Shown piece by piece: positions 1 to 64,000 of a stretch of DNA of 64,000 nt. This stretch comes from Flavobacteriales bacterium (lineage in GTDB: Bacteria; Bacteroidota; Bacteroidia; Flavobacteriales_F; PHOS-HE28). Each line of letters opens with the position of its first letter. Within the stretch, counting starts at the first letter, position 1. The translations under genes and the position numbers were made by a program. Below the pieces are notes generated by a model. That model saw only the letters and a program-made list of their open reading frames with translations, was not told where the DNA came from and did not search any database. The stretch is taken from positions 4,266 through 68,265 of the forward strand of contig JANMKC010000018.1 in NCBI GenBank assembly GCA_031371785.1. Reading direction: 5' to 3'.

Positions 1-229
1 CCTCGAACTAGGTGAACTGATGTGCATGGATGCACTGGAGCGCAACGAAAGTTGCGGCGGTCACTTCCGCGAGGAGTTCCAAACCCCGGATGGTGAAGCG
101 CTGCGGGATGATGCGAAATACGCGCACGTCTCCGCATGGGAATGGACGGGAGATGCTGGTACTGCGAACCTGCACAAAGAGCCCTTGCAATTCGATGTGG
201 TGAAACTGACGCAACGCAGCTATAAGTAA
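1..229 (+). CDS. sdhA: succinate dehydrogenase/fumarate reductase flavoprotein subunit, C-terminal fragment (5' end outside window)
   Basis: C-terminal motif ...[24 protein letters not shown]... is typical of SdhA/FrdA; the gene is followed by an sdhB-like gene. Confidence 0.85.
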
Positions 230-240
230 TTAGGGTGATG

Positions 241-312
241 GAAGGGATAGAGGTAAGGGAGGTAAGGGAAGTAAGGGAGGCAATGGAGGTAAGGGAAGAA
301 ATGGATGTCAAG
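241..312. repeat. purine-rich GGTAAGGGA(A/G)G repeat block; left arm of an inverted repeat flanking the 330-794 gene
   Basis: gtaagggaagaaatggatgt at 286-308 matches the reverse complement of 808-830 at 21 of 22 positions; GGTAAGGGA units are reiterated. Confidence 0.7.
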
Positions 313-329
313 TACCAAGCACGGCGACC

Positions 330-794
330 ATGAACACAACCAACGATCCGACGGTCAGGGATTGGAACATCGAAGGCTATTTCGAAATGGGTGAGACGAT
401 TTCGGTTGTGGCCGAACCGGATGGCCGAAAGGTGAATGGTTTCAAGGATCTATGGGTGTGGCAGCAAGGCATGGTGCTGACGAACAAAGTCTATTCGCCC
501 ACGCGGAAATTTCCCAAAGAGGAGATGTACGGCCTAACATCGCAGTTGCGCCGAGCTTCTGTATCCGTTCCTTCCAATGTTGCTGAAGGCTGGGCGCGCA
601 ATCGAGTCGGCTTCTTTCAAATGGGACTGACCTATGCGCGCGGCTCTATCGCCGAGATCGAAACGCAACTCCTGATCGCCATCGATCAGCAATTCATCAC
701 CCCAGAAGAAACGAAGCCGGTCATCGATCTCTTGAACGGCCTCAGTTCGGCCTTGCTCAAATTCATCACCAAGCTGGATGTGAAGAGGCGATGA
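330..794 (+). CDS. four-helix-bundle protein (23S rRNA intervening-sequence protein family, PF05635-like)
   Basis: KDLWVWQQGMVL...KFPKEEMYGLTSQLRRASVSVPSNVAEG...ARGSIAEIETQLLIAIDQQFI matches the family signature; the first ~40 codons may not be translated. Confidence 0.85.
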   Translation: MNTTNDPTVRDWNIEGYFEMGETISVVAEPDGRKVNGFKDLWVWQQGMVLTNKVYSPTRKFPKEEMYGLTSQLRRASVSVPSNVAEGWARNRVGFFQMGLTYARGSIAEIETQLLIAIDQQFITPEETKPVIDLLNGLSSALLKFITKLDVKRR

Positions 795-799
795 GGGCG

Positions 800-839
800 C
801 TCCTCCCTTACATCCATCTCTTCCCTTACTTCCCTTACC
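800..839. repeat. right arm of the inverted repeat (CTTCCCTTAC units) flanking the four-helix-bundle gene
   Basis: reverse complement ggtaagggaagtaagggaagagatggatgt matches the left arm. Confidence 0.7.
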
Positions 840-1589
840 ATGAAACTGAATCTGAAGATCTGGCGCCAGAAAGGTCCGAACGACAAGGGCCAGATGAAGG
901 ACTATCCCGTGAGCAACGTGTCCGAGGACATGTCCTTCCTCGAGATGCTCGACGTGCTGAACGACGAGATCATTAGAAAGGGTGACGATCCGATCGCCTT
1001 CGATCACGATTGCCGCGAAGGCATCTGCGGAAGTTGCAGCCTCTTCATCAATGGCGAAGCGCATGGTCCGGGTCGCGGGATCACCACTTGCCAGTTGCAC
1101 ATGCGCAGGTTCACGGATGGCGACACCATCCATGTGGAACCTTGGCGCGCCAAGGCGTTCCCGGTGATCAAGGATCTTGCGGTGGATCGTGGCGCCTTCG
1201 ATCGTATTCAAGCGGCCGGCGGTTTCGTGAGCGTGAACACGAGCGGCAACCTCGTCGATGGCAATGCGGTGCCGATCCCGAAGGATGATGCTGATAAGGC
1301 CTTTGATGCTGCTACATGCATTGGCTGCGGCGCTTGCGTCGCGACTTGCCCGAACGGATCAGCGATGTTGTTCGTTGCGGCGAAAGTCTCACAATTCGCA
1401 TTGTTGCCCCAAGGCCGTCCTGAAGCCAAGTCGCGCGCGCTGGCGATGGTGGAGCAGATGGACAAGGAAGGCTTCGGCAATTGCAGCAACACAGGCGCGT
1501 GCGAGATCGAGTGCCCGAAGAACATCAGCTTGGAGCACATTGCGCGGATGAACAGGGAGTACTTGGCAGCGACGTTGACGAAGGAGTGA
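840..1589 (+). CDS. sdhB: succinate dehydrogenase/fumarate reductase iron-sulfur subunit
   Basis: 2Fe-2S and 4Fe-4S cysteine clusters: [37 protein letters not shown]. Confidence 0.9.
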
Positions 1590-1657
1590 GCGATGGCCTT
1601 GGACGTTTGTTCCCGATCGGGGCCCGGCTATCTTTCGCACGAGCAACATCCTCTCCC

Positions 1658-3085
1658 GTGAAGCGGTATTCCCATCTTTTCATTCTCTGGCTTTTGCAAG
1701 GAACAGGTTCCGCGCAGACGCCCGAGCTATGGGGCATGACCTCTGGCGGAGGCACCAACCACCTCGGCAGCATATTCAGGATCTTCGGTGATGGCAGCGG
1801 GTACGAGACCATCTTCTCCTTCGACTCGCTCTCCGGCTACGGGCCGGAAGGCAGCTTGTGCCTGGCGAACGACGGGCTGCTCTACGGGATGACACGCTTC
1901 GGTGGGTTGTCCGACAGCGGCGCGGTATTCCGGATCGATCCAACCACAGGCGTGTACGACAAACTGCTCGACCTCCACGACACCATCGGCGCACATCCGT
2001 ACGGCGACCTGATGCAGGCGAGTGATGGTCTGCTTTATGGCATGACCTACGAGGGCGGGAATTGGCATCAAGGCACCTTCTTCAGCTATGAGATCGCCAC
2101 GGGCATGCATACTCGGCTGATCGACTTCACGGGCTACCTCGGCGCTTATCCGTTCCAGAGCGTGGTGCAGTCACCGGGGAACGGCAAACTCTACGGGATC
2201 ACCCGGTCGGGTGGCTACTTCAACAAGGGTTGCGTATTCAGCTATGACCTGGCAACCGGTCACGCGGAGCACGAGTTCTACGGCTTCGATGACCTGGTGG
2301 GAAAGTATCCCACGGGCAACCTGTGCATGGCCCCCAACGGATACTACTACGGCACTACCTCACAAGGCGGCCCTTGGCTCCAGGGGAACGTGTTCCGGTT
2401 CGATTCCACGGCGAACGAATGTGTGAACACCTACACGTTCCATGGCGTGTACGGCTCGGATCCGGAGGGAAGTCTGGTCGTTGGTGCGGATGGCAAACTA
2501 TACGGAACCACCGGTGGCGGCGGCGATCATGGCTATGGTACGCTATTCCGTTTCGCCACGTCGAGCAACGTGTTCGAGATCCTCCATGATTTCGGCGACG
2601 GCGGTACGGACGGTCTCGGGCCAAAAGGCAGCCTGCTGCTCGCAAGCGATGGGAACATGTACGGCACGACTTCGACCGGGTACGTCGGAGTGTCCGGTTC
2701 GGTCTTCAAATACGATCCAGGCGCGAACGCTTACTCCGTCATCCATCTTTTTGATGAGCCGGAAACAGCCCGGCCAGAAGGCAGCCTGATCGAAGTGAAC
2801 GCGCCGAACAGCATGGATGAAGCGGGCAGAGAACAAGCCGGGCTCGAAGTGTACCCGGATCCTACATCCGGGCCAGTGGTGGTGCGTTCCTCGAACGATG
2901 CCGGACGGATCCGGAACGTGCGGCTTTTCGACCTGCTCGGAATAGAGTTGATCGTTCCGGGAACCCGGGTGGTGATCGCACGGGCCTCCTTGGAACTGGA
3001 CCTCACAGGACTTGCGTCGGGCCAATACGTGGTGAAGGCGATTGTGGACGATGGTATCCGAAGATGCAAGGTGATGAAGGAGTAA
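1658..3085 (+). CDS. secreted repeat protein (GloVer-type G..LYGTT..GG repeats) with a T9SS type A C-terminal sorting domain
   Basis: GTG start gives a signal peptide KRYSHLFILWLLQGTGSAQ; at least 7 reiterated ...G(K/L)LYG(T/M)T..GG..G.G..F... units; C-terminus VYPDPTSG...VRLFDLLG...VVKAIVDDG is typical of a T9SS type A domain. Confidence 0.7.
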   Translation: MKRYSHLFILWLLQGTGSAQTPELWGMTSGGGTNHLGSIFRIFGDGSGYETIFSFDSLSGYGPEGSLCLANDGLLYGMTRFGGLSDSGAVFRIDPTTGVYDKLLDLHDTIGAHPYGDLMQASDGLLYGMTYEGGNWHQGTFFSYEIATGMHTRLIDFTGYLGAYPFQSVVQSPGNGKLYGITRSGGYFNKGCVFSYDLATGHAEHEFYGFDDLVGKYPTGNLCMAPNGYYYGTTSQGGPWLQGNVFRFDSTANECVNTYTFHGVYGSDPEGSLVVGADGKLYGTTGGGGDHGYGTLFRFATSSNVFEILHDFGDGGTDGLGPKGSLLLASDGNMYGTTSTGYVGVSGSVFKYDPGANAYSVIHLFDEPETARPEGSLIEVNAPNSMDEAGREQAGLEVYPDPTSGPVVVRSSNDAGRIRNVRLFDLLGIELIVPGTRVVIARASLELDLTGLASGQYVVKAIVDDGIRRCKVMKE

Positions 3086-3210
3086 GACCTTCGTCCGGCA
3101 ACAACGGGAACGTGGCGCACGTCATTTCGATCATCGGAACATGGATGGCGGAAGCCGGTCGGCTTAGTTTCGGCCCAAATGTCCTCCATCACATCGGGCC
3201 GACCGATCCA

Positions 3211-3260
3211 GAGCAAACTCCCCCACGTTCGCACCACCCTCTTCACGGTGATGAGCAAGC
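3211..3260. repeat. degenerate upstream copy of the aminotransferase 5' coding end (direct repeat, copy 1)
   Basis: 47 of 50 nt identical to 3995-4044 (gagcaaactcccccacg...cttcacggtgatgagcaagc). Confidence 0.8.
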
Positions 3261-3299
3261 CGGTCGGCAACGGCGCAGCGGTCGCTCATACCTTTGAAC

Positions 3300-3755
3300 A
3301 TGCGCTTGTACTTGGACACTTCGGTTTACGGCGGCTACTTCGAGCCTGAGTTCGAGAAGTGGACGAAGCCGCTTTTCCAAAAGATCATGGACGGCGATCA
3401 CAAGTTGCTGCGTTCGCCATTGGTGGATATTGAATTGCAGGGTGCGCCAGTCCATGTCCGGAACCTCTTGACGGTGATACCTCAACGTTGTGTGGAACAT
3501 ATAGAAACCGGCAAGCAAGTGGATGACCTTGCCTTGGAATACGTCAAGGCCAAGGTTGTCGGAGAGACCAGTTTCACCGACTGCCAACACATCGCGTTGG
3601 CCACGCTCGTTCACGCGGATGTCCTCATCAGCTGGAACTTCAAGCACATCGTGAACGTGCCGCGTATCCGTGGTTACAACTCCGTGAACATGCGGCTTGG
3701 ACTTGGCCTGTTGGAGATGCGCACACCCATTGAACTTTTTGCACATGGCAGCTAA
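3300..3755 (+). CDS. PIN-like domain protein, possible toxin
   Basis: N-terminal LYLDTSVYGG (first PIN acidic residue), later acidic positions LVDIEL, TDCQHIALA, and a C-terminal WNFKHIV motif; TTG at 3294 or ATG at 3300. Confidence 0.5.
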   Translation: MRLYLDTSVYGGYFEPEFEKWTKPLFQKIMDGDHKLLRSPLVDIELQGAPVHVRNLLTVIPQRCVEHIETGKQVDDLALEYVKAKVVGETSFTDCQHIALATLVHADVLISWNFKHIVNVPRIRGYNSVNMRLGLGLLEMRTPIELFAHGS

Positions 3756-3963
3756 ACCGAACATCCAAGGGTCCATGATGGAAGATCTGCGATCTCTCCG
3801 CGACGTGCTGAACAAGAAGCTTCTGGCAATGTCGCCGGAAGAGCGCATCGCCTACATCAATTCCCTCGGCGCGATCGACCCGACGAAGAAAAAGCCCCGC
3901 GTGGTGAAGCGAGCAAGGCCCGTGGTCAAGCGCAGGCGTACCGCAGCCAAGCAACGCGCATGA
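3745..3963 (+). CDS. small protein with a basic C-terminal tail, possible antitoxin or partner of the PIN protein
   Basis: MAAKPNIQGSMMEDLRSLRDVLNKKLLAMSPEERIAYINSLG...KRARPVVKRRRTAAKQRA; overlaps the 3' end of the PIN gene by 11 nt. Confidence 0.4.
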   Translation: MAAKPNIQGSMMEDLRSLRDVLNKKLLAMSPEERIAYINSLGAIDPTKKKPRVVKRARPVVKRRRTAAKQRA

Positions 3964-5126
3964 TCGTTCGTTCTTCTGCTTTGCCCGTCGTGAAGAGCAA
4001 ACTCCCCCACGTCGGCACCACCATCTTCACGGTGATGAGCAAGCTGGCGCAGGAGTGCGACGCCATCAATCTGAGCCAGGGCTTTCCGGATTTTCCGATC
4101 GACGAGAAACTGAGCGACCTCGTGCATGCCGCTATGAACGCGGGTCACAACCAGTACGCGCCCATGCCGGGCCTGCCCGCGTTGCGCGAGGCGATCGCTG
4201 CGAAAGTGGAACGGCTCTATGGCTTCAGCTATGATGTGGAGACGGAAGTCACGGTGACGGCCGGTGGAACGCAAGCCATTTTCACGGCGATCGGTGCGGT
4301 GGTGCAACGCGGTGATGAAGTGATCATCGTGGACCCTGCGTACGACTGCTATGCACCGACGGTGGAACTCTTCGGAGGAACGCCCGTGCATGTGCGGCTT
4401 GGTGGCAATATGAAGTTCGATGCCGATGCGGTGCAACGGGCCATCACACCGAAGACGCGCGTGCTGATGATCAACACGCCGCACAATCCGGCTGGTACGA
4501 TCCTGCGCGACGCGGACATGAAGCGCATCGCCGATATGCTGCGCGGCACGGACATCATCCTGTTGAGCGATGAAGTGTACGAGCATCTCATCTTCGAGAA
4601 CGAGGAGCACGCTTCGGTGATCCGCTATCCGGAGCTGCGCGAACGCGCCTTCGTGATCTTCAGCTTCGGCAAGGTGTTCCACGCCACCGGCTGGAAAATG
4701 GGCTATGCGCTCGCGCCGAAAGAGTTGATGACGGAGTTCCGGAAAGTGCACCAGTTCAATGTGTTCAGCGTGAACACCCCGATACAGCACGCGCTCGCCG
4801 AATACCTCAAGGACCCGATGAACTACGAGGGCGTGTCCAGCTTCTACGCCGACAAGCGCGACCGCTTCCTGATCGGTCTGCGCGTATCGCGCTTCACGCC
4901 ACTGGCCTGCGAAGGCAGTTACTTCCAACTGGCCGACTACAGCCGCATCAGCGATGAACCTGATATCGATTTCGCGAAGCGCTTGACGAAGGAGTTCGGT
5001 GTCGCCGCGATCCCGATCAGTGTGTTCTACAAGGATCCACCGAAGGACCAACGCATCCTGCGCTTCTGTTTCGCGAAAGAGGGTGAAACGCTGGACAACG
5101 CCATCGAGAAGCTATGCGCGATCTGA
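3960..5126 (+). CDS. ybdL: PLP-dependent aminotransferase, class I/II (YbdL-like methionine aminotransferase)
   Basis: TTIFTVMSKLAQE...NLSQGFPDFP...YAPMPGLPALREAIA...SFGKVFHATGWKMGY (PLP-binding lysine context). Confidence 0.85.
   Translation: MIVRSSALPVVKSKLPHVGTTIFTVMSKLAQECDAINLSQGFPDFPIDEKLSDLVHAAMNAGHNQYAPMPGLPALREAIAAKVERLYGFSYDVETEVTVTAGGTQAIFTAIGAVVQRGDEVIIVDPAYDCYAPTVELFGGTPVHVRLGGNMKFDADAVQRAITPKTRVLMINTPHNPAGTILRDADMKRIADMLRGTDIILLSDEVYEHLIFENEEHASVIRYPELRERAFVIFSFGKVFHATGWKMGYALAPKELMTEFRKVHQFNVFSVNTPIQHALAEYLKDPMNYEGVSSFYADKRDRFLIGLRVSRFTPLACEGSYFQLADYSRISDEPDIDFAKRLTKEFGVAAIPISVFYKDPPKDQRILRFCFAKEGETLDNAIEKLCAI
3995..4044. repeat. direct repeat copy 2 (the functional 5' coding end of the aminotransferase gene)
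   Basis: see 3211-3260. Confidence 0.8.
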
Positions 5127-5908
5127 GGGTGACGCTCGTGCAGAACATGCTGCACTGGGAAGATGCGGCAACGAACCGTGCCATGTTCGCGGAGAAGCTC
5201 GCCGCATTGAAGGGCACCACGGACCTCATCGTGCTACCGGAAATGTTCACGACCGGTTTCAGCATGCGCAGCAGGGAACTCGCGGAGACAATGGATGGCG
5301 TTACCGTGAAGTGGATGATTGAGCAGGCGCTTGCATTGAACGCCGCGATCTATGGCAGTGTGATCATCGCCGACGGCGGCAACCATTTCAATCGCGGGCT
5401 GTTCGTTACGCCGTCAGGACAAGTCACAGCATACGACAAGCGCCACCTCTTCCGCATGGCGGAGGAGAAGGACAACTATGCGCGCGGCGACAAACGTGTG
5501 ATCGTGGAACTGAACGGCTGGCGGATCCTCTTGCAAGTGTGCTACGACCTTCGCTTTCCCGTCTTCGCACGCTCCCGCAGTATTGCGGGACGCAGCGACT
5601 ATGACGCGATCATCTACGCGGCCAACTGGCCGGAGGCTCGGCGTTACCCATGGAGCCAATTGCTGATCGCCCGCGCGATCGAGAACCAGTGCTGTGTGAT
5701 CGGCGTGAACCGCGTGGGCATGGATGGAAAAGGACACCACTACACAGGCGATTCCGTGGCGATCGATGCGAAAGGACAGGTGTTCGCTTCGTGCGATGCG
5801 GGCCAGGAACGTATCATCACTTGCTTGCTCGATCGCGCTGCGCTCGACGACTTCCGTGAGAAGTTCCCGGTGGAAAAAGACGCTGACGATTTCGAACTGC
5901 GCCTTTAG
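5114..5908 (+). CDS. yafV: carbon-nitrogen hydrolase family amidohydrolase (YafV-like omega-amidase)
   Basis: nitrilase-superfamily E-K-C catalytic triad contexts (PEMFTTGF..., KRHLF, CYDLRFP); 13-nt overlap with the upstream aminotransferase gene. Confidence 0.85.
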   Translation: MRDLRVTLVQNMLHWEDAATNRAMFAEKLAALKGTTDLIVLPEMFTTGFSMRSRELAETMDGVTVKWMIEQALALNAAIYGSVIIADGGNHFNRGLFVTPSGQVTAYDKRHLFRMAEEKDNYARGDKRVIVELNGWRILLQVCYDLRFPVFARSRSIAGRSDYDAIIYAANWPEARRYPWSQLLIARAIENQCCVIGVNRVGMDGKGHHYTGDSVAIDAKGQVFASCDAGQERIITCLLDRAALDDFREKFPVEKDADDFELRL

Positions 5909-8900
5909 CGCATGATCGTGACGTGGCCCATCTGGTTCTGCTCGAACCCTTCGGTGCCGTCCCGCTTCTCGATGAACTTGTAGCCCATCCGCCATACATA
6001 CACATCGTTGGGCGCTTCGGCACCGTTCACCTTCCCATCCCAACCCAGCGCAGGGTTGTCGGTATGGAAGATGACCGCGCCCCAGCGATCGAATACGTTG
6101 ATCTCGAACTGGCCGATGCTCTTTCCGACAACGTACCACACGTCGTTGATGCCGTCACCATTCGGTGTGAATGTGTTAGGCACATAAATGCTCGGCGGAC
6201 AGAACTCGTTGACCACCGCTGAATCCTGCTGGCTGCAATCGAACTGGTTGGTGATGCTGACATAGTACCAACCGTATGCTCCCGCAAGGATCACTTGCGT
6301 GTTCTCACCGGTGCTCCAATCGTAGTCGCTGCCATTGTTGCCCCCGCTGATCACCACGTAGTGCGGCTCTTCATCCAGACAGGTGAAGTACGCATGTGTG
6401 CTGAGACGTGAAGGTCGTGGATTGAACGTGGCGAAGAGGCTGTCCGCGCCAGTACAGAAACCGTTGTTCACCTGCACACTGTACGTTCCGGTATGCGCGA
6501 CGGAAATGCCTTGGGTATGCTCGCCGGTGCTCCAACTGAAAGCAGCACCGGGATTCCCGGCGTCGATGTCAAGGATGTCCCCTTGGCACAATACGGTATC
6601 GCGTCCGAGGTCCACCAACGGATAGCCAACGAGGGTTATGACCGCATCAAAACTGCTGCTGCAATGAGCGCTGTTGGTAACAACCACCGTGTATGTACCT
6701 GATGCATTGGCCAGGATCTGCTGCGTCGCCGCATTCGTATTCCACAGGTAGGTGCAACCCGCGTTGCCCGCGTCGAGCGTTACGGGTTGATCGATGCAGG
6801 AGGTGTGGTCGGCAAGCACATCCAGGGGAGAAGCGATCACCGCCAGCGTGATGGAATCACTGGCCGAACATCCGCCATTGCTGGCTTGCACGCTGTATGT
6901 GCCGCCGGTGGTCGCACTGATCGATTGGGTGTGCGCGCCGGTATTCCATGAATAACTGAGGCCGGGCACGCCTGCATCGAGCAGCAGTGACTGGCCTTGG
7001 CAAAGCGTGGTGTCCGGGCCGAGATCAAGGACGAGTACGGGCAGAAGCAGCACGTTCGCATCGAAGGTGGTGCTGCATTGTTGTGGTGTAGTGACGGTGA
7101 CACCATAGGTTCCGCTCTCCTGGACGATGATGCTCTGCGACATCGCTCCTGTGCTCCACAAGTAGGTGCAACCGGCATTGCCCGCATCCAGCGTCGGTGG
7201 TGCACTGACGCAGGTGGTCACATCCTGCAACACATCGATCGGCATCGCATTGAAGGCCACATGCACGGAGTCGGCACGATGACATCCTTGTGCGCTCGTC
7301 GCCGTCACACTGTAGGTGTTCGTCTGCGCCACGGTGATCTGTTGCGTGTTCTCGCTGGTGCTCCATAGCACGCCATTGCCGGGGCTGTTGGCGTCGAGCA
7401 CGAACGAATTCGCGCCGCACAGCGACGTATCAGGACCCAGCTCAAGGGCTGGCAGTGGGTGGATCGTGACGAAATAACTCTTCACCGCTTGGCAGCCCTG
7501 CTGATCGGTGATGGTGCAGATGTAGTTGCCCGATGTGGAGACCACGATGGTCTGCGACGTTTCATTGGTGTTCCAGTCATAGCTCGAACCGGGGAATTCG
7601 GCATCGAGGACGAGGCTTTGATCCGCGCAAGCGGAAAGGGTGATCGGAGTGATCATCGTGTCGAACGCATCGTTCACGCTCACCGAATCGCTCACGCCGC
7701 AGCCGAACGCATCGGTCACGGACACATGGTAGGTGGCTGTGGTATCGAAGAGGATCGTCGGGGACTGGATGTTCCCGGCGTTGAGCAAAGCGGCATCCGT
7801 CCACGTGATCGTCGGCGAGGGCACGTTGTTGATCACGTTCAACTGGAAGCCGTTCGTGTTGCAAAGGGTCTGGTCGTTACCGGCATCGATGGTATAGGCC
7901 GGGCTCACATCGATCGTGATCGCATCGCTGAGCGAGCAGCCGCTGGCGGTTTCGGTGGCGGTAGCGGTATAGGTCGTGTTCGCGGCAGGTGTCGCTGTGG
8001 TGTTCGGTGCGGTAAGGCTGCTGAGCGTGCTGTTGTTCGGTGTCCAAACGAGGCTGTATGGCGAACCACCGATCACGGTGGCTGTGAGCTGGCTGTGTTC
8101 GCCTTGGCAGAGATGCGGGTCGGTCGCGGCGACATCGATGCTTTGCAGCTGTCCCACGGTGATCGTCACTTGTGCATTGTCAGTGCAACCATGGTCCGTT
8201 GTGGCGTTCACCGTGTAAGTGGTGGTGGCCGCAGGTGTCGCGATGGGGTTGGCGATGGCCGCATTGTTCAGGCTGCCGTTGTTCGGGGTCCATGCATAGG
8301 TGACCCCGGTTCCCGAAGTCGGTGTGGCCTGCAATTGCACAGGTGTTCCTGCGGTGCAGATGGTGCTGTTCCCGCCCGTTACCACATCGAAGGCCGGAGC
8401 GACATTGATCGCGATCGAAGCGCTGAACTGGCAACCGCTCGCGTTCGTGGCGACTGCCGTGTAGGTCGTATTGCTCAACGGGGTTGCCAACGGCGTCGCC
8501 GATGTGCTGTTGTTCAACCCTGTTGTTGGCGACCAAGAGAAAGAGATCCCCGTATTGTCATAACGCGTGATCATCACGTTGTCGAGCGCCCAGTTGTCGG
8601 TGCCCGCGCCGGAGTTGTTCAGTTGCGTCCATCGGAAGCGGGTGCTCGTGGTCTGCGCGGCGGAAGGCACAGCCACGGTCACGTTGGTCCAGTTGGGAAA
8701 GGCCGCTTCGTTGAGCGTGGTGATCGGCGACCACGCCACACCGTCCGGACTGTACTCGATAAGCACATCGTCCCCCGGCTCGGCATCATCGCATGGCGGA
8801 GCGCCTGCCGCGATCCGCAGGCCGAAATGCAGGAACGCACCAGTGCTCATGTTCAAGGGACCTGTCAGCGCGCGACGCGTTCCGGCACCATCGAAGCGCA

Positions 8901-10896
8901 ACGCGGTACCGCTGATGGATCCACAGATCGCGCTGAGCGAGCAGCCTTGCACGGAAGACCAGAGCGCAGTGAGCGAGCCATCGAACGGATCGTAAGCCGC
9001 GACCCGTTCGGCGCGAGCGGTGAGCGTGTTGTTCTCGCCGGAGCAAAGGGCGCTGTCCGATGCGGTCACGCTGATCCCGACCAGGTCGCTCGCGTCCACG
9101 TTCACGAACACGCTGTCGCTCACCTGGCCGCAGCCTACGGGACTCACGATGTCCAAGCGGTACCAAGTGTCGGTGCTCGGGTACGCGATGGGGTTCGGGA
9201 TGGTCGCGTCGCTCAATCCGGACGTCGGTGTCCAAGTGAGATCGAACACATTGGGATCGGGGGCGGGAACAGCGTTCAATTGCACGCCGTTGTATTGGCA
9301 GATGCTTCCCGATGGGAGTCCGTTCGCGGTAACATCCAACGTCGGTTGCGCAGGCACGCCGACCTGCCACTCGTAATGTTCGGGACAACCACTGACCGGC
9401 AGTTCGCCATTGAGGATGTAGGTGTCGTTCTGCTGTGGTGTGAACGTGTACGAACTGCCTGTATGGATCACCGTAGCGGGATCGCTGGCCGTTGTCCACT
9501 CGGCGTTCACAAGTACATCGGGCGAGCTGAGTGTGACCGGATCGGAACTGCAGATGATCGTTGGAGGCGGGGTCGCTGGGATCGCCACGCTGCTGATGCC
9601 GTAAGCATAGCTCTCACCCGTGCCGGTGCCGCTCGCATACGCGACGAAACCTCCGCTGGCCGTGAGCCGGTGCGTGCCGGCGGTCAATGTGATCTTCGCC
9701 ATGGACCAACCCGCGCAACCGGTGTATGTCTGGAACAGGGCCGCGTTCACGGTGGCCCCGTCGATGGCGAGTTGTGCGATGTTGGCGGTCGGCATCAGCA
9801 CGCTCAACGAATGTGCGGTGATCTGTGGCGAAACGATCGTGGCGAAGGTGGCTGCGGTGCTGCGGCGTTCATCCGGTACCAGTTCCACCATTGACGGATC
9901 GCCGTTGCCCGCGCAATTGAAACCCTCCATCAGTTCGACCACGCTGATCGGAAGGTTCGCTGTGATGCAAGTCGCCGCGGTTGCCCCGTTCACTTCGATG
10001 CGTTGGCCCGCGTTGAGGAGGATCGGTGCCCCGCCATCGACGGAAACCTGCGTACCGGCCTGATCGGCGAGGATGCGATAGGTGTAACTGGTTGTCGCGT
10101 TGAAGGTGACCGTGTGGAACGAAGTGCCCCACTGGTCCGTGGGCACCATCTCTTCGAACACGTGATCGCAAGCGGGGCAGCCCACCGGAACGTTCGCGCA
10201 CATGCTTCCGCTGAAGACGGCGAACGGGCGGCATGGCCCGCTCTGTGCGGTGCCCGCGACGGAAGTGCCCGTGACATCCAACGCGGCCAACGCGCCTTGC
10301 ATCTGGTAGGTCTCGCCCCTGTTCAACGATACATTGAACGGAACGCCTGCGGGATGTCCACCGACCGTGTTCACACTCGGTGTGATCGTGATCTGCGTTC
10401 CGTCCTGAGTGGCGACCACGACCAGTTCGCTCTTGTAGAAATCGGTGAAGCCCGGTAGTCCACGGTATGCTTCCGCGCGGTAGGTGGTACCGAGCGACTG
10501 CAGCGGCAGTACTTGCGCCGCGTCCGTGGTGAAGCTCTGGAAACTTATGGCCGTTACCGTCACGCTGTCCATACTCTGCACAAGTACACCCTTGTTCGCG
10601 ATCGCTTCGCTGCCTACATGTTCGGCGGTGTTCGGGACGATGACGGTCGTAAGCCCGTTCGCGCTCACATTGAATGGCGTGCTCCATCCCGTGAGCGGCA
10701 TGCTCACCGTGCCGGAGGTAGCATTCTGTGAAGCGATGTTCAATCGCAGGCTTTGAGCGCCATAAGCGTTCTGCAAGTAAGCCACCCAGAACTCCTTGCC
10801 GCGCGTAGCGAGCGGAGCGGTCTGTGCGAAGATCGTCGTGCCCATAACGAGGCCGACGAGAGCTGCGGAAATGCGCGGTTGTGTCGTTGTAGCCAC
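5905..10896 (-). CDS. very large secreted adhesin-like protein with a T9SS type B (gliding-motility-associated, CHU_C) C-terminal domain
   Basis: GTG start gives the signal peptide MATTTQPRISAALVGLVMGTTIFAQ; internal ~80-aa tandem repeats (...SYSWNTGAHTQSISATTGGTYSV...); C-terminus VPNTFTPNGDGINDVWYV...VFDRWGAVIF is typical of CHU_C. Confidence 0.8.
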   Translation of the reverse strand: MATTTQPRISAALVGLVMGTTIFAQTAPLATRGKEFWVAYLQNAYGAQSLRLNIASQNATSGTVSMPLTGWSTPFNVSANGLTTVIVPNTAEHVGSEAIANKGVLVQSMDSVTVTAISFQSFTTDAAQVLPLQSLGTTYRAEAYRGLPGFTDFYKSELVVVATQDGTQITITPSVNTVGGHPAGVPFNVSLNRGETYQMQGALAALDVTGTSVAGTAQSGPCRPFAVFSGSMCANVPVGCPACDHVFEEMVPTDQWGTSFHTVTFNATTSYTYRILADQAGTQVSVDGGAPILLNAGQRIEVNGATAATCITANLPISVVELMEGFNCAGNGDPSMVELVPDERRSTAATFATIVSPQITAHSLSVLMPTANIAQLAIDGATVNAALFQTYTGCAGWSMAKITLTAGTHRLTASGGFVAYASGTGTGESYAYGISSVAIPATPPPTIICSSDPVTLSSPDVLVNAEWTTASDPATVIHTGSSYTFTPQQNDTYILNGELPVSGCPEHYEWQVGVPAQPTLDVTANGLPSGSICQYNGVQLNAVPAPDPNVFDLTWTPTSGLSDATIPNPIAYPSTDTWYRLDIVSPVGCGQVSDSVFVNVDASDLVGISVTASDSALCSGENNTLTARAERVAAYDPFDGSLTALWSSVQGCSLSAICGSISGTALRFDGAGTRRALTGPLNMSTGAFLHFGLRIAAGAPPCDDAEPGDDVLIEYSPDGVAWSPITTLNEAAFPNWTNVTVAVPSAAQTTSTRFRWTQLNNSGAGTDNWALDNVMITRYDNTGISFSWSPTTGLNNSTSATPLATPLSNTTYTAVATNASGCQFSASIAINVAPAFDVVTGGNSTICTAGTPVQLQATPTSGTGVTYAWTPNNGSLNNAAIANPIATPAATTTYTVNATTDHGCTDNAQVTITVGQLQSIDVAATDPHLCQGEHSQLTATVIGGSPYSLVWTPNNSTLSSLTAPNTTATPAANTTYTATATETASGCSLSDAITIDVSPAYTIDAGNDQTLCNTNGFQLNVINNVPSPTITWTDAALLNAGNIQSPTILFDTTATYHVSVTDAFGCGVSDSVSVNDAFDTMITPITLSACADQSLVLDAEFPGSSYDWNTNETSQTIVVSTSGNYICTITDQQGCQAVKSYFVTIHPLPALELGPDTSLCGANSFVLDANSPGNGVLWSTSENTQQITVAQTNTYSVTATSAQGCHRADSVHVAFNAMPIDVLQDVTTCVSAPPTLDAGNAGCTYLWSTGAMSQSIIVQESGTYGVTVTTPQQCSTTFDANVLLLPVLVLDLGPDTTLCQGQSLLLDAGVPGLSYSWNTGAHTQSISATTGGTYSVQASNGGCSASDSITLAVIASPLDVLADHTSCIDQPVTLDAGNAGCTYLWNTNAATQQILANASGTYTVVVTNSAHCSSSFDAVITLVGYPLVDLGRDTVLCQGDILDIDAGNPGAAFSWSTGEHTQGISVAHTGTYSVQVNNGFCTGADSLFATFNPRPSRLSTHAYFTCLDEEPHYVVISGGNNGSDYDWSTGENTQVILAGAYGWYYVSITNQFDCSQQDSAVVNEFCPPSIYVPNTFTPNGDGINDVWYVVGKSIGQFEINVFDRWGAVIFHTDNPALGWDGKVNGAEAPNDVYVWRMGYKFIEKRDGTEGFEQNQMGHVTIMR

Positions 10897-11047
10897 CGAA
10901 GAGTTCGCATCCCGGAACCAACAGGCCGGGTTTGATGCGGCCCTTGCTACGGAGATCCATGGGCAAGGTTCCTCGTCGAACAGGAACTCTGGGGCGACCG
11001 GCCCGGAATTTCGGCCGACCGATGATCACCCTCTTCGTTGCCAGTGA

Positions 11048-12643
11048 TCAGCGATCCTTCACGACCCAGTCCACCACTACCTCCCACCCGGCGCGCACGT
11101 TCACTTGGTCCGCTTGCCGGAAAACGCGTTCGGGCTGGCGGTGCGCTCGCAAGGATCCTGTGGACCACCGACCATCATCATTGTTGTCCGCGATGAGTTT
11201 GAGTGTGTAAACCCCAGCGGTCGTTCCGGGCCGTTCGAAGCGGTGCGGCAACGAGGTGAACCGATCCGAGAACACCACGCCTCCTTGGGCGTTGATCAGT
11301 TGAAGGATGAAAGGCCCCTGGACCACTGTCGAGCTATCAACGGAAAGGTCCACTTTCAGATCACCGACCTGCGCGGCGGCTTGTGCGCCGAGGGCGATAC
11401 GCAGTGTGTCGTTGCCGCTTCCATAAATGTCTTGGATCGCACCGGGCAGCAGTTCGAGGGCGGCGCTGTGGCCTTCCGGCAGCTTGGCGCGCAACAGCAA
11501 TTTGCGAGGCATCAGGGTGTCGATCACCAGGTCGAAAGGAAGGGTCATTGAATCGCTCCGTAAGGTGATCCGTTCAGGATGTATCCGTGCGATGGGCCGC
11601 GTGGCAATAAGCAACTGATCACCGCTCGCGGAAATGCCCCCGCTCTTCGCATCCACATAGAACGGCATCTTCCGCAGGACCCGGTATGTGAGCGTGTCGA
11701 TCACCCCGCTGCTGTCCGAAACGGCGAAGTGCTGGTCGGCGAGCAGGGTGGTATCGGAAGGCCACAGCAGCACCGTGTCGCGTGTCGCGTTCCATTCGGG
11801 CCACCAAGTGAGCGAGCCGCCAGTGCGGTCGAGCGCGCGGAGATCGAGCCGTTCCTCATATCGTGCGAGCACTGCCCGACATCCGCGATCAGGTTGCACG
11901 ATGGCCTCGATCACTTGCTGCGTCGGAGCCGGTTCACGGAACATCCGAAGCGCCTGCGGTAGGCTGTCGCGCGGATCGATCACATCATCAATGAAGGCGA
12001 TGTCCTCGTTCGGCAGGTCGTAGCGGTAGTTCGCGTTCTGGTCGCGCAACGCATGCAAGCGATAGTGGCCGCCGCGCAAATGCCGCAGTTCGAAATGGCC
12101 AGCCTTGTCTGTGCGAGTGAAATAGGCAGGGCGTCCTGCGGTGAAGCCCAGCGGGTCGGTATCCTCGTGCAGGACCACGAGCACGCTCGCTTCGGGTTCC
12201 GCTGTGAACGCATCGCTCACGGAACCGGTCACGCGCAGGCTATCGAGCACGTCACCCGTGGACATCACATAGCTCAGCCCGGAAGCCGCGTTGCCTTCAG
12301 TAAGGTCTACCACCGCTTCGCCAATATTGAAGGTGTAGGTGGTGTTGGCACGCAGTGGCGCTTTCAATGTGATCACCACATCGCGGCCACCGCTCACGAG
12401 CACATCCGGTACGTGGTCCAGCGGGGGTGAAACGAGCAGGCGCTCACGTATGCGGTCGAGCTTCACGCGTTCGTTGAAACGCAGCACGATGCGATCACCT
12501 GTGAAGCGCACGGTCCTGTCCGGTGGATCAGCACTGAGCAGTATGGGAGCTGTGATGTCCTTCGCTCCGCCTTCCGGTTCGCGCACCTGTGCGCAGGCGG
12601 CCAACAGGCAAATACAGAGGACCGTGGCGGCCTTTCGCGTCAT
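11048..12643 (-). CDS. lipoprotein, probably with Ig-like domains (hypothetical)
   Basis: start MTRKAATVLCICLLAAC is a lipobox; the ATG overlaps the stop of the upstream GAF gene (ATGA). Confidence 0.55.
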   Translation of the reverse strand: MTRKAATVLCICLLAACAQVREPEGGAKDITAPILLSADPPDRTVRFTGDRIVLRFNERVKLDRIRERLLVSPPLDHVPDVLVSGGRDVVITLKAPLRANTTYTFNIGEAVVDLTEGNAASGLSYVMSTGDVLDSLRVTGSVSDAFTAEPEASVLVVLHEDTDPLGFTAGRPAYFTRTDKAGHFELRHLRGGHYRLHALRDQNANYRYDLPNEDIAFIDDVIDPRDSLPQALRMFREPAPTQQVIEAIVQPDRGCRAVLARYEERLDLRALDRTGGSLTWWPEWNATRDTVLLWPSDTTLLADQHFAVSDSSGVIDTLTYRVLRKMPFYVDAKSGGISASGDQLLIATRPIARIHPERITLRSDSMTLPFDLVIDTLMPRKLLLRAKLPEGHSAALELLPGAIQDIYGSGNDTLRIALGAQAAAQVGDLKVDLSVDSSTVVQGPFILQLINAQGGVVFSDRFTSLPHRFERPGTTAGVYTLKLIADNNDDGRWSTGSLRAHRQPERVFRQADQVNVRAGWEVVVDWVVKDR

Positions 12644-13128
12644 TCGAACAAGGGCTCCAGCAGGTCGCACAGGCGTTGGAGGGCATGCGCGTCCACATCG
12701 CTGAAATCATTGGGCGTGATGCTGTCGATATCGAGCACGGCGGCAATACGGCCATTGCTGTCGCGCACGGGCACCACGATCTCGCTGCGGGTCCGCGCGC
12801 TGCACGCGATGTGCCCGGGGAACTGGTCCACGTCTGGCACCACCATCACCTTCTCTTCCGCCCAAGCGGTGCCACAAACGCCTTTGCCATGCGCGATGCG
12901 GCTGCACGCCACCGGCCCTTGGAAGGGCCCCAGGACCAATTCGGCACCAAGCACGCGATAGAAGCCGACCCAGTGCCAATTGAACGCTTCGCGCAAGGCC
13001 GCGCTCATGTTCGCCATCGCGGCAATGAGGTCGCGCTCTTCCTCCAATAGCGCCATTACCTGCGGCGCAAGGGCTGAATAGATCGTTACGCGATCACCCG
13101 TGGAGGGAAGGATCAACTGCTCGGTCAT
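12640..13128 (-). CDS. GAF domain protein (free methionine-R-sulfoxide reductase-like)
   Basis: PFQGPVACSRIAHGKGVCG...VVPDVDQFPGHIACSARTRSEIVVP matches the fRMsr/YebR family. Confidence 0.8.
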   Translation of the reverse strand: MTEQLILPSTGDRVTIYSALAPQVMALLEEERDLIAAMANMSAALREAFNWHWVGFYRVLGAELVLGPFQGPVACSRIAHGKGVCGTAWAEEKVMVVPDVDQFPGHIACSARTRSEIVVPVRDSNGRIAAVLDIDSITPNDFSDVDAHALQRLCDLLEPLFE

Positions 13129-13177
13129 GGTTCTTCAACGCTGGATGTTCCGGCGACGGGGCTGCGAAAGTACCGGC

Positions 13178-13924
13178 TCACGCGCAAGCGCAGGTGAACA
13201 CGCTGAGCTTGATGCCCGGCACCGCGGACAAGGCCATCGCGCATGCTTCGATCGTTGCGCCGGTGGTGATCACGTCGTCCACGAGAAGCACATGCGCGTT
13301 CCGCAATGCATCCGGATCGGCAACGTGGAACGCCTCCTTCACATTGCTCCATCGTTCCAAGCGGCCGCGTTTGGTCTGCGTCCGGGTACTCACCACACGC
13401 AGCAGTTCATCGCCGAGGTTCTTCAACGGCCATACCTCGCGCATGCCGTCCACCAGCACTTGTGCTTGATTGAAACCGCGCTGGTGCAGCTTGCGCGGAT
13501 GCAGTGGCACAGCGAGGGCCGTATCCACATCAGCGAAGCGGCGCGAGGACATCGTTTCGCGGGCCATGCGTCGGCCGAGTTCAAGGCCCACCTCGCGATC
13601 GCCCTTGTACTTCAGCCGGTGGAGCATGTGCTGTACCATGCCGTCGCGCGCGAATTGCAACATGGCGCTCGCGGCCATGAGCGGGAGTTTGCCCCAGAAC
13701 AACTGCTCCACCTTGTTGCGCGCATCGTCGTGGAAACGCGTGAGCGGCAGATCCTCCGCACAACGCAGGCAGATACTCTCCTCGAAGCGCATCAAGGCAC
13801 CGTCGCAGGCCGCGCATCGCCGGGGCAGAAAGAGGCCAACGAAATCGTAGAGTGCGTTATGTGAGGGCTGTTCCACGGGTTCAATACTTTGTTGAAAACG
13901 GCGGTGGGGCCGAAAAGTGCCCAT
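13178..13924 (-). CDS. comF: ComF family protein (phosphoribosyltransferase domain)
   Basis: N-terminal zinc-finger-like CAACDG...CLRC; C-terminal PRTase motif VLLVDDVITTGATI; the exact start is uncertain. Confidence 0.75.
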   Translation of the reverse strand: MGTFRPHRRFQQSIEPVEQPSHNALYDFVGLFLPRRCAACDGALMRFEESICLRCAEDLPLTRFHDDARNKVEQLFWGKLPLMAASAMLQFARDGMVQHMLHRLKYKGDREVGLELGRRMARETMSSRRFADVDTALAVPLHPRKLHQRGFNQAQVLVDGMREVWPLKNLGDELLRVVSTRTQTKRGRLERWSNVKEAFHVADPDALRNAHVLLVDDVITTGATIEACAMALSAVPGIKLSVFTCACA

Positions 13925-13980
13925 CAGCGCCCAAGGTAACTTCGCCGCGCCGGTACCGCAGGGGTGCCGGAACATTCCCT

Positions 13981-14898
13981 ATGATGGACCAACCCACACC
14001 TGTTCCGCAGGAACGCAAGAACCGATCGAACGCACTGCTGCTCGCACTGGTAGTGCTGCTGCTCATCAGCAACGTCGTGCTCCTTTATCTATGGTCGCAA
14101 CGGGGCGATGAGAAGGTCGCACTGGAGAAACAGGTGACCCAGGGCACGGAGAAGACCGACAACGTTACCAAGATGCTCGAAGACATGCTCGCGCAGTACG
14201 ACACGCTGAGCACGAAGAACGAATCGTTGACCGCTGAGATGGAAGGGCAGAAGCAGCAGATCGAATCGCTGATGCAGAAGGTGAAGAACGGCCACTACGA
14301 CCTAGTGAAGGCGAAGCGGGAAGCGGAAACCCTGCGCAGCATCATGAAGGGGTACATCGTTACCATTGATTCGCTGAACCACCTGAACCAGGAACTCACC
14401 TCGGAGAACCTGAACACCAAGCAACAGCTTGGGGAAGTGACCGGGCAGAAGCAAGCGCTCGAAACACAGAGCGCCGAACAGAAAGCGATCATCGCCCGTG
14501 GATCGGTGCTGCGCAGCACCGTGATGACAGCCGGCGGGTTCTTCGAGCGTGGTAGCGGCAAGCAGGTGGACACCCAGCGGGCCAGCAAGGCCGATCAGAT
14601 CAAGTGCTGTTTCACCTTGGGCGAGAACCTCACGGCTACGGCGGGCAACAAGATCCTCTATTTGCGCATCATCAGCCCCGATGGCTCGGTGCTGCCCTCC
14701 AGTGAACCGGACAACCGGTTCAAGTTCAATGGTGTGGAAGGCGAGTTCAGCGCGAAGCGGGAAGAGGACTACCAGAACCAGCCTCTCAGTACATGCATCT
14801 ATTGGAAGGCGACCGGCAAACTGACGAGCGGGCAGTATGTGGTGGAGGTATATGAGAGCGGGGGAACCGTGGGCACCACGTCGTTCAATCTGAAATAG
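13981..14898 (+). CDS. membrane-anchored coiled-coil protein (hypothetical)
   Basis: N-terminal TM helix ALLLALVVLLLISNVVLLYLW followed by a long heptad-rich region. Confidence 0.5.
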   Translation: MMDQPTPVPQERKNRSNALLLALVVLLLISNVVLLYLWSQRGDEKVALEKQVTQGTEKTDNVTKMLEDMLAQYDTLSTKNESLTAEMEGQKQQIESLMQKVKNGHYDLVKAKREAETLRSIMKGYIVTIDSLNHLNQELTSENLNTKQQLGEVTGQKQALETQSAEQKAIIARGSVLRSTVMTAGGFFERGSGKQVDTQRASKADQIKCCFTLGENLTATAGNKILYLRIISPDGSVLPSSEPDNRFKFNGVEGEFSAKREEDYQNQPLSTCIYWKATGKLTSGQYVVEVYESGGTVGTTSFNLK

Positions 14899-15132
14899 TC
14901 CTCCTCAGAACCTGTTTTCAAAGTCCCTTCCAACGCAGCCCCGATGTACATCGGGGCGCAGAGGCAGGGTTGAAAAGGAAGATCGGGCGCGCGGAGGATC
15001 CCGACGAGTCGGGACTCTGCGTTCTCAAAAGCTCTTGTCGCGATCCAACTCTGCGTCCTTCGCGCCCCGATGTACATCGGGGCTGCGTTTGAATATGGAC
15101 CACGCCATCCACGACCTGTTGCGAACAGGTTC
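14899..15132. repeat. nested palindromic intergenic element between convergent genes
   Basis: two copies of the perfect 18-nt palindrome CCCCGATGTACATCGGGG (14939-14956, 15065-15082) in mutually inverted flanks; a central hairpin cccgac-ga-gtcggg (15000-15013); outer arms cagaacctgtt (14906-14916) / acctgtt-gcg-aacaggt (15114-15130). Confidence 0.75.
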
Positions 15133-18100
15133 TCAGAAGAACGCGCGCACCTGTACGCCTCCGACATGGATCACGGGCGTGCCTTCGCTATGCCGTCCGT
15201 TGTAGGTGAGATCCAGCTGTAAGTGATCGCTGATGCGTCGCTGTATGCTGACGCTCCATGTGGCGTTGGCACCGGGCTTCAGGCCGCCGAGCATCTCGTT
15301 CCCAAGTGAAGATGAGGCCACACCATCGTATGAGATGTTCACGATATTGGTGTTCACTTGTATGGATCCCTTGCCCGCATTGTTGTAGCGCATCTCGACA
15401 CCACTGTCACGGATCGTCGCCTTTTCACCTCCAAGCTCCAAGCGGTTCTTTTTCTCGATGTACTTGAACTGGGCCGAAATGCGGAAGCTGGTACCGGGTT
15501 GCCACGTGAGTTTGGGCCGGGTGGCTTGTTGATCGATGGCGAAGGTGCGACCGCTGAGCAGATCGCTGTTGCTGTTGCTGCGGCCTTTTTCCCCTTCCAC
15601 TTCCAGCGTCCAGTGCGGCGTGGTGTTCCAGCGCACATGCACGATGTCGCTTTCCCGCAGCCGCGTCTCGAAGCCATTGAGCAGAAGACTCTTGTTGCGA
15701 TCGCTCTGGTGGCTGTGATCGATGCTCCATGTTTGGCTGCTGCGATCATAGTACACGGTGTTGCGCAACGATCCGGTGAAAGAGGTGAGCGCGGTGTCGG
15801 CGGGATCGAGCCGGAAGGGATCCAGCGCTTCCTCCACGCGATCGGCCCCTGTTTTTCGTTCGGTACGGAAGCTGGCCATGTCGCTCCATTTCCCGAGGAA
15901 TCCCTTGACCCCCTTCGCATCGGACCATACCGCATTGGGGCGAAGTTCAGCGGATGTGCTGAGCTGGTTGTTGAAGGTGCGCACGTACTGGTTCGTTTGC
16001 GTGTAAGCGCGGATGTAGTCCGCTTCGTAGCCGAAGTTCGCCACCTCGAATTCATTGAGCTCTTTGATGCCGTTGGCGTTGTAATCGATCCACACATACG
16101 TGCCCTGCCCGGCGGGCACCTGCACATAAATGAACTCGCGCCGTTGTTCGAGCCCGCTGCCGAGCTCATAGAACACATGCCAGTTGAACGCTCCTTTCCA
16201 GAGTGTGAGATCGTGTTCGATACGTGCAAGCCACGTGTCTTCCGGTTTTTGCGACACGATCGTGGTGTCGATGATGCGCAGGCTGCGATAGGTGAAGGTG
16301 AGCCCCAACCTCCTGCGCGGATCGGAACGCAGCGCCAGATCCGCTGAGTACGTGGTGGCTTCGGTGCTGCGGGCGAGCGCCCCGCCTCTCAACGCCTGCT
16401 CGTAGCGCTGACCACCGCTCAGGCCATAGTGTGTTTTCGCCGAATCGCTGTTCTGCGCGAAGGCGGTCCAATCGAAGAACTGGTAACTCCCCGCGATGAG
16501 CGCACCGCTCGTGTCGCTGCGGAAGCGGTTGCGCTCCTGCTCATCGCGTACGCCGATGGAGATCCATTTCATGTGCCGCGCGAAGCGTGCCTTGTGCCGG
16601 AGAAAATCGCTCACTACCGAGTTCGCCGAAGTGCTGAGCGCGCTACCGTCGACCGCCACGTCGTACTTGCCAGGATGCATATCGCATTCGAGCGACTGTC
16701 GGTATCCGGTGTAGCGCTGGGAGATCCGGAAGGTGGAAGAGGACAACTTCGCCACACCGCGCTTTCCTGCTCGCAGCGCCAGGCTCAGGCTCGCGAGCAT
16801 CTGGTCATTGTCCTGCGGAACGAGCAATGCGTTCCAATTGCGTTCGAACTCCACCGGGCGGAATCGCTCCACCGGACGGAAGGTTCGCGCGATCCACTCG
16901 TTGTCCGTGCCGAGCACCAATCGCAGCGTCGTATCCGAAGTGCTCAGCGGGAAAGCCTGTTCCGCCCCCGCGCGCAACGCCACACCCTGGTTGTCGCCAT
17001 CATCCGTCGAGCTGAACGTGTTGCGATCATCATTGCTCCAGGCCAGTTGTGTCCATGCCTTCGTGCGGTCCCCGAACCGGTGGGCAGCTCCTATCTCAAT
17101 AACCTGCTGCGCGCGTGGCGGCACCAATACACGCACAGGGGCATAGTTGCCGCGATGCACGATCGCCCCCCCCACCGTATCCGGCCCCAGCCATTGGAAC
17201 ACGCGCCCGTTCGGGGTGAACTCTTGCTGGACATAATCGCCTTTGCCCGCGCCCACCACACTGAACGATACGCGGTAGTGCGCGCTGTCGGTGTTCGTGT
17301 TGTATACATAGACCGGATCGTAGCCGAGCGAATCGCGCTTCAGGTAGAGCACTTCGTCCACGCTGAACGCGACACTGTCAACACCGGGTGTGGTAGCTGC
17401 GAGCGGATCATCACCCGCCGCCGTTAGCGCGCGCTTGTCCGCATCGGAAAGTGTTTGCTGCAACGGTTGGTTCTTGCTGTCCTGTTCGGTGTACACATCG
17501 GCATGCAGTTCGGTACGGCCGAGTACCCATGCGTTGGAAAGTCGCACCAACGAGCGTGCGTAGTTCTTGTCGCTGTACTGGAACTCCACCGTGATGCGCC
17601 GGTCCTTCGTGATCAGGCGCTTGGTGGTGAAGGTGACCTCCGCCGTGTTGTAGTCGATCACGTAATCATTCTCCTGCCCACGTGACAAGAGCTGACCATC
17701 CACGAAGACGCGCTCGGTACCGCTGAGCACGATGATGAAGAGTCCACCGTCCTCGGAGTTCAACCGGTACGGGCCTTGAACGCCTTCGATCCCCTGGATG
17801 ATGTTGCGCGCGAACTTGCCTTTGCTGATCGCCGCGCTGATGGCCAGCGAACCGTGCGCGCCGTCCTCCTTTCCGAGCAACGTGGAATAACCGATGCCTT
17901 TCGTTTTTTTGAGGTACGTGAGGAAGTGGCTCTTGGGGCGTTCAAGCACGAAGTCGCCCGCGATCAGTTCCTGCCGCTCGTCATAGAGCTTGATGAACAC
18001 GCGATCGAAATCCTGCAGTTCCGCCGTATTGCCCCCCGCCTGTATCGGGATGTTGTTGTCGGTGACCGAAGCGAGCACGCTGATGTGCTCGGTGAGTTTC

Positions 18101-18627
18101 CCGCTCAGTTCCAAGTTCAGTGCGCTGTTCACGCTCAGGTCCTGGTTATTGCCGAAGAGTATGCCGCGTGAAATGCTGCCGCTCTTGTTCAGGCCATGTA
18201 TGCCGAGCGGGTCCTGGTCCTGTTTCGTGGGAACGTATTTGAAGGGATCCGCACGATCGGGCGAGGTGTTCAGCAAGCGGTCCGGGTCTTTGTGGCGAAC
18301 TGGCCCGGCGAGCAACATCGGCAGTACGCGATAGCGGGCGATGAGCGTATCGGCGGGGGCACCCTTGCGCCGTATCAGTGCGCCGTGCCAAGGGTCCAGG
18401 CGGTAGAACGCGGTGTCGATCGCCAAGCTATCGCGCCAAAGGCTGAACGAACCCGGCGCAACGCTCATCGAGTCCACTTGCACCGTATCGCGATCGAGAA
18501 CGATCGGATGTGATCGCAGGTTGCGCAGGTCTTGGGCGATCATCGAAAGCCACACCACCTGCGCCGCAAGCAACAGACCCGCTCTGCGAGCAGCGCGTTC
18601 TGCATGACGATGGCGGAAGGGGATCAA
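15133..18627 (-). CDS. large outer-membrane beta-barrel protein, ~1160 aa (hypothetical)
   Basis: C-terminal ...VQVRAFF has an aromatic terminus typical of OMPs; TTG start gives the signal-like N-terminus ...RRAGLLLAAQVVWLSMIAQD; the family was not recognised. Confidence 0.55.
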   Translation of the reverse strand: MIPFRHRHAERAARRAGLLLAAQVVWLSMIAQDLRNLRSHPIVLDRDTVQVDSMSVAPGSFSLWRDSLAIDTAFYRLDPWHGALIRRKGAPADTLIARYRVLPMLLAGPVRHKDPDRLLNTSPDRADPFKYVPTKQDQDPLGIHGLNKSGSISRGILFGNNQDLSVNSALNLELSGKLTEHISVLASVTDNNIPIQAGGNTAELQDFDRVFIKLYDERQELIAGDFVLERPKSHFLTYLKKTKGIGYSTLLGKEDGAHGSLAISAAISKGKFARNIIQGIEGVQGPYRLNSEDGGLFIIVLSGTERVFVDGQLLSRGQENDYVIDYNTAEVTFTTKRLITKDRRITVEFQYSDKNYARSLVRLSNAWVLGRTELHADVYTEQDSKNQPLQQTLSDADKRALTAAGDDPLAATTPGVDSVAFSVDEVLYLKRDSLGYDPVYVYNTNTDSAHYRVSFSVVGAGKGDYVQQEFTPNGRVFQWLGPDTVGGAIVHRGNYAPVRVLVPPRAQQVIEIGAAHRFGDRTKAWTQLAWSNDDRNTFSSTDDGDNQGVALRAGAEQAFPLSTSDTTLRLVLGTDNEWIARTFRPVERFRPVEFERNWNALLVPQDNDQMLASLSLALRAGKRGVAKLSSSTFRISQRYTGYRQSLECDMHPGKYDVAVDGSALSTSANSVVSDFLRHKARFARHMKWISIGVRDEQERNRFRSDTSGALIAGSYQFFDWTAFAQNSDSAKTHYGLSGGQRYEQALRGGALARSTEATTYSADLALRSDPRRRLGLTFTYRSLRIIDTTIVSQKPEDTWLARIEHDLTLWKGAFNWHVFYELGSGLEQRREFIYVQVPAGQGTYVWIDYNANGIKELNEFEVANFGYEADYIRAYTQTNQYVRTFNNQLSTSAELRPNAVWSDAKGVKGFLGKWSDMASFRTERKTGADRVEEALDPFRLDPADTALTSFTGSLRNTVYYDRSSQTWSIDHSHQSDRNKSLLLNGFETRLRESDIVHVRWNTTPHWTLEVEGEKGRSNSNSDLLSGRTFAIDQQATRPKLTWQPGTSFRISAQFKYIEKKNRLELGGEKATIRDSGVEMRYNNAGKGSIQVNTNIVNISYDGVASSSLGNEMLGGLKPGANATWSVSIQRRISDHLQLDLTYNGRHSEGTPVIHVGGVQVRAFF

Positions 18628-18772
18628 CGGAGGGGGCACTGAGGGCGCGGGCTGGAAATTATCCCGGATCGCTGGGGCGGCCGGGGATCGTCCATCAAGA
18701 AACGCATGTTGGTAACGCCGTTCCGGGCCGGTCGTTGCCCGGAGAGGGTCCGGATACATTTGATCTTCTCCT

Positions 18773-20512
18773 ATGCACGCCGGCTTTCCCACGCCTTCCA
18801 GCCGAACGGCATGGCTCTTCCCTTTGGCATTGCTCGCGGCATGTGGTGGCCCGCCCGGACCGCAGCGCACGAACGGAACCCGGTTCGGTGGGGTGTTCAA
18901 CATGAACGAGACCGAGGCACTGCGGAGCATTTTCCCGCCCACGCTCACCCAATCCTCGGCATTCCGGATCATGTCCCAAGTGTATCAGGGACTGGTGGCC
19001 TTCGATCCGAGCGACCTCCACATCATCCCCTGCCTGGCTGAACGTTGGGACGTGGACGCCACGGCAACACAGTACACCTTCCATTTGCGGCCGGGCGTGC
19101 GGTTCCACGATGATCCAGCGTTCGCTGATGGCATTGGTCGCGAACTCAATGCGGATGATGTGCTGCGATGCTTCACACTGCTCTGCACACAAGGCCCCGG
19201 CGATGAGATGTTCTGGCTTTTCCAGGACCGTGTGGAGGGTGCGAACGCCTTTTATGAAGGCTCCGCCCATGGTCGTCCTCCGGATGGTGGGGTGAAGGGG
19301 ATCACACGGATCGACGAGCGGACCATACGGGTCTCGTTGACGCATCCTTCACCGAATTTCCTGCAGATCATCGCACACCAAGGTTGCTGGATATGGCCGG
19401 AAGAACTCACTCGCGCATACGGGGATGACCTGAACGCGCATGCCATCGGGACCGGACCGTTCCAACTGCATGGGGTGCATCCGGGCGAAGCGATGGTGCT
19501 GGAGCGCAACCCGCACTATTGGGGACGCGATGCGCGGAACGATGCCTTGCCCTACCTCGATGCCATACGCGTCACCTTCGCCGAGGACAAGAACATGGAG
19601 TTCGAGGAATTCCTCAAAGGCCGTGTGACCGTGCTCGTGGAATTACCGGTCGAGCGGTTGGGGGACCTGAAGGATTCGGTGGACGCCACCACGGGGCGAC
19701 AACGCTTCGCAATGCGGGCCATGCCAGCGCTCATCACACAGTTCTATGGCTTCGATGCCCACCACGCCCCCTTCAAGGACCCCTTGGTGCGGAAGGCGTT
19801 CGCCATGGCGATCGACCGGCGCTACCTGGTGGATTCCGTCCTGAACGGGATGGCCATCCCCGCATTGCACGGTCTGGTGGCACCGGGCCTTGCGGAATAT
19901 CCGTATGACCAGGTGCCCGGCGTGCGTTTCGCGCCGGACAGCGCGCGGAAGCTGCTGGCCGAAGCCGGTTACCCGGAGGGCAAAGGCTTTCCTTCGATCC
20001 AGTTGCAGGTGAACGCGGACGGTTTCGGTTACGTGCGCGTGGCGGAAGCTGTTCAGGATATGCTCCAGCGCGTGCTGCATGTGCCCATTTCGATCAGTGT
20101 GCTCCCTGCTGACAAGCACTACGATCATGTGGACCGCGGCAAGGTCCGCTTATGGCGTGAGGGCTGGACCGCGGACCATCCCGACCCGGAGAATTTTCTC
20201 GCCCTGCTGTACGGGAAGAACGCCGTACTGGACACTTTGCTGCCAGCCTCCATCAATAAAACACGCTATCACAGCAGCGCGTTCGACGAGCACTTCGCCC
20301 GTTCGCTCCAGACCGAGGACAAGAACGAGCGCATGAAGGAACTGGCCGCGGCCGAAAGCATAGCGATGTCCGACATGCCATTGGTTCCGCTTTACCACGA
20401 GCGTGCAGTGTTCCTGCTGCAACCCTGGGTGCGCAACCTGCACATCAACGCCATTGAATACCTCGATCTGGAAGCGGTGTGGTTCGACCACCCGCAGATG
20501 CCGACGCGCTAA
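18773..20512 (+). CDS. ABC transporter substrate-binding protein, family 5 (peptide/nickel type), lipoprotein
   Basis: lipobox LALLAACGG; overall SBP_bac_5-like sequence. Confidence 0.8.
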   Translation: MHAGFPTPSSRTAWLFPLALLAACGGPPGPQRTNGTRFGGVFNMNETEALRSIFPPTLTQSSAFRIMSQVYQGLVAFDPSDLHIIPCLAERWDVDATATQYTFHLRPGVRFHDDPAFADGIGRELNADDVLRCFTLLCTQGPGDEMFWLFQDRVEGANAFYEGSAHGRPPDGGVKGITRIDERTIRVSLTHPSPNFLQIIAHQGCWIWPEELTRAYGDDLNAHAIGTGPFQLHGVHPGEAMVLERNPHYWGRDARNDALPYLDAIRVTFAEDKNMEFEEFLKGRVTVLVELPVERLGDLKDSVDATTGRQRFAMRAMPALITQFYGFDAHHAPFKDPLVRKAFAMAIDRRYLVDSVLNGMAIPALHGLVAPGLAEYPYDQVPGVRFAPDSARKLLAEAGYPEGKGFPSIQLQVNADGFGYVRVAEAVQDMLQRVLHVPISISVLPADKHYDHVDRGKVRLWREGWTADHPDPENFLALLYGKNAVLDTLLPASINKTRYHSSAFDEHFARSLQTEDKNERMKELAAAESIAMSDMPLVPLYHERAVFLLQPWVRNLHINAIEYLDLEAVWFDHPQMPTR

Positions 20513-21285
20513 GTCCTGCGCGTAGCGATCATTTCGTAGACCAATTGCTTGGCCAGCGGAACGAAGGTCTCGATCGCGGGCAAGGACAGGTCCGAAGTGA
20601 AAGCGAACACCGCCGGATTGGGCAGATCCGTGCAGCGCTTTACCAGATCCGCCTTCACATGTTCATAGGTGCAAGAGAAATCAAGCACGTAGCGGGTCAT
20701 ATAATGTGTGCGCAGGATCTGGCGATGGAGAGGACCCGCGCGATGGCCGAGCGCGGAAAGCGCATAGGCATAGACACGAGCCTCGCGACCTTGATGCAGA
20801 AGCAAGTAGCCCTCGTCCGTCCACAGCGGCAGCACGCCGACGGGTTCGAACCGGATGCGCCCGGCCAACTGCTCCCGTAGTTCGGCACCACGATCCAAGG
20901 CATTGTGAAGTTCGGGCATCGCTTTGCTGATCATGGCATCGATGGAACGAAGCAATTCGTCGTCCTGCACCGCAGCGCGCAGCACTTCGCCTGAGCGAAG
21001 ATCCAGTCCCGTGATGCCTCGCGGCATACCTGCGAGAAGTTCTTCTTTGCGCGCTCGCAGTTGCCCCAGTTGTTCCAAGCGGATGCGCAATTCATCCATG
21101 TGCGGATAGAGCTTGTGTTCCCGGTAGCGCGCCTCCACACGCTGCAGGTAGGCGAGCAGCCGATAGCGATCAAGCTCCTCGTCCACGGGGATCGATATCA
21201 GCCCGTCAGCAGGAAGGCCGGTACAGCTCAGGAGTTCCATCGCAACAGGGAAAACGGTGTGTTCATAAAAAAGTTTCGCCCTCAC
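20509..21285 (-). CDS. hypothetical protein
   Basis: long ORF with high GC3; no recognisable motif. Confidence 0.45.
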   Translation of the reverse strand: MRAKLFYEHTVFPVAMELLSCTGLPADGLISIPVDEELDRYRLLAYLQRVEARYREHKLYPHMDELRIRLEQLGQLRARKEELLAGMPRGITGLDLRSGEVLRAAVQDDELLRSIDAMISKAMPELHNALDRGAELREQLAGRIRFEPVGVLPLWTDEGYLLLHQGREARVYAYALSALGHRAGPLHRQILRTHYMTRYVLDFSCTYEHVKADLVKRCTDLPNPAVFAFTSDLSLPAIETFVPLAKQLVYEMIATRRT

Positions 21286-21344
21286 GGACGATCCGAGGAT
21301 GACTTGGGGCGATTTTCGCCGTTCACCGGAAAGCTACGAACCCC

Positions 21345-22295
21345 ATGACCCGCCCACACACAGGAGCGATCCTGTTCATGCTCATTGTCCTGTTCACGGC
21401 CTGCGTGCCCGCTCGCAAGTACGAGGAACTGCAGAGCCGGTACAAAAGCACACAGGAGAGCGAAGCGGCAGCATTGACCAAGGCGCAACAGAGCGAGGCA
21501 GCGATGAAGGAACAGGGTGCCACGCTCGAAGACCTCCGCTCACGGAGCGAACTTCTGCAGCGCGACACGCTCACCATGGGCACCAGCCTGCGCCACATGA
21601 CCACGCAGTATGACAAGATCAATGCGCTGAACAATGAACTGCTCGACAAGTACAACACGCTGATGGCCGGTGATCGCAGCGAGAACCGCAAGCTGCTTAC
21701 GGATCTGGAGACCACGCGCTTGAAACTGCAGGGGCGAGAGGATTCGCTGAACTCCTTGGGCAAGTCACTCGCCGACCGCGAAGCGAAGCTGGCCGACCTT
21801 CAGGCGGAACTCGCGAAAAAGGACGCTGCGATGAAAGGGCTCAAGGACCGATTGAGCGCGGCGCTTACCGGTTTCGAGGGCAAGGGCCTTACCGTGGTGC
21901 AGAAGAACGGGAAGATCTATGTGAGCCTCGACAACAAGCTGCTCTTCCCTAGCGGAAGCACCGTAGTGGATGCCAAAGGGCGCGAGGCATTGGTGAGCCT
22001 TTCCAAAGCGATCGAGAGCGAAAAGGACCTCGGCATCCTGGTAGAAGGGCACACGGACACCGACAAGATCCTGCCCGGCGGGAGCATGAAGGACAATTGG
22101 GACCTGAGCGTTCTGCGCGCAACAAGCGTGGTGCGGATCCTCCAGGAAGGCAGCAAGGTGGATCCCACGCGGATCACCGCTGGCGGGCGAGGAGAGTATG
22201 TGCCGGTGGACCCGAACGACAAGGCGAAGAACCGTCGCATCGAAGTGATCCTTTCACCGAACCTCGAGGCATTGTACAACCTGGTGAAGGAGTAG
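21345..22295 (+). CDS. OmpA family protein with a coiled-coil region, lipoprotein
   Basis: lipobox LFTAC; C-terminal OmpA/MotB motif ...LSVLRATSVVRIL...GRGE..P...........NRRIEV. Confidence 0.8.
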   Translation: MTRPHTGAILFMLIVLFTACVPARKYEELQSRYKSTQESEAAALTKAQQSEAAMKEQGATLEDLRSRSELLQRDTLTMGTSLRHMTTQYDKINALNNELLDKYNTLMAGDRSENRKLLTDLETTRLKLQGREDSLNSLGKSLADREAKLADLQAELAKKDAAMKGLKDRLSAALTGFEGKGLTVVQKNGKIYVSLDNKLLFPSGSTVVDAKGREALVSLSKAIESEKDLGILVEGHTDTDKILPGGSMKDNWDLSVLRATSVVRILQEGSKVDPTRITAGGRGEYVPVDPNDKAKNRRIEVILSPNLEALYNLVKE

Positions 22296-22348
22296 AACGG
22301 TACGAGCGCACGGAAAGGAACGGCCGCTCGCGCTTCCTTCCGGATGAG

Positions 22349-23710
22349 CTATCCGAACAACTGCGCGAGCACTTCATCCACGCGCCCTACAGCGAGAATT
22401 CCAATTCCGCTGTTCTTCGGAAGCCCTTTCGTTCCGCGTGGCACGAAGATCCGCGTGAAACCGAGCTTCTCCGCTTCAGCGATACGTTGCTCAGTGCGTG
22501 TCACTGGTCGGACCTCCCCAGTGAGTCCTATTTCGCCGGTGAAGCAGACATCCATCGGCACGGCCATGTCCTCGCTGCTGCTGAGCACCGCGACAACAAC
22601 AGATAGGTCGATCGCGGGTTCTTCCACACGAAACCCTCCCGCGAGATTCAGGAACACATCCTTCTGCCCGAGCCGGAAGCCGCAGCGCTTTTCCATCACG
22701 GCGAGCAGCATGTTCATGCGCCGCAGATCGAAGCCGGTAGCACTGCGTTGCGGCGTTCCATACACGGCGGAACTCACCAAGGCCTGCACTTCGATGAGCA
22801 ACGGACGCATGCCTTCGAGCGTGGCGGCCACGCATACTCCGCTGGGGCGCGCACCGCGATCGCCCAGCAGCACCTGGCTGGGATCCTCCACGATGGCCAA
22901 TCCGCTGCCCTGCATTTCATAGATGCCCAGTTCGTTCGTGCTGCCGAACCGGTTCTTCAATGGACGCAACAGGCGGTACGCATGGTCGCGATCCCCTTCG
23001 AACTGGAGAACACAATCGACCATGTGCTCCAGCACTTTCGGTCCCGCGATCGCACCATCCTTCGTGATATGGCCGATAAGCACCATGGGGATGTTCGTCG
23101 CTTTCGCGAAGCGCATCAATTCGCTGGTACACTCGCGCACCTGTCCTACGCTGCCGGGGCCCGCATCGAGAGCCGCAGTGTGCAATGTCTGTATGCTATC
23201 GATGATGACGAGACCGGGACCAAGCGCCTCGATCTGCTTGAAGATGTTCTGCGTGTTGGTTTCCGTGAGGACATAACAGCCCTTCGCACCCGGCTCCAAA
23301 CGCTCAGCACGCATGCGCACCTGCTGTTCGCTTTCTTCTCCGCTCACATACAGCGTCCGTAACAATTTGCTGCGTAGCGCGGTTTGCAGCATCAACGTGC
23401 TCTTGCCTATCCCGGGATCGCCGCCAATGAGGATCAACGATCCGGGCACCACGCCGCCACCGAGCACACGGTCCAGCTCGCGATCGCCCAGCGAAAGGCG
23501 CGGGCCGCTGTCGGCACTGATGTCCTCGATAGCGATCGGTTTCGGCCTGCGGTCGCGGATGCTTTCGGGCGTGCTGCGCTTCTCCTGAACGCGGTCCTGC
23601 ACTTCCTCAACGAGCGTGTTCCATTCCTTGCAGGTGGAGCATTGTCCGAGCCACTGGGCGAAGGATGAGCCGCAGTTCTGGCAGACATATGCGGAGCGGA
23701 CCTTGGCCAT
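22349..23710 (-). CDS. radA: DNA repair protein RadA
   Basis: C4 zinc finger CQNCG...CSTC; Walker A GGDPGIGKSTL; KNRFG motif; Lon-like C-terminal domain. Confidence 0.95.
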   Translation of the reverse strand: MAKVRSAYVCQNCGSSFAQWLGQCSTCKEWNTLVEEVQDRVQEKRSTPESIRDRRPKPIAIEDISADSGPRLSLGDRELDRVLGGGVVPGSLILIGGDPGIGKSTLMLQTALRSKLLRTLYVSGEESEQQVRMRAERLEPGAKGCYVLTETNTQNIFKQIEALGPGLVIIDSIQTLHTAALDAGPGSVGQVRECTSELMRFAKATNIPMVLIGHITKDGAIAGPKVLEHMVDCVLQFEGDRDHAYRLLRPLKNRFGSTNELGIYEMQGSGLAIVEDPSQVLLGDRGARPSGVCVAATLEGMRPLLIEVQALVSSAVYGTPQRSATGFDLRRMNMLLAVMEKRCGFRLGQKDVFLNLAGGFRVEEPAIDLSVVVAVLSSSEDMAVPMDVCFTGEIGLTGEVRPVTRTEQRIAEAEKLGFTRIFVPRGTKGLPKNSGIGILAVGRVDEVLAQLFG

Positions 23711-23722
23711 CTTGGGCGGTTC

Positions 23723-24235
23723 TCAGTTCTCCCCTGAACGAAGCGTTCGATCGAAGCGGCGAAGGATCTCGTCGGGCGCGGGAGGGAACGCGTGGGTCAG
23801 ACGATCGATCGCCCGGTTCAGGAAACCTATGCGCGTTTCGAGTTCATCCCGGTCATTGGTGTCCCAATATCCGCCTTCATCCAACACCTTCAGGTCCGCG
23901 AACAGCGGTTTGATCGCACGAAGAAGGTCTATCACCTCCATATGTATTTCCACAGGTGCGAACTGCGTTTTGCAGCAATCCGCCAGATACAGTCCATCGT
24001 CGAAGGTGAATCTCAGCATTTCGCACTCCGCATGGGGCTGGAGCTGGAAGCCATGCAACGGCCCTGCATACTCTTCGAGCCTACCATGGCGCACCCGTGA
24101 TACCATGGTTTTTGCGACATCGACTTCGATCAGGTCCACGCGCCAACGTTCCGCCCATGCCAGCAGCACCAGTTGCATACGCAATGCATGCGCTGGGGAG
24201 CGAAGGGTGCCGTTATAGTGGATCGTGACGCCCAA
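23723..24235 (-). CDS. hypothetical protein
   Basis: conserved-looking ORF with high GC3; immediately downstream of radA. Confidence 0.45.
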   Translation of the reverse strand: MGVTIHYNGTLRSPAHALRMQLVLLAWAERWRVDLIEVDVAKTMVSRVRHGRLEEYAGPLHGFQLQPHAECEMLRFTFDDGLYLADCCKTQFAPVEIHMEVIDLLRAIKPLFADLKVLDEGGYWDTNDRDELETRIGFLNRAIDRLTHAFPPAPDEILRRFDRTLRSGEN

Positions 24236-24269
24236 GGTTCCGCTGTCTTTTCCTGATCCTGATCGTCAC

Positions 24270-24776
24270 TCATCCGCCATGGCGGATGCGTTCCACCAAG
24301 TTCGTTGTTGAGAAGCCGTCCACCAGTTTCAGTGAACGCACTTCGCCGCCATTGGCTTTCACGATATCGCTCCCAACGATCTGCTCGGCTTTCCAGTCGC
24401 CGCCCTTCACCAGCACATCCGGTTTCACAGCGGTGATCAGATCGAGCGGCGTGCTCTCCTCGAAGATGATCACAGCATCCACGCAGCGCAACGCGGTCAA
24501 TACAAGTGCACGGCTATCCTGATCATTGATGGGGCGGTCCGGTCCCTTACCGAGGCGTTGCACCGAGCTGTCGCTGTTGAGACCGATGACCAAACGATCG
24601 CCGAGCGCGGCGGCTTCTTCGAGGTACTCGACATGTCCACGATGCAGGATGTCGAACACGCCATTGGTGAACACGACGCGATCGCTTTTCAAACGCCACA
24701 CGTTCACCATGCGCACCAGCGTGATGCGATCCATGATGCGCGGGTTGGCGGGTGCTTGTGCGACTTCGGAAGTCAT
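24270..24776 (-). CDS. rfaE: D-glycero-beta-D-manno-heptose 1-phosphate adenylyltransferase (RfaE domain II-like)
   Basis: VFTNGVFDILHRGHVEYL...GLNSDSS cytidylyltransferase signature; the start overlaps the upstream stop. Confidence 0.8.
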   Translation of the reverse strand: MTSEVAQAPANPRIMDRITLVRMVNVWRLKSDRVVFTNGVFDILHRGHVEYLEEAAALGDRLVIGLNSDSSVQRLGKGPDRPINDQDSRALVLTALRCVDAVIIFEESTPLDLITAVKPDVLVKGGDWKAEQIVGSDIVKANGGEVRSLKLVDGFSTTNLVERIRHGG

Positions 24777-25789
24777 GCTGCCGGTTTTTTCAAGGCCGTC
24801 AAAAGTAGCGACAGGCCACCGAGCACGATGATCATGAGGGTTTGGGCGAGCCAGAGCAGCCAGCCCAAGGCGAGTGCGTCCGGCCTCAACAGATCGGCAC
24901 CGGGGGAGGAAGGCATGTACATCCCGACGGTCAAGGCGACCAATGCTGGATAGAGGCCGATGCCGCCTTGCACCAGCACAATGCCGATAGCGCCCGCTAT
25001 GAACGCGGCAAGGATCCCCGCAAATGGCACATTCACCATGGTAGGCAGACAATAGAACCCCGCCTTGAACATGCCGAGGTAGGCTGCCCAGATGAGGAGT
25101 GTATGCACGATGAACGCGCCCTTCTTCTTAGTGCGCAGCACGGCGCGCAGTCCTTCGCCGAAGCCACGCAGCAGGCCCATCGCACGGGCGCGCAGGACCG
25201 GGCGTGTGAGGACCAGGTAGATGCCAAAAATGGCGGTGATACCGATGGAGATCACGATGACAACAAGCCAAGGGAATCCACTCGCCTGCGCCGGGTCTTG
25301 TGAAGCGCGATAGTCGACGATGCGCGCCTTGAAGATGTCGATCTTGTCCACTTGGAAGAGTACCGTGATGATCCCGATACCGGCCAGCATCGCCGTGTCC
25401 ACCACACGTTCGGCCAGCACGGTACCGAAGCCCTGTTCGAAGGGCACCTTCTCGGTGCGATAGAGGGATACAGCCCGGCTGGCTTCACCTGCCCGTTGGA
25501 TGAACATGTTCATGAAGTAGCCGATCATCACCGCGTGGTAGCAGTTCCAGAAACCGGGTTTGTGGCCCAGCGGCTCCAGCAGGTAACGCCATCGCCAACC
25601 ACGGCCCACATGCGCGAGCCAGCCGATCACTGTTGCCAATGCGAGCCACCGCATATCGGCTTGTTCGAAGGCGGCGAAAAGCTGCTCGCGCTGTTCATGC
25701 TCAAGTGCGTTGTAGAAGTAGTACACCAGCCACACCCCGATGCCGAGCGGCAAAGCGACCTTCAGCACGTTTATCAGGACCTTCTTCAC
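24773..25789 (-). CDS. UPF0104 / lysylphosphatidylglycerol-synthase-like transmembrane protein
   Basis: polytopic membrane protein with a typical N-terminus MKKVLINVLKVALPLGIGVWL. Confidence 0.7.
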   Translation of the reverse strand: MKKVLINVLKVALPLGIGVWLVYYFYNALEHEQREQLFAAFEQADMRWLALATVIGWLAHVGRGWRWRYLLEPLGHKPGFWNCYHAVMIGYFMNMFIQRAGEASRAVSLYRTEKVPFEQGFGTVLAERVVDTAMLAGIGIITVLFQVDKIDIFKARIVDYRASQDPAQASGFPWLVVIVISIGITAIFGIYLVLTRPVLRARAMGLLRGFGEGLRAVLRTKKKGAFIVHTLLIWAAYLGMFKAGFYCLPTMVNVPFAGILAAFIAGAIGIVLVQGGIGLYPALVALTVGMYMPSSPGADLLRPDALALGWLLWLAQTLMIIVLGGLSLLLTALKKPAA

Positions 25790-26139
25790 CCCTTCAGTGT
25801 GTTGGTGCGTTCATCGGGGAAGATGATGGTGGGGCGGAATTTCTTCGCTTCTTCGATGGTCATGTGCGCGTACGCCACAACGATGATCACATCGCCCACG
25901 GCGACCAATAGCGCAGCAGGGCCGTTCATGCCAACGGTCCTGCTGCCACGTTTGCCCTTGATCACATAGGTCTCCAATCGATTGCCGTTGCTCACGTTCA
26001 ACACTTGGACCTTTTCTCCCTCCACCATTCCGCTCGCATCCATGAGGTCTTCATCCAGCGTGATGCTGCCGATATAGTCGACGTTCGCTTCGGTGACCGA
26101 AATGCGGTGGATCTTGGAACGAAGAACTTCAATGGTCAT
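25786..26139 (-). CDS. panD: aspartate 1-decarboxylase
   Basis: KIHRISVTEANVDYIGSITLD...GSRTVGMNGPAA; the Gly-Ser self-processing site is in the expected context. Confidence 0.9.
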   Translation of the reverse strand: MTIEVLRSKIHRISVTEANVDYIGSITLDEDLMDASGMVEGEKVQVLNVSNGNRLETYVIKGKRGSRTVGMNGPAALLVAVGDVIIVVAYAHMTIEEAKKFRPTIIFPDERTNTLKG

Positions 26140-26161
26140 GGCGTGGAGGGTATCCGCGAAC

Positions 26162-27019
26162 TTACCGGCGCAAGATGATGTTATCGATCAAGCGGACCTC
26201 GCCGAGCCGGATCGCGGCCAAGGCTATGGCCTCGTTCAATGAGCCCCACGAATGCAGCGGTCGCAGGGTGACCGGGTCAACGATCTCCAGATAATCCGTT
26301 CGCAACGCGGGTTCGGCGTCCAGCCATCGCCTGCCGGCACTTAGCGTTTCTGCGACCGGAGTATTGAACGCATGGGCCTCTATCACCTTCAGGCTTTGGA
26401 ACAGGATGGGGGCCTTTCGGCGTTCTTCAGTGGTCAATCGCTGATTGCGCGAACTGAGCGCCAATCCATCCGAAGCGCGCACCGTGGCGCACGGCACGAT
26501 CTCTTCGGGCCAATGAAGTTCCCGCGCCACATGGCGGATCACAGCGAGTTGTTGGCGGTCCTTTTCACCGAAGTACGCGCGATCAGGACGCACATGATGG
26601 AACAAGCGCTCCACAACATTCACCACCCCTTGGAAATGCCCCGGACGCGATGCTCCTTCAAGCACCTTGTCCAGACCGGCCAGATCGTAGGACCCCACAG
26701 CATGTTCCTTGAAGACCTCCGTCTCCGTGGGGATGAACACCATCCGGCATCCGACCTTCTCCAGCATCCGCTGGTCCGCTTCCACTTGTCTTGGATAGAG
26801 GCGCAGATCGTCCAGGTCGTTGAACTGCAGCGGATTCACGAAGATGCTGGCGGCTACAGCACCACAACCTTCCAACGCACGTTGCACCAGAACAAGATGC
26901 CCTTCATGCAAAGCCCCCATAGTAGGCACCAAGCCAACAGAGCGGCCTCGGCGACGTTGTTCGGCGGACCACGCCGCAGCGGCCTTGGGGTCGTTGATCA
27001 ATTCCATGGCACAAGGCAC
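26162..27019 (-). CDS. panC: pantoate--beta-alanine ligase
   Basis: VPTMGALHEGHLVLV (HIGH-like motif); similar to PanC over its full length. Confidence 0.9.
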   Translation of the reverse strand: MPCAMELINDPKAAAAWSAEQRRRGRSVGLVPTMGALHEGHLVLVQRALEGCGAVAASIFVNPLQFNDLDDLRLYPRQVEADQRMLEKVGCRMVFIPTETEVFKEHAVGSYDLAGLDKVLEGASRPGHFQGVVNVVERLFHHVRPDRAYFGEKDRQQLAVIRHVARELHWPEEIVPCATVRASDGLALSSRNQRLTTEERRKAPILFQSLKVIEAHAFNTPVAETLSAGRRWLDAEPALRTDYLEIVDPVTLRPLHSWGSLNEAIALAAIRLGEVRLIDNIILRR

Positions 27020-27118
27020 CGTAGACGCGGGACTTTCACAAGAAACGGCTACTGTTCTGTTGAAACAGGGGCCGAATGTCTATACTTTTGTGGTCCCATT
27101 CCCTACCCCCTTCCCGCG

Positions 27119-27940
27119 ATGAGTTTGAAGAAAGCCAAGGTGCTCACCATCTCCCAGTTCATCCAGCCCTTTACGGACGGAAGTGAGATGGCGAAGGCCG
27201 CCCGCCAGTTGCCGCAAGGCATGCTGGACCGTGGCAACGAGATCCGGGTATTCATGCCAAAGTTCGGGAGCATCAACGAACGTCGGCACCAGTTGCATGA
27301 GGTGATCCGCCTGAGTGGAATGAACCTCATCATCAATGATACGGACCACGCGCTGTTGATCAAAGTGGCCAGCGTGCCCAGTGCCCGCATGCAGGTGTAC
27401 TTCATCGACAATGAGGAGTACTTCAAGCGGAAAGCGCTCACGCACGATGCTGTCGGCAATTTCTTCGCTGACAATGATGAGCGCGCGCTGTTCTTCTGTC
27501 GTGGCGTGCTGGAAACCGTGCGCAAGCTCGGATGGAAGCCGGACATCATTCACTGCCACGGCTGGATGACCGCTTTCATTCCGCTCTACGTGAAACATTT
27601 TTTCAGTGACGACCCGCATTTCGAGGACGCGAAACTTGTCTACTCCGTATACGATGACCAACCAGAAACACTTGACAAGGACCTGGCGAGGAAACTTGGC
27701 CTGGAAGGGTTCAACAAGGATCTGCTGAAAAGTCTGGCCAAGCCGACCACCGATGATCTGAACAAGTTCGCCCTCAACCTTTGCGACGCCGTGGTGAAGG
27801 GCAGCCCCAAGCTTTCCCGCACGATGGAGAGCGCCATCAAAGCCAGCGAAAAACCCGTGCTCGCATACGCCGAGGACGACGTGCGCGTTGATGTGCATGC
27901 GGAGTTCTATCACAACGTGTTGGAGGAAGCGCTGGTTTGA
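27119..27940 (+). CDS. glycogen/starch synthase N-terminal-domain-like protein (GT5 N-domain only)
   Basis: KVLTISQ...PF..G..A.....LP......GNEIRVFMPKFGSIN...MQVYFIDNEEYFKR...HCHGWMTAFIPLY; the C-terminal GT-B half is absent. Confidence 0.7.
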   Translation: MSLKKAKVLTISQFIQPFTDGSEMAKAARQLPQGMLDRGNEIRVFMPKFGSINERRHQLHEVIRLSGMNLIINDTDHALLIKVASVPSARMQVYFIDNEEYFKRKALTHDAVGNFFADNDERALFFCRGVLETVRKLGWKPDIIHCHGWMTAFIPLYVKHFFSDDPHFEDAKLVYSVYDDQPETLDKDLARKLGLEGFNKDLLKSLAKPTTDDLNKFALNLCDAVVKGSPKLSRTMESAIKASEKPVLAYAEDDVRVDVHAEFYHNVLEEALV

Positions 27941-29286
27941 GGGTGACAGCATACAATGTTCGTTCTAGCGCACGGCCCGCGATCGGGGCCGTGTTGCTTT
28001 TTGCCCTGCTCGCAAGCCCCGGATGCAAAAAGCCGGAGGACGGCTTGGGACTGGACGTGCTTGATCCAGACAAGGCGTTGGGAACGCAGGTCACCGATTC
28101 CACGAGCATAGTAGCTTGGACCAAGGTGCCGGATGCGTCGCGCACCAGCGGGCTCAGCCGCAATGTGCTCGGATCATACCTGGATGCCGACTTCGGGCGG
28201 GTGAGCACTGGCATCGTGGCGCAGGTGCGCCTGAGCTCGAACAACGTGATCTTCGGGACTGACGTGGTATGCGACTCGTTGATACTGGCACTGGCTTACG
28301 ACCCCACCGCGTATGGCTATGGGAGTCCGGATCCCCAGTCCTTCAAGGTGTTCCGGTTGAGCGAAGATCTTTCACTTGATTCGGTGTACAAGAACGACCA
28401 CGTTCCCGCTGCGGACCTGGAAGATCTGTTGGACGGGACAAGGGACCAATACACCATCGATCCCACCACTCGCCCGTACATCGATGGAGATTCGCTGAGT
28501 CCCCAATTACGTCTCCCACTGAAGCGCTTGCTGGGCCAAGAGATCCTCCAGCTAGGATCTTTGACCCTTTCGAACAGCACCGAGTTCCTCCAATGGTTCA
28601 AAGGGTTCATGATATTGCCGGGCGATGAGCCATCAATACCGTTCCAACGGGCGGCCCTTTATTTCAATCTTCTGAACGCGGACAGCAAGCTCACTTTGTA
28701 CTACCACCATACGGGAGCCGGTGACTCGCTCAAATTCGACTTCAACATCAACACCAGCTGCGTGCGATACACGCTATCGAGCTTCGACCACGGAAGCGCT
28801 CTTCAGCCAGGGCTGCCGTTGGCGTTGCAGGATAGTACAGAGGGACAGCGACACATCTACATTCAGGCGCTCAACGGTCTGCGGGGTGAATTGCGTTTCC
28901 CCTTTCTGGACACGTACGCTGCACAAGGGCTGAAGGCCGTAGCAAAAGCGGAGCTTATCATTCCGCTGGAAGGGTCCTATTTCCCCACCTATGTTCCTCC
29001 CGAGCAGATCTTCGCCTTTCGCAAGGATGCGAGCGGCAAGGATGCGGTACTGCCCGACCAGGTGAACGCTTCGAACCAAGTGGGTGGCCTCTTCGATGCG
29101 AACACGCATGAATATCGATTGGTGATCACCCAATGGGTCCAGAAGGTCATCAACGGCGATCTCCCGAACACGGGTCTTTCCATCATTCCCGGTGCCAGCG
29201 GGGTGACCGTCAATCGAGCTGTTCTTGCGGGACCCATGAATTCCACAGGACCAATGAAGTTGCGGTTAACTTTCACCACCTATTGA
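27937..29286 (+). CDS. DUF4270-like lipoprotein
   Basis: lipoprotein signal ...LLFALLASPGC; position immediately after the glgA-like gene is the usual Bacteroidota arrangement; TTG or GTG start. Confidence 0.6.
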   Translation: MRVTAYNVRSSARPAIGAVLLFALLASPGCKKPEDGLGLDVLDPDKALGTQVTDSTSIVAWTKVPDASRTSGLSRNVLGSYLDADFGRVSTGIVAQVRLSSNNVIFGTDVVCDSLILALAYDPTAYGYGSPDPQSFKVFRLSEDLSLDSVYKNDHVPAADLEDLLDGTRDQYTIDPTTRPYIDGDSLSPQLRLPLKRLLGQEILQLGSLTLSNSTEFLQWFKGFMILPGDEPSIPFQRAALYFNLLNADSKLTLYYHHTGAGDSLKFDFNINTSCVRYTLSSFDHGSALQPGLPLALQDSTEGQRHIYIQALNGLRGELRFPFLDTYAAQGLKAVAKAELIIPLEGSYFPTYVPPEQIFAFRKDASGKDAVLPDQVNASNQVGGLFDANTHEYRLVITQWVQKVINGDLPNTGLSIIPGASGVTVNRAVLAGPMNSTGPMKLRLTFTTY

Positions 29287-29293
29287 CCTCTCC

Positions 29294-31138
29294 ATGTGCG
29301 GCATCGTTGGATACATGGGCGACAAGAACGCCTACCCGATCCTGATCAATGGGTTGAGGCGGCTGGAATACCGCGGCTATGACAGCGCAGGTGTGGCGCT
29401 GCTGGACGGCAATGCACTTCTGATCCACAAGTGCCAAGGCAAAGTGAGTGACCTGGAGACCCATGTGAACGGGAAGAACCTGAAAGGTACCGTCGGCATC
29501 GGTCATACACGTTGGGCCACGCATGGTCCACCGAACGATGTGAACGCGCACCCCCACCAGAGCACCAGTGGTGATCTGGCGCTGATCCACAATGGGATCA
29601 TCGAGAACTATGAGCCGATCAAGGAGGAACTGAAGCACCGCGGCCATGTGTTCAAGAGCGACACGGACACGGAGGTACTGGTACACCTGATCGATGACGT
29701 ACAACGCACCGAAGGCGTCGATCTGCCAGAGGCCGTTCGCCTTGCCCTCGAAAGCGCGGTAGGCGCGTACGCCATCGTGGTTATCGATCGCAAGCATCCC
29801 GACCTGATGGTCGCAGCCCGCAGGAGCAGTCCACTGGTGATCGGAATCGGCAACGACGGTGATCATTTCATCGCCAGCGATGCCACTCCCATCGTGGAGC
29901 ACACAAAGAACGTGGTGTACCTCGAGGACGGGGAGATCGCCGTGATCGAGCGGAACAAGGGCTTGAAGATCCGCAACGTGAAGAACCAGGAGAAGACGCC
30001 CTTCATCACGGAACTCGAGATGCACCTCGAAGCACTCGAGAAAGGCGGCTACGATCACTTCATGTTGAAAGAGATCCATGAGCAACCGCGCAGTATCCGC
30101 GACTCCATGCGGGGTCGCCTCAACCTGGCCCAAGGCGAGGTGGTGCTCGGTGGCATCAAGGACTACGAACAGAAATTCGTTAATGCGAAACGCATCATCA
30201 TCGTGGGCTGCGGCACGAGCTGGCATGCCGGACTGGTGGGTGAGTACCTGTTCGAAGAACTCGCACGGATCCCGGTGGAGGTGGAATACGCCAGCGAGTT
30301 CCGCTACCGCAACCCGATCATCAGCGAAGAGGACATCGTGATCGCCATAAGCCAGAGCGGGGAAACCGCGGACACGATGGCGGCGATCGAGCTGGCCAAA
30401 GGGCGTGGGGCCACCATTTTCGGGGTTTGCAATGTGGTAGGCAGCAGCATCGCGCGCATTACTCACGGCGGGGCATATACGCATGCTGGACCCGAGATCG
30501 GCGTAGCCAGCACCAAGGCCTTCACCGCACAGGTCACTGTGCTCACCCTCATGGCCTTGATGATCGGGCAAAAGAAAGGGACGATCACCGGCAGCCGCTT
30601 CCAGCGCCTGATCAACGAGCTGGACGCGATACCGGGCAAGGTCGAACAGGTGCTCAAGAACGAAGCGCAGATGAAGTACATCGCCGACATCTACAAGGAT
30701 ACGCGCAACGTACTTTACCTCGGCCGTGGCTTCACGTTCCCGGTCGCGCTCGAAGGCGCATTGAAATTGAAGGAGATCAGTTACATCCACGCGGAAGGAT
30801 ACCCGGCCGCCGAAATGAAACATGGCCCTATCGCGTTGATCGATGAGGAGATGCCCGTGTTCGTGATCGCGACGAAGGGAGCCAGCTACGAAAAAGTGGT
30901 GAGCAACATACAGGAGGTGAAGGCGCGCAAGGGCAAGATCATAGCGATCGTGACGGAGGGCGACACCGTGGTGAAGGGCCTCGCCGATCACGTGATCGAG
31001 ATCCCTGAAACACCTGATGCGTTGGCTCCGCTGCTTACTGTTATCCCGTACCAACTATTGAGCTACCACATTGCGGTGATGCGCGGATGCAACGTCGATC
31101 AGCCACGGAATCTGGCGAAGAGCGTTACGGTGGAATAG
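29294..31138 (+). CDS. glmS: glutamine--fructose-6-phosphate aminotransferase
   Basis: MCGIVGY N-terminal nucleophile; two SIS domains; C-terminal ...NLAKSVTVE. Confidence 0.95.
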   Translation: MCGIVGYMGDKNAYPILINGLRRLEYRGYDSAGVALLDGNALLIHKCQGKVSDLETHVNGKNLKGTVGIGHTRWATHGPPNDVNAHPHQSTSGDLALIHNGIIENYEPIKEELKHRGHVFKSDTDTEVLVHLIDDVQRTEGVDLPEAVRLALESAVGAYAIVVIDRKHPDLMVAARRSSPLVIGIGNDGDHFIASDATPIVEHTKNVVYLEDGEIAVIERNKGLKIRNVKNQEKTPFITELEMHLEALEKGGYDHFMLKEIHEQPRSIRDSMRGRLNLAQGEVVLGGIKDYEQKFVNAKRIIIVGCGTSWHAGLVGEYLFEELARIPVEVEYASEFRYRNPIISEEDIVIAISQSGETADTMAAIELAKGRGATIFGVCNVVGSSIARITHGGAYTHAGPEIGVASTKAFTAQVTVLTLMALMIGQKKGTITGSRFQRLINELDAIPGKVEQVLKNEAQMKYIADIYKDTRNVLYLGRGFTFPVALEGALKLKEISYIHAEGYPAAEMKHGPIALIDEEMPVFVIATKGASYEKVVSNIQEVKARKGKIIAIVTEGDTVVKGLADHVIEIPETPDALAPLLTVIPYQLLSYHIAVMRGCNVDQPRNLAKSVTVE

Positions 31139-31514
31139 GCTCTTGGGACCGTGGTCGCGCCCACATGAATACGCGCCGGCTGTTCTGGTACGCGGACAGA
31201 TCATCCGTGAACAGGATGTGCCCTATGTCGATCAGGACCAGGATCCCGAAACCGCCGAAGGTGACCGCATAGATCAGTGGCATTACGGGCGATGTTCCGA
31301 GGTACAATCGGTGCCCCCCGAAAGGTCCGACGGTGATGGCTAGTGCGGCGGCCAGCGCACGGCTGATATGCGCGTCAGATGCACTTGACGCTGAGCTGTC
31401 CGTAGCGGCACACTCCTCCGATAGCACGTTGGCGTTCACCCGGAAGAACGGACCGGCGGCGGAAACCCCGACCCGAAGGAACAGCAGCGTGAAGAGGGTC
31501 AGAACAGCGCGCAT
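31125..31514 (-). CDS. TM2 domain-containing membrane protein
   Basis: GGHRLYLG...AVTFGGFGILVLIDIGHIL. Confidence 0.65.
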   Translation of the reverse strand: MRAVLTLFTLLFLRVGVSAAGPFFRVNANVLSEECAATDSSASSASDAHISRALAAALAITVGPFGGHRLYLGTSPVMPLIYAVTFGGFGILVLIDIGHILFTDDLSAYQNSRRVFMWARPRSQEPIPP

Positions 31515-31575
31515 GGGCCGAAAAGGTAGCGGGGCACCCGACCCACAGCACTTTCGTGGAAGGGCCAAGGCTCCA

Positions 31576-32184
31576 CTACCGGCCTGTGTCGTAGCGCCCG
31601 GCTACCACGTTCCAATCCACCACGTTCCACCAAGCGGTGATGTAATCCGGACGGCGGTTCTGGTAGTTCAAATAGTAGGCGTGTTCCCATACGTCCAAGC
31701 CAAGGACTGGTGTTCCCCCGCACCCCGTGCCGGGCATGAGCGGATTGTCCTGGTTCGGTGTGGAGCAGATCTCGACGTTGCCCCCTTTATGCACACAGAG
31801 CCACGCCCAGCCGCTGCCGAAGCGCGTGGTAGCGGCTTGCGCGAACTTCTCTTTGAAGGCGTCAAAGGAACCGAAGGCCGAGTCGATGGCCGAGGCCAGG
31901 TCCCCTGCGGGTTTGCCGCCAACGTTGGCGGCCATGATATTCCAGAAGAGCGTGTGGTTGTAGTGGCCACCACCATTGTTGCGCACCGCCATATTGCCCA
32001 TGTCCAGACTGCGCAAGAGGTCTTCGATCGACAAGCTGTCCAGAGGCGTGCCGTCAATGGCCTTGTTCAGGTTGGTCACATAGGCATTGTGGTGCTTGCC
32101 GTGGTGGATCTCCATGGTACGGGCATCAATATGTGGCTCCAACGCATTGAATGCGTAGGGCAATGGGGGCAGTTGGAAAGGCAT
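31576..32184 (-). CDS. sodA: superoxide dismutase (Fe/Mn family)
   Basis: [29 protein letters not shown]...DVWEHAYYL. Confidence 0.9.
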
Positions 32185-32315
32185 GTAGGTGTTGGGGTTG
32201 AACAGGGTCCGGGCAGGCCGGGGCGAAAGATAGATGCAGCATGGATGGGCAACTCCTTGACGGATAGCCGAAATGATTACTTTCGCCCGCACTTTCACCA
32301 AAACAGAACACGGAA

Positions 32316-32561
32316 ATGATCAGGAAGTTCGCAGTGCTCGCCACCACGGCGGCTCTCATGGTTGGCTGCGGCGGCGCCAGCGAGGAGAACATGCAAGACA
32401 AGATGAAGGCCGCTCAGGACAGTGTCAACAAGATGATGGAGCAGGCCGCAGCCGATATGAAGGCCGCGACCGACGCCGCTGCTGACAGCGCCAGCAAAAT
32501 GATGAACGCCGCCGGTGACAGCGCTTCCAAAATGATGGAGGACGCCAAGACGACCAAGTAG
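32316..32561 (+). CDS. small lipoprotein with reiterated (D/A)SASKMM motifs
   Basis: lipobox LMVGCGG; three ...AAxDSASKMM(N/E)... repeats. Confidence 0.5.
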
Positions 32562-32586
32562 GTCGGCATCATTTACGAGAACGAGC

Positions 32587-32614
32587 AAGGGGCCGCGAGG
32601 CCCCTTCTCATTTT
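32587..32614. terminator. bidirectional rho-independent terminator between convergent genes
   Basis: aaggggcc-gcga-ggcccctt followed by ctcatttt. Confidence 0.7.
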
Positions 32615-32620
32615 AATGAC

Positions 32621-34252
32621 CTATCGCAGGTTGTCCGCGTGTTCAGCGATAGCCGAGCGGGCCTTCGCATACAGACTATCCCCTTGGATGAGGATGCGGT
32701 AGTAGCCCGCATCTCCCCAGATGTTGCGCGCGATGGCCGCCTTCAGCCGTTCGGCGATCAGGTGCTGCGAACGCTGCATGCCGGAAGCGTCCTGCCGAAC
32801 ACCTTGGGCCGCCGCCTCTTTGGCCAATTCCATTAGTTGCAGTGCTGTTACATGGTACCCAATGGCGAAGGATGCCGGCTGGCCGAAGGCTTTGATCCGG
32901 TCGCGATGACGATCGGCGATATCGAAAGCGAAGTCATTGAGCGCACCGCTGAAGAAAAGCTCGCTCAGGTATGCGGAACGCTCCGACGTGTCCGCAGGGA
33001 CGAAGATGTCCGGCATGATACCTCCGCCGCCGAAGACGGTCCGGCCCTTCAACGTGGTGAATTTCTGCGACGTGTCCAAGTGTATGCTGTCGGCGTGGAG
33101 GAGTTCGCCGTGGTCGAAACGATGGCTCATGTCCTCGTCATAGTCGATCCCGTTCCCATATGGTCGCTGGATGCAGCGGCCACTGGGTGTGTAGTAGCGT
33201 GCGGTAGTGATCCGCACCGCGCTGTGGTCCTCCAGTTCCACGTGCTCCTGCACGAGACCCTTCCCGAACGATCGACGACCGATGATGAGGCCACGATCAT
33301 TGTCCTGGATCGCACCCGAAACGATCTCACTGGCCGAGGCGGAACCTTCATCGATCAGGATCGCCAGTGGCATATCCACGAGCAGTCCGTGACCCTCGGA
33401 GAGGTAGTCTTTTCTGGGCGCGGTGCGTCCTTGCGTGTACAGGATCTTCCTTCCGGCTGGAAGTAGCTGATCGCAAATGCCCGTAGCGGCGATCAGGTAG
33501 CCGCCGCCATTCCCACGCAGGTCAAGCACGAGCCGCTTCATGCCTTGGCCGATCAATTCCTTCGAGGCCTTCACGAACTCTTCCTCAGTGGTGCGCGCGA
33601 AACGGTTCAGCTTGATGTAGCCCGTACCATCGGGATCGATGATAGCCACTGCCACACTATTGATCGGGATCTCACCCCGTTCGATCGTCACATCGAAAGG
33701 CTTCCTGCCGCTTCGCATAAGACTCACGGTCACCTTGCTTCCTCCTGGCCCGCGCAACGCCTTCATCACCTCCTCGTTCGAGACCTTCACCCCTGCGAGT
33801 TTCTTCCCGTCCGCACTTACGATGCGATCACCCGCCCGGATACCCAGCGCCGCGCTCGGTCCACCTTCCACCGGGCTGATCACCACGATGGTATCGCGTT
33901 GTATCGCGAATTCCACACCGATGCCCATGAAGCTGCCTTCGAGCGGTTCCTGCGCGGCCTGCAGATCCGCAGCGCTGATGTAGTAGCTGTGCGGGTCCAA
34001 TTTCTGCAACATGTCCTGCAGCACTTCATCAACCAACTTGTCCTCATGCACGGTATCCACATAGTTGCGATCGATCAATTCGAGGACCTGGTCCACCTTG
34101 TCGCTCGGACGTTCTCGATGGAACGAGAACAAACCATGGTCGGCCACGTGGGGCTTGCCGAAGCGTTCACCGACGAGGAAACCCGCGGCGATCGCGAGCC
34201 CCAGCAATAGCGGGAACAGCACGACCGTCCAAGACCTCGACCTTTCATTCAT
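32621..34252 (-). CDS. S41 family carboxy-terminal processing peptidase (with PDZ domain)
   Basis: ...IRAGDRIVSADGKKL...; catalytic Ser/Lys region ...GSASASEIVSGAIQD...GRRSFGKGLVQ. Confidence 0.85.
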   Translation of the reverse strand: MNERSRSWTVVLFPLLLGLAIAAGFLVGERFGKPHVADHGLFSFHRERPSDKVDQVLELIDRNYVDTVHEDKLVDEVLQDMLQKLDPHSYYISAADLQAAQEPLEGSFMGIGVEFAIQRDTIVVISPVEGGPSAALGIRAGDRIVSADGKKLAGVKVSNEEVMKALRGPGGSKVTVSLMRSGRKPFDVTIERGEIPINSVAVAIIDPDGTGYIKLNRFARTTEEEFVKASKELIGQGMKRLVLDLRGNGGGYLIAATGICDQLLPAGRKILYTQGRTAPRKDYLSEGHGLLVDMPLAILIDEGSASASEIVSGAIQDNDRGLIIGRRSFGKGLVQEHVELEDHSAVRITTARYYTPSGRCIQRPYGNGIDYDEDMSHRFDHGELLHADSIHLDTSQKFTTLKGRTVFGGGGIMPDIFVPADTSERSAYLSELFFSGALNDFAFDIADRHRDRIKAFGQPASFAIGYHVTALQLMELAKEAAAQGVRQDASGMQRSQHLIAERLKAAIARNIWGDAGYYRILIQGDSLYAKARSAIAEHADNLR

Positions 34253-34256
34253 GATC

Positions 34257-34736
34257 TCACAGGTCGCTCAGTTGGTGTATGAGCACGTGGCCGTCCCTCA
34301 ACAGTTCGAGCCCCGCCGGGTCCTTGTACGCATCGAGGTAGACAAGCCGCTTGATGCCAGCCTGCAGGATCAACTTGCTGCATTCCCTGCATGGTGAGTG
34401 TGTCAAGTAGAGCGTCGCTTCCCGTGCGTTGTTCGTGCTGCGTGCCACCTTCATGATCGCATTGGCTTCGGCGTGAAGAACGTACCAGTGCGTGTTCCCG
34501 TTGGCGTCTTCACAATCGTTGGGAAAGCCCGTGGGCGTACCGTTGTAGCCATCGCTGATGATCATGCCTTCCTTCACGATCAGCGCACCGACCTGCTTCC
34601 GCGTGCAATGGCTGAGCTTGCTCCACTCGAGCGCCATCTTCATGTAGGCGCGGTCGTAGCGCTCCTGTTTGGAGGGGTCGGAGTAGGTAAGCGAATCCTT
34701 CTGCATCGGCTCGATCGGCGCGCATTGCACGGTCAC
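34257..34736 (-). CDS. dCMP deaminase (CMP/dCMP deaminase zinc-binding family)
   Basis: HAEANAI...SPCRECSKLI zinc-binding motifs. Confidence 0.85.
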   Translation of the reverse strand: MTVQCAPIEPMQKDSLTYSDPSKQERYDRAYMKMALEWSKLSHCTRKQVGALIVKEGMIISDGYNGTPTGFPNDCEDANGNTHWYVLHAEANAIMKVARSTNNAREATLYLTHSPCRECSKLILQAGIKRLVYLDAYKDPAGLELLRDGHVLIHQLSDL

Positions 34737-34778
34737 CGATCATCTGATCATCCGATCGTCCGATCATCTGATCACTTG
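34737..34778. repeat. tandem GATC(A/G)TC-type heptamer repeats adjacent to the tRNA
   Basis: catctgatcatccgatcgtccgatcatctgatca. Confidence 0.6.
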
Positions 34779-34780
34779 TG

Positions 34781-34862
34781 TACCCAGGGCGGGAGTCGAA
34801 CCCGCACGATTTGCATCACTGGTGTTTGAGACCAGCGCGTCTACCAATTCCGCCACCTGGGT
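34781..34862 (-). tRNA. tRNA-Leu, anticodon CAA
   Basis: ACCCAGG/CCTGGGT acceptor stem; GGCGGAATTGGTAGACGC D-arm; CT-CAA-AC anticodon loop; long variable arm; GGTTCGACTCC T-arm; aligns closely with E. coli tRNA-Leu(CAA). Confidence 0.9.
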
Positions 34863-34904
34863 AGGTGCCTTCCTACGAAGGGCGGCGAAGATAGAATGAT
34901 GGCG

Positions 34905-36698
34905 CTACTGCTTTACGAAACGCCCGCGCCATTGCCGAGCAGCCGATGTAATGCTCACTTCATACACGCCCGATGCGAGCGCTGCGACGTCGATCGTGCT
35001 CCGCTCACCCGCGATCGCATGGCTCAACACCAACTTGCCTGTGGCATCGTGGATCATGAGGTCGCCGCGCGTGACCAGTCCCGGAACGCGCACTTGCAGT
35101 TGATCCGTCACGGGCACGGGATAGAGTTGCAATGGGGCCACATCATTCGTGTACTCCGCTACGCCGGTGGCGATAAGACCGCAAGGCAATGGATCACCCC
35201 GGAAGCCATCAGGAAACGTATTCGCGAATGCGCGCACGCTATCAACTCGTGAACGCAGCGCATCAGCGCTCGCGTTCGGGCCACCGCTGCTTGCACGCGC
35301 ATACACGAAGGCGACGAGGACATCATTGTACTGTCCGGGTTCCATCGTGAACGGTCCCATTGAGCCAAGTGCTTTGCGATCGCCGGGCATATTGCCTGCG
35401 CCACCTTCGGTCCACGCGGGTTCGATCTGGCCATTGGTTCCAACGCCTGTGGGGTCGCTGTTTCCAGGGAACATGAAGTGCGCGGGCATTGCGTTCGGAT
35501 CCGTTGAGTAACCAGTGCTGCCATAGGATTGCGGTGTGCCATCCTTCCAGACCCCTTGCAGCGCGTTCATGAATTCGGCGGGTGTGCCGGGTTCACCTTG
35601 CGCTCCGCCACTGGTCAGCAAGTAGTGGAAGTAGGAGAGTCCGTAGCGTTCGTTGTCGGCAACGCCGTCGTTGAAATGTGTTCCGTTGAGAGCGGGGATC
35701 GCCAGTGTCGTGGTGTTGTCGATCCCATCATAGTCCAGATAGGGACCTCTCAGGATGGCAGCGCCGAACGCGGGCGGCTGCGTGCCGTAGCCCAGTTCTC
35801 CAGCGCAATCCTCGTCGTTGTTGTCACCGTTCACCACGTAGAAGAGGCTGCGCGCCGCGTCGCATTGCACGTAGTCGTCCTGTCCGCAACCGAGATCGAA
35901 GTCTGCGAAAAGCCCGACGTATGCATTGTGCAGCGTGAGTGTACCCTGATTGATGATGCGGTAGAAGACGAAGACCGTTTGGTTCAGCGCAGCATTTCCG
36001 GAGGAATAGGCGAACGGGTTCATCTGCACCTCAATGCCGATCTGTTGCCCGCCGGTGTGCGCGTGTGTGTTCAGCTTGTCGTTGAAGACGAGCCACAGGC
36101 TTTGGTCGCCGAGCAGACACGGGTAATCGCCATCACTTGGGTTGTAATCACCATCGCCATTGAAGTCGTGAAATGGTGCTTGATAGAGATCCTGACCTGC
36201 GCCAACGTCACCGATCGCTGGCCATGAGAAAAAGCTTGGCGGTATCGTGTAGTCCGGAAACTCCACGTTCACATCGCAGCCGGGCGTTGTAAGGCATCGG
36301 TAGTACGCGTCTTGTTCGGCGGACTGGGAATGCAGCACCGACCACACTTGATCATACAGCTGCGAGACCGCCGGAGTGATCGATGCGCCACCGGTGTTCG
36401 TCAGCGGCCCGGGCCAGAAGTCGCCGGTAGCAAGTGTCTCATACTCTTGCGCTGCGATGTGGACCTGGTTGCTCGTGTCCAGTCCGCCGATCCACAAACC
36501 GGCCGAGAACAACGGACTCGCGCTTTGCCCAGCGGGAACGATGTAGTCCGGTGTTTGGTTGCCGAGATCCATGCCGATCAACCCGTTGGAGTAGATGCGC
36601 GTGTGAACATCGTTGATGTTCAACACGCCGTGGTTCTGTGCGTGCAACGTGGTGGTGATCGCGATCGCGAAGGCTAATGCGTAGTGCTTCAGGTTCAT
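34905..36698 (-). CDS. secreted protein with a T9SS type A C-terminal sorting domain (hypothetical function)
   Basis: signal peptide MNLKHYALAFAIAITTTLHAQ; C-terminus ...LQLYPVPVTDQLQVRV...LVLSHAI...GVYEVSI. Confidence 0.7.
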   Translation of the reverse strand: MNLKHYALAFAIAITTTLHAQNHGVLNINDVHTRIYSNGLIGMDLGNQTPDYIVPAGQSASPLFSAGLWIGGLDTSNQVHIAAQEYETLATGDFWPGPLTNTGGASITPAVSQLYDQVWSVLHSQSAEQDAYYRCLTTPGCDVNVEFPDYTIPPSFFSWPAIGDVGAGQDLYQAPFHDFNGDGDYNPSDGDYPCLLGDQSLWLVFNDKLNTHAHTGGQQIGIEVQMNPFAYSSGNAALNQTVFVFYRIINQGTLTLHNAYVGLFADFDLGCGQDDYVQCDAARSLFYVVNGDNNDEDCAGELGYGTQPPAFGAAILRGPYLDYDGIDNTTTLAIPALNGTHFNDGVADNERYGLSYFHYLLTSGGAQGEPGTPAEFMNALQGVWKDGTPQSYGSTGYSTDPNAMPAHFMFPGNSDPTGVGTNGQIEPAWTEGGAGNMPGDRKALGSMGPFTMEPGQYNDVLVAFVYARASSGGPNASADALRSRVDSVRAFANTFPDGFRGDPLPCGLIATGVAEYTNDVAPLQLYPVPVTDQLQVRVPGLVTRGDLMIHDATGKLVLSHAIAGERSTIDVAALASGVYEVSITSAARQWRGRFVKQ

Positions 36699-36817
36699 GG
36701 TGATCGGGTTTTGAAAGTGAACGAACGCAGCGACAGGATGAAGCTATCGGCTTCGCACCAATATTTACCAGCGTGATCGGGCAACGGCTCGATCCGCACA
36801 GCGAACGGTGATGTTGA

Positions 36818-38035
36818 TCACAACGAAATGAAACCCCAGAAGAATCCTGCGACCAGCAGCACGATGAACATGACCATATACGGTATGCTCATCAACAGGA
36901 AGCGCAAGAACGTGGGGATCCAGCGCTTGCCATACACATGGCGCAGCGAGAGCAGCAAATAGACCAGGCAGATCAGCGCCACCGGCACGGTGGTCCAGTC
37001 AGGCCATTCGCCAGGGATCAGCAGTGCGATCACGAGCAGCATGCTGAAGAAGAGGAAGAAGATGGTATGGATGTGTACTGAAAAAATGAAGTGCTCCCAG
37101 TAATAACGTTTGGGGTAGAAGATCCAGAGCAGCAACACGGCCGTGAAGGGCATCAACAGGAACATGATCAACGACACGCTCTTCACCACCAGATGCGCGA
37201 GGCGATGCGCGCCTTGGAGCGATCCGACCTGCAGGCGCCCCAAGGATCGTAGCGCGCGGCGCTTGATCCAGCTGGAAGTGGTGTCCTGTCCGTCCCTCAG
37301 GATCGAATCCGCCTGTAAGTCGGTCATGTTCGCTCCTATCCTCATGAAGTGGGCCTGCTCCGCCTTGTTCGAGAACGTGATGCTCTCGCTTTCGAAGAAC
37401 CTCACATGCCGTAGCACATCAAGTGATGAGGTGTCGGGCAAGTGGCGCAACGCTTCCAACAGCCTGCTCCTCGCACCGGTCAGCGTATCCGCGTCCGCCG
37501 CATCGATCAGGCTGTCCAGCAAGAGCGCATCACCACCTTGCAACCGTTTTCGTGCGACCTGATACCAAGGTGGATCGATCGGCAGATAGAAATGTTTGAC
37601 AAGTGCAGAATCGTTCAGCAGGGGCTCCATGATACTGTCAGGCAGTATGTGCCCCAATGTGGATACAGCGGATTCCTGGCCGTGTACGGGCGCGTTCTGC
37701 ACTTCGATCCCACGGTCCACCCACCACGTGAGCAACGCGAAGAAGATCACGCTGACGAAGAAGTAGAAGCGCGCCGGGTTGATGTGCCGCGCGCGCCGTC
37801 CTTCCACAAAGTCTTTGGTCAACTGGCCCGGCCGCGTGAAGATGGCCTTCAGCGTGTTCCACAGTTTCGTGTCGAAATGTGTGAGGCTCTCCACGAACTC
37901 GTATGCGAAGCGCCTGAACGGAACGCGCAGGTCGTGGTTCTCCTGTCCGCAATGCGGGCAATATTCGAAGTCAGCTTGAAGCCCGGTGCCGCAATTGGGG
38001 CAGGCCAGTCCTTTCTTGCGGTGCTTGCGGGCCAT
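36818..38035 (-). CDS. DUF3667-like membrane protein with an N-terminal zinc ribbon
   Basis: CPNCG...CPHCG zinc ribbon followed by multiple TM helices. Confidence 0.65.
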   Translation of the reverse strand: MARKHRKKGLACPNCGTGLQADFEYCPHCGQENHDLRVPFRRFAYEFVESLTHFDTKLWNTLKAIFTRPGQLTKDFVEGRRARHINPARFYFFVSVIFFALLTWWVDRGIEVQNAPVHGQESAVSTLGHILPDSIMEPLLNDSALVKHFYLPIDPPWYQVARKRLQGGDALLLDSLIDAADADTLTGARSRLLEALRHLPDTSSLDVLRHVRFFESESITFSNKAEQAHFMRIGANMTDLQADSILRDGQDTTSSWIKRRALRSLGRLQVGSLQGAHRLAHLVVKSVSLIMFLLMPFTAVLLLWIFYPKRYYWEHFIFSVHIHTIFFLFFSMLLVIALLIPGEWPDWTTVPVALICLVYLLLSLRHVYGKRWIPTFLRFLLMSIPYMVMFIVLLVAGFFWGFISL

Positions 38036-38096
38036 GTGTTCAATATCCGTTCTGCTTAACGCCCTCGGCGGCTTTGCGTCTCTGCGGTGAATGGAT

Positions 38097-39638
38097 TCAC
38101 AACTCCTTCAACAACTTCCGCAGATCCACCTTTTCGCTCACGATACGATCGAGATCGGCAATGGCCACGCGTTCCTGCAACATCGTGTCGCGGTCGCGGA
38201 TGGTCACCGTATCGTTCGTCATTGTGTCGTAGTCCACGGTGATGCAATACGGCGTACCGATCGCGTCCTGGCGACGGTAGCGCTTGCCGATGCTGTCCTT
38301 CTCGTCGTACTGGCAGTTGTGCGAAAGCTTCAGGCTGTCGATGATCGCACGCGCTCTCTCCGGCAGACCGTCCTTCTTCACCAGCGGCATCACCGTGACT
38401 TTCACCGGGGCGAGCGGAGCGGGAATGCGAAGCACCACGCGGTCTTCTCCGTTCTCCAGTTTCTCTTCCGTGAATGCGGAACTCAGCACCGCGAGGAACA
38501 TGCGATCAAGCCCGATCGATGTTTCCACCACATACGGCACGTAGCTCTCGTTCGTCTCCGGATCGAAGTATTGCAGCTTCTTGCCACTGAACTCCTCGTG
38601 CTTTTTCAGATCGAAGTCAGTGCGAGAGTGGATGCCTTCGAGCTCCTTGAAGCCGAAGGAGAACTTGAACTCGATGTCGCACGCGGCGTTGGCGTAGTGC
38701 GCCAATTTGATGTGATCATGGAAGCGGTAGTTCTCGACAGGCATTCCGATCGCGCGGTGCCATGCGATGCGCTTCTCCTTCCACGTGTTGTACCACTCCA
38801 TCTCGGTGCCGGGGCGCACGAAGAACTGCATCTCCATCTGCTCGAACTCGCGCATGCGGAAGATGAATTGCCGCGCTACGATCTCGTTGCGGAAGGCCTT
38901 GCCCGTTTGCGCGATGCCGAAGGGGATCTTCATGCGCGCGCTCTTCTGCACGTTCAGGAAGTTGACAAAGATGCCCTGCGCCGTTTCCGGACGCAGGTAG
39001 ATCGTGCTGCTCTCGCCACTCACTGAACCCAGTTCAGTGGCGAACATCAAATTGAACTGTCGCACTTCCGTCCAGTTGGCCGTGCCGCTCACCGGGCACT
39101 TGATCTCCTCGTCGATGATGATCTGGCGGATCGCTTCCAGATCGTTCGCTTCCAACGCCGTCTTCATGCGGCCTTCTACCGCGTTGATCCGCTCTTGCGC
39201 GCGCAGCACGTTCGGGTTGGTCGCGCGGAACTGTTCTTCGTTGAATCCTTCAGCGAAGCGCTTCTTCCCCTTCTCTACTTCCTTCTCGATCTTGTCCTGG
39301 TACTTCGCCAAGTGCTCTTCGAGAAGCACATCCGCGCGGTAACGCTTCTTGCTGTCCTTGTTGTCGATGAGCGGATCGTTGAAGGCGTCCACGTGGCCGC
39401 TGGCCTTCCACACCGTGGGGTGCATGAAGATGGCCGCATCGAGGCCCACGATGTTCTCGTTGAGCTTGGTCATGGCGGCCCACCAGTATTGGCGGATGTT
39501 GTTCTTCAGCTCCGCGCCATAGGGACCGTAGTCGTAAGTGGCGCTCAGGCCATCGTAGATCTCGCTGCTCTGGAAAACGAATCCGTATTCCTTGGCGTGC
39601 CCGATCAGGGTCTTCAGTCTGTCTTCTCCGGTGCTCAT
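38097..39638 (-). CDS. glyQS: glycine--tRNA ligase (homodimeric type)
   Basis: EIYDGLSATYDYGPYGAELK...; class II synthetase motifs; C-terminal anticodon-binding domain. Confidence 0.9.
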   Translation of the reverse strand: MSTGEDRLKTLIGHAKEYGFVFQSSEIYDGLSATYDYGPYGAELKNNIRQYWWAAMTKLNENIVGLDAAIFMHPTVWKASGHVDAFNDPLIDNKDSKKRYRADVLLEEHLAKYQDKIEKEVEKGKKRFAEGFNEEQFRATNPNVLRAQERINAVEGRMKTALEANDLEAIRQIIIDEEIKCPVSGTANWTEVRQFNLMFATELGSVSGESSTIYLRPETAQGIFVNFLNVQKSARMKIPFGIAQTGKAFRNEIVARQFIFRMREFEQMEMQFFVRPGTEMEWYNTWKEKRIAWHRAIGMPVENYRFHDHIKLAHYANAACDIEFKFSFGFKELEGIHSRTDFDLKKHEEFSGKKLQYFDPETNESYVPYVVETSIGLDRMFLAVLSSAFTEEKLENGEDRVVLRIPAPLAPVKVTVMPLVKKDGLPERARAIIDSLKLSHNCQYDEKDSIGKRYRRQDAIGTPYCITVDYDTMTNDTVTIRDRDTMLQERVAIADLDRIVSEKVDLRKLLKEL

Positions 39639-39737
39639 GCTTCGGTCGCCGTAGCTCTTAGCGAAGGCGATGTGTTGTGCGTGCGCCCTGGAAACCTGCG
39701 GCGACGCGGGGCGCAAAGATGCGTGGTGGGGGATCAC

Positions 39738-39980
39738 CTATTGCGGTCGCCCCAGCATGTAGAGCGTGTCAGGGCTGAGATCCTGCTCGTTCGGCCATGC
39801 CACACCATCGTATCGCACGGCGACCGTCCGGAAGTATTGCTCGTCGCGAAGCTCCTTGAAAATGCCCTTGTCCAGATAGGGCGTCACATCGAAGTAGCGG
39901 GTCTCGTAGTTGTCGAAGACCAACTTCAAGCGGAATCCCGGACAGGGATGTACTTCGGTGACTTTGCGCGTGTCGTTCAT
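39738..39980 (-). CDS. DUF2442 domain protein
   Basis: family-typical ~80-aa protein; translationally coupled (ATGA) to the upstream DUF4160 gene. Confidence 0.7.
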   Translation of the reverse strand: MNDTRKVTEVHPCPGFRLKLVFDNYETRYFDVTPYLDKGIFKELRDEQYFRTVAVRYDGVAWPNEQDLSPDTLYMLGRPQ

Positions 39981-40246
39981 TTCAATGGTTCGATCTTGAA
40001 GAGCGGTTCGCCGTTCGCCGCAAGTTCCCAGTTGGCCATGAGTTCATCGCGGTGGATCTCCATCCATGCGAGAGCAAGCCTCATCTTGTTGGAAGGAAGT
40101 TCGCCATGCAGGATCTCGAGCGAGCTGATCGCGATCACCGCCGTGAATTCGCCATACTTCACATGCACATGCGGAAGATGATGACGGTCCGTGTCGAAGA
40201 AGTACATCATCACGATGACCCCGTAGAACATGGAGATGACAGGCAT
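39977..40246 (-). CDS. DUF4160 domain protein
   Basis: MPVISMFYGVIVMMYFFD...HHLPHVHVKYGEF... is typical of DUF4160. Confidence 0.7.
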   Translation of the reverse strand: MPVISMFYGVIVMMYFFDTDRHHLPHVHVKYGEFTAVIAISSLEILHGELPSNKMRLALAWMEIHRDELMANWELAANGEPLFKIEPLK

Positions 40247-40324
40247 GGGTCGAAATTAGCCAACGGCCAACAAGCCATAGCTCTAGATCACTCGACGCGC
40301 TAAGATGCCACCTACTTTTGCGGC

Positions 40325-40627
40325 ATGCCTGTCAAGCCACAGCCCGTCCTTGCCCGCCGCATCTTCTGGGATGTAGACTTCGACAAGTTGGACTACGACG
40401 CCAAGGCGAGCTTCGTTATCGAGCGCGTGTTCGAGCGTGGGGATGTGGAGGACATCCGGAACTGCCGCAGGTACTATGGCGATGAGCGCGTGAAGCGAGT
40501 TCTGCTCGAAGCCAAGTTCCTGCCCCTTCACAGAACCTATCTGGCCAGCGCAGTGATCGGGGAACCGCTCGATGCCTTCCGATGTTATCGCCTCCGCATG
40601 ACTTCAGGAGTGTACCTGCCATATTGA
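40325..40627 (+). CDS. hypothetical small protein
   Basis: 100-aa ORF with high GC3; ...FWDVDFDKLDYDAKASFVIERVFERGDVEDIRNCRRYYG... Confidence 0.45.
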   Translation: MPVKPQPVLARRIFWDVDFDKLDYDAKASFVIERVFERGDVEDIRNCRRYYGDERVKRVLLEAKFLPLHRTYLASAVIGEPLDAFRCYRLRMTSGVYLPY

Positions 40628-40636
40628 GGTCGGCCG

Positions 40637-40924
40637 ATGAGCACTGAGGAAGAACTCGCGGTTCAAGCGATCGATGGTATTGTGCGTCAAGCGTCGAAAC
40701 AGCACTATGTCACGTTGCATGAGTTGCTGGAACGACATTCTGTCCAATGGCTCGTTGACACCTATCGGAACCGCTATCCCAATGTCATGGCGATCAGCAT
40801 TCCTTCGCTGTTATCGACCTATCCAGAGATCCGGCCTGAGCAAGACCCGATCGATATGCGCGGTAATTCGTGGGAGCGGATCGAACGATCGCTCCAGCGG
40901 ACGATCAGCGATTATCTCCGTTGA
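40637..40924 (+). CDS. hypothetical small protein
   Basis: 95-aa ORF 10 nt downstream of the previous gene. Confidence 0.4.
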   Translation: MSTEEELAVQAIDGIVRQASKQHYVTLHELLERHSVQWLVDTYRNRYPNVMAISIPSLLSTYPEIRPEQDPIDMRGNSWERIERSLQRTISDYLR

Positions 40925-41010
40925 TCGGGCCATGCACGATATTCTCAAGCTGCGACCACTCATCCTCCAAGAACACTGCACGGCTTTGCGTCCTTCGCGC
41001 CCTTTGCGGT

Positions 41011-41658
41011 ATGATCCACCGCATCCCTGATAGCTTCCCCCCGAAGATGATCGAACACCGCGGCACCCTCATCAGCGAAGAGCTATTCGAGAAGCGTTTC
41101 GTGTGCGATCTGAGCGCATGCAAGGGCGCCTGTTGCGAAGCGGGCGACAGTGGCGCACCGATCACCGTGGACGAAGCGGCGGCGATCAAGAAGCACTACG
41201 AAGCGATCAGGCCGTACATGACCTCGCGCGGGAAAAAAGCCGTGGAGCAACAAGGCGTGAGCGTGGTGGATTCGGACGGAGAACTCGTGACCCCGCTCAT
41301 CGATGAGTTCCAGGAGTGCGCCTTCGCGAAGAAGGATGTGGCGGGTATATGGAAGTGCGGCATCGAGAACGCGTGGCGCGATGGGAAGATCCCCGTGCGC
41401 AAGCCGCTGAGCTGCCACCTCTATCCGATACGCGTGGAGAAGCTGAAGTTCCACGACGGCCTCAACTATAGCCAGTGGGAGATCTGCAAGCCCGCCTGCT
41501 CGTGCGGTGCGAAGCTGGACGTGCCCGTGTTCCGCTTTTTGAAGGAGTCGCTCACCCGCGCTTATGGTGCGGACTGGTACGAAGAGTTGGAGGTGATCTA
41601 CGCGGAGTGGTCGAAGACCATGCCTGCGGGAAATCCCTCATCGAAGAGGAAGCGCTGA
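41011..41658 (+). CDS. DUF3109 family protein
   Basis: Cys-rich C..CKGACCE...C.....C...C.C; family-typical ~215 aa. Confidence 0.65.
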   Translation: MIHRIPDSFPPKMIEHRGTLISEELFEKRFVCDLSACKGACCEAGDSGAPITVDEAAAIKKHYEAIRPYMTSRGKKAVEQQGVSVVDSDGELVTPLIDEFQECAFAKKDVAGIWKCGIENAWRDGKIPVRKPLSCHLYPIRVEKLKFHDGLNYSQWEICKPACSCGAKLDVPVFRFLKESLTRAYGADWYEELEVIYAEWSKTMPAGNPSSKRKR

Positions 41659-42124
41659 TCGTAAGCGCCCCCGTCGCGACTTTCCGATCATCGCGCTCCG
41701 ATCATCCGTGCGACAGCAAGCCATTGCGGAGCAGCGACGGGATCATCGTCACGCTATCACGCGGATGAGCATTGACAACAACGCCACATCGCTTCACGAG
41801 CGGGCCTTCCGATCCGCGTCGAACACACATTTCCCCGCGCAGCGCAACGTTGCGGCGTTGTTAGGTGATCGTGAAGAAAAAACACTTGCGAGTGTCGGGA
41901 TCCGATCAACGTCACGATCCACGCGGTGAACCGGGGCGTGTTGAAAAGATCGGAAAGTTGAGCATCCTTTTCTCTTGTCGATGGGCCGTTCGTCGTCCAC
42001 ATTTGTAACCCGACGACGACACCGCTATTGTCCTCGTTCGGAACCAACACAACGCCGGAATTTTTCGAAAAAGGGGGCCGCCCCCCTTAGAGACTTCGTC
42101 ACCCCTAACGAGACCAGATAGCCG

Positions 42125-43162
42125 ATGCAAGCCACCAGAACCGATGTCCAGATGAGCCTGGAAGATGTGCTTCCCGCCAACACGGAAGACAGCAACGAGC
42201 CGCTCCTGCGCGAGAACAAGGACCGCTTCGTCATCTTCCCGATACAGCACAACGACATCTGGTCTTTCTATAAAAAGCACGAGGCCAGCTTCTGGACCGC
42301 AGAGGAGATCGACCTGCACGCCGACCTGGTGGATTGGAACAGCAAGCTGAACGATGACGAACGCTACTTCATCAAGCACGTGCTCGCCTTTTTCGCTGCA
42401 AGCGACGGCATCGTGAACGAGAACCTCGCGGAGAACTTCCTGCATGAGGTGCAGTACACGGAGGCCCGCTTCTTCTATGGTTTCCAGATCGCCGTGGAGA
42501 ACATCCACAGCGAGACATACAGTCTCTTGATCGATACCTACATCAAGGACACCTTCGAGAAGGACAAGCTCTTCCACGCCGTCGACACGATGGACTGCGT
42601 GAAGAAGAAAGCGGACTGGGCATTGAATTGGATCAGCAAAGGGAATTTCGCGGAGCGGCTGGTCGCCTTCGCCGCGGTGGAAGGCATCTTCTTCAGCGGC
42701 AGCTTCTGCAGCATCTTCTGGTTGAAGAAACGCGGCCTGATGCCGGGCCTCAGTTTCAGCAACGAGCTCATCAGCCGCGACGAAGGATTGCACTGCGACT
42801 TCGCCTGCCTGCTCTATACCAAGCACCTCATCAATAAGCTGCCGCGCAAGACCGTCGAGAAGATCATCACCGACGCCGTGGAGATCGAGAAGGAGTTCGT
42901 GACAGACGCCTTGCCGGTGAACCTGATCGGCATGAACGCCAAGTTGATGCAGCAATACATCGAGTTCGTGGCCGACCGCCTGCTGGTGGAGCTGGGCAAT
43001 GAGAAGGTGTACAACGCCACCAACCCGTTCGACTTCATGGACATGATCAGCCTCCAGGGCAAGACCAACTTCTTCGAGAAGCGCGTGGGCGAATACCAGA
43101 AGGCGGGCGTGATGAACACCAACAAGGAAGGCAACAAGTTCGCGCTGGATGCGGACTTCTGA
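42125..43162 (+). CDS. nrdB: ribonucleoside-diphosphate reductase subunit beta (class Ia, eukaryote-like R2)
   Basis: diiron ligand motifs (...EAVHSETYS-like, [10 protein letters not shown]), radical Tyr context, C-terminal ...FALDADF. Confidence 0.95.
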
Positions 43163-43470
43163 ACCCCCTCTAACTCCCCCGGTGGGGGAGGACCTGAAAA
43201 CCGATCAAGACAACTCCGAGAGAAAGTAGACACGGTTCCAACATGGTCGGCCCCTTCCCCACCGGGGAAGGTTTGGGATGGGGTCGCATTGAACACTTGC
43301 CCGTTGATGATCTGCTGAAGACGACCGACGAAAACGAAGAGACCGAAGACCACCTTTCCGATCCCGCTCGCAACCACTTTGTCAGTTCGAGCGAAGTCGA
43401 GAACCCACATAAACCACTACCCCGAAGGCGAAGCGGGAGCCGAGCCGAAGGACCAAAACCAACACGAAGC

Positions 43471-46035
43471 ATGTATGTAGTCAAACGCGACGGACGCCGG
43501 GAGGCGGTGAAATTCGACAAGATCACTGCCCGTGTGAAGAAGCTCTGCTATGGGCTCGATCCCATGGTGGATGCCACACAGGTCACACTGAAAGTGATCG
43601 ACGGCATCTTCGACGGTGTCACCACCACGGAGCTCGATAACCTCACGGCGGAAGTCGCGGCCACCATGACGGTGAAGCACCCGGACTACGCACAGCTCGC
43701 CAGCCGCATCGCGGTGAGCAACCTGCACAAGAACACCAAGAAGTCCTTCAGCGAGGTGATGAAGGACCTCTACGAATACCTCGACCCGAAGACCGGTGCG
43801 CGCGCCAGCCTTCTCGCTGATGATGTCTATACCATCATCAAGGAGAACGCGGATCATCTGGACAGCTCCATCATCTACGACCGCGACTTCACCTACGACT
43901 ACTTCGGTTTCAAGACGCTCGAGCGCAGTTATCTCTTGCGTCTGCACGGCAAAGTGGCCGAGCGTCCGCAGCACATGCTGATGCGCGTGGCCATCGGCAT
44001 CCACAAGAACGATCTCGACAGCGCGATCGAGACCTACAACCAATTGAGCGAAGGCTGGTACACGCACGCCACGCCCACGCTCTTCAACGCGGGTTCGCCG
44101 AAGCCGCAGATGAGCAGCTGCTTCCTCTTGCAGTTGAAGGACGACAGCATCAGCGGCATCTACGACACGCTGAAGCAATGCACGCAGATCAGCCAGAGCG
44201 CCGGCGGCATCGGCCTCAGCATCCACAACCTTAGGGCGAAGGGCAGCTACATCAAAGGCACCAACGGTACCAGCAACGGCATCGTACCGATGTTGCGCGT
44301 GTTCAACGACACCGCGCGTTACGTCGATCAAGGCGGTGGAAAGCGCAAGGGCTCGTTCGCCATCTACATGGAGCCGTGGCATGCGGACATCGAAGATTTC
44401 CTGGAGCTGAAGAAGAACCACGGCAAGGAGGAAATGCGCGCGCGCGACCTCTTCTATGCGCTGTGGATCCCGGACCTCTTCATGAAGCGCGTGGAGCAGA
44501 ACGCCGACTGGACACTGATGTGCCCGAACGAGTGCCCCGGCCTCGCGGACACCTGGGGAGAGAAGTTCGAAGAGCTGTACGAGAAGTACGAGCAGGAAGG
44601 ACGCGGTCGCAAGACGATGAAGGCGCAGGACCTCTGGTTCCACGTGCTGGAAAGCCAGATCGAAACGGGCACGCCCTATATCCTCTTCAAGGACGCTGCC
44701 AACCGCAAGAGCAACCAGCAGAACCTCGGCACCATCAAGAGCAGCAACCTCTGCACGGAGATCATCGAGTACACCAGCGCGGATGAAGTGGCGGTGTGCA
44801 ACCTCGGTTCCATCGCCTTGCCGAAGTTAGTGGAGCGTGGATCCTTCAATCACAACAAGCTCTTCGAAGTGACGCTGCAGTTGACGAAGAACCTCAACCG
44901 CGTCATCGACGAGAATTTCTATCCGATACCCGAAGCGCGCCGCAGCAACATGCGCCACCGCCCCATCGGCATCGGCGTGCAGGGCCTGGCGGATGCTTTC
45001 ATCCTGATGCGCTACGCCTTCGACAGCGTGGAAGCGAAGGTGCTGAACCGCGAGATCTTCGAAACCATCTACTACGCCGCGCTCACCGCGAGCAAGGATC
45101 TCGCGAAAGAACACGGCGCGTACGAGACCTATGAGGGGAGCCCGATGAGCAAGGGCGTGCTGCAGTTCGACATGTGGGAAGGCGTGAAGCCATCCGATCG
45201 CTGGGAGTGGGACATCCTGCGCGAGGAGATCAAGAAGTACGGCATACGCAACAGTCTGCTGCTCGCCCCGATGCCCACGGCGAGCACCGCGCAGATACTC
45301 GGCAACAACGAGTGCTTCGAGCCTTACACCAGCAACCTCTACACGCGGCGCGTGCTGAGCGGCGAGTTCATCGTGGTGAACAAGTACCTGCTGCGCGACC
45401 TGGTGAAGCTCGGCCTGTGGAGCGAGGAGATCAAGAACAAGATCATCGCCGCGAACGGCAGCGTCGCACATATCCCGGAGATCCCGCAGAACCTGAAGGA
45501 CCTCTACAAGACCGCCTGGGAGATCAGCCAGAAGACCATCATCGACATGGCGGCGGACCGCGGCGCGTACATCTGCCAGAGCCAGAGCCTGAACATCTTC
45601 ATGGAGAACGTGAACTTCGCCAAACTCACCAGCATGCACTTCTACAGCTGGAAGGCCGGCCTGAAGACGGGCATGTACTACCTGCGCACCAAGGCCGCCA
45701 CCGACGCCATCAAGTTCACGCTGGACAAGGCAACCATACAGAAATCAGCCGCTGCGGAAGTGGCCTCGAAGGCCCACGCGAACGGTGTTGCTGTGGGTAC
45801 AACCGTGATGCTCGACCCCGTGATGAGTGGACCCGTGATCGCTTCACGCAATGGCCTGTACGCAACTGCGGAGCAGCACGAAACCGAAACCCTGGTGGAA
45901 GAAGCGGGCGAACGCAACGGACCTGTGGAGAACGGCATGGCTGCGCACCGTGTGGCTGCTATGAGCGCAGATGCGCAAGCGCAAATTGCTTGCTCGCTGG
46001 ATGATCCCGATAGTTGTGAGATGTGTAGCGGGTAG
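43471..46035 (+). CDS. nrdA: ribonucleoside-diphosphate reductase subunit alpha (class Ia)
   Basis: ATP-cone N-terminus [18 protein letters not shown]; active-site ...SNLCTEI...; C-terminal cysteine tail ...CEMCSG. Confidence 0.95.
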
Positions 46036-46080
46036 AGGAATCGATTGAGGGCATTGTGAAAAAATGAGCCAACAGCTATC

Positions 46081-46515
46081 ATGCTTGGCGGAGTATTTGA
46101 CAGTTGGAAATTGAAGGTCTACTATACGCAGGCGTTGAGCGAGTATTCCGTTCTTCGACGAAGAGGATTTTCAGACTTGGATGCAAAGATTCACCTACTG
46201 AAGCTGGATCTTGAATTGAACAGCAGCATCGGAATTAGCTCGGCCATCAAGCAACGAGTTGAGGAACTAGATGTGCTGGGCGAAATCCAATTCATGGTCT
46301 GGTTCAATGCCTCACTGAAAACGAAGTGCCCTCGCATACCCATAGTCAAAAACATTAATGAGTTCGTTCGTGAAAGAAGTGTGTTGAGCGACATTGCGTT
46401 TCACTCTGGTGATTGGTGGGTGATCAAAGCGGACCTCAAGGATGACAGCCTTCCATCAGAAAGGGAATTCAATGATCTCGGCAAGGAACTAGCTGAACGA
46501 TTCCTCCTTGCGTAG
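46081..46515 (+). CDS. hypothetical protein A (low-GC island gene)
   Basis: 144-aa ORF at ~42% GC; its stop TAG is immediately followed by the ATG of the next gene. Confidence 0.5.
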   Translation: MLGGVFDSWKLKVYYTQALSEYSVLRRRGFSDLDAKIHLLKLDLELNSSIGISSAIKQRVEELDVLGEIQFMVWFNASLKTKCPRIPIVKNINEFVRERSVLSDIAFHSGDWWVIKADLKDDSLPSEREFNDLGKELAERFLLA

Positions 46516-47046
46516 ATGAATACCGCACCGCTCTCCTATGTATCGAAATTCGACTACTATGCTGTTCGTGACTCCCTTGGCCAAGAGGCGAGTCGGTCCG
46601 GTTTGAACACGGACATCATCAAGTCGATCCACGAAGTGTTCAAAGAGATTGAAGATGTTCACTATCTCAATGCGGTCCGTACCGACGCGACCCGATTGCG
46701 CGCAAGTCTGTTCCATTTGAAAGGTATGCGCTTGCTGCTGGATTTGAAAGCCATGGACTGCCCTGAGCAAATTTTGTCTCGGACTTCCGATCTCTTCATT
46801 GACCACTTTCTCAAGCTCACGGTTGCGTCTGTGAACACGGCGACGACAGCCAACCAACAGCTAAAGAACTTCACTGCCCTGGTGTCTATTCAGGCTGGGA
46901 TGAACGGAATAGAAGAATTGCTTCAATTGCGCCCGTCTGTTGAAGCAGCTTTGGCCATGGCGGCGATCGATCAAGACCTAAGGAAGCTTTTCATCGTTGT
47001 TCACCCGGTTGCACAACAGGAGATAGCGAATAGAGGTAAGCAATAA
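46516..47046 (+). CDS. hypothetical protein B (low-GC island gene); alpha-helical with an Rx4H HEPN-like motif
   Basis: 176 aa; RASLFH (Rx4H) is embedded in a helical context. Confidence 0.5.
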   Translation: MNTAPLSYVSKFDYYAVRDSLGQEASRSGLNTDIIKSIHEVFKEIEDVHYLNAVRTDATRLRASLFHLKGMRLLLDLKAMDCPEQILSRTSDLFIDHFLKLTVASVNTATTANQQLKNFTALVSIQAGMNGIEELLQLRPSVEAALAMAAIDQDLRKLFIVVHPVAQQEIANRGKQ

Positions 47047-47110
47047 CAGCATCCATCATAGACAAGCATGCACGCTCGTGTGCTTGCTGAACGACGCAAT
47101 GAGAGGGGGC

Positions 47111-47803
47111 CTATGTCGTGAAGGAGAGGTTTGTCTTGTCCTCCACAATTAACCTGTAGCCGGGAGTTCTCCCTCGTCGCTCAATCTCAAGCTTCCCGGT
47201 CGCTTTGACTGTTCCGCTATACTGGCCAGACACGAACTTTTTGACGAAGGCCAGCGTCATGCCGGACATGTCCAGTACTTCAACTGGAACGCTACAGCCC
47301 AAGAAGGTGAAGCCATTGGAAAGCTCCATGATCGCCCCCTGCTCCTTGATCTGGCCGGTAAGTGTCACGACTTGATTCTCGTAGCGCCCGGACTGAACAT
47401 CCGCACTTGTCAATGCAGAAGCATTGATCTCAATTGGCTTAGGCTTTGATTCACCTCCCCACATGCTCATGGGCCTTTTGCCAGCCGCCTGTCTCAATTG
47501 ATCTCGAACCTTATCAACACGATAAGAAAGAATCAGGCTTCGGTACTGAATGGCGACCAAGATATGCTGGCATGCCTGGATGTCGCCGCTCTTCTCCAAA
47601 TCCACCAAAAGAACCGCCAGTTCCTGAACCCGATGCGCATCGATCAACTTGCGCATTTCGTTCGAGAGCATCTGATAGCTCGCCTTGTTCTCGCGCTGTC
47701 GGAATGAATTGAAGCGCCAGAGCACAATGACGACTATGATCAGGACTATCCAGAGCATGCGAGTCGGAAGTGGTTGGAACAAGTGTAGCGAACTTTCCTC
47801 CAT
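47111..47803 (-). CDS. membrane-anchored protein with a C-terminal OB-fold (tRNA_anti-like) domain
   Basis: N-terminal TM helix MLWIVLIIVVIVLW; C-terminus ...YENQVVTLTGQI...GQYSGTVKATGKL... is OB-fold-like. Confidence 0.55.
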   Translation of the reverse strand: MEESSLHLFQPLPTRMLWIVLIIVVIVLWRFNSFRQRENKASYQMLSNEMRKLIDAHRVQELAVLLVDLEKSGDIQACQHILVAIQYRSLILSYRVDKVRDQLRQAAGKRPMSMWGGESKPKPIEINASALTSADVQSGRYENQVVTLTGQIKEQGAIMELSNGFTFLGCSVPVEVLDMSGMTLAFVKKFVSGQYSGTVKATGKLEIERRGRTPGYRLIVEDKTNLSFTT

Positions 47804-48139
47804 GCCATGGCTCTCCCAGCGGACACCTGTTCTATGCCGCGACTCGATCAACGACAGTGAATACGGGCAAAAACGAAGAGCATGAAATCCTAACTTCGAA
47901 GCAAACTTGCGGAAGCATGCGTAGCCGGAGTGTTGAACGCGAAGTTTGCGAAGACAAGCTGTGGGAAGTTCAGAAGGCATTGATCAGGGTCAACGGCATT
48001 CTTGACCAACCAAGCTTGGAAAACAGAGCGGTGTACATGAGCCAAAAGAAGGGCTTGGAAGAACAACGCGAAACATTGTCTGTGGAGATCGATCGACTCA
48101 CCGTCGGCATGTGACAATCTCGAAGTACCCGACCATAGC

Positions 48140-48421
48140 ATGGGGCGCGCACACAAGCTTTCCTGTCCGTCCTGCGGCTATGGTGAACGCTTCATCAGTG
48201 ATGGCCGTACGCGAGGAATGATTGCCGAACTACAGTCCATCCACTGCTTGGACTGCGCACGACTGTACAATGCGAATGTTGGCTCTTTCGAACCTCGGAA
48301 GACGTACCCCATCACGTGTCCAAAGAGCATTGTCCACATAGTTGTTGAGTGGCAACATCCGGGTCCTTGCCCCAAGTGCGGCACCACGCTTACTGACAGC
48401 GGAGTCATTTTGTGGGACTAG
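48140..48421 (+). CDS. small zinc-ribbon protein
   Basis: CPSCG ... CLDC ... CPKCG cysteine pairs. Confidence 0.5.
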   Translation: MGRAHKLSCPSCGYGERFISDGRTRGMIAELQSIHCLDCARLYNANVGSFEPRKTYPITCPKSIVHIVVEWQHPGPCPKCGTTLTDSGVILWD

Positions 48422-48484
48422 ACCCCATCTGCGCGAGTCTGCCAGACTTGTCCAGTTGGCCCCCAATCTCGCGCGAGTGTTAGG

Positions 48485-48549
48485 CCTCTGGCGGTGAACA
48501 AGTCTCGCGAACAGATGGCCAGAGGCAAAGAACGACCTTGCCGATCGGC
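48485..48549. repeat. 65-nt direct repeat H, copy 1, with an internal 9-bp-stem hairpin
   Basis: 63 of 65 nt identical to 49863-49927; stem gcctctggc (48484-48492) / gccagaggc (48518-48526), loop 25 nt. Confidence 0.85.
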
Positions 48550-48575
48550 TTGAGCAAGGCGAGCGACGGGATGGA

Positions 48576-48848
48576 TCAATACACCTCGTCGTGCGTTCCG
48601 ATGTCGATCAGCAGCACCTTGCTCTGGCCCTTGAGGAAAACGAATACCACGCGGCAGTCGTGGTCCACGCTGAACGCCCAGCAATGGCTGAGCTTCCCGG
48701 TGAGCTTGTGCGTCATAAGCCCGGCGGCGAAAGGGTCCGATGCGAAGAGCTGTAGTGCGTCCCAGAACCGTTGCTTCAGCAACGCATCAGGGCTGATGCG
48801 CTTATTATAGGAACGCTTGAAGCCTGCATCCCAAACCAGCTCGATCAT
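48576..48848 (-). CDS. type II toxin-antitoxin system RelE/YafQ-family toxin
   Basis: ...KLTGKLSHCWAFSVDHDCRVVFVFL...LLIDIGTHDEVY. Confidence 0.8.
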   Translation of the reverse strand: MIELVWDAGFKRSYNKRISPDALLKQRFWDALQLFASDPFAAGLMTHKLTGKLSHCWAFSVDHDCRVVFVFLKGQSKVLLIDIGTHDEVY

Positions 48849-49057
48849 GCTTCCAGGTCCTTGCGCAGGTCGGAGACCTTGCCCTTGCGCACCTTGCGCG
48901 CCTTGAGGTTCCGAGCGGCCATCTTCACGCGGATAACCAGCGCCTCCCGCGCGGCCTCCGCATAAGCCTTACGAATGATGCCAGCGGCGTACTCCTTCTC
49001 CTCCATGGGCAGGGCATCGAACTGCTCGATCACCGTATTGATGTCCTGGGTTCTCAT
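48845..49057 (-). CDS. antitoxin (RelB/DinJ-like) paired with the RelE-family toxin
   Basis: 70-aa gene overlapping the toxin start by 4 nt; TATCTTTG promoter-like motif ~20 nt upstream. Confidence 0.6.
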   Translation of the reverse strand: MRTQDINTVIEQFDALPMEEKEYAAGIIRKAYAEAAREALVIRVKMAARNLKARKVRKGKVSDLRKDLEA

Positions 49058-49090
49058 GGAGTTGGAAGTATGCTTCAAAGATAGGAGGCC

Positions 49091-49182
49091 GATACCCCCG
49101 ATCTCCCCCCCGAACACACGCTCGGGTGCGGCGCATCTCCGCCGCTCGGCTTATCCGCAAGCAACAAAGTCTGCCGATCGGC
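49091..49182. promoter_or_regulatory. ~93-nt repeat U, copy A (shared upstream element of the antitoxin genes)
   Basis: ~87% identical to 49754-49846; lies 34 nt upstream of the antitoxin ATG, next to a TAnnTTTG-like motif. Confidence 0.6.
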
Positions 49183-49200
49183 GGGATCGAAGTTGCCGCA

Positions 49201-49500
49201 CTATTTCTTCCGCTTGAACTTCTTCTTGGGGTCTTGGCTGGTGTGGAAGATGCGGTACACGACGATGGCATCGTCGAACACTTCGTAGATGATCACGAAC
49301 GGAAAGCCGTCCAACGGTGCTTGCCGGAAACGCTTGTACACGACCTGGAACCCTTTCGGGAACTGCACGATGTACTTCGCACAGTTCTCCACTTCAGCAA
49401 GGAAACGTTCATCAAGCCCAATCTGTCGTTGCCGATACCACCACATGGACTCCGCGATGTCCGTGTCGGCATCATCGCGGTAGATGAGCTTGCGGTTCAT
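49201..49500 (-). CDS. type II toxin-antitoxin system ParE/RelE-family toxin
   Basis: ...ESMWWYRQRQ...LDERFLAEVE...FPFVIIYEVFDDAIVVYRIFHTSQDP. Confidence 0.8.
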   Translation of the reverse strand: MNRKLIYRDDADTDIAESMWWYRQRQIGLDERFLAEVENCAKYIVQFPKGFQVVYKRFRQAPLDGFPFVIIYEVFDDAIVVYRIFHTSQDPKKKFKRKK

Positions 49501-49727
49501 CCACGCGCTGCTTTGCGTGCGCGTCGTCTCATTTGTTCCGGCGTGTAGCTCTTCCCTTCGCCGCGCAGGTAGCGTTTGCGCGCTTCATCCAATTCGGCTT
49601 TTTGCTCATCGCTCAGTTCGAAGCGGGTGCCGTGGTTCATGATCATATCCACGGAGCGCAACTGCGATTCGCTTTCGGTATCGAGGATCTGCTTGGCCAG
49701 CGCGACTTTCAGTTCAGTGAGCTTCAT
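49497..49727 (-). CDS. antitoxin (putative addiction-module component) paired with the ParE-family toxin
   Basis: MKLTELKVALAKQILDTESESQLRSV...SDEQKAELDEARKRY; 4-nt overlap with the toxin; TAGTTTTG motif upstream. Confidence 0.65.
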   Translation of the reverse strand: MKLTELKVALAKQILDTESESQLRSVDMIMNHGTRFELSDEQKAELDEARKRYLRGEGKSYTPEQMRRRARKAARG

Positions 49728-49753
49728 GCGGGTCGTTGTTGCCCCAAAACTAC

Positions 49754-49846
49754 GATGCCCCGATCGCACCACCTCCGAACCCACGCTCGGGTGCGGTGCA
49801 TCTCCGCCACTCGGCTTGACCGCGAGCAACAACGTCTGCCGCTCGG
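49754..49846. promoter_or_regulatory. ~93-nt repeat U, copy B
   Basis: see 49091-49182. Confidence 0.6.
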
Positions 49847-49862
49847 TGTGCGGTGCGTTCCG

Positions 49863-49927
49863 CCTCTGGCGGTCAACAAGTCTCACGAACAGATGGCCAG
49901 AGGCAAAGAACGACCTTGCCGATCGGC
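49863..49927. repeat. 65-nt direct repeat H, copy 2
   Basis: see 48485-48549; stem 49862-49870 / 49896-49904. Confidence 0.85.
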
Positions 49928-49971
49928 CTCATCACAGATAGGAAAAGCCCAGCGGCAGGATGGAGAAGAGT

Positions 49972-50173
49972 TCAGAAATGGATCGATAGCACAGCAGCGA
50001 GCCCTTCGCGGATCGGTTCCATCACCGTTGCGCTCACAACGCCAACTCGTTCGGTAAAGCGGTGCTCGCTGATCGAGCGCACTTGGAAACAGTCCGCCGC
50101 TGAAACCTTGCTGAGTTTGTTCTTCGCGTCCGGCGTGATGCGCACTTTCCAAGGAACTTGGGCATAGTGCATC
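49972..50173 (-). CDS. small hypothetical protein (67 aa)
   Basis: high-GC3 ORF MHYAQVPWKVRITPDAKNKLSKVS...; family not recognised. Confidence 0.3.
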
Positions 50174-50327
50174 GCAGGTTCAGGCAGGTTCGATCCCTTG
50201 TTTTCATCCCCGGTAGTGAGCGACACGTTCGACCTGCACTTATGAACTTGCGATAGAGGCAAAACTCTTTCTAGAATGCATGAGTCAGGAACAGGGATTG
50301 CTGCGGTAGCTGCATAACCTGAACACC

Positions 50328-50477
50328 ATGAGCCAGAAGAAAAGAACAGTCGCACCCCACGCCAAGCCTCCCGGCCTCGGTCGCAGCGCCATTACCGGCC
50401 GCTTCATGAGCGTGGCCGCTGCCAAGGCGCATAAGAAGACTGCCATCGTGATGGGCGGGAGGAGCGGAAAGAAATAG
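50328..50477 (+). CDS. small basic hypothetical protein (49 aa)
   Basis: MSQKKRTVAPHAKPPGLGRSAITGRFMSVAAAKAHKKTAIVMGGRSGKK; below the ORF-track length cut-off; speculative. Confidence 0.25.
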   Translation: MSQKKRTVAPHAKPPGLGRSAITGRFMSVAAAKAHKKTAIVMGGRSGKK

Positions 50478-50898
50478 GTCTACTTGCTCCGCCTGCCTTC
50501 CGGCTCGTCCGGTTTTGCCCACCGCATGTATGGGCGCTTGCTTTGTGGGCGATCTTCTACCGCGCCCTGCTCAGAGCAGACCGACACATTGGGTCCCGCC
50601 TCCAACTCGAACAGCCAGCTGAGCGCGCTGCACAAGTATTCTGCCTGAGCCGCTGTAAGGTCGGGTTGTGCAAGGCTTCCATCAGTTCCGCATGGCAACG
50701 TTCCGATCCCGCAGGAATCTCGATCTGTTCTACAGTCGGTAATTCTTGGAGGGATACAGGCGAGGTCATGGCAAAGGGATCTATCGATGCTTGATGCCGG
50801 ATCGGGCACCGATCCCCCGGATATTCACAGATGGTCTTCTTGCACTACCCGTGCGGATCCGAGATGCCGGTTCCGGAGGATCTTCTCGGAAGGAGGAC

Positions 50899-51240
50899 TT
50901 ACCTCAGCAGCAGGATGAGCAGCAGGATGATGATCACCGTGCCAGCCGAGATGTAGATCACCTCACCACCACGGTTGTAGGTGGCCGCTTCACGCTTCAG
51001 GTCTCTTACCTCGGTACGCAACGCCTTCCGTTCTTCATGTGTAAGCGTTGAGCGATCAATGGTGCTGATCGTCTCCAAGCGATCGACGATCTGGAGCACG
51101 CATTGTTGATCAGCGCTGTTCAACTTCTGGAAGTTCTCCTGGTTGATGCGTATGGGACTCGAAGGCTCACTGGCCAATGTCGTATTGGCGAAGAGGCCGA
51201 AGCCGAAGCTGACCAACAGGAGGTGTTTCATGTTCTTCAT
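50899..51240 (-). CDS. small secreted/membrane protein (signal peptide plus C-terminal TM helix)
   Basis: MKNMKHLLLVSFGFGLFANTTLA signal; C-terminal VIYISAGTVIIILLLILLL. Confidence 0.5.
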   Translation of the reverse strand: MKNMKHLLLVSFGFGLFANTTLASEPSSPIRINQENFQKLNSADQQCVLQIVDRLETISTIDRSTLTHEERKALRTEVRDLKREAATYNRGGEVIYISAGTVIIILLLILLLR

Positions 51241-51550
51241 GATCATGGGTTTGGCGCATCGCAGCCGAAGAAGCATGCCGCAAGGCTGCGCGGGCCTCGA
51301 ACGGTGCAATATCAGGCACGACCGCGCGAACGCCGGAAGAAAGAAGCTTGGTGTTGCGCGTAGCATATGGGGATATTCCTCCACAACATCTGCGGTGAAA
51401 AGTCCTCCGTATCCACAAATGCGGCACATGTTCGTACGGTCCCTGCTAGGGCATGCTTCCCATCGAGCAGGGATCGCTCATCCGGGCCAGAGGCTTTCGG
51501 ATCACCGATATTCGCCTGTTCCGCTTCTCTTTGCAGCACGCACAACCGAT

Positions 51551-52231
51551 ATGGCCATGACCAACGAACCTCGCACGATCGTGAAAAAAGCGAACAGGAT
51601 CGAGAACTACGAGAAGATCGAATGCAGCTTGATACTGATCGACCTGAGCGGTTTCACGCAGTTGCTCTATCACGCCAGCTACTCGGAGAAGATCATGCGC
51701 ACGGTGGTGCTGGCGATGAAGAAGATGTTCCAGGACGCGATGCTCTCGGCTTCAGCCGCGCGGGACATCCAGATCATCAATACGACAGGCGACGGCTTCA
51801 TCGCGATCGCCATCGGCGACACACCATCGCGTACGGCGGTGAAATACGTGGAGCAGGTGCGCATCCATTTCGTGCAGTACGTGAGTTCGATCGTCAACTC
51901 CGTCCCGTTCCGGCAGAAGGTGGACCTGCGGATCGCGCTGCACCACGGGAGCGTGTACCGGATGGAGATCGCCGATCCTTCGGGCGCTGCCTATCCCCTC
52001 TACCTTGGCGACGACATCAACCTGATCGCGCGCGTGATCAATGGCCAGGTGGCGCGCCGCTATGGGGTGGCCATCACCAAGCACTTCCTCCGGCGACTGA
52101 TGTTGCAGGACAAGAGCACGACCCCGGACGAGGTGATCGTGGACCGCAATCGCTATCCGGAGCAGATCGACATCTACCGGCTGCCGGACCGCATTCCCGA
52201 ATACGTTCCGGCGAAGAAGCGCAAAGCATAG
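51551..52231 (+). CDS. standalone class III nucleotidyl cyclase domain protein (adenylate/guanylate-cyclase-like catalytic domain only)
   Basis: metal-binding Asp motifs LILIDLSGFT and INTTGDGFIAIAIGD; LRIALHHGSVY; transition-state motif GDDINLIARV (N...R); the canonical K/D (ATP) or E/C (GTP) specificity positions are occupied by T/N and L. Confidence 0.7.
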   Translation: MAMTNEPRTIVKKANRIENYEKIECSLILIDLSGFTQLLYHASYSEKIMRTVVLAMKKMFQDAMLSASAARDIQIINTTGDGFIAIAIGDTPSRTAVKYVEQVRIHFVQYVSSIVNSVPFRQKVDLRIALHHGSVYRMEIADPSGAAYPLYLGDDINLIARVINGQVARRYGVAITKHFLRRLMLQDKSTTPDEVIVDRNRYPEQIDIYRLPDRIPEYVPAKKRKA

Positions 52232-52265
52232 GATCCATGCCTTGCGTGACATGCGCCGGCCGCCG

Positions 52266-52541
52266 TCACTTCCTCAGCACGCGCCAGATCCACCGCGCCA
52301 GGAAAAAGAGCAACACACCGCTCAGAAGCGCACCAAGAAGAACTCCGGCGACGTATCCCCCTTGATAGGCCGCGTTGCCATCGCTCGTTCGGGAGAAGGC
52401 GACCATCGCACCATGGACGACCGCCCATGCGAGCAGCAAGCAAGGCCCGATGCAGACAACGGCGAGGAATTTCCTGAGCACGCGCAAAGATGTCGGCACG
52501 ATCGATCCCCTTGACCAGCGCCGTAAACGTCGGTCGAGCAT
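52266..52541 (-). CDS. small two-TM membrane protein (hypothetical)
   Basis: 91 aa; two hydrophobic helices. Confidence 0.45.
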   Translation of the reverse strand: MLDRRLRRWSRGSIVPTSLRVLRKFLAVVCIGPCLLLAWAVVHGAMVAFSRTSDGNAAYQGGYVAGVLLGALLSGVLLFFLARWIWRVLRK

Positions 52542-52691
52542 CGGCCCCCGCTTTCCCTATGCTCACGCAGGGTCTCAGCAAGAGCGGTGTGCGTTCCAAC
52601 AGATCACTGGACCCTGCGGGGTCTTGGTGGCTCAGGGTCCCGAATTGGAGACCCTGAGCGAGGGAAGTTCATCATCGTTGGAACGATCAGA

Positions 52692-53114
52692 CTACGACGT
52701 GAGCGATGCACCCGTATCGAGCATCGACCCAGCAATTGTCCGCTGAGGAATGCGAATGCTCGTGATGGTTGGTCGGCCGATATCGAAGGCAACGGTCTTG
52801 CGCCAGAGAAAGCTGCGTTGCTTGATCCCGTGGATCTCCGACCACGGGATCAGCAAAGGCGGATGACCGATGGAGAACAGGAACAATACCGAAAGGTGAA
52901 GTCCGAACCCGTCATGTCCGACGAACAGGATGTTCCGGTAAGAAACAATGCCGACGTGTCCGGAACACCAACTCGTTTCCATCGGGGATACTGATGGTGC
53001 ACGGAAATTCTTCGCGAGACCCTTCCACCCACTGAACCAGGCCAGGAAATGGAACAGCAGGAGGACGAAGCCTGCGACCAAGGGCACAGCGAGCCAGCCG
53101 CTCATCGCATCCAT
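52692..53114 (-). CDS. membrane protein (hypothetical)
   Basis: 140 aa; N-terminal TM helices WLAVPLVAGFVLLLFHFLAWF. Confidence 0.45.
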   Translation of the reverse strand: MDAMSGWLAVPLVAGFVLLLFHFLAWFSGWKGLAKNFRAPSVSPMETSWCSGHVGIVSYRNILFVGHDGFGLHLSVLFLFSIGHPPLLIPWSEIHGIKQRSFLWRKTVAFDIGRPTITSIRIPQRTIAGSMLDTGASLTS

Positions 53115-53125
53115 CCGATCCGCAT

Positions 53126-54340
53126 CTACTTGAACGCCGCCAGCCCCGTCACCTCCTGCCCGGTGATGAGCAGGTGGATGTCGTGCGTGCCTTCGTAGGT
53201 GACCACGCTTTCGAGGTTCATCATGTGGCGCATGATCGGATACTCGTTGGTGATGCCCATGCCGCCGAGGATCTGTCGGGCTTCGCGGGCCACGGTAAGG
53301 GCGAGCATCACGTTGTTGCGCTTGGCCATGCTGATCTGCGCGGTGGTGGCGCGGCCTTCATTGCGCAGGGTGCCGAGGCGCCACGTGAGCAGTTGCGCCT
53401 TGGTGATCTCGGTGATCATCTCGGCGAGCTTCTTCTGCGTGAGCTGGAACTGGCCGATGGGCTTGTCGAACTGGATGCGCTGCTTCGCATAGCGTAACGC
53501 CGTGTCGTAGCATTCCATCGCCACGCCGAGCGTACCCCACGCGATGCCGTAGCGCGCGCTGTCCAAGCAGCCAAGCGGTGCACCGAGACCGCTCTTGTTC
53601 GGCAGCAGGTTGGTCTTCGGGACCTTCACGTTGTCGAACACGAGTTCACCGGTGGGTGATGCGCGCAGTGAAAGTTTGCCATGTGTCGTCGGTGTGGTGA
53701 AGCCCTCCATGCCGCGCTCCACGATGAGGCCATGGATGCGGCCGCTCTCGTCCTTCGCCCACACCACCGCGATGTCCGCGATGGGGCTGTTGCTGATCCA
53801 CATCTTCGCGCCGTTCAGCAAGTAGTGGTCGCCCTTGTCGATGAAGTGGGTGGTCATGCCACCGGGGTTGCTGCCGTGGTCCGGCTCGGTGAGACCGAAG
53901 CAGCCGATCTTCTTGCCCGCGGCGAGTTGTGGCAGCCACTTTTTCTTCTGCTCCTCGTTGCCGTATTTCCAGATCGGGTACATCACCAATGATCCCTGCA
54001 CGCTGCACAGGGAGCGCAGTCCGCTGTCGCAACGTTCGATCTCCTGCATGATCACGCCATAGCTGATCTGGTCCAGGCCCATGCCGCCGTATTCGATGGG
54101 CACCATCGGCCCGAACGCACCTATCTCCGCCAGACCGGGAATGATCTCCGGATGGAATTCCGCCTTCTCGAAGCTCTCTTCGATGATCGGCTTCAGGTAC
54201 TTGCTTACATGCTTGCGCGCCGTTTCACGGATCAACTTCTGCTCCTCGGTGAGCAGTTCATCCACCAGGTAGTGGTCGTGGAACTGGAAGAGGTCGGTAG
54301 CGGTGGACTTCTTTGCCGGAGTGGTCGCGGTGGAATTCAT
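53126..54340 (-). CDS. acyl-CoA dehydrogenase, glutaryl-CoA dehydrogenase-like
   Basis: ...CFGLTEPDHGSNPGGM...; C-terminal YEGTHDIH...; full-length ACAD architecture. Confidence 0.9.
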   Translation of the reverse strand: MNSTATTPAKKSTATDLFQFHDHYLVDELLTEEQKLIRETARKHVSKYLKPIIEESFEKAEFHPEIIPGLAEIGAFGPMVPIEYGGMGLDQISYGVIMQEIERCDSGLRSLCSVQGSLVMYPIWKYGNEEQKKKWLPQLAAGKKIGCFGLTEPDHGSNPGGMTTHFIDKGDHYLLNGAKMWISNSPIADIAVVWAKDESGRIHGLIVERGMEGFTTPTTHGKLSLRASPTGELVFDNVKVPKTNLLPNKSGLGAPLGCLDSARYGIAWGTLGVAMECYDTALRYAKQRIQFDKPIGQFQLTQKKLAEMITEITKAQLLTWRLGTLRNEGRATTAQISMAKRNNVMLALTVAREARQILGGMGITNEYPIMRHMMNLESVVTYEGTHDIHLLITGQEVTGLAAFK

Positions 54341-54435
54341 GTGGATGTGTGGAGCCTGTTCAACAGTGGGTGCAAAAGTAGGACGGCCCATCGCGCCCTT
54401 TCCCGCAGGAGCGGTCCACCTTTGCACCCTTGGGA

Positions 54436-55122
54436 ATGGACAAGCTCCGCGCGATCGATCCCCTGGGTGCTGACTGGACCCTGCTCATCCTGCTGGTGGC
54501 GCTGGGCACCTTGGGGTGGATCAATCTGGTATCGCCGAAGAAGTGGCGTCTGCTTGTGCGCTCGTTCTTCAGCTACCGGCTAGGCCGCCAAACGCTGCGC
54601 GATGAACTCGATCTGCAGGATCGCACATTGATCGGCCTGGCGATCATGGCCTGCGGTACGATAGCGCTCTTCCTCTACCAGGTCGCCGTGCTGCGCGGCG
54701 GACTTGTGGCGGGCTTCGGGCCATGGTCGCGCCTCTTTGGTGTGTGTCTTGGTGTGCAGGTGGCGCAAGTCCTTGTCGTGCGCTTGGTCGGTCTGCTGGT
54801 GGAAGCGGACAGCGGTCTGTCGGAATACCTCTTTACCCTGCTGCTTTTCCATGTGGCCTTGGGCATTGTGCTGTTACCGATCGCTGGCGTAATGGCGTTC
54901 CCACATGTGTTCTCATGGCGCGCATGGCTGCCATGGGCGGGCGGGCTGTTGGTGGCTGTGGTGGTAGGCTTCCGGTGGGTGCGGGCGGCCGTGGTCGGGC
55001 TGGGTGAGGGGGTACCTCTCCGCTACATTTTCATTTACCTTTGCGCCCTTGAAATTCTGCCTGCCGCATTGGCATTCCAGCACGTGAGGCAACTCGTTCC
55101 TACACCGTCCCACACCCTCTAA
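54436..55122 (+). CDS. DUF4271-like membrane protein
   Basis: polytopic membrane protein directly upstream of hemD, the conserved Bacteroidota arrangement. Confidence 0.65.
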   Translation: MDKLRAIDPLGADWTLLILLVALGTLGWINLVSPKKWRLLVRSFFSYRLGRQTLRDELDLQDRTLIGLAIMACGTIALFLYQVAVLRGGLVAGFGPWSRLFGVCLGVQVAQVLVVRLVGLLVEADSGLSEYLFTLLLFHVALGIVLLPIAGVMAFPHVFSWRAWLPWAGGLLVAVVVGFRWVRAAVVGLGEGVPLRYIFIYLCALEILPAALAFQHVRQLVPTPSHTL

Positions 55123-55136
55123 GCTGAGCGGCCTTG

Positions 55137-55895
55137 ATGAAGACCAAGTCCATCCTCGTTACCCAGCCTGAGCCTACGGACGACAAGAACCCTTATGCCG
55201 ATCTGGCCAAGAAGTTCAGTTTGAAGATCGACTTCCGGGCCTTCATCAAGATCGAAGCGGTGCCGGGACAGGAGTTCCGCCAGGAACGGATCAACGTACT
55301 GGACCACTCGGCCATCGTGCTCACCAGCCGCAATGCGGTGGACCACTTCTTCCGCATGTGCAAGGAGTTGCGCCTCACCGTGCCGGAAAGCATGAAGTAT
55401 TTCTGCGTAAGCGAAAGCGTCGCCTACTATGTGCAGAAGTACATCGTGTACCGCAAGCGGAAAGTGTTCATCGGCAAGCAGAGCTTCGGCGACCTGATGG
55501 ATGTGATCAAGAAGCACAAGGAGGAGCGCTACCTCGTACCGTGCAGCGATATCCAGAAGCAGGAGATCCCCGCTTTGCTGGACAAGGCTGGCGTGCAGTA
55601 CACCAACGCGGTCTTCTATCGCACAGTGGCCAGCGACCTTAGCGATATGAAGGACCTGGCGCACGACATGCTCGTGTTCTTCAGCCCCGGTGGCATCGAG
55701 AGCCTGCGAAGGAACTTCCCGAAATTCAAGCAGAACGGCACCGTGATCGCCGCTTTCGGGCCTACCACCGCAAAGGCCGTGAAGGACGCGGGGTTCCGTT
55801 TGGACATCGAAGCGCCCATGCCCGAAGCACCCAGCATGACCGGTGCCATCGAACTGTACATGAAGAAGGCTGCCAAGGAGGCGAAGAAGAAATAG
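55137..55895 (+). CDS. hemD: uroporphyrinogen-III synthase
   Basis: KSILVTQPEP...; HemD fold-typical ~250 aa. Confidence 0.8.
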   Translation: MKTKSILVTQPEPTDDKNPYADLAKKFSLKIDFRAFIKIEAVPGQEFRQERINVLDHSAIVLTSRNAVDHFFRMCKELRLTVPESMKYFCVSESVAYYVQKYIVYRKRKVFIGKQSFGDLMDVIKKHKEERYLVPCSDIQKQEIPALLDKAGVQYTNAVFYRTVASDLSDMKDLAHDMLVFFSPGGIESLRRNFPKFKQNGTVIAAFGPTTAKAVKDAGFRLDIEAPMPEAPSMTGAIELYMKKAAKEAKKK

Positions 55896-55902
55896 GTCTC
55901 GA

Positions 55903-55999
55903 CTGCGCTCGACCTGACAAATACGGCTGCGCTCGACCTGACAAATACGGCTCCGCTCGACTTGACAAATACGGCTCCGCTCGGCTTGACAGATGATCG
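55903..55999. repeat. tandem 24-bp direct repeats (about 4 units), each containing a (T/C)TGACA motif
   Basis: ctgcgctcgacctgacaaatacgg twice exactly, then ctccgctcgacttgacaaatacgg, then a degenerate fourth unit. Confidence 0.85.
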
Positions 56000-56067
56000 A
56001 CCGTGCCAAGGGTGCTTGATCCGCGAAGCCCGGTCCACAACACGGATAACCGCTGAACACGCGTTCC

Positions 56068-56469
56068 ATGCCAGCCGCACGACCTCGCGCTACCTTCCGC
56101 AAGAACGAACGCCTCACTGGCCGCGACGCCATCAACGCGGTAGTGAAGAACGGATGCGCCATGAACGAAGCACCTTTCCGCATTGTGGGCCTCATCACCT
56201 CCCTTGATTCCACATCTCCGACGCAAGTGGCCTTCGCCATACCGAAGCGCTATGTGCATGACGCCGTGGACCGGAACCTGATCCGCCGCCGGATACGCGA
56301 GGCTTACCGCATGGACAAGGAGCGCTGGTACGCGCCGCTGCGCGCCGCGGATAAACAATGCGCCTGGCTGCTCATCTACCAGTCTTCACATTCGTTGGCG
56401 TTCACCGAAACGCGCAGCAGACTTTCCAGCGTTCTGGACCGTTGGCTCAAACAGCATCTTGCCCCATGA
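56068..56469 (+). CDS. rnpA: ribonuclease P protein component
   Basis: basic protein [16 protein letters not shown]...AFAIPKR...[13 protein letters not shown]. Confidence 0.85.
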
Positions 56470-56678
56470 TCGCCAAGTTCCTCATCGGCCTCGTGCGTGT
56501 GTACCAGTACACGCTCTCGCCGCTGCTGCCCGGTGCCTGCCGCTTCACCCCCAGTTGCAGTGAGTACGGTGTACAGGCCCTGCGCAAGCATGGCACGTGG
56601 CGCGGTGGTCTGCTTACCCTGAAGCGCTTTCTATCTTGCCATCCGTGGGGCGGCCACGGTTATGATCCGGTCCCTTAG
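56466..56678 (+). CDS. yidD: membrane protein insertion efficiency factor YidD
   Basis: [38 protein letters not shown]...GGHGYDPVP. Confidence 0.85.
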
Positions 56679-56712
56679 CACATACAACTCAGCCGATATT
56701 CCGGCACTACGC

Positions 56713-58386
56713 ATGAAGCGCTCCCTTTTCACTTGGAAGAAATTCGCCCTCGCTGGCGTCATCGCCGGAGGTGCTGGGCTGGGCCTCGCCGCTGGCGACA
56801 ACTACTTCGAGCTCGGCAAGAACCTCGAGATCTTCAACGAACTCTACAAGGAGCTCAACATCTATTACGTGGATGAGACGAATCCCGGCGAGCTGATCAC
56901 CACGGGCATCGACGCCATGTTGGAGAGCCTCGACCCCTACACGCAGTACATCGCCGAGAGCGACATGGAGGATTACCGCTTCCAGACCACCGGCCAGTAC
57001 GGCGGCATCGGCGCGATGATCCGCACGAAGGACAAGGGCATCCTGGTGAGCGAGCCGTACGAGGGATCGCCCGCCTTGAAAAGCGGGATCCGCGCAGGCG
57101 ATGCGATCCTGGAAGTGGACGGTAAGAGCACGCAGAACCTGAACACCGAGGACGTGAGCAAGATGCTGAAGGGCCAAGCAGGCACACAGGTGAAGGTGGT
57201 TACCAGTCGCAACGGCGGCACGCCCGAAACGCACAACATCATGCGCGAGGAGATCAAGATCCCTGATGTGCCCTACAAGGGTTTCGTGGACGAACCGAAC
57301 AAGGTGGGATACTTGAAATTGAACGCGTTCACCCAGACAGCCGGACAGGAAGTGCGCAACGCGGTGAAGGAACTGAAGGACCAGGGCGCGCAGAAGATCA
57401 TCTTCGATCTGCGTGGCAATGGCGGTGGCCTGTTGCGCGAAGCGGTGAACATCGTGAACCTCTTCGTTCCGAAAGGCGAGACGGTTGTGGAGACCAAGGG
57501 CAAAATGGCCGATTGGGACAAGACCTACAAGACGCTCAGCGAGCCATTGGACGCCACTATGCCCATAGTGATCCTCACCGACACCGGCAGCGCCAGCGCC
57601 AGCGAGATCGTGACAGGGGCGCTCCAGGACCTGGACCGCGCAGTGGTGGTGGGTCAGCGCACTTACGGCAAAGGGCTCGTTCAGCAAACGCGGGATCTCT
57701 TCTACAACAGCAAGCTGAAGGTGACCGTGGCCAAGTACTACATACCCAGTGGCCGCTGCATCCAGAAGGTGGACTACGCGCTGCATGACAGCACCGGCCA
57801 TGCCGTGATAAAGGCCGACTCGCTGATCCGTGATTTCAAGACGCGCAGTGGCCGACCCGTGATCGATGGCCGCGGGATCACTCCAGATGTGCTGGTGCCG
57901 CAGCAGGATCTGCCAAAAGTGGTCGGTGGCCTCTACGTGGCCGACGCGTTCTTCGATTTCGCCAACCACTACTACTGGTCGCACGACAGCATTCCGGCGG
58001 CGGACAAGTTCACCATCACCGATGGCATCTGGAACGACTTCATGGCCTTCGTGAAGGACAAGAAGCTGGAGTACCGCACCGAGAGCAACGATGAGCTCAA
58101 GAAGTTGGAAGCGGCGGCGAAAAAGGAACGGTACTACGAGCACGCCAAGGATGCCATCGATGCGTTGCGCGCCGATCTGAACCCCGATCGCAGCGAGGAG
58201 CTCCAGCGCTTCCGCACGGATATCGAAGACGTGCTCAGGAGCGAGATCGTTAGCCGCTACTACCACACCAGCGGCCGCGCGAAAGCGATGCTCGCCAGCG
58301 ACCCCTTTGTAAAACGTGCGCTCCAAGTGCTCAACGGTCCTGACTACGCGGGCATCCTCAATGGCACGGTGAAGCCGGGCAATTGA
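56713..58386 (+). CDS. S41 family carboxy-terminal processing peptidase (second copy)
   Basis: PDZ ...IRAGDAILEVDGKST...; catalytic ...GSASASEIVTGALQD...GQRTYGKGLVQ. Confidence 0.85.
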   Translation: MKRSLFTWKKFALAGVIAGGAGLGLAAGDNYFELGKNLEIFNELYKELNIYYVDETNPGELITTGIDAMLESLDPYTQYIAESDMEDYRFQTTGQYGGIGAMIRTKDKGILVSEPYEGSPALKSGIRAGDAILEVDGKSTQNLNTEDVSKMLKGQAGTQVKVVTSRNGGTPETHNIMREEIKIPDVPYKGFVDEPNKVGYLKLNAFTQTAGQEVRNAVKELKDQGAQKIIFDLRGNGGGLLREAVNIVNLFVPKGETVVETKGKMADWDKTYKTLSEPLDATMPIVILTDTGSASASEIVTGALQDLDRAVVVGQRTYGKGLVQQTRDLFYNSKLKVTVAKYYIPSGRCIQKVDYALHDSTGHAVIKADSLIRDFKTRSGRPVIDGRGITPDVLVPQQDLPKVVGGLYVADAFFDFANHYYWSHDSIPAADKFTITDGIWNDFMAFVKDKKLEYRTESNDELKKLEAAAKKERYYEHAKDAIDALRADLNPDRSEELQRFRTDIEDVLRSEIVSRYYHTSGRAKAMLASDPFVKRALQVLNGPDYAGILNGTVKPGN

Positions 58387-58428
58387 TCGCGGTGAAAGCA
58401 CGTTGAACGGTCCGATATCCATCGGACG

Positions 58429-60012
58429 ATGATCGGCAGCGGCGACAGGTTCAGGCAGGTGCATGTCGGCGCGCTCGCGCTGGCGGCCATCATGCTGCCG
58501 TGGAGCGAATTCCTGCTCAGCATCGCGCAGTTCCTTCTTATTGGTAACTGGCTCGTGGAGGGCATCGTTCGCAAGGATCTCGCGGGACGGTTCAAGCGTG
58601 CGTTCACGAGCCCAGCATGCCTCGTGTTCATTTCGTTCTTCGCAATGCACGTGATGGGCCTGCTCTGGACCACGGATATGGAATGGGGACTCGACCTGTG
58701 CCGGATCCTGTTGCCGGTCATCGCCTTCGCCCCGGTGCTCACCTCCACCCCACGACTGTCAGAAAAGGAATTGCGCACCGTGCTGTTGCTGGGCGCATGG
58801 AGCACGGTCGCCAGCACATTGGTCTGTCTGGCCTTGCGCTACCAGGTGATCGGTCAGGGCGGCTATCGTGAACTGGCCATTTTCATCAGCCACATCCGCC
58901 TGGCGCTGATGCTCTGCTTCAGTGCGGCGGTGTTCGTATTCTACTTCCCGCGCACAGGGTGGTGGCGTGCGGCGCATCTTCTCGGCAGCGGGTGGTGCCT
59001 GTTCTTTCTCGACCGCTTGAGCAGTTTGCTCGGCTTCGTGATCCTCGCGTTGATGGCGGTATACGCGCTTTGGCGCTGGAGCAAAAGCTTGCGGAACGGA
59101 TGGCGATGGATCCTGCGAACATCGCTGCTGCTGTTCCCGCTCATCGCGCTCGGCTACGGCCGATGGTGCGTGCGTGCCTACTACCATGATGATGCGATGG
59201 ATCTCGCGCACCTCGCTGAGCGGACGGCTGGTGGGGAGGTGTACTATCACGACATCCGGACGCCTCAACGCGAGAACGGCCACTACGTGTGGGTGTATGT
59301 GGCCGACAAAGAGCTGGGGCGCACTTGGAACCGGCGAAGCACCGTAGGGTTCAATGGCAAGGATGCGAAGGGCCAACCTTTGCGGGCGACGCTCGTGCGC
59401 TATCTCGCCAGCATGGGGCTGCGGAAGGATTCGGTCGGCGTGTCGGCGCTCAACGAGCAGGATGTGGAGAGGATCGGGAAGGGCGTGGCAAGTGTGGTTC
59501 TGGGCCATCGTGATCCGATCCATGCCCGCATCGACCAAGTGCTCTATGAACTCGAACAGTACCGCGCCACCAGCGATGCCAGTGGCTACTCGGTGGCCAT
59601 GCGCATCGAATTCCTGCGTGCGGGATGGACCATCGCCCGGGGGAAATGGCTCACGGGCGTTGGCACGGGCGATACCCGGCTTGCGTTCGCTGAGGAATAT
59701 GTCCGCATGCAGAGCACGCTCGCGGAGAAATGGCGCCTGCGCGCGCACAATGAATACCTCACCTTGTTGATCAGCTTCGGTGTGTTCGGACTTTTGTGGT
59801 CCGTGTTCTCATGGACCTGGCCCGCGCAGCGGCTCGGCGCGTTCAAGCATCCGTTGTTCGTTTGTTGGGCCATCACGTTCGCTGTCTCGTGCGTCAGTGA
59901 AGACACGATCGAAACACAGATGGGCGCGACCTTCTTCGCATTCTTCTATGCGCTGCTGGTCTTCGCCCGGCCGGTCAATTCTCCAGCAGTTCGATCACCC
60001 GCTGCGGGCTGA
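58429..60012 (+). CDS. O-antigen ligase family membrane protein
   Basis: polytopic membrane protein with the ...RAHNEYLTLLISFGVFGLLW Wzy_C-like motif. Confidence 0.7.
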   Translation: MIGSGDRFRQVHVGALALAAIMLPWSEFLLSIAQFLLIGNWLVEGIVRKDLAGRFKRAFTSPACLVFISFFAMHVMGLLWTTDMEWGLDLCRILLPVIAFAPVLTSTPRLSEKELRTVLLLGAWSTVASTLVCLALRYQVIGQGGYRELAIFISHIRLALMLCFSAAVFVFYFPRTGWWRAAHLLGSGWCLFFLDRLSSLLGFVILALMAVYALWRWSKSLRNGWRWILRTSLLLFPLIALGYGRWCVRAYYHDDAMDLAHLAERTAGGEVYYHDIRTPQRENGHYVWVYVADKELGRTWNRRSTVGFNGKDAKGQPLRATLVRYLASMGLRKDSVGVSALNEQDVERIGKGVASVVLGHRDPIHARIDQVLYELEQYRATSDASGYSVAMRIEFLRAGWTIARGKWLTGVGTGDTRLAFAEEYVRMQSTLAEKWRLRAHNEYLTLLISFGVFGLLWSVFSWTWPAQRLGAFKHPLFVCWAITFAVSCVSEDTIETQMGATFFAFFYALLVFARPVNSPAVRSPAAG

Positions 60013-60973
60013 TCCGCTGAATGCAGTCGCAGTCTTCGCCGCGCGCGCAACGGGGACATGTGGGATCGCTCACCAACGCGTGCGCATAGCGGCCGATCGG
60101 TGCCCAACGCGCAGGGAATATCGGGCGGCGCATGCTGAACAGACCGATGGCGCGGATACCGATCGCGGCCGCCAAGTGCAATGGTCCGGTGCTCGCGGCC
60201 ACCAATGTGTCACTGGCCCCGATCAGCTCCATCAGCTTGTCCAGTGGGAGCTTGCCACCCGTATCGGTGACATGCACCGCGTTCAGTGGAAGTTCGTTCC
60301 GGTAGCGTTCCGCTTCGTTGGCTGAACCCGTGATCAAGCAGTGGTAGCGCGCTGGATCCAAGGCATTGATCAACGCCTTGAAGTTGTGCAGGCCCCAGCC
60401 CACACCGCTTCCCAACAATGGATGCAGGATCACATTGCGGCGATCGGAGCGCAGGAGCGCGCGAACTTCAACTGATGCCGCAGGCACCTTGAGGCCGATG
60501 TGCGGCACCAGTTCAGAGATGCTGCCCGGCACGCTGATACCGAACGGTGCCAGCAGTTTGATGTTGAGCTGTGCCTCGTGCAGGTCGCTGCGCTTCCGGC
60601 TGAAATGCACACGCTCATTGCACATGGTCCAATGCCACCATCGATGGCTCGTTCCGATACGACGGGCGATGCCGGCGCCCTTCGCCCAGCGTGCTGCTTC
60701 AGGATGCGGGAACAAATGCACGATCGCATCTGCGTTCAACGCGGCGATCGCGCGCGCGGCACCCGCAGCACCCGCCGCTCCAAGTTCTTCCAGCGTGATC
60801 GTACCGTCGATGTTCGTGCAATTGGTCCAGACCGGAAGCGTGTAGTTCTTCACCAGGGCGATGATCCGCGTGCCGGGCGCATGATGCTTGATCCACCCGG
60901 CGGTCGTCAGTGCAACCACCGCATCACCGAGCGCGTCCGGTCGGGAAAGGATGATAGTGCGGGGAATGTTCAT
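59975..60973 (-). CDS. glycosyltransferase family 9 (LPS heptosyltransferase-like)
   Basis: ...ILSRPDALGDAVV...; C-terminal ...GPLHLAAAIGIRAIGLF. Confidence 0.85.
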   Translation of the reverse strand: MNIPRTIILSRPDALGDAVVALTTAGWIKHHAPGTRIIALVKNYTLPVWTNCTNIDGTITLEELGAAGAAGAARAIAALNADAIVHLFPHPEAARWAKGAGIARRIGTSHRWWHWTMCNERVHFSRKRSDLHEAQLNIKLLAPFGISVPGSISELVPHIGLKVPAASVEVRALLRSDRRNVILHPLLGSGVGWGLHNFKALINALDPARYHCLITGSANEAERYRNELPLNAVHVTDTGGKLPLDKLMELIGASDTLVAASTGPLHLAAAIGIRAIGLFSMRRPIFPARWAPIGRYAHALVSDPTCPRCARGEDCDCIQRISPQRVIELLEN

Positions 60974-61725
60974 GCGCGTACACGGCGCAACTGGCGCAGC
61001 TTGGCATATTTCAGGAACGTGGCATACGCGCTGATGCGCGCGATGACGAGCCCCTGATAACCATCAAGAAATCCGAGACGGAAGATGTAGTCGCCGATGA
61101 ACTTCACTACAGGGCTGAGCACCAACTTTCCGAACGGCGCGCGCTTGCCGCGATCGAAGTACGACTTCGCGGCGATGGTGGTGAAGTAATCGACCTGTCG
61201 GTGGTGGTCATCTATACTGTTGTAACTATAGTGCAGCAGGTCGCCTTCGAGGTGAACGATGCGCGCGCCCGCTTCCAGCTCATAGCGATCGTGCGGATCG
61301 ATCCCTGTCCAGCGGCCTTTGCGGCTGTCCCACATCCGGAGCTTCGTGTCAGGATACCAGCCACCGTGGCGTATCCATGTACCGCAGTAGTTGGTGAGGC
61401 GGTTCATCGTGAAGCCGTCGGCATCGGTCCGCATTTTCGCTCGGGCAATGGATCGCGTGAGCTTCTCGTCCAAGGCTTCATCAGCATCCAGCGAGAGCAC
61501 CCACGGATGTGCCGCATGGGTGATCGCGCGGTTCTTCTGCTCAATGTGGCCGGCGAACACGTGCTGGAAAAAACGCGCACCGTGCTCTTTCGCGATGGCC
61601 TCTGTGCGATCGGTACTGAACGAATCCAGCACCACGATATCATCCGCAACATCTTTCACGGAAGCGAGACAGCGCGCGAGGTTGCGCTCCTCGTTGAAGG
61701 TGATGATGACGACCGATAGCTCCAT
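60970..61725 (-). CDS. glycosyltransferase family 2
   Basis: LSVVIITFNEERNLARCL...VLDSFSTDRT...SLDADE (DxD). Confidence 0.85.
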   Translation of the reverse strand: MELSVVIITFNEERNLARCLASVKDVADDIVVLDSFSTDRTEAIAKEHGARFFQHVFAGHIEQKNRAITHAAHPWVLSLDADEALDEKLTRSIARAKMRTDADGFTMNRLTNYCGTWIRHGGWYPDTKLRMWDSRKGRWTGIDPHDRYELEAGARIVHLEGDLLHYSYNSIDDHHRQVDYFTTIAAKSYFDRGKRAPFGKLVLSPVVKFIGDYIFRLGFLDGYQGLVIARISAYATFLKYAKLRQLRRVRA

Positions 61726-61779
61726 GCGATCCGGCCGAAGGTAGGCCCGCCGTTCGGCTCACGAAGGATGCGGCGATGC

Positions 61780-64000
61780 TCAGTGCGCCACTTCGAACCG
61801 GCCGCGCGCGATCCCCGTTCCATCGCGCAGGACGCGGAAGAAATAAAGCCCGCTCGGAAATGACGATGTGTGCAGTTCCGCCTTTCCACCCGACATCGGT
61901 CCGCGTGCAACGATCTTGCCGGTGACGTCGGTCGCGAGGATCTCCACTGTGCTGGACGTGATCAAGGCCGGGATCGTGATGAACACCTCGTGGTCCGCAG
62001 GGACCGGAAAGCAAAGCGCGGCGTGATCGACCAGCTCTTCGATCCCCTGGAAAGGCTCCAACGTGACGCAGTAATCCTCGGTCTCGCCATAGCCGTAGTT
62101 GGTCTCACAGCCATCCGCCGCAGGGTCTTGGAATTTCATGACCACGCGCATCCGGGTCGAGACCGGCGTAGTGCCAACAGGAACAACAAGCGTTCCCAAC
62201 ACCGGTGTGCCCGACGCGGATCCGGGATCGAAGATCAGTTCGCCGGGCGACTCGAACAGGCCGTTGCCGTTCAGGTCCAACCACACGGTGAAGTACTCCG
62301 TGAAATTGAAATTGGCATAGCCCTGTGTGAGCGTGATGTCGTAAGCCTGGCCGATAACCAGCGAAGTGCCTTGCTCCGTGAAGGCAGCATAGCCACCGTT
62401 GGTGCCGCTCTCATTGTCGATAGTGTTCAGTTGCACGCGCTGGATCCATTCCGTGGATGCGTTCGCTGAGACACTGGGGCAGAAGGTCCCTTCCGCGCAT
62501 TGGCCGCAGCCAGGGGTGTTGAACACCGTTGAGGCGCCCCAGTCGGTCGTTGTGGAACCATCGCACGAAGTACGCATCTGCACTTCGTAGGTGGTGCATC
62601 CGGCGAGACCGGACAGTTCCGTGCTTCCACCGGTAAGGGCGACCACCGAGGTCCAATTGCCCGTACCCTGCACGCGGTATTGCAGGTCATAGGTGTTCGC
62701 GGCGAGCACGTTGCTCCAGGCCACGGTGGCGTGCGCGGAGTCGGTTGCCATAACGGTGATGGTCAAGGGAACGGTGCAGCATCCTTCGCTCGTGAACATC
62801 AAGGAGGAACTGTATCCACTGGTGTCGATATCGCATGCGGCTTGCACTTGGAATTCGTATGGTGTGCAGGCGGCGATCCCGGTTATCGCGAGCTCGGTCG
62901 CGTTGATCCCGGTTGTTGTGTTCCATGCCGGGCTGCCCACCACGCGGTAGCGCACATTGAAGACACTGGCCGATGGGCTACTCCAATGAAGGTCGGCAGC
63001 GCCGATCACCACCATGGAGGCACCGAGGTTGTACGGGATCGGGCAAGCACCGCACGCGTTCATGATCCAGAGCAGGCTGTTGTTGCTGTTGATCCTGCCG
63101 CCGGTGACCGTATTGCCCGGTAGGTTGCCTACTTGCTCCACGCCGTTGAACAAGGCTTGGCGCACGTAAAGCGCTCCGGCCATCGGGTCGCTGTGTACGA
63201 GGTCCATCAGGTTGGCGCATGGCGCGCTGTAAAGCAATCCGATCACGCCTGCGGTGAGCGGGCTTGCGAACGAGGTACCACTCGCCAAGCCCGTTCCGCC
63301 GCCGATCTGCGTGGTAAAGACCGCCGCACCCGGCGCGCCCACGTCGATCGTGGTGAGGCCCCATCCGGAAAAAGTGCGTTGATCGTCAACGTCCGTTGCG
63401 GTTACGCTGATCATGAAATCGCTCTCGCAACCCGTGGGCATATCGTCGTTCACATCTATATCCACGCTGTTGTTCGCAGTGGCACCGCAGTTGAGGATGC
63501 CCGCCGTGCCGAGCGTGTCATACATCGCGCACCAGATCGGGTACTGCGTGTGGTCCGCATTGTCAATTCCCCAACTAGCATTGGTGGCCACCACGAAAGC
63601 GCCCAGCGCGCCGTTGCTCGCATTGTAGGCACGGCGCATAACCAAGGGGTAGGTGTAGGAGGACACCACTGCGTCCTCGGCGACGCCCGCGCGTGTCACC
63701 ACCATCAGCTTCACGTTCCAGTTCGCACCAGCTACCTGGCTGCCATTGTTGCCCTTCGCCCCGATCATGCCGGCCACCTCGGTACCATGGCTTCCGCCGT
63801 AGGCCACGTCATTGTTCCCGGCGGGGTTCCAGCCAAGGAAATCGTCCACATAGCCATTGCCATCATCGTCGTTGCCGTTGCCGGGGATCTCGTGATAGTT
63901 GTGCCACGCATTGCCGATCAGGTCAGGGTGCGGCAGATCGGCCTGCTCCACGATGCACACCACGATGGTGTCGCCGGTTGCGGTTACTCCGCCCGTGGTG
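61780..64000 (-). CDS. S8 family (subtilisin-like) peptidase with a T9SS type A C-terminal sorting domain; N-terminal part lies outside the window
   Basis: catalytic His HGTEVAGMIG and Ser GTSFASPLTAG; C-terminus ...LYFFRVLRDG...GRFEV. Confidence 0.8.
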   Translation of the reverse strand, partial: TTGGVTATGDTIVVCIVEQADLPHPDLIGNAWHNYHEIPGNGNDDDGNGYVDDFLGWNPAGNNDVAYGGSHGTEVAGMIGAKGNNGSQVAGANWNVKLMVVTRAGVAEDAVVSSYTYPLVMRRAYNASNGALGAFVVATNASWGIDNADHTQYPIWCAMYDTLGTAGILNCGATANNSVDIDVNDDMPTGCESDFMISVTATDVDDQRTFSGWGLTTIDVGAPGAAVFTTQIGGGTGLASGTSFASPLTAGVIGLLYSAPCANLMDLVHSDPMAGALYVRQALFNGVEQVGNLPGNTVTGGRINSNNSLLWIMNACGACPIPYNLGASMVVIGAADLHWSSPSASVFNVRYRVVGSPAWNTTTGINATELAITGIAACTPYEFQVQAACDIDTSGYSSSLMFTSEGCCTVPLTITVMATDSAHATVAWSNVLAANTYDLQYRVQGTGNWTSVVALTGGSTELSGLAGCTTYEVQMRTSCDGSTTTDWGASTVFNTPGCGQCAEGTFCPSVSANASTEWIQRVQLNTIDNESGTNGGYAAFTEQGTSLVIGQAYDITLTQGYANFNFTEYFTVWLDLNGNGLFESPGELIFDPGSASGTPVLGTLVVPVGTTPVSTRMRVVMKFQDPAADGCETNYGYGETEDYCVTLEPFQGIEELVDHAALCFPVPADHEVFITIPALITSSTVEILATDVTGKIVARGPMSGGKAELHTSSFPSGLYFFRVLRDGTGIARGRFEVAH

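Follow-up and report, generated by a model that had tools for sequence, protein, structure and literature searches.

Defence and accessory hotspots between conserved core genes are known from E. coli and other pangenomes. Chromosomal integrons typically carry toxin-antitoxin (TA) cassettes; toxins of the RelE/YafQ family act as ribosome-dependent mRNA endonucleases and ParE poisons gyrase, in each case unless neutralised by an upstream-encoded antitoxin. The effectors of Pycsar and Pucsar systems are CNBD-TIR or CNBD-3TM proteins. RAZR is a zinc-finger protein with a DUF4145/HEPN RNase (R146/H154; PMC13017515).

Here we analyse a 64,000-nt stretch of DNA from an uncultured Flavobacteriales MAG (the window), in which 7 kb (46,036-53,120) separate nrdA from a glutaryl-CoA dehydrogenase (GCDH) gene. 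We consider it likely that these 7 kb form a variable mosaic at a hotspot directly 3′ of nrdA where insertion and rearrangement recur, and that the three parts of the mosaic do not make up a single functional system. The interval resembles core-gene defence hotspots in its conserved flanks (nrdBA to the left, GCDH-DUF4271-hemD to the right), in a filling that differs in every related genome, and in its low-GC cargo, with defence-type genes (RAZR-like, STAND NTPase and PIN) in sister species. It differs from them in that the comparison was between species-level MAGs (80-87% nrdA identity), not strains, that rearrangement has also affected the right flank in the closest relatives, and that PADLOC recognised no defence system in the window's copy.

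The interval downstream of nrdA varies between relatives

The interval is bounded by two conserved genes:

43,471-46,035, plus strand: nrdA, class Ia ribonucleotide reductase large subunit, left conserved boundary (Pfam Ribonuc_red_lgC, E = 2e-221)
53,126-54,340, minus strand: glutaryl-CoA dehydrogenase-type acyl-CoA dehydrogenase, right conserved boundary, with three Acyl-CoA_dh domains

The nrdA ORF reaches upstream to 43,243, and homology begins near 43,471. We compared the locus with 80 related nrdA loci, the closest genome sharing 87% nrdA amino-acid identity. The nrdB-nrdA pair is kept in 75 of the 80; the window's content is found in none of them, except for a homologue of the membrane gene at 50,899-51,240 in locus L008. 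Family-wide conservation of the entire segment, which the earlier note had named as the observation that would speak against an island, was thus not seen among these loci, and the interval is variable and non-syntenic.

In more distant relatives, hemA-hemC(-hemB) lies between nrdA and GCDH (nrdA-hemA-hemC, n = 11), and in L012 and L016 this order is followed by a syntenic GCDH-DUF4271-hemD block, of which GCDH is the first gene. In the closest relatives, GC falls by 10-15 points directly past nrdA, with different genes in each, for example a NACHT (STAND) NTPase and a PIN_8 gene in L003. Since each of them carries different low-GC cargo after nrdA, the site behaves as a recurrent hotspot. The first L001 gene past nrdA encodes a protein of RAZR-like Zn-finger plus DUF4145 architecture, with an N-terminal CxxC...CxxC region, a C-terminal DUF4145 domain, and Arg and His eight residues apart, the R146/H154 spacing; it is likened to RAZR by architecture and spacing alone, and the window has no such gene. 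In L005, ORFs after nrdA resemble an IS630-family transposase when read by eye.

A low-GC segment opens with a coupled gene pair

GC content falls from 0.60 (45,500) to 0.46 (46,000) at the nrdA stop, measured over 500-nt segments. The first 500 nt of the 64 kb aside, only 46,001-48,250 lies more than two standard deviations below the mean, and the atypical composition is confined to 46,036-~48,450, about 2.4 kb of the 7 kb. The GC3 of its genes is 0.54-0.64 vs. 0.84-0.88 in housekeeping genes. This first part would be low-GC DNA gained horizontally, and contains:

46,081-46,515, plus strand: gene A, 144 aa, GC3 0.54, opening a conserved two-gene module without assigned function
46,516-47,046, plus strand: gene B, 176 aa, GC3 0.59, abutting A, predicted all-helical
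47,111-47,803, minus strand: ORFan membrane protein, 230 aa (215 aa in the NCBI call), one N-terminal TM helix, GC3 0.64
47,917-48,114, plus strand: small ORF of 65 aa from the ORF list, gene status uncertain
48,140-48,421, plus strand: double CxxC zinc-ribbon protein, 93 aa, GC3 0.62, last gene of the segment

Genes A and B, whose coupling had been noted before, form a translationally coupled pair, A stopping at 46,515 and B starting at 46,516. A homologue of A with 69% identity lies directly 3′ of nrdA in L094, from a second metagenome, where the pair begins 41 nt past the nrdA stop. The only close homologue of B among 5.8 billion proteins, P0046, adjoins the 3′ side of A in this same locus. 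The distant homologues of A (n = 5, 139-163 aa) are each followed by a B-like gene, and in L098 and L099 diverged B-like genes lie 5-7 nt 3′ of A homologues. One much-diverged A-B copy, on a 65-kb contig of an AT-rich bacterium, adjoins Phage_integrase (tyrosine integrase) and HTH_17 genes. The pair is under purifying selection (dN/dS = 0.12 for A and 0.18 for B). No library puts a name on it: A has no match in Pfam, NCBIfam, PADLOC, PHROG or the PDB, and the AF2 model of B (pLDDT 71, six helices) gave no significant Foldseek match. The DNA after B in L094 differs from that of the window, and the membrane and zinc-ribbon genes are not kept with A-B. The sole match of the 230-aa membrane protein is itself, with no family match, the 65-aa ORF likewise has no family match, and the zinc-ribbon matches of the 93-aa ORF are all sub-threshold.

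An undescribed anti-phage or conflict system, made up of A-B with or without its membrane and zinc-ribbon neighbours and placed in a defence hotspot 3′ of nrdA, is a possible but in our view unlikely reading. Such a role would fit the RAZR-like, STAND NTPase and PIN-like genes at the equivalent position in sister species, the adjoining TA modules, the integrase-adjacent copy, and the conservation of a coupled pair under purifying selection. However, the argument is one of location only: no PADLOC model matched above noise, neither domain nor fold offers a clue, the A family is very small, 1.8 billion representatives yielding about seven clusters, and the membrane and zinc-ribbon genes, the former an ORFan, do not travel with the pair.

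The interval is a patchwork of three parts

The 7 kb are a patchwork of a foreign low-GC 2.4 kb, a repeat-flanked TA array and a few native-looking genes, and these three parts differ in composition and history. The earlier note had taken the whole as one composite accessory or defence island with an abrupt shift in composition. Its variability and lack of synteny are borne out, as is the abruptness of the shift at the nrdA stop; the shift spans only the first ~2.4 kb, however (the cyclase gene described below has a GC3 of 0.85), and the idea of a single coherent island or system does not hold. We regard a single genomic island that entered by site-specific integration at the nrdA 3′ end as very unlikely. 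The sharp junction at the nrdA stop, the absence of the content from relatives, and the lack of the nrdA terminator hairpin present in L003, L005, L008 and L010 are all consistent with such an event. Yet a search of the interval and its borders gave neither mobility genes (integrase, excisionase, transposase) nor a tRNA, an att-type flanking repeat or a second copy of the nrdA 3′ end, and the DNA of the interval matched no plasmid or phage. Its composition is heterogeneous and atypical in 2.4 kb only, and the homologues of the cyclase and of a ~113-aa protein from its right-hand part occupy native contexts in relatives.

A toxin-antitoxin array lies between duplicated repeats

The second part of the mosaic (48,479-50,230) would be a small type II TA array:

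48,479-48,556, no strand: repeat D1 copy a, 78 nt, starting just past the YafQ-like toxin stop, palindrome GCCGATCGGC at 48,540-48,549
48,576-49,057, minus strand: TA cassette 1, antitoxin candidate of 70 aa (48,845-49,057) and RelE/YafQ-like toxin of 90 aa (48,576-48,848)
49,107-49,181, no strand: repeat D2 copy a, 75 nt, palindrome at 49,173-49,182
49,201-49,727, minus strand: TA cassette 2, antitoxin of 76 aa (49,497-49,727) and ParE toxin of 99 aa (49,201-49,500)
49,772-49,934, no strand: composite repeat, D2 copy b (49,772-49,846) and D1 copy b (49,857-49,934)
49,972-50,226 (end approximate), minus strand: 5′-truncated MazF/PemK toxin remnant (PemK_toxin, E = 1.3e-8, profile positions 49-109 of 109)

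Both the two cassettes and the repeat architecture had been pointed out in the earlier note, and both stand; the MazF/PemK remnant is a third toxin that it did not list. As in known type II modules (ParDE; the RelBE/YafQ-DinJ/YoeB superfamily; MazEF), each cassette has its antitoxin gene first, overlapping the toxin gene by 4 nt, and the modules are clustered in a variable region. The ParE and PemK domains exceed their Pfam cut-offs (ParE_toxin, PF05016, 34.8 bits vs. a cut-off of 23), and ParE also matches ParE2 in the PDB (8c26, E = 4e-5). The RelE/YafQ fold family is indicated for the cassette 1 toxin (YafQ_toxin E = 1.7e-5, RelE_StbE E = 1.3e-4, a weak YoeB match in the PDB). Unlike in typical modules, neither this toxin (25.4 bits vs. 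a cut-off of 30) nor either antitoxin reaches the curated cut-off of a family; the cassette 2 antitoxin resembles TIGR02574/Unstab_antitox and the 70-aa candidate has no family match. The MazF remnant lacks an antitoxin gene, the frames upstream having no match, and is a trace of past cassette turnover. The cassettes moreover share 75-78-nt flanking repeats, which are no standard TA feature.

D1 and D2 are direct repeats: the two copies of D1 are 91% identical over 78 nt (97% over 66 nt) and those of D2 88% identical, with no further copies of either in the 64-kb window. Each antitoxin start is preceded by a copy of D2 at a distance of 45-50 nt (copy a is 50 nt upstream of the cassette 1 antitoxin and 20 nt past the ParE stop), while D1 begins right 3′ of toxin stop codons. 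The composite repeat, between the MazF remnant and cassette 2, carries the palindrome at 49,918-49,927 and a degenerate copy at 49,837-49,846; this GCCGATCGGC element is common to D1 and D2 and found 3′ of each toxin gene. D1 and D2 most likely drive cassette gain, loss and tandem stacking via recombination.

We consider it highly improbable that the array is an integron-like cassette array (CALIN) with D1 and D2 as attC-type sites. The small co-oriented TA cassettes, themselves expected integron content, are each followed by a related hairpin repeat with a shared palindromic core 19-45 nt 3′ of the toxin gene, and the units measure 633 and 664 nt. When both strands were folded, three of the four minus-strand repeat segments gave z-scores of -2.5 to -3.1, the IG1 segment giving -0.5. 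Against this, the 64 kb contain no IntI-type integrase, there are just two or three cassettes, and whole D1/D2 are missing between some cassette pairs. The repeats lack the R''/L''...L'/R' layout of attC sites, read GTTC...GAAC at their ends rather than RYYYAAC...GTTRRRY, and had no counterpart in JGI metagenome contigs or the loci of the 80 relatives. Homologous recombination between duplicated flanks accounts for the layout equally well.

The right-hand genes include a conserved nucleotide cyclase

The third part of the mosaic (~50,300-53,114) consists of genes that were probably placed here by rearrangement, the right-hand 2.8 kb being of native-like composition:

50,328-50,477, plus strand: small basic ORF, 49 aa, coding-type GC3 signal (frame-specific GC)
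50,899-51,240, minus strand: small secreted or membrane-anchored protein, ~113 aa, signal peptide and C-terminal TM helix
51,557-52,231, plus strand: stand-alone class III nucleotide cyclase, 224 aa, PF00211 E = 2e-9, GC3 0.85, native-like
52,266-52,541, minus strand: small membrane protein, 91 aa, identical ORF call in Logan contig L088
52,692-53,114, minus strand: small membrane protein, 140 aa, co-oriented with GCDH and starting 11 nt past its stop

The 49-aa ORF, the ~113-aa protein and the 91-aa and 140-aa membrane proteins have no family match; the L008 homologue of the ~113-aa protein (51% identity) lies 3.5 kb past nrdA. The cyclase belongs to a family of 44 homologue clusters with invariant metal-binding Asp residues and Asn/Arg, and its own catalytic residues are intact. 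It is a conserved gene of the lineage: all seven distinct homologue contexts examined share the order cyclase-recR-GT2-E2, and the homologues beside recR, amid glycosyltransferase and E2 genes, are 64-69% identical. No recR gene is present in the 64-kb window, whose cyclase may be the relocated orthologue or a second copy. Membrane partners of the cyclase, proposed in the earlier note, do exist as small flanking ORFs, but their linkage is not conserved, none of the seven contexts having one.

That the cyclase and its flanking membrane proteins form a Pycsar/Pucsar-type cyclic-nucleotide defence system is scarcely credible, despite a small (about 220 aa) stand-alone class III cyclase with intact catalytic residues, non-canonical base-specifying positions, adjoining TM proteins and weak PycC-model matches in 14/20 family members (E about 1e-6 at best, 0.0065 for the window protein), since its homologues stand alone upstream of recR in a conserved housekeeping context, its GC3 is native, and no neighbour has the cyclic-nucleotide-binding domain of known CNBD-TIR or CNBD-3TM effectors or a PycTM or PycTIR match.

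Discussion

Our data are consistent with a site at which hemA-hemC(-hemB) would have been the ancestral filling, since displaced, an order of events that we infer from the related loci. By family assignment, the RelE/YafQ-like toxin of the array would act by ribosome-dependent mRNA cleavage and ParE by poisoning gyrase, with either toxin neutralised by the antitoxin encoded upstream of it. The cyclase probably makes a housekeeping cyclic-nucleotide signal.

The earlier note had seen the whole region as the most plausible location for an undescribed system. This is sustained for a much smaller segment than the region itself: the A-B pair (46,081-47,046) is the most plausible candidate, and may represent an accessory module that is small and mobile, perhaps with a role in conflict or defence.

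The interval downstream of nrdA is a mosaic rather than a single island

The window is from an uncultured Flavobacteriales bacterium. The interval runs from the nrdA stop (46,035) to that of the glutaryl-CoA dehydrogenase gene (GCDH; 53,126), and its genes were placed as follows.

Features between nrdA and the GCDH gene
46,081-46,515, plus strand, gene A, 144 aa
46,516-47,046, plus strand, gene B, 176 aa
47,111-47,803, minus strand, membrane ORF, 230 aa
47,917-48,114, plus strand, 65-aa ORF, doubtful as a gene
48,140-48,421, plus strand, zinc-ribbon ORF
48,576-49,057, minus strand, toxin-antitoxin (TA) cassette 1
49,201-49,727, minus strand, TA cassette 2
49,972-~50,226, minus strand, truncated MazF remnant
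50,328-50,477, plus strand, basic ORF, 49 aa
50,899-51,240, minus strand, signal-peptide/TM protein, 113 aa
51,557-52,231, plus strand, class III cyclase, 224 aa
52,266-52,541, minus strand, membrane ORF, 91 aa
52,692-53,114, minus strand, membrane ORF, 140 aa

The 230-, 65-, 49-, 113-, 91- and 140-aa ORFs had no match in Pfam, NCBIfam, PADLOC or PHROGs. A stretch of ~420 nt (50480-50900) is without an assignable gene; it has a minus-strand coding-type GC3 signal at 50,480-50,620, fading afterwards, and may be another decayed gene. On the left flank, the nrdA ORF runs 76 codons 5' of a conserved MYV(I/V)KRDGR start (43243-43470). Relatives align from about residue 57-77 of this ORF, so that the true nrdA start is probably 43,471. 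On the right flank, a 24-nt tandem repeat (unit CGCTCGACCTGACAAATACGGCTC, 3.6 copies, 95% matches) lies directly 3' of the hemD stop, at 55906-55991.

An earlier note had read 46,036-53,120 as one composite accessory or defence island, set off by an abrupt shift in composition at the nrdA boundary. The shift is indeed sharp, a GC of 0.60 giving way to 0.46 within 500 nt of the nrdA stop, but it does not extend across the 7 kb. When the 64 kb were scanned, 500-nt windows below the mean minus 2 sd were confined, besides the first 500 nt, to 46,001-48,250. GC3 is 0.84-0.88 in nrdB, nrdA, GCDH and hemD, and 0.54-0.64 in A, B, the 47,111-47,803 membrane ORF, the 65-aa ORF and the zinc-ribbon ORF. 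With a GC3 of 0.64-0.82, the TA genes are intermediate in composition, the small membrane genes have a GC3 of 0.70-0.74, and the cyclase is native-like (0.85). The atypical part of the interval is 46,036-~48,450 only (GC 0.46-0.52, GC3 0.54-0.64); since low GC3 is limited to the genes from A through the zinc-ribbon ORF, the compositional island measures ~2.4 kb.

Pfam detected no integrase or transposase domain, either among the ORFs of 46,036-53,120 or in the genes that flank them. There is no tRNA at the interval, the sole one found being at 34,780, and the interval as a whole had no blastn match to plasmids or phages. The TA cassettes, repeats and cyclase that had been listed as island features are all present as described. 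The interval holding them is not one composite island but a mosaic. Its three parts, unrelated to each other, lie at a hotspot; no mobility genes are present, and only ~2.4 kb is atypical.

A recurrent hotspot for foreign DNA lies 3' of nrdA

We searched 185,579 species genomes for nrdA relatives, the best of which were wastewater and environmental MAGs with 80-87% amino-acid identity; nrdB-nrdA was kept in 75 of the 80 loci fetched. In eleven more distant Flavobacteriales, hemA-hemC lies 3' of nrdA. Two loci, L012 and L016, share both flanks with the window: GCDH(-)-DUF4271-hemD and further genes follow 3-4 kb past nrdA, collinear with the window's right flank, and hemA-hemC, plus hemB in L012, lie in between. 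None of hemA, hemC and hemB occurs anywhere in the 64-kb window, indicating that the interval has lost its ancestral housekeeping content. What it holds now is missing from the 80 related nrdA loci, all of them from species-level relatives, with one exception: a 51%-identical homologue of the 113-aa protein, 3.5 kb past nrdA in locus L008. The interval is indeed variable, between flanks shared with L012 and L016, and largely non-housekeeping.

The closest relatives (L001, L002, L003, L005, L007 and L011) have no GCDH within 10 kb. Each of them shares the window's signature, with GC dropping by 10-15 points in the first 1-4 kb past nrdA. Their low-GC genes are unrelated to those of the window and, within the low-GC part, to each other; the inter-locus matches found lie >3 kb downstream of nrdA. 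L001 encodes a zinc-finger and DUF4145 (HEPN) protein (12650-13282) that matches the RAZR immunity protein in architecture and Arg-His spacing. L003 carries genes for a NACHT/STAND NTPase and for a PIN_8 protein (6503-8470 and 8596-9903), L011 carries those for a methyltransferase and for a DUF7689 protein (12643-13956), and L005 has orphans together with ORFs that resemble an IS630-family transposase, as judged by eye only (12826-16320). The cargo of L002 and L007 consists of orphans. The combination of a GC drop with differing cargo marks the nrdA 3' flank as a hotspot where foreign DNA, some of it of defence type, has landed repeatedly, and suggests a defence/accessory hotspot at this site across the clade.

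A hairpin corresponding to the nrdA terminator (AAGAGCGGCTCGAAAGGCCGCTCTT, ~25-60 nt past the nrdA stop) is conserved in L003, L005, L008 and L010. It is missing in the window, in L001, L002 and L011, and in L094 (a 1.5-kb contig from a related organism); in these five, foreign DNA begins within ~45 nt of the nrdA stop codon. The hotspot is without the signature of a dedicated integrase: within 10 kb, only chance 9-10-mers duplicate the nrdA 3' end, and no copy of this end marking a right-hand att site was found in the window or in the examined relatives.

A and B form a conserved two-gene module

The first genes past nrdA are the abutting pair A and B. The sole homologue of B besides itself among 5.8 billion proteins is encoded on L094. 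The first 29 nt of this contig are the end of an nrdA, coding for its C-terminus and stop, followed by a homologue of A (69% identity) and then that of B (53%). The pair thus recurs at this very site in another, related organism. By their dN/dS ratios, 0.12 (A) and 0.18 (B), both are real genes. The neighbouring membrane protein (47,111-47,803), in contrast, is an ORFan that is not kept beside A-B in L094.

An exhaustive HMMER search recovered five further A-like proteins of 139-163 aa, with 28-36% identity. In both of the readable contexts of these distant homologues, a diverged B-like gene follows 5-7 nt after the A homologue; the B-like genes share the motifs Y-x-S-K-x-[DN]-Y and F-x-D-H-x-[LM]-K-[LI]-x-V-x-S-V-N. 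One distant A-B copy lies 2 kb from a tyrosine integrase and an HTH_17 gene, on a 65-kb contig of an organism with ~31% GC. The pairing in L094 and in the distant contexts, with an integrase near one copy, points to a small, mobile and conserved two-gene module. On this contig (65,266 nt; JGI sample 3300075153), the block around the A-B copy comprises the tyrosine integrase, two HTH_17 genes and genes for an HSP70-like 730-aa, a LysM and a 797-aa protein; it could be an integrative element with further conflict genes on board.

Library and fold searches assigned no function to A-B. Neither protein matched Pfam, NCBIfam, PADLOC or PHROGs, the PADLOC reverse-transcriptase matches of A (E 4e-4, 30 residues) being weak and discarded as noise. 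No match to A was found by tblastn against plasmids and phages, nor by a scan of IMG/VR with the A family. The single-sequence AF2 model of A was too poor for use (pLDDT 45.6), and the A-family profile hit only de novo TIM barrels in the PDB, through a short motif, which we consider spurious. For the B model, Foldseek matched nothing in the PDB and BFVD beyond generic helical bundles. A-B as an undescribed conflict or defence module, moving between Bacteroidota on integrative elements and landing in the nrdA 3' hotspot, is a reading we entertain but think rather unlikely.

Unrelated TA cassettes are stacked between two repeat families

On the minus strand, the central part of the interval reads MazF remnant - D1b - D2b - TA2 - D2a - TA1 - D1a, where TA1 and TA2 are the two cassettes and D1 (78 nt) and D2 (75 nt) are direct-repeat families, each with copies a and b. 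The TA2 toxin is a ParE (PF05016, 34.8 bits vs a cut-off of 23; match to the ParE2 structure 8c26, E 4e-5); its gene is preceded, with a 4-nt overlap, by that of a TIGR02574-like antitoxin scoring below cut-off (20.7 vs 31.9). TA1 has a typical gene layout, and its toxin resembles the RelE/YafQ/YoeB superfamily below cut-offs (YafQ_toxin 25.4 vs 30; RelE_StbE 22.4 vs 27.9; YoeB in the PDB, E 0.06); its antitoxin has no family match. The MazF remnant covers only the C-terminal 60 residues (PemK/MazF profile positions 49-109 of 109) and has no adjacent antitoxin ORF, and is therefore not a full MazEF module.

D1 homology starts right at the toxin stop codons. In both cassettes, D2 ends 45-50 nt 5' of the antitoxin start codon, and each D2 copy is followed downstream by a TAnnTTTG motif (49,076-49,083 and 49,745-49,752) that fits the Bacteroidota -7 promoter box. 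The otherwise different D1 and D2 families have in common the palindrome GCCGATCGGC, present in three exact copies in the 64 kb vs 0.23 expected (48540-48549, 49173-49182 and 49918-49927), each 19-45 nt past a toxin stop; a degenerate fourth copy lies in D2b (49837-49846).

Cassettes between repeats recall an integron, and one GCCTAAC/GTTAGGC match does occur in D1a, but it is not kept in D1b. By sequence reading, D1 and D2 are without the R''(RYYYAAC)...R'(GTTRRRY) layout of attC sites, their hairpins ending in GTTC...GAAC, and no IntI integrase was found among the scanned flanking large ORFs (window from ~34.9 kb on). The repeats had no Rfam match, neither at the gathering threshold across the window nor at E <= 1 in the TA array, and they were not found in relatives, in JGI metagenome contigs (exact-pattern scans), or in plasmids or phages. 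Toxin look-ups yielded nothing but short Logan contigs from the same population, which break at D1 and show neither alternative contexts nor evidence of circular forms. The simplest explanation for the stacking of unrelated TA operons would be recombination between their repeat flanks. A secondary and rather unlikely reading is that the cassettes are exchanged via a previously undescribed D1/D2 repeat system, with the shared palindrome as the core of an integrase-independent cassette site.

The cyclase belongs to a recR-linked family

The right-hand part had been described as a minimal cyclase with membrane partners. Both are present, but the partnership is not kept among homologues. The cyclase is one of a tight group of related ~215-aa proteins (44 clusters, 40-69% identity) in which the two metal-binding Asp residues do not vary, nor does the Asn/Arg pair, Asn/Thr stands in place of the canonical adenine-specifying Lys, and the C-terminal motif DEVILDRNRYPEQIE is family-specific. 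In all homologue contexts examined, the cyclase lies alone 5' of recR, with genes for a GT2 glycosyltransferase and a 2-oxoacid dehydrogenase E2 next in line, and small membrane genes were found near it in none. The cyclase is immediately upstream of recR in loci L081-L087, L089 and L090, at ~8001-8648 in most, a linkage conserved in Flavobacteriales MAGs. The 64-kb window has no recR. A Logan contig (L088, 97.7% identity) has the same cyclase and membrane-gene arrangement as the window.

A Pycsar or Pucsar system would require an effector, defined by a cyclic-nucleotide-binding domain fused to a TIR or 3TM module. The window cyclase matches a PycC model weakly (E 0.0065-0.021), and members of its family reach about 1e-6; general class III cyclases would also score at such a level. 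Its neighbours (113, 91 and 140 aa) have no CNBD, TIR or PycTM match in Pfam or PADLOC, and no cyclase-effector pairing is conserved across the examined homologues. The right-hand genes look native and rearranged, not imported. The defence-looking cyclase is thus corrected to a member of a conserved recR-linked family, which removes the most tempting over-interpretation of the interval.

Significance of the interval

As things stand, the outcome is an ordinary one: TA modules, decayed remnants and orphan genes make up a variable chromosomal region of a sort that most bacterial genomes have. The TA modules are ordinary content, as are the remnant, the orphans and the conserved signalling enzyme, and together they fill most of the interval. 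The interval holds no recognised defence system, and its billing as the likeliest location of an undescribed system in the window survives, possibly, for the A-B pair only. On the basis of its conservation, mobility and location, A-B is the one element that could prove new; it is under purifying selection, mobile, wholly unannotated and small enough for direct testing. The nrdA 3' flank, for its part, is now mapped as a recurrent landing site of foreign low-GC genes in uncultured wastewater Flavobacteriales, and hotspots of this kind are productive places to seek new defence genes.

Follow-up and report, generated by a model that had tools for sequence, protein, structure and literature searches.

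The segment studied here adjoins the ribonucleotide reductase gene nrdA on its downstream side, in a fast-changing slot of the genome of an uncultured Flavobacteriales bacterium, and was analysed within a 64,000-nucleotide stretch of DNA (the window). Read along the minus strand, it carries a MazF remnant, the spacer repeats H2 and U_B, a ParE cassette, the spacer repeat U_A, a RelE cassette and H1 fused to a short core. From H2 to H1 the genes and repeats follow one another as in a preliminary description of this DNA (H2, U_B, antitoxin2, ParE, U_A, antitoxin1, RelE-like toxin, H1), and this internal order was recovered at 100% identity in three independent Logan assemblies. The features are as follows, with L numbers denoting contigs used for comparison.

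49972-50172, minus strand: truncated MazF/PemK-like toxin remnant of 66 codons (Pfam PemK_toxin, profile positions 49-109 of 109 only)
49857-49964, minus strand: H2, with its core at 49863-49927 and weaker homology towards the stop codon of the MazF remnant
49754-49862, minus strand: U_B, the second U copy, directly 3' of H2 on this strand
49201-49758, minus strand: ParE cassette unit, of which 49454-49758 is 91% identical to L012 2727-3031, in unrelated context (a match that reaches the end of contig L012)
49745-49752, minus strand: -7 promoter box of the ParE cassette (TAnnTTTG match)
49497-49727, minus strand: antitoxin2 (gene call)
49201-49500, minus strand: ParE (Pfam ParE_toxin, 34.8 bits against a cut-off of 23; PDB ParE2, E=3.8e-5)
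49192-49253, minus strand: P module, the last 46-50 nt of ParE and about 10 nt past its stop codon, which recurs on L011
49089-49200, minus strand: U_A, the spacer between the ParE stop codon and the RelE cassette, with the palindrome GCCGATCGGC at its 5' edge
48576-49093, minus strand: RelE cassette unit, 518 nt, 94% identical to L011 955-1472, where the neighbours differ
49076-49083, minus strand: -7 promoter box of the RelE cassette (TAnnTTTG match)
48845-49057, minus strand: antitoxin1 (gene call)
48576-48848, minus strand: RelE/YafQ/YoeB-like toxin (sub-threshold family matches only: YafQ, RelE/StbE and YoeB)
48479-48575, minus strand: H1, with a 65-nt core (48485-48549) that contains the hairpin, and weaker homology as far as the RelE stop codon
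48458-48488, minus strand: junction core GCCTAAC-ACTCGCGCGAG-ATTGGGGG, an imperfect palindrome that abuts H1 and includes GTTAGGC

Both toxin genes overlap the small open reading frame upstream of them by 4 nt, the arrangement of type II toxin–antitoxin systems of the ParE/RelE superfamily, in which a small toxin is preceded by an overlapping antitoxin gene, and the two pairs are unrelated to each other in sequence (E=6). Antitoxin2 is weakly similar to PF09720/TIGR02574; antitoxin1 gave no family match. The toxin nearer to H1 had been called RelE/YafQ-like, and its gene lies where it had been placed, with the family assignment tentative at the sub-threshold scores listed above; an AlphaFold model of the protein was too poor to use (pLDDT 49). 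As the preliminary description noted, a TAnnTTTG box precedes each antitoxin, 18-19 nt upstream of the ATG. This motif has only 9 matches on the two strands of the 64 kb, and both boxes fall within cassette-specific DNA and are kept in the other contexts in which the cassettes occur. Upstream of H2, the MazF/PemK remnant is a decayed third cassette, absent from the earlier description. A search of 44-54 kb against Rfam at E≤1 returned a single chance microRNA match and nothing else.

The DNA between the cassettes is a mosaic of spacer modules, occurring as H with U, U alone and H with the core. The 65-nt cores of H1 and H2 agree at 63 positions, exactly as first reported, and share an exact run of 42 nt. 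A wider pairing (48479-48556 with 49857-49934) is 91% identical over 78 nt, and homology extends further at 16 of 20 positions (p=0.005), reaching the stop codons of the preceding toxins. The hairpin with a 9-bp stem described for H, GCCTCTGGC-N25-GCCAGAGGC, is confined in the window to 48484-48526 and 49862-49904, with no match in 100 shuffles of the sequence. Folding, which had been suggested as a way to look for attC-like structure, gave nothing better than shuffles, the hairpin being thermodynamically unexceptional (z between -0.8 and -1.4). H was also rejected as an intrinsic terminator, having just a weak 5-bp stem with TTCTTTG at its 5' edge and no T-run past the 9-bp hairpin. The near-identity of U_A and U_B was likewise recovered (49107-49181 and 49772-49846, 88% over 75 nt), and gapped alignment stretches it to about 110 nt (roughly 49089-49200 and 49754-49862). 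U folds little or no better than shuffles, and compensatory base changes were found in 0 of 29 pairs. The H copies lie 1378 nt apart and the U copies 665 nt apart, an aperiodic spacing that argues against simple tandem duplication.

Further copies of H or U, for which the preliminary description had proposed a search, were found nowhere else in the window, in the relatives' loci or in the collections searched. The H hairpin pattern gave 2 matches in 185,579 species genomes and 4 in JGI metagenomes, all of them chance matches with different spacing and loops; the exact H, U and core patterns gave none in IMG/VR, and the whole segment had no blastn match among plasmids and phages. A likeness of H and U to elements on L011, L012 and L018 that had been seen by eye was withdrawn after shuffle tests (p>0.05 for all), in which only the core part of junction C was significant. 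Judged from sequence, this genome has H and U to itself as spacer modules, with no detectable homologue in the collections searched.

The core has a wider distribution. The heptamer GTTAGGC at 48479-48485 had been singled out as an attC-type box beside H1; its position is correct, and it proved to be part of a 25-nt element conserved in relatives, not a lone heptamer. Across these relatives the element takes the general form GCCTAAC-ACTCGCGCGAG-ATYRGGGG, an imperfect palindrome of 25 nt whose unequal arms (GCC-T-AA-CA-CTCGC against GCC-CCC-AA-T-CTCGC) would give bulges. The window holds one copy, fused to H1, and its 20-mer is exact and unique there. Its 25 nt (48461-48485) are 96-100% identical to copies at cassette junctions on L010 and L011, and it is better conserved than the flanking genes (25/25 between the window and L011). 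An nhmmer model of the core matched the window with E=2e-8 and gave five matches on L011, two on L018 and one on L017. Every match on these four sequences lies downstream of nrdA, and the roughly 12.5 kb of upstream flank and nrdA on L017 or L018 contain none. In IMG/VR, a degenerate core pattern had 34 matches, all by chance and in coding DNA. By these comparisons, the core is a marker of cassette junctions in at least three related lineages.

The modular, cassette-like make-up proposed at the outset held up in a comparison that covered four related lineages: each operon recurs elsewhere as a unit whose breakpoints fall in the spacers. On L011, a syntenic contig, the RelE unit is 94% identical to that of the window, against 74% for the 3' end of nrdA and 72% for a neighbouring small gene on the same contig; it comes there after a VapBC cassette, not after ParE, and the RelE and ParE cassettes stand in the opposite order. 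The antitoxin2–ParE unit stands on L012, at 91% identity, behind unrelated genes. On one side of each unit, homology to relatives breaks off some 31-38 nt ahead of the antitoxin ATG, and on the other at the stop codon of the toxin or close to it. The edges are imprecise between contexts, with differences of 16 nt and 6 nt at the left edges and a non-homologous patch of 17 nt after the RelE stop codon.

L011 itself carries at least five co-oriented cassettes (VapBC, RelE, orf159-217, a 77-amino-acid antitoxin with ParE, and orf170) with a core copy at each junction, all in a single orientation; its open reading frames outside the toxin–antitoxin pairs match no Pfam family. In the closest relatives by nrdA (88.6% nucleotide identity), represented by L017 and L018, synteny ends at the nrdA stop codon and entirely different DNA follows. 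Over 100 Flavobacteriales MAGs have an nrdA that is more than 80% identical. These two contigs are 98% identical to each other upstream, yet unlike each other downstream of nrdA, where each has its own post-ORF repeats of about 185 nt ending in the same core. Of the copies of a long hairpin that closes on the core, one on L018 folds well (z=-2.45), and the others do not do so consistently. On this evidence from contig alignments, the slot after nrdA is hypervariable.

The P module was considered as a possible site in its own right. On L011 it has non-coding orphan copies at two junctions (758-818 and 1501-1556, 93-100% identical), both of which end at the same base. The 3' end of ParE as a nucleotide-level recombination site was rejected. 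Such ends are 89-96% identical in nucleotides between ParE genes whose proteins share 43-59%, but because the motif FHTSQDPKKKF is conserved at the protein level and uses preferred GC-rich codons, this identity is no evidence of a recombination site. For the P module as a site, the informative copies are the non-coding L011 orphans only.

The preliminary description had likened the locus to an integron with attC-type sites. An attC site is an imperfect hairpin with complementary ends, 5'-RYYYAAC (R'') and GTTRRRY-3' (R'), and a conserved AAC/GTT triplet (PMC5027507). We scanned both strands for paired RYYYAAC...GTTRRRY frames, requiring an exact AAC/GTT, a match at 3 or more of the 4 degenerate positions, pairing of the R boxes at 6 or more of 7 positions, and L boxes. 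The window, L011 and L012 yielded none, and shuffled sequences gave 0-8. H has GTT on its 5' arm and AAC on its 3' arm on either strand, the inverse of attC polarity, as does the long L018 hairpin. The AAC and GTT boxes of U_A pair at only 3 of 6 positions, no core copy has a canonical L box, and the junction tails are mostly ATT or ATC instead of the conserved GTT. One stretch, L011 3642-3700, looked like a 50-nt attC (GCCTAAC-5-CGCGAGA...TCTCGCG-3-GTTGGGG) and was rejected, since it consists of three tandem cores and fails R-box pairing. The statement that the window encodes no integrase was confirmed by Pfam searches of its plausible open reading frames, in which neither a recombinase nor a transposase appeared. 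With IntI1 and XerD as queries, six-frame tblastn gave best values of E=1.8 (window and L010-L015) and E=0.45 (L017 and L018), against E=3e-26 for IntI1 with XerD as a control, and precomputed Pfam annotation of L011, L013, L017 and L018 contained no tyrosine recombinase. With no paired attC frame, reversed GTT/AAC polarity and no tyrosine recombinase found in the window or the relatives' loci, the identification as an integron with attC sites is not supported.

The array could still be an integron array without an adjacent integrase (CALIN), in which H, U and the core would be attC sites recognized as folded single strands by an IntI encoded elsewhere. A CALIN is defined by two or more recombination sites, in one orientation and separated by less than 4 kb, with a cassette open reading frame before each; CALINs are frequent, and intI pseudogenes are missing from most of them (PMC4889954). 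In spacing and orientation H, U and the core fit, as candidate sites that are not demonstrably attC. As in integrons and the Vibrio superintegron, the cassettes are short and co-oriented, each followed by a hairpin-prone repeat of 60-190 nt in one orientation; within a genome the repeats are alike, but they vary from lineage to lineage; many cassettes are ORFans or toxin–antitoxin pairs, the latter with their own promoters; and cassette content and order are shuffled between related genomes, with no nearby integrase needed in a CALIN. A given cassette turns up in more than one array and order, with edges that agree only approximately. GCCTAAC equals the RYYYAAC consensus, the core tails ATTGGGG and GTTGGGG resemble GTTRRRY, and, although integrons are rare in Bacteroidetes, one is on record from that group (PMC9024848). 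Against this, the paired-frame scan was empty, tails are mostly ATT or ATC, the polarity of H and the L018 hairpin is reversed, the lone attC-looking stretch is better read as tandem cores, cassette edges do not fall at a fixed G/TT, and neither the window nor the relatives' loci contain a tyrosine recombinase or a pseudogene of one. The spacers are, moreover, mosaics with mid-spacer breakpoints, as opposed to the exchange of the last 6 nt in integrons. We consider a CALIN quite unlikely. The layout resembles an integron array but fails the defining tests for one, and the preliminary reading is thus partly supported, for the modular nature of the cassettes and not for the attC identification.

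H and U might instead be dispersed intergenic repeats of the REP/BIME or MITE kind, unconnected with cassette movement, which we judge unlikely. Like REP/BIME elements, they are GC-rich, hairpin-containing imperfect palindromes directly after stop codons, lineage-specific in sequence and modular in composition (H with U, U alone, H with the core), and on L013 an IS110-family transposase, from a family reported to target REP/MITE-like repeats, flanks a related ParE cassette. A REP, however, measures about 35 nt, and hundreds of copies are scattered across a proteobacterial chromosome, whereas the repeats here are 65-185 nt long, occupy one slot only and bound units that move between genomes. 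All H, U and core copies of the window lie within 48.4-50.0 kb, with no more in its other 62.5 kb, which is rich in intergenic gaps, and none in about 12.5 kb of L017 or L018; H and U have no terminal inverted repeats or target-site duplication, and the window encodes no RAYT or other transposase. The direct hairpins bracketing the segment also recall a passenger of IS200/IS605-type elements; the window holds no Y1 transposase and no other copies, and comparison with relatives indicates that the inner cassettes move separately.

A purely local origin, by which an ancestral spacer was copied by unequal crossing-over, slippage or gene conversion, the repeats play no part in mobility and the likeness to an array is coincidental, is rather unlikely. 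It would account for each repeat having just two copies, all inside 1.5 kb, for the want of homologues in the collections searched and of a recombinase nearby, and for the 97% identity of H, which suggests a recent event. Yet the coding stretches that the repeats separate are unrelated, the aperiodic arrangement is not what plain tandem duplication yields, both operons are found independently as units elsewhere with breakpoints at the spacers, and the slot is a demonstrated hotspot in relatives. An assembly artefact, in which the 1378-bp unit would come from a circular or tandem molecule of its own, or from another place, and would have been threaded in through the 42-nt run of H, is very improbable. 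The Logan contig L001 is a closed cycle of 1378 nt with identical 30-nt ends (k-1 for k=31), but two direct repeats give the same cycle in a de Bruijn graph, H1 is distinguished from H2 at two positions and by its flanks on either side, as expected of two genuine chromosomal copies, and L011 contains the same kind of array contiguously.

Two other known systems offer partial parallels. The pdif modules of Acinetobacter plasmids are Xer-dependent, often carry toxin–antitoxin genes and are bounded by 28-bp sites (11-6-11) with a dif consensus in alternating orientation. They share with this locus small modules, often toxin–antitoxin pairs, between short palindromic sites, and their recombinase is encoded elsewhere. 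Membership was rejected on inspection of the core, H and U against the dif consensus: none has dif-like arms, the core arms are unequal, all copies are direct and the locus is chromosomal. The intergenic mosaic elements and minimal mobile elements of Neisseria hold alternative cassettes in a fixed slot, exchanged by transformation and homologous recombination; the fixed chromosomal slot between conserved genes, the alternative cassettes and the mosaic spacer repeats are similar here, but there is no sequence relationship and the conserved palindromic core has no counterpart in Neisseria.

The reading that we favour, with about even confidence, is that a small, non-canonical gene-cassette array fills a hypervariable slot in a clade of uncultured Flavobacteriales, and that the segment forms the end of this array nearest to nrdA. 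What it builds on is demonstrated by the comparisons above: the repeats are real, the cassettes are units that recur in other contexts, the slot is hypervariable, and the core is conserved and restricted to this locus. Each cassette would be autonomous, with its own Bacteroidota-type -7 promoter box, antitoxin and toxin, and the DNA between cassettes would be a GC-rich, hairpin-prone repeat running from the stop codon of the preceding toxin to about 30-40 nt before the next antitoxin ATG. H and U may have been copied as cassettes were added, giving the present order. As no recombinase of any kind was found in the 64 kb, we infer the mechanism: cassettes would enter and leave by recombination within the spacer repeats, and the direct H copies would define a two-cassette unit of 1378 bp that could be deleted as a circle or possibly inserted. 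Following uptake of DNA, RecA-type recombination between spacers may be responsible; alternatively, the palindromic core may be the substrate of a recombinase whose gene lies elsewhere. The toxin–antitoxin pairs probably stabilize the block by addiction, by analogy with chromosomal integrons.

Against this array reading, H and U, with two copies each and no homologue, could be passive by-products and not recombination substrates, and the imprecise cassette edges, the lack of compensatory changes in U and the ordinary folding of H also count against it. A more specific proposal, which is possible though somewhat unlikely, is a non-integron cassette-capture system in which the cassettes after nrdA are delimited by the 25-nt core and moved by a recombinase encoded elsewhere; the core would then be embedded in lineage-specific hairpin repeats, and in this genome the variable part of the site would be represented by H and U.

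To our knowledge, no system that stockpiles single-gene cassettes is well understood other than the integron, which is almost absent from Bacteroidota. The slot after nrdA follows an integron logic: its cassettes are autonomous and co-oriented, the hairpin repeats are specific to each lineage, and cassettes are exchanged between genomes that differ elsewhere by about 25%. Should the repeats be no more than by-products of homologous recombination at a hotspot, the locus is an ordinary toxin–antitoxin island. With site features unlike those of an integron and no integrase found, it could instead represent a further means, besides the integron, of genome plasticity based on cassettes, in a phylum that is abundant in the environment and, if so, the 25-nt core would be a defined candidate site available for testing.

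The minus strand carries, in this order, a truncated MazF, H2, U_B, antitoxin2–ParE, U_A, antitoxin1–RelE-like toxin and H1; of these, H1 and H2 are hairpin-bearing direct repeats and U_A and U_B are spacer repeats before the antitoxin genes:

48479-48556, minus strand: H1, 91% identical to H2 over 78 nt
49107-49181, minus strand: U_A, 88% identical to U_B
49772-49846, minus strand: U_B, 88% identical to U_A
49857-49934, minus strand: H2, 91% identical to H1 over 78 nt

This order bears out the preliminary description, as does the promoter motif reported before both antitoxins: the Bacteroidota -7 promoter box, TAnnTTTG, has only nine matches in the 64-kb window, and two of them lie 18-19 nt upstream of the two antitoxin start codons. 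Of the two toxin calls, ParE is secure, because it exceeds the Pfam cut-off and matches PDB ParE2 (E=3.8e-5), whereas the 90-aa RelE/YafQ-like toxin has sub-threshold matches only (YafQ, RelE/StbE and YoeB) and a predicted structure too poor to use. Pairwise comparison found no sequence relationship between the two TA pairs. The ORF upstream of H2 is a MazF/PemK remnant without the first 48 profile positions (Pfam), and this end of the array gives an impression of decay. Within 49972-50355, the remnant is short of its N-terminal half and no antitoxin could be recognised upstream of it; just past it, the opposite strand has a basic ORF of 49 aa (50328-50477).

The 65-nt core of H is 63/65 identical between copies, including a 42-nt exact run, and its 9-bp-stem hairpin, GCCTCTGGC-N25-GCCAGAGGC, occurs in the window only in H1 and H2 (none in 100 shuffles), as had been claimed; the U likeness likewise came close to the ~87% first given. 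When folded, the H hairpin was no more stable than shuffled sequence, and no compensatory changes were found between U_A and U_B. In gapped alignment, U homology covers ~110 nt: it starts at the preceding stop codon or at H2 and stops ~30 nt short of the promoter box. H homology extends at 16/20 (p=0.005) to just past the RelE and MazF stop codons. H and U_A both have the 10-bp palindrome GCCGATCGGC at their 5' edge. The modules run H2 with U_B, next U_A by itself behind the 3' end of ParE, and last H1 with a junction core; this is a mosaic with breakpoints between modules and not a periodic tandem duplication. Shuffle tests gave no significant similarity of H or U to elements of the related contigs L011, L012 and L018, scanning the species-genome and JGI metagenome collections for the exact H pattern returned chance matches only, and viral contigs, plasmids and phages gave no match to the repeats or segment; H and U are private to the source genome.

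The window itself is ordinary chromosome, encoding RadA, GlmS, pantoate ligase, a class II aminoacyl-tRNA synthetase, acyl-CoA dehydrogenase, two ribonucleotide reductase subunits and proteins with a type-9-secretion sorting domain; the best homologues of nrdA are all in Flavobacteriales MAGs. The listed 930-aa nrdA ORF (43243-46035) is over-extended at its 5' end, its true start probably lying ~75 codons downstream, because homologues have 793-908 aa and cover 81-94% of it. A G+C content of 0.50 at 46001-48000, against 0.57-0.62 elsewhere, together with ORFs without a Pfam family (46081-46515, 46516-47046 and 47111-47980), suggests that the DNA separating nrdA from the cassettes is foreign. 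Elsewhere, a 24-nt unit (CGGCTGCGCTCGACCTGACAAATA) is repeated head-to-tail over ~95 nt (55900-55994), inside or beside an ORF without a Pfam family (55119-56240).

Exact-protein look-ups recovered the H2-to-H1 interior at 100% identity in three Logan assemblies, and antitoxin1 in a different setting on a JGI contig (L010) and the longer ENA contig L011. The latter comes from a different organism and is syntenic with the window: at its 3' end it matches the window's nrdA end (74% identity), and it also matches a neighbouring small gene (72%), the order and orientation of both with respect to the cassettes being those of the window. Its array has at least five co-oriented units, namely VapBC, RelE* (a RelE toxin with a premature stop), orf159-orf217, a 77-aa antitoxin with a ParE 68% identical to the window's, and orf170; the non-TA ORFs are without Pfam family. 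The antitoxin1–RelE unit is 94% identical to the window over 518 nt (window 48576-49093), RelE and ParE cassettes stand in opposite order outward from nrdA, and the antitoxin2–ParE unit recurs at 91% identity behind unrelated genes on L012. In all cases homology sets in 31-38 nt before the antitoxin ATG, so that the -7 box is included, and runs out at the stop codon of the toxin or close to it. The TA operons are therefore discrete units, exchanged between genomes otherwise ~25% divergent.

Two non-coding orphan ParE 3' ends (the last ~50 nt and ~30 nt beyond) follow the VapC and RelE* genes on L011 (758-840 and 1501-1583); since both are truncated at the same base, between GCC and TCTTCCACACC, the orphan moved within a repeated spacer unit. 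Between nrdA and the array of L011, a 326-aa protein (5375-6355, minus strand) weakly matches TIR_2 (E=0.001) and is possibly a defence gene in the nrdA slot. A related ParE cassette (toxin 59% identical) in Flavobacteriales MAG GCA_016710965.1 (contig L013, 9550-9630 and 10538-11610) lies between an IS110-family transposase gene and another copy of that element's 5' end; H, U and core are absent there.

Every L011 junction carries, in a single orientation, the core GCCTAAC-ACTCGCGCGAG-AT[TC][AG]GGGG, in one case as three tandem copies. The same 25 nt stand at 48461-48485 in the window, joined to the 3' edge of H1. The GTTAGGC heptamer noted beside H1 alone is indeed there, and is the reverse complement of the first seven core bases. 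A core HMM built from eight copies found the window copy (E=2e-8), five copies on L011, two on L018 and one on L017, with no further significant copies in the 64-kb window or in ~12.5 kb up to the nrdA stop of each relative locus.

L017 and L018 are the nearest among the relatives compared (nrdA 88.6% identical in nucleotides). Their similarity to the window vanishes exactly at the nrdA stop codon (window 46036 onward; relatives from ~12550), and the two are 98% identical to each other upstream of that stop but different downstream, so the slot after nrdA is a hypervariable hotspot in this Flavobacteriales clade. Both relatives have a ~185-nt repeat of their own; it sets in a few bases past ORF stops and ends in CGCCTAACTCTTG[CG]GCCAGATCA[AG][AG]GG:

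14055-14218, 15198-15283, 15979-16103 and 18967-19128: copies on L018
16965-17126 and 22331-22447: copies on L017

Full copies end in the same core as L011 and the window, and one has a 16-bp stem pairing GCGCGGGAGTTAGCCG with the core (z=-2.45). In this clade, the slot's cassette-like genes are thus divided by lineage-specific repeats with one common short palindromic core. The same variable region of L018 holds a second small repeat, AAC[GT]GGCGCGAGCG-NCCT-TCGCTCGTGCCC[CG]TG, a 13-bp-stem hairpin (13363-13395, 15166-15198 and 17754-17786).

A dispersed REP-like repeat family is an unlikely source of these elements, because all are confined to the nrdA-downstream slot. Plain local duplication does not explain the layout either: the coding content between repeats is unrelated, the repeats follow a non-periodic order, and both TA units recur independently elsewhere. 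That recurrence upholds the modular, cassette-like assembly first proposed, but not its attC/integron identity. An attC site is an imperfect hairpin closed by complementary RYYYAAC and GTTRRRY boxes; an L box and asymmetric unpaired features belong to it as well (PMC5027507, PMC4889954). A frame scan for RYYYAAC...GTTRRRY found no match in the window, L011 or L012; H and the long L018 hairpin have the opposite polarity, GTT lying on the 5' arm and AAC on the 3' arm; ATT or ATC stands in most junction tails; and cassette edges vary by 6-17 nt between contexts. No integrase was found in the window or the relatives' loci: recombinase, transposase and integrase domains are absent from all plausible window ORFs (Pfam), and six-frame tblastn with IntI1 and XerD found nothing; as a control, each query detected the other at E=3e-26. 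The array follows an integron-like logic, yet these features do not support integron membership.

The cassettes are autonomous, set between spacer repeats and exchanged between lineages, and the conserved core is restricted to the hypervariable slot. Recombination within the spacers may add and remove cassettes, and recombination between the direct H copies, which delimit a 1378-bp unit, could excise that unit or could have inserted it; the acting enzyme would be RecA or a dedicated recombinase on the core. One Logan contig (SRR20217206, 1408 nt) begins and ends with the same 30 nt (k-1, k=31), closing a 1378-nt cycle:

49927..48520, minus strand: L001, which opens at the start of H2, crosses both cassettes and re-enters H

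This cycle is compatible with the unit being circular or in tandem but is no evidence for a circle, because a de Bruijn graph yields the same from two direct repeats. On a comparison of four lineages, the locus is a variation on the cassette-array theme, not an integron. If the analogy with chromosomal integrons holds, loss of the block would be penalised by the TA pairs.

Follow-up and report, generated by a model that had tools for sequence, protein, structure and literature searches.

A stand-alone class III nucleotidyl cyclase with an Asn/Leu base-specificity pair from a small family of Flavobacteriales-like Bacteroidota

The cyclase gene and its surroundings

The stretch of DNA analyzed here, referred to below as the window, is 64 kb long and carries a gene for a minimal class III nucleotidyl cyclase among several small open reading frames (ORFs) with transmembrane segments. 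The features at the locus, numbered from the first letter of the window, are as follows.

50899..51246, minus strand: 114/115-aa ORF whose product has a signal-like segment at the N-terminus, a coiled central part and a transmembrane anchor at the C-terminus (residues 95-113; KD 2.99); GC3 0.74
51247..51550, no strand: divergent intergenic region of 304 nt, 5' of the cyclase, where promoters are presumed to lie
51551..52231, plus strand: minimal class III nucleotidyl cyclase gene, 226 aa from MAMTNEPR, stop codon included
51557, plus strand: alternative start of the cyclase at M3, giving 224 aa
52266..52541, minus strand: 91-aa ORF with two transmembrane segments (25-43, 64-82), convergent with the cyclase; GC3 0.71
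52692..53114, minus strand: 140-aa ORF with one strong N-terminal transmembrane segment and one weak one
53126-54427, minus strand: acyl-CoA dehydrogenase gene, with the 140-aa ORF beginning 11 nt past its stop

The cyclase ORF is a real gene, as its match to the Pfam model PF00211, its 61 homologous clusters and its GC3 exclude a chance ORF. A public protein (P0001) is 100% identical to it and begins at M3, with a length of 224 aa. The gene is native to the chromosome, vertically inherited and under purifying selection. Its GC3 is 0.85, compared to 0.82-0.84 in core genes, and in syntenic genomes its identity of 69-78% resembles the rate of divergence of the adjacent GT2 (71%) and E2 (77-82%) genes, being somewhat faster than that of RecR (83-87%). 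An origin in a mobile element was rejected, since phage and plasmid records and IMG/VR contained no match to the cyclase family and no tRNA is found near the gene. The cyclase sits inside a variable stretch of the window of ~7 kb, which also contains two toxin-antitoxin cassettes. Repeats of 75-78 nt around these cassettes were considered as attC-like sites and dropped, because the GTTRRRY core is missing from the second copy.

A regulatory RNA upstream of the cyclase was also considered and rejected, as a search of the intergenic region against Rfam at E ≤ 1 returned only noise and a comparison of the upstream regions of homologues yielded no common motif. The sigma-70 scan of this region gave 0 sites, and both the sigma-70 and the terminator scans were uninformative.

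Fold, catalytic residues and base-specificity pocket

The initial annotation described the protein as a stand-alone, minimal class III cyclase devoid of any regulatory or sensor domain, and the domain and structure searches agreed with this description. The match to PF00211 scored 39.3 bits (E=6.9e-10; gathering cut-off 21.9), and the cut-off was also exceeded in 40/40 relatives. The AF2 model (pLDDT 91.4, pTM 0.85) consists of ~20 disordered N-terminal residues followed by the cyclase fold up to the C-terminus, with no additional domain. In a Foldseek search against the PDB, the top 50 matches were all class III adenylate or guanylate cyclase (AC/GC) domains, including sGC, Cya2 and CyaC, with a best E of 3.1e-10. 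The protein is thus a bare class III cyclase domain. A better fit to GGDEF diguanylate cyclases, which had been named as an outcome that would argue against this assignment, received no support: the GGDEF profile gave no match at E ≤ 1, the GG(D/E)EF motif is absent from the sequence, and the leading Foldseek matches were AC/GC domains only.

Amongst characterized enzymes, the closest resemblance is to homodimeric class III domains, such as those of Synechocystis Cya2, Spirulina CyaC, P. aeruginosa CyaB, M. tuberculosis Rv1900c and M. avium Ma1120. The window protein shares with them the fold (Foldseek E 3e-10 to 7e-8, TM about 0.6-0.75), the two metal-binding Asp residues, the Asn/Arg pair, and the GFT and GDG motifs. 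Its identity to any of the solved class III structures is only 11-18%, and a C-terminal hairpin motif, DEVIxDRNxYPE, which is invariant in the cyclase family, is peculiar to it, as is the small, bounded size of that family. The example of Ma1120 shows that a bare single-domain cyclase can be active (PMC4215837).

The catalytic hallmarks were found intact and at the motifs where the initial annotation had placed them. The metal-binding residues are D31, in ILIDLSGFT, and D81, in TTGDGF, and the transition-state pair is formed by N157 and R161, in GDDINLIAR. All four are invariant in an alignment of 40 homologues reaching down to 40% identity, as are the GFT phosphate loop and the GDG motif, while the mean column identity is 55%. 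The four residues are also kept by more distant members of the family. Such invariance of catalytic residues and loops is a pattern typical of active enzymes and suggests that the window cyclase is probably active.

The base-specificity pocket was assigned through HMMER alignments to AC8 C2 and sGC-beta. These place N77 at the position of the adenine-specifying Lys or guanine-specifying Glu and L150 at the position of the Asp or Cys; one of the two alignments puts P149 at the latter position through a one-residue gap, and the conserved G153, used as an anchor, restores L150. The pocket residues of the window cyclase are therefore L29, N77, T79 and L150. Across the family, position 150 is hydrophobic throughout, and position 77 is N, or S, V, A, T or I in distant members. 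The claim that the specificity residues are non-canonical was thus borne out by alignment to canonical AC/GC domains. Neither the Lys/Asp pair that specifies ATP nor a Glu/Cys-type pair for GTP is present, although this pair separates the AC from the GC subtype and is not a criterion for class III membership. In place of the Lys/Asp or Glu/Cys(Ser, Thr, Gly...) pair of class III AC/GC enzymes, the window protein has Asn/Leu, a combination that, as read from the alignments, is unprecedented and fits no characterized specificity type. With both canonical pairs missing from the pocket, the sequence does not tell which cyclic nucleotide is made.

The loss of the canonical base-contacting pair, together with the drift of position 77 in distant members, could also be expected if the protein were a pseudo-cyclase, in which a domain with little or no catalytic activity retains the fold, binds nucleotides for a regulatory purpose and makes no messenger. 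Isolated class III cyclase domains often show low activity unless an activator is present, which is consistent with such a role. We nevertheless consider it improbable, given that all four catalytic residues, along with GFT and GDG, are invariant over the 40 sequences. Additionally, the degenerate domain of tandem relatives visibly loses the residues equivalent to N157 and R161, which the window family never does. The protein is therefore not an obvious pseudo-cyclase, a possibility that had likewise been raised against the initial annotation, and neither the catalytic residues nor the AC/GC matches from Foldseek lend support to that assignment.

A different group of minimal cyclase-like proteins, DUF2652 (PF10851), has been described in Bacteroidetes and Actinobacteria (PMC4886424). 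Its members are also single-domain proteins of ~180-250 aa, lack transmembrane and sensor regions, and occur in Bacteroidota as well. Bacteroidetes DUF2652 proteins, however, have Glu-Lys/Arg as their specificity pair, where the window family has Asn/Leu, and His-Arg in place of its Asn-Arg. Membership was rejected on the score of 14.0 bits, which is below the cut-off of 22.1, and on the weak matches observed in just 4/40 relatives.

Pycsar and the small membrane-protein neighbors

Minimal cyclases adjoining small membrane proteins can be taken for Pycsar defense systems, and the initial annotation had offered this link, with the membrane proteins as candidate effectors. The small neighbors themselves (a divergent ORF of 114 aa and two convergent ones of 91 aa and 140 aa) and their transmembrane segments were recovered, and the statement that they carry no recognizable cNMP-binding domain also held: searches of the three proteins with Pfam, NCBIfam and PADLOC gave nothing significant at E ≤ 1, including any CAP/cNMP-binding or TIR domain. 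Homologues of the three ORFs were sought beside ~17 dereplicated relatives of the cyclase, and none was found. The 91-aa and 140-aa ORFs share their strand with the acyl-CoA dehydrogenase gene. Since the 140-aa ORF follows the stop of that gene after 11 nt on the same strand, it more likely forms the end of that transcription unit. All three small membrane ORFs are incidental neighbors of the cyclase, outside any conserved unit.

In a Pycsar-like unit of a non-canonical kind, infection would trigger the synthesis of a cyclic pyrimidine or another cNMP, and an adjacent small membrane protein would act as the effector. Several features of the locus are compatible with this arrangement. The cyclase is minimal and stand-alone, as are most PycC proteins, it adjoins small transmembrane proteins, its pocket residues are of a non-purine type, and its variable surroundings contain toxin-antitoxin cassettes. 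PycC HMMs also gave weak matches, at 13.9 bits (E=0.0067) for the window protein and a best E of 1.4e-8 for the family. These models are non-specific, however, as ordinary HAMP-type and other class III cyclases used as controls scored 42-110 bits, and PycC chains were absent from the PDB sequence matches at E ≤ 10 and from the Foldseek top 50.

The effector side of the comparison is less favorable still. None of the neighbors matched a PycTM, PycTIR or cNMP-binding model at E ≤ 1, their lengths of 91-140 aa are too short for an effector combining a CNBD with transmembrane segments, two of the three are convergent with the cyclase, and none recurs beside any relative, so that no conserved cyclase-effector pair exists among the 42 loci compared. 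The pocket differs as well. Solved PycC structures have the sets F100/R142/Q144 (EaPycC), Y50/D94/R97 (BcPycC) and F60/K104/F109 (AnPycC) (PMC11224242), none of which is matched by L29/N77/T79; the EaPycC positions were mapped through the published metal-binding residues D102 and D146, and for BcPycC and AnPycC the comparison was limited to the sets of residues. Finally, immune cyclases are fast-evolving (10.64898/2026.08.12.744502), unlike the window cyclase with its core-gene rate.

What the window protein has in common with Pycsar PycC and with the cGMP-forming Pucsar cyclases is a stand-alone domain of ~200-250 aa with a non-canonical base pocket. It differs from both in that neither a CNBD-TIR nor a 3TM effector adjoins it and that it is not part of a conserved two-gene operon, and its family differs in its slow, core-like evolution and its absence from mobile elements. 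Membership in Pycsar was therefore rejected on the HMM score relative to the controls and on the lack of an effector and of a conserved pair. The comparative data largely refute the Pycsar reading, to which we attach almost no probability, and they favor the fallback that the initial annotation had also mentioned, of an unrelated signaling cyclase, as the better description. The locus can serve as a useful negative example for defense-system mining, in which a minimal cyclase with small transmembrane neighbors is insufficient to call Pycsar.

Relatives of the cyclase and its likely role

The cyclase family, which belongs to Flavobacteriales-like Bacteroidota, is tiny, amounting to about 60 clusters out of 5.8 billion proteins. 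It is also sharply bounded, as 76 of the 1.84 billion representatives covered by an exhaustive profile search matched at E ≤ 1e-3. When the window was compared to 42 related loci, the cyclase was the sole common gene in both directions. The neighbors of the homologues vary by lineage and include RecR, GT2, nSTAND1, RpoN, LemA and Transgly_assoc.

The recurrent element amongst these neighbors is an nSTAND1 NTPase (PF20703, 135 bits), found ≤1.4 kb from the cyclase in 6 of the ~17 lineages that remained after dereplication at 90% identity; in most of these cases a conserved 346-aa protein (p346) accompanies it. Three arrangements were observed: nSTAND1 divergent with p346 (L008, L013, L014/L018, L039); co-directional cyclase, p346 and nSTAND1 (L036); and two nSTAND1-WD40 genes directly downstream of the cyclase at a gap of ~20 nt (L025). 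The linked loci are scattered over a rough NJ tree of the family, including one basal branch. For p346, there was no Pfam or PADLOC match, and its AF2 model (pLDDT 81) gave no PDB fold match at E<0.1. In another lineage (L029), a Pkinase-WD40 giant lies immediately 3' of the cyclase. The nSTAND1 adjacency is a hint that the family may be something other than a free-standing housekeeping enzyme.

The window cyclase could accordingly be the signaling part of an nSTAND1 STAND-NTPase system whose other components, nSTAND1 and perhaps p346, lie unlinked elsewhere in the genome. Oligomerization of the NTPase would then control dimerization of the cyclase, or the cNMP would control the NTPase module, for purposes of conflict, defense or developmental signaling. 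The repeated proximity of nSTAND1 in six lineages and three arrangements, its spread over the tree, and the Pkinase-WD40 giant all argue for this explanation. So do the few remote matches outside the family, among which cyclase-cyclase-AAA_16-TPR STAND proteins, one of them with EAD7, are overrepresented, and the fact that one clade of cNMP cyclases ("immune clade 1") has been placed with STAND NTPases (10.64898/2026.08.12.744502; PMC7159879).

The window protein itself, however, is neither fused nor adjacent to a STAND NTPase, and tblastn of nSTAND1 and p346 over the whole window found no match. It carries all catalytic residues in one chain, as in homodimeric enzymes, whereas the STAND-fused proteins split them over two tandem domains; its similarity to the latter is weak (E 1e-8 to 1e-4), and it has no effector-associated adaptor domain. 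The linkage is also missing in about 10 lineages, and where present it may partly reflect inherited synteny within one Flavobacteriales clade. Furthermore, the p346 family comprises >1000 clusters compared to ~60 for the cyclase, and p346 and nSTAND1 thus do not need the cyclase. On balance, we regard a role within such a system as unlikely. A more specific proposal is that the rare family is the dedicated messenger synthase of an undescribed Bacteroidota module composed of the cyclase, p346 and nSTAND1, whose Asn/Leu pocket would select a cNMP in a manner unlike AC, GC or PycC, with the window copy working in trans; we consider this proposal unlikely.

The explanation that we find probable is that the gene encodes a catalytically competent, chromosomal, homodimeric cNMP synthase whose receptor is encoded elsewhere, and that its membrane neighbors are incidental. 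By analogy with all characterized homodimeric class III enzymes, two copies would form a head-to-tail dimer. Two divalent metals would be held by D31 and D81 of one chain, N157 and R161 of the other would stabilize the transition state, and the bound NTP would be converted to pyrophosphate and a 3',5'-cyclic NMP, the latter being a putative second messenger. The cyclase stands in its genome context with neither a sensor domain nor a conserved operon partner, and its output would presumably depend on how strongly it is expressed, or on a partner or receptor whose gene lies elsewhere. A cNMP receptor was sought amongst all ORFs of the window by phmmer with an approximate E. coli CRP query, and this single-sequence search of low sensitivity returned nothing below E=1.

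Altogether, these observations add a small, bounded and well-conserved family of bare class III cyclases, otherwise ordinary enzymes, to the Flavobacteriales-like bacteria. The family would matter more if the linkage to nSTAND1 and p346 is a real signaling or conflict module, one not catalogued in PADLOC, or if the product proves to be other than cAMP or cGMP.

Gene, domain and catalytic residues

The cyclase gene lies within a plus-strand open reading frame (51143-52231) in which the ATG at 51551 is the credible start; P0001, a public protein 100% identical to it, begins two codons later (224 aa).

51551-52231, + strand: cyclase, 226 aa; PF00211, third-position GC (GC3) 0.85

Its codon composition (GC 0.56, 0.37 and 0.85 at positions 1, 2 and 3) is indistinguishable from that of clearly native genes in the window, such as those for ribonucleotide reductase, acyl-CoA dehydrogenase and an S41 protease (GC3 0.82, 0.83 and 0.82, respectively).

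Pfam matched the protein to the adenylate/guanylate cyclase catalytic domain (PF00211; 39.3 bits against a cut-off of 21.9) and gave no other significant match, and NCBIfam gave none. The confident AlphaFold2 model (pLDDT 91.4), built on 40 homologues, begins with about 20 disordered residues, and the rest of the chain, up to the C-terminus, folds into a single cyclase-type domain. In a Foldseek search of the PDB, all 50 of the best matches were class III cyclase domains (E 3e-10 to 7e-8, 11-18% identity), including soluble guanylate cyclase, Cya2, CyaC, photoactivated adenylate cyclases, CyaB, mammalian C1/C2 and Rv1900c. Together, the Pfam, AlphaFold2 and Foldseek results indicate that the protein consists of a cyclase homology domain only. 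Canonical cyclase domains end in a hairpin, and the strongly conserved C-terminal segment DEVIxDRNxYPExIxxYxLP, which forms the terminal beta-hairpin of the model, probably represents this element and not an added domain, judging from known domain architecture.

Residue conservation was assessed by aligning 40 family members, each 40-69% identical to the window cyclase. The metal ligands D31 and D81, the transition-state pair N157 and R161, and the SGFT and GDG motifs were invariant, and were also kept in more distant members. HMMER alignments to adenylate cyclase 8 and soluble guanylate cyclase placed N77 at the adenine-Lys/guanine-Glu position and, anchored on the conserved G153, L150 at the Asp/Cys position, where allowing a one-residue gap selects P149 instead. 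Position 150 is hydrophobic in every member; position 77 carries Asn in the majority of members, a distant subgroup having Ser, Val, Ala, Thr or Ile there, and T78 and T79 are unchanged throughout the family alignments. These observations confirmed the initial annotation: the class III cyclase is minimal, has no sensor and carries specificity residues that are non-canonical. Because the specificity residues are non-canonical, the product is not predictable from sequence.

The variable stretch around the cyclase

A non-core stretch of about 7 kb (46036-53125) separates the genes for ribonucleotide reductase (43243-46035) and acyl-CoA dehydrogenase (53126-54427), and of the genes in it only the cyclase resembles core genes in composition. 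Neither a tRNA nor an integrase was seen in the vicinity. Features of the stretch are as follows.

46516-47046, 47111-47980 and 48140-48421: ORFs without a family match, GC3 about 0.6 versus 0.82-0.85 in core genes
48479-48556 and 49857-49934: direct repeat D1, 78 nt, 91% identical, with a 9-bp-stem hairpin
48576-48848: YafQ-like toxin, with an upstream antitoxin ORF
49107-49181 and 49772-49846: direct repeat D2, 75 nt, 88% identical
49201-49500: ParE-like toxin, with an upstream antitoxin ORF
49935-50898: about 1 kb without an ORF of coding-like codon-position GC and without an Rfam match
50899-51246, - strand: 114/115-aa ORF, signal-like N-terminus and C-terminal transmembrane (TM) segment
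52266-52541, - strand: 91-aa ORF, two TM segments
52692-53114, - strand: 140-aa ORF, N-terminal TM segment

The first three ORFs are foreign-looking. The two toxin-antitoxin cassettes (48479-49934) are bracketed by the two direct-repeat pairs of 75-78 nt, which have no further copies in the window and resemble promoter elements or the boundaries of cassettes; an attC-like reading of the repeats was not convincing. The ORF-poor stretch that follows may be non-coding or the remains of a decayed gene, and beyond it lie the 114-aa ORF, the cyclase and two small TM ORFs. Outside the variable stretch, an intergenic tandem repeat (55906-55991; 24 nt x 3.6 copies, 95% matches, unit CGCTCGACCTGACAAATACGGCTC) lies between a gene ending at 55895 and an ORF starting at 56068.

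The three small flanking ORFs are present exactly as first described, with their TM or signal features. They are plausible genes because their GC3 is 0.70-0.74 and each reads better than any alternative frame. The 140-aa ORF starts 11 nt past the acyl-CoA dehydrogenase stop on the same strand and is followed by the 91-aa ORF, both convergent with the cyclase. No PADLOC, Pfam or NCBIfam match was found for any of the three.

Family distribution and the Pycsar question

The cyclase family is very small. Among 5.8 billion proteins, a single-sequence search found 44 clusters and a profile search 61, and when 1.84 billion representatives were scanned exhaustively with HMMER, only 76 proteins passed E<=1e-3 and 15 passed 1e-30. 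All members have 190-240 aa without an added domain. Carriers are the Flavobacteriales MAGs UBA3364 and UBA7690, an MBR sludge MAG and a 'Chryseobacterium' MAG, and one further MAG labelled Dehalococcoidia. No match was found in 50,697 phage records, 72,556 plasmids or IMG/VR.

For the partner search, 42 loci around relatives were collected and compared by tblastn in both directions (window ORFs against the loci, locus ORFs against the whole window); nothing but the cyclase was common to both. Dereplication at 90% identity left about 17 lineages with usable flanks. RecR lies about 60-180 nt downstream of the cyclase in three of these and is followed by syntenic GT2 and E2 genes; an nSTAND1 NTPase lies within 1.4 kb in six; a gene for a 1672-aa protein kinase-WD40 protein is directly downstream in one; and the others have unrelated neighbours, e.g., RpoN, LemA/DUF3137, Transgly_assoc or a second cyclase. 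Neighbours differ by lineage, and homologues of the three small membrane ORFs occur beside the cyclase in 0 of the ~17 lineages. The closest non-syntenic relative (P0005, 63% identical, on a JGI 3300075153 contig) lies 1.2 kb from a second PF00211 cyclase of 350 aa, near genes for a bestrophin-like channel, a Na+/H+ antiporter and a ligand-gated ion channel.

The initial annotation had further suggested a possible Pycsar variant with TM effectors. The window cyclase matched one PADLOC model of the pyrimidine cyclase PycC (13.9 bits, E=0.0067), and weak matches occurred in 25 of 40 relatives (best E=1.4e-8). Ten ordinary multi-domain class III cyclases, used as a control, scored 42-110 bits on the same models; the family's matches are therefore generic cross-matches, and the family is more distant from PycC than ordinary cyclases are. 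When PDB sequences were searched with the profile, AC8, sGC and AC5 matched, and PycC chains were absent even at E<=10. The pocket is also unlike the published pyrimidine-cyclase pockets (F/R/Q in EaPycC, Y/D/R in BcPycC and F/K/F in AnPycC; PMC11224242). Additionally, identities among the RecR-syntenic genomes (cyclase 69-78%, GT2 71%, E2 77-82%, RecR 83-87%) show that the cyclase diverges similarly to the adjacent GT2 and E2 and somewhat faster than RecR, unlike immune cyclases, which are reported to evolve at an accelerated rate (10.64898/2026.08.12.744502). The control scores, the PDB search and the divergence rate speak against the Pycsar reading, and with flanking ORFs that are neither matched nor conserved, this part of the annotation is not supported.

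Linkage to nSTAND1 NTPases

Unexpectedly, several relatives lie beside an nSTAND1 NTPase (PF20703). In five lineages, a highly conserved protein of 346-349 aa (p346) and nSTAND1 (135 bits) adjoin the cyclase.

L008:937-6630, L013:2454-8642, L018:819-6669, L036:1087-6950 and L039:1-8624: cyclase-p346-nSTAND1 loci
L025:6001-12597: cyclase-nSTAND1-WD40 locus without p346

The p346-nSTAND1 pair is divergent and upstream in four lineages (L008, L013, L014/L018 and L039, the last with two nSTAND1 paralogues), and all three genes are co-directional in L036, in the order cyclase, p346, nSTAND1. In L025, two nSTAND1-WD40 genes begin about 20 nt downstream of a 42%-identical cyclase. The linked loci thus show three gene arrangements. 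A rough NJ tree does not group them into a single clade, and the cyclase-p346-nSTAND1 module is not catalogued in PADLOC. Adjacency kept through rearrangement and deep divergence suggests a functional coupling. The locus L029:705-6385 has another giant signalling protein immediately 3' of a minimal cyclase: the 1672-aa Ser/Thr kinase-WD40 protein is encoded 65 nt downstream of a 46%-identical family member.

Remote family-profile matches outside the family include many proteins of 1230-1405 aa with two tandem cyclase domains, AAA_16 and TPR repeats (P0088, with an N-terminal EAD7 adaptor, P0091, P0092, P0098, P0104 and P0116). In these proteins the metal Asp is retained by the first cyclase domain, from which the Asn/Arg pair has usually been lost, and Asn/Arg is retained by the second; mammalian adenylate cyclases have a similar pseudo-heterodimer arrangement. 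The proteins fit the published STAND-linked 'immune clade 1' (10.64898/2026.08.12.744502) and the finding that NTPase-centred conflict systems employ cNMP cyclases (PMC7159879).

The window cyclase could serve an nSTAND1/p346 module in trans, the main rival reading, favoured by the recurrent adjacency and the tandem proteins, but one that we consider unlikely. The window has neither nSTAND1 nor p346, about 10 lineages lack the linkage, and the remote similarities are weak. Furthermore, p346 (e.g., L008:4875-5915, - strand; P0127-P0246) forms a very large, very conserved family independent of the cyclase, with more than 1056 clusters in Bacteroidota (Bacteroidales, Flavobacteriales), 69% mean column identity and dozens of invariant charged residues. 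Neither Pfam nor PADLOC matched p346, and its AlphaFold2 model (pLDDT 81; helical N-half, small beta C-half) had no PDB fold match, so family and fold searches gave no clue.

The window protein is most probably a homodimeric cyclase, which would use two-metal catalysis to make a cNMP acting on a receptor encoded elsewhere.
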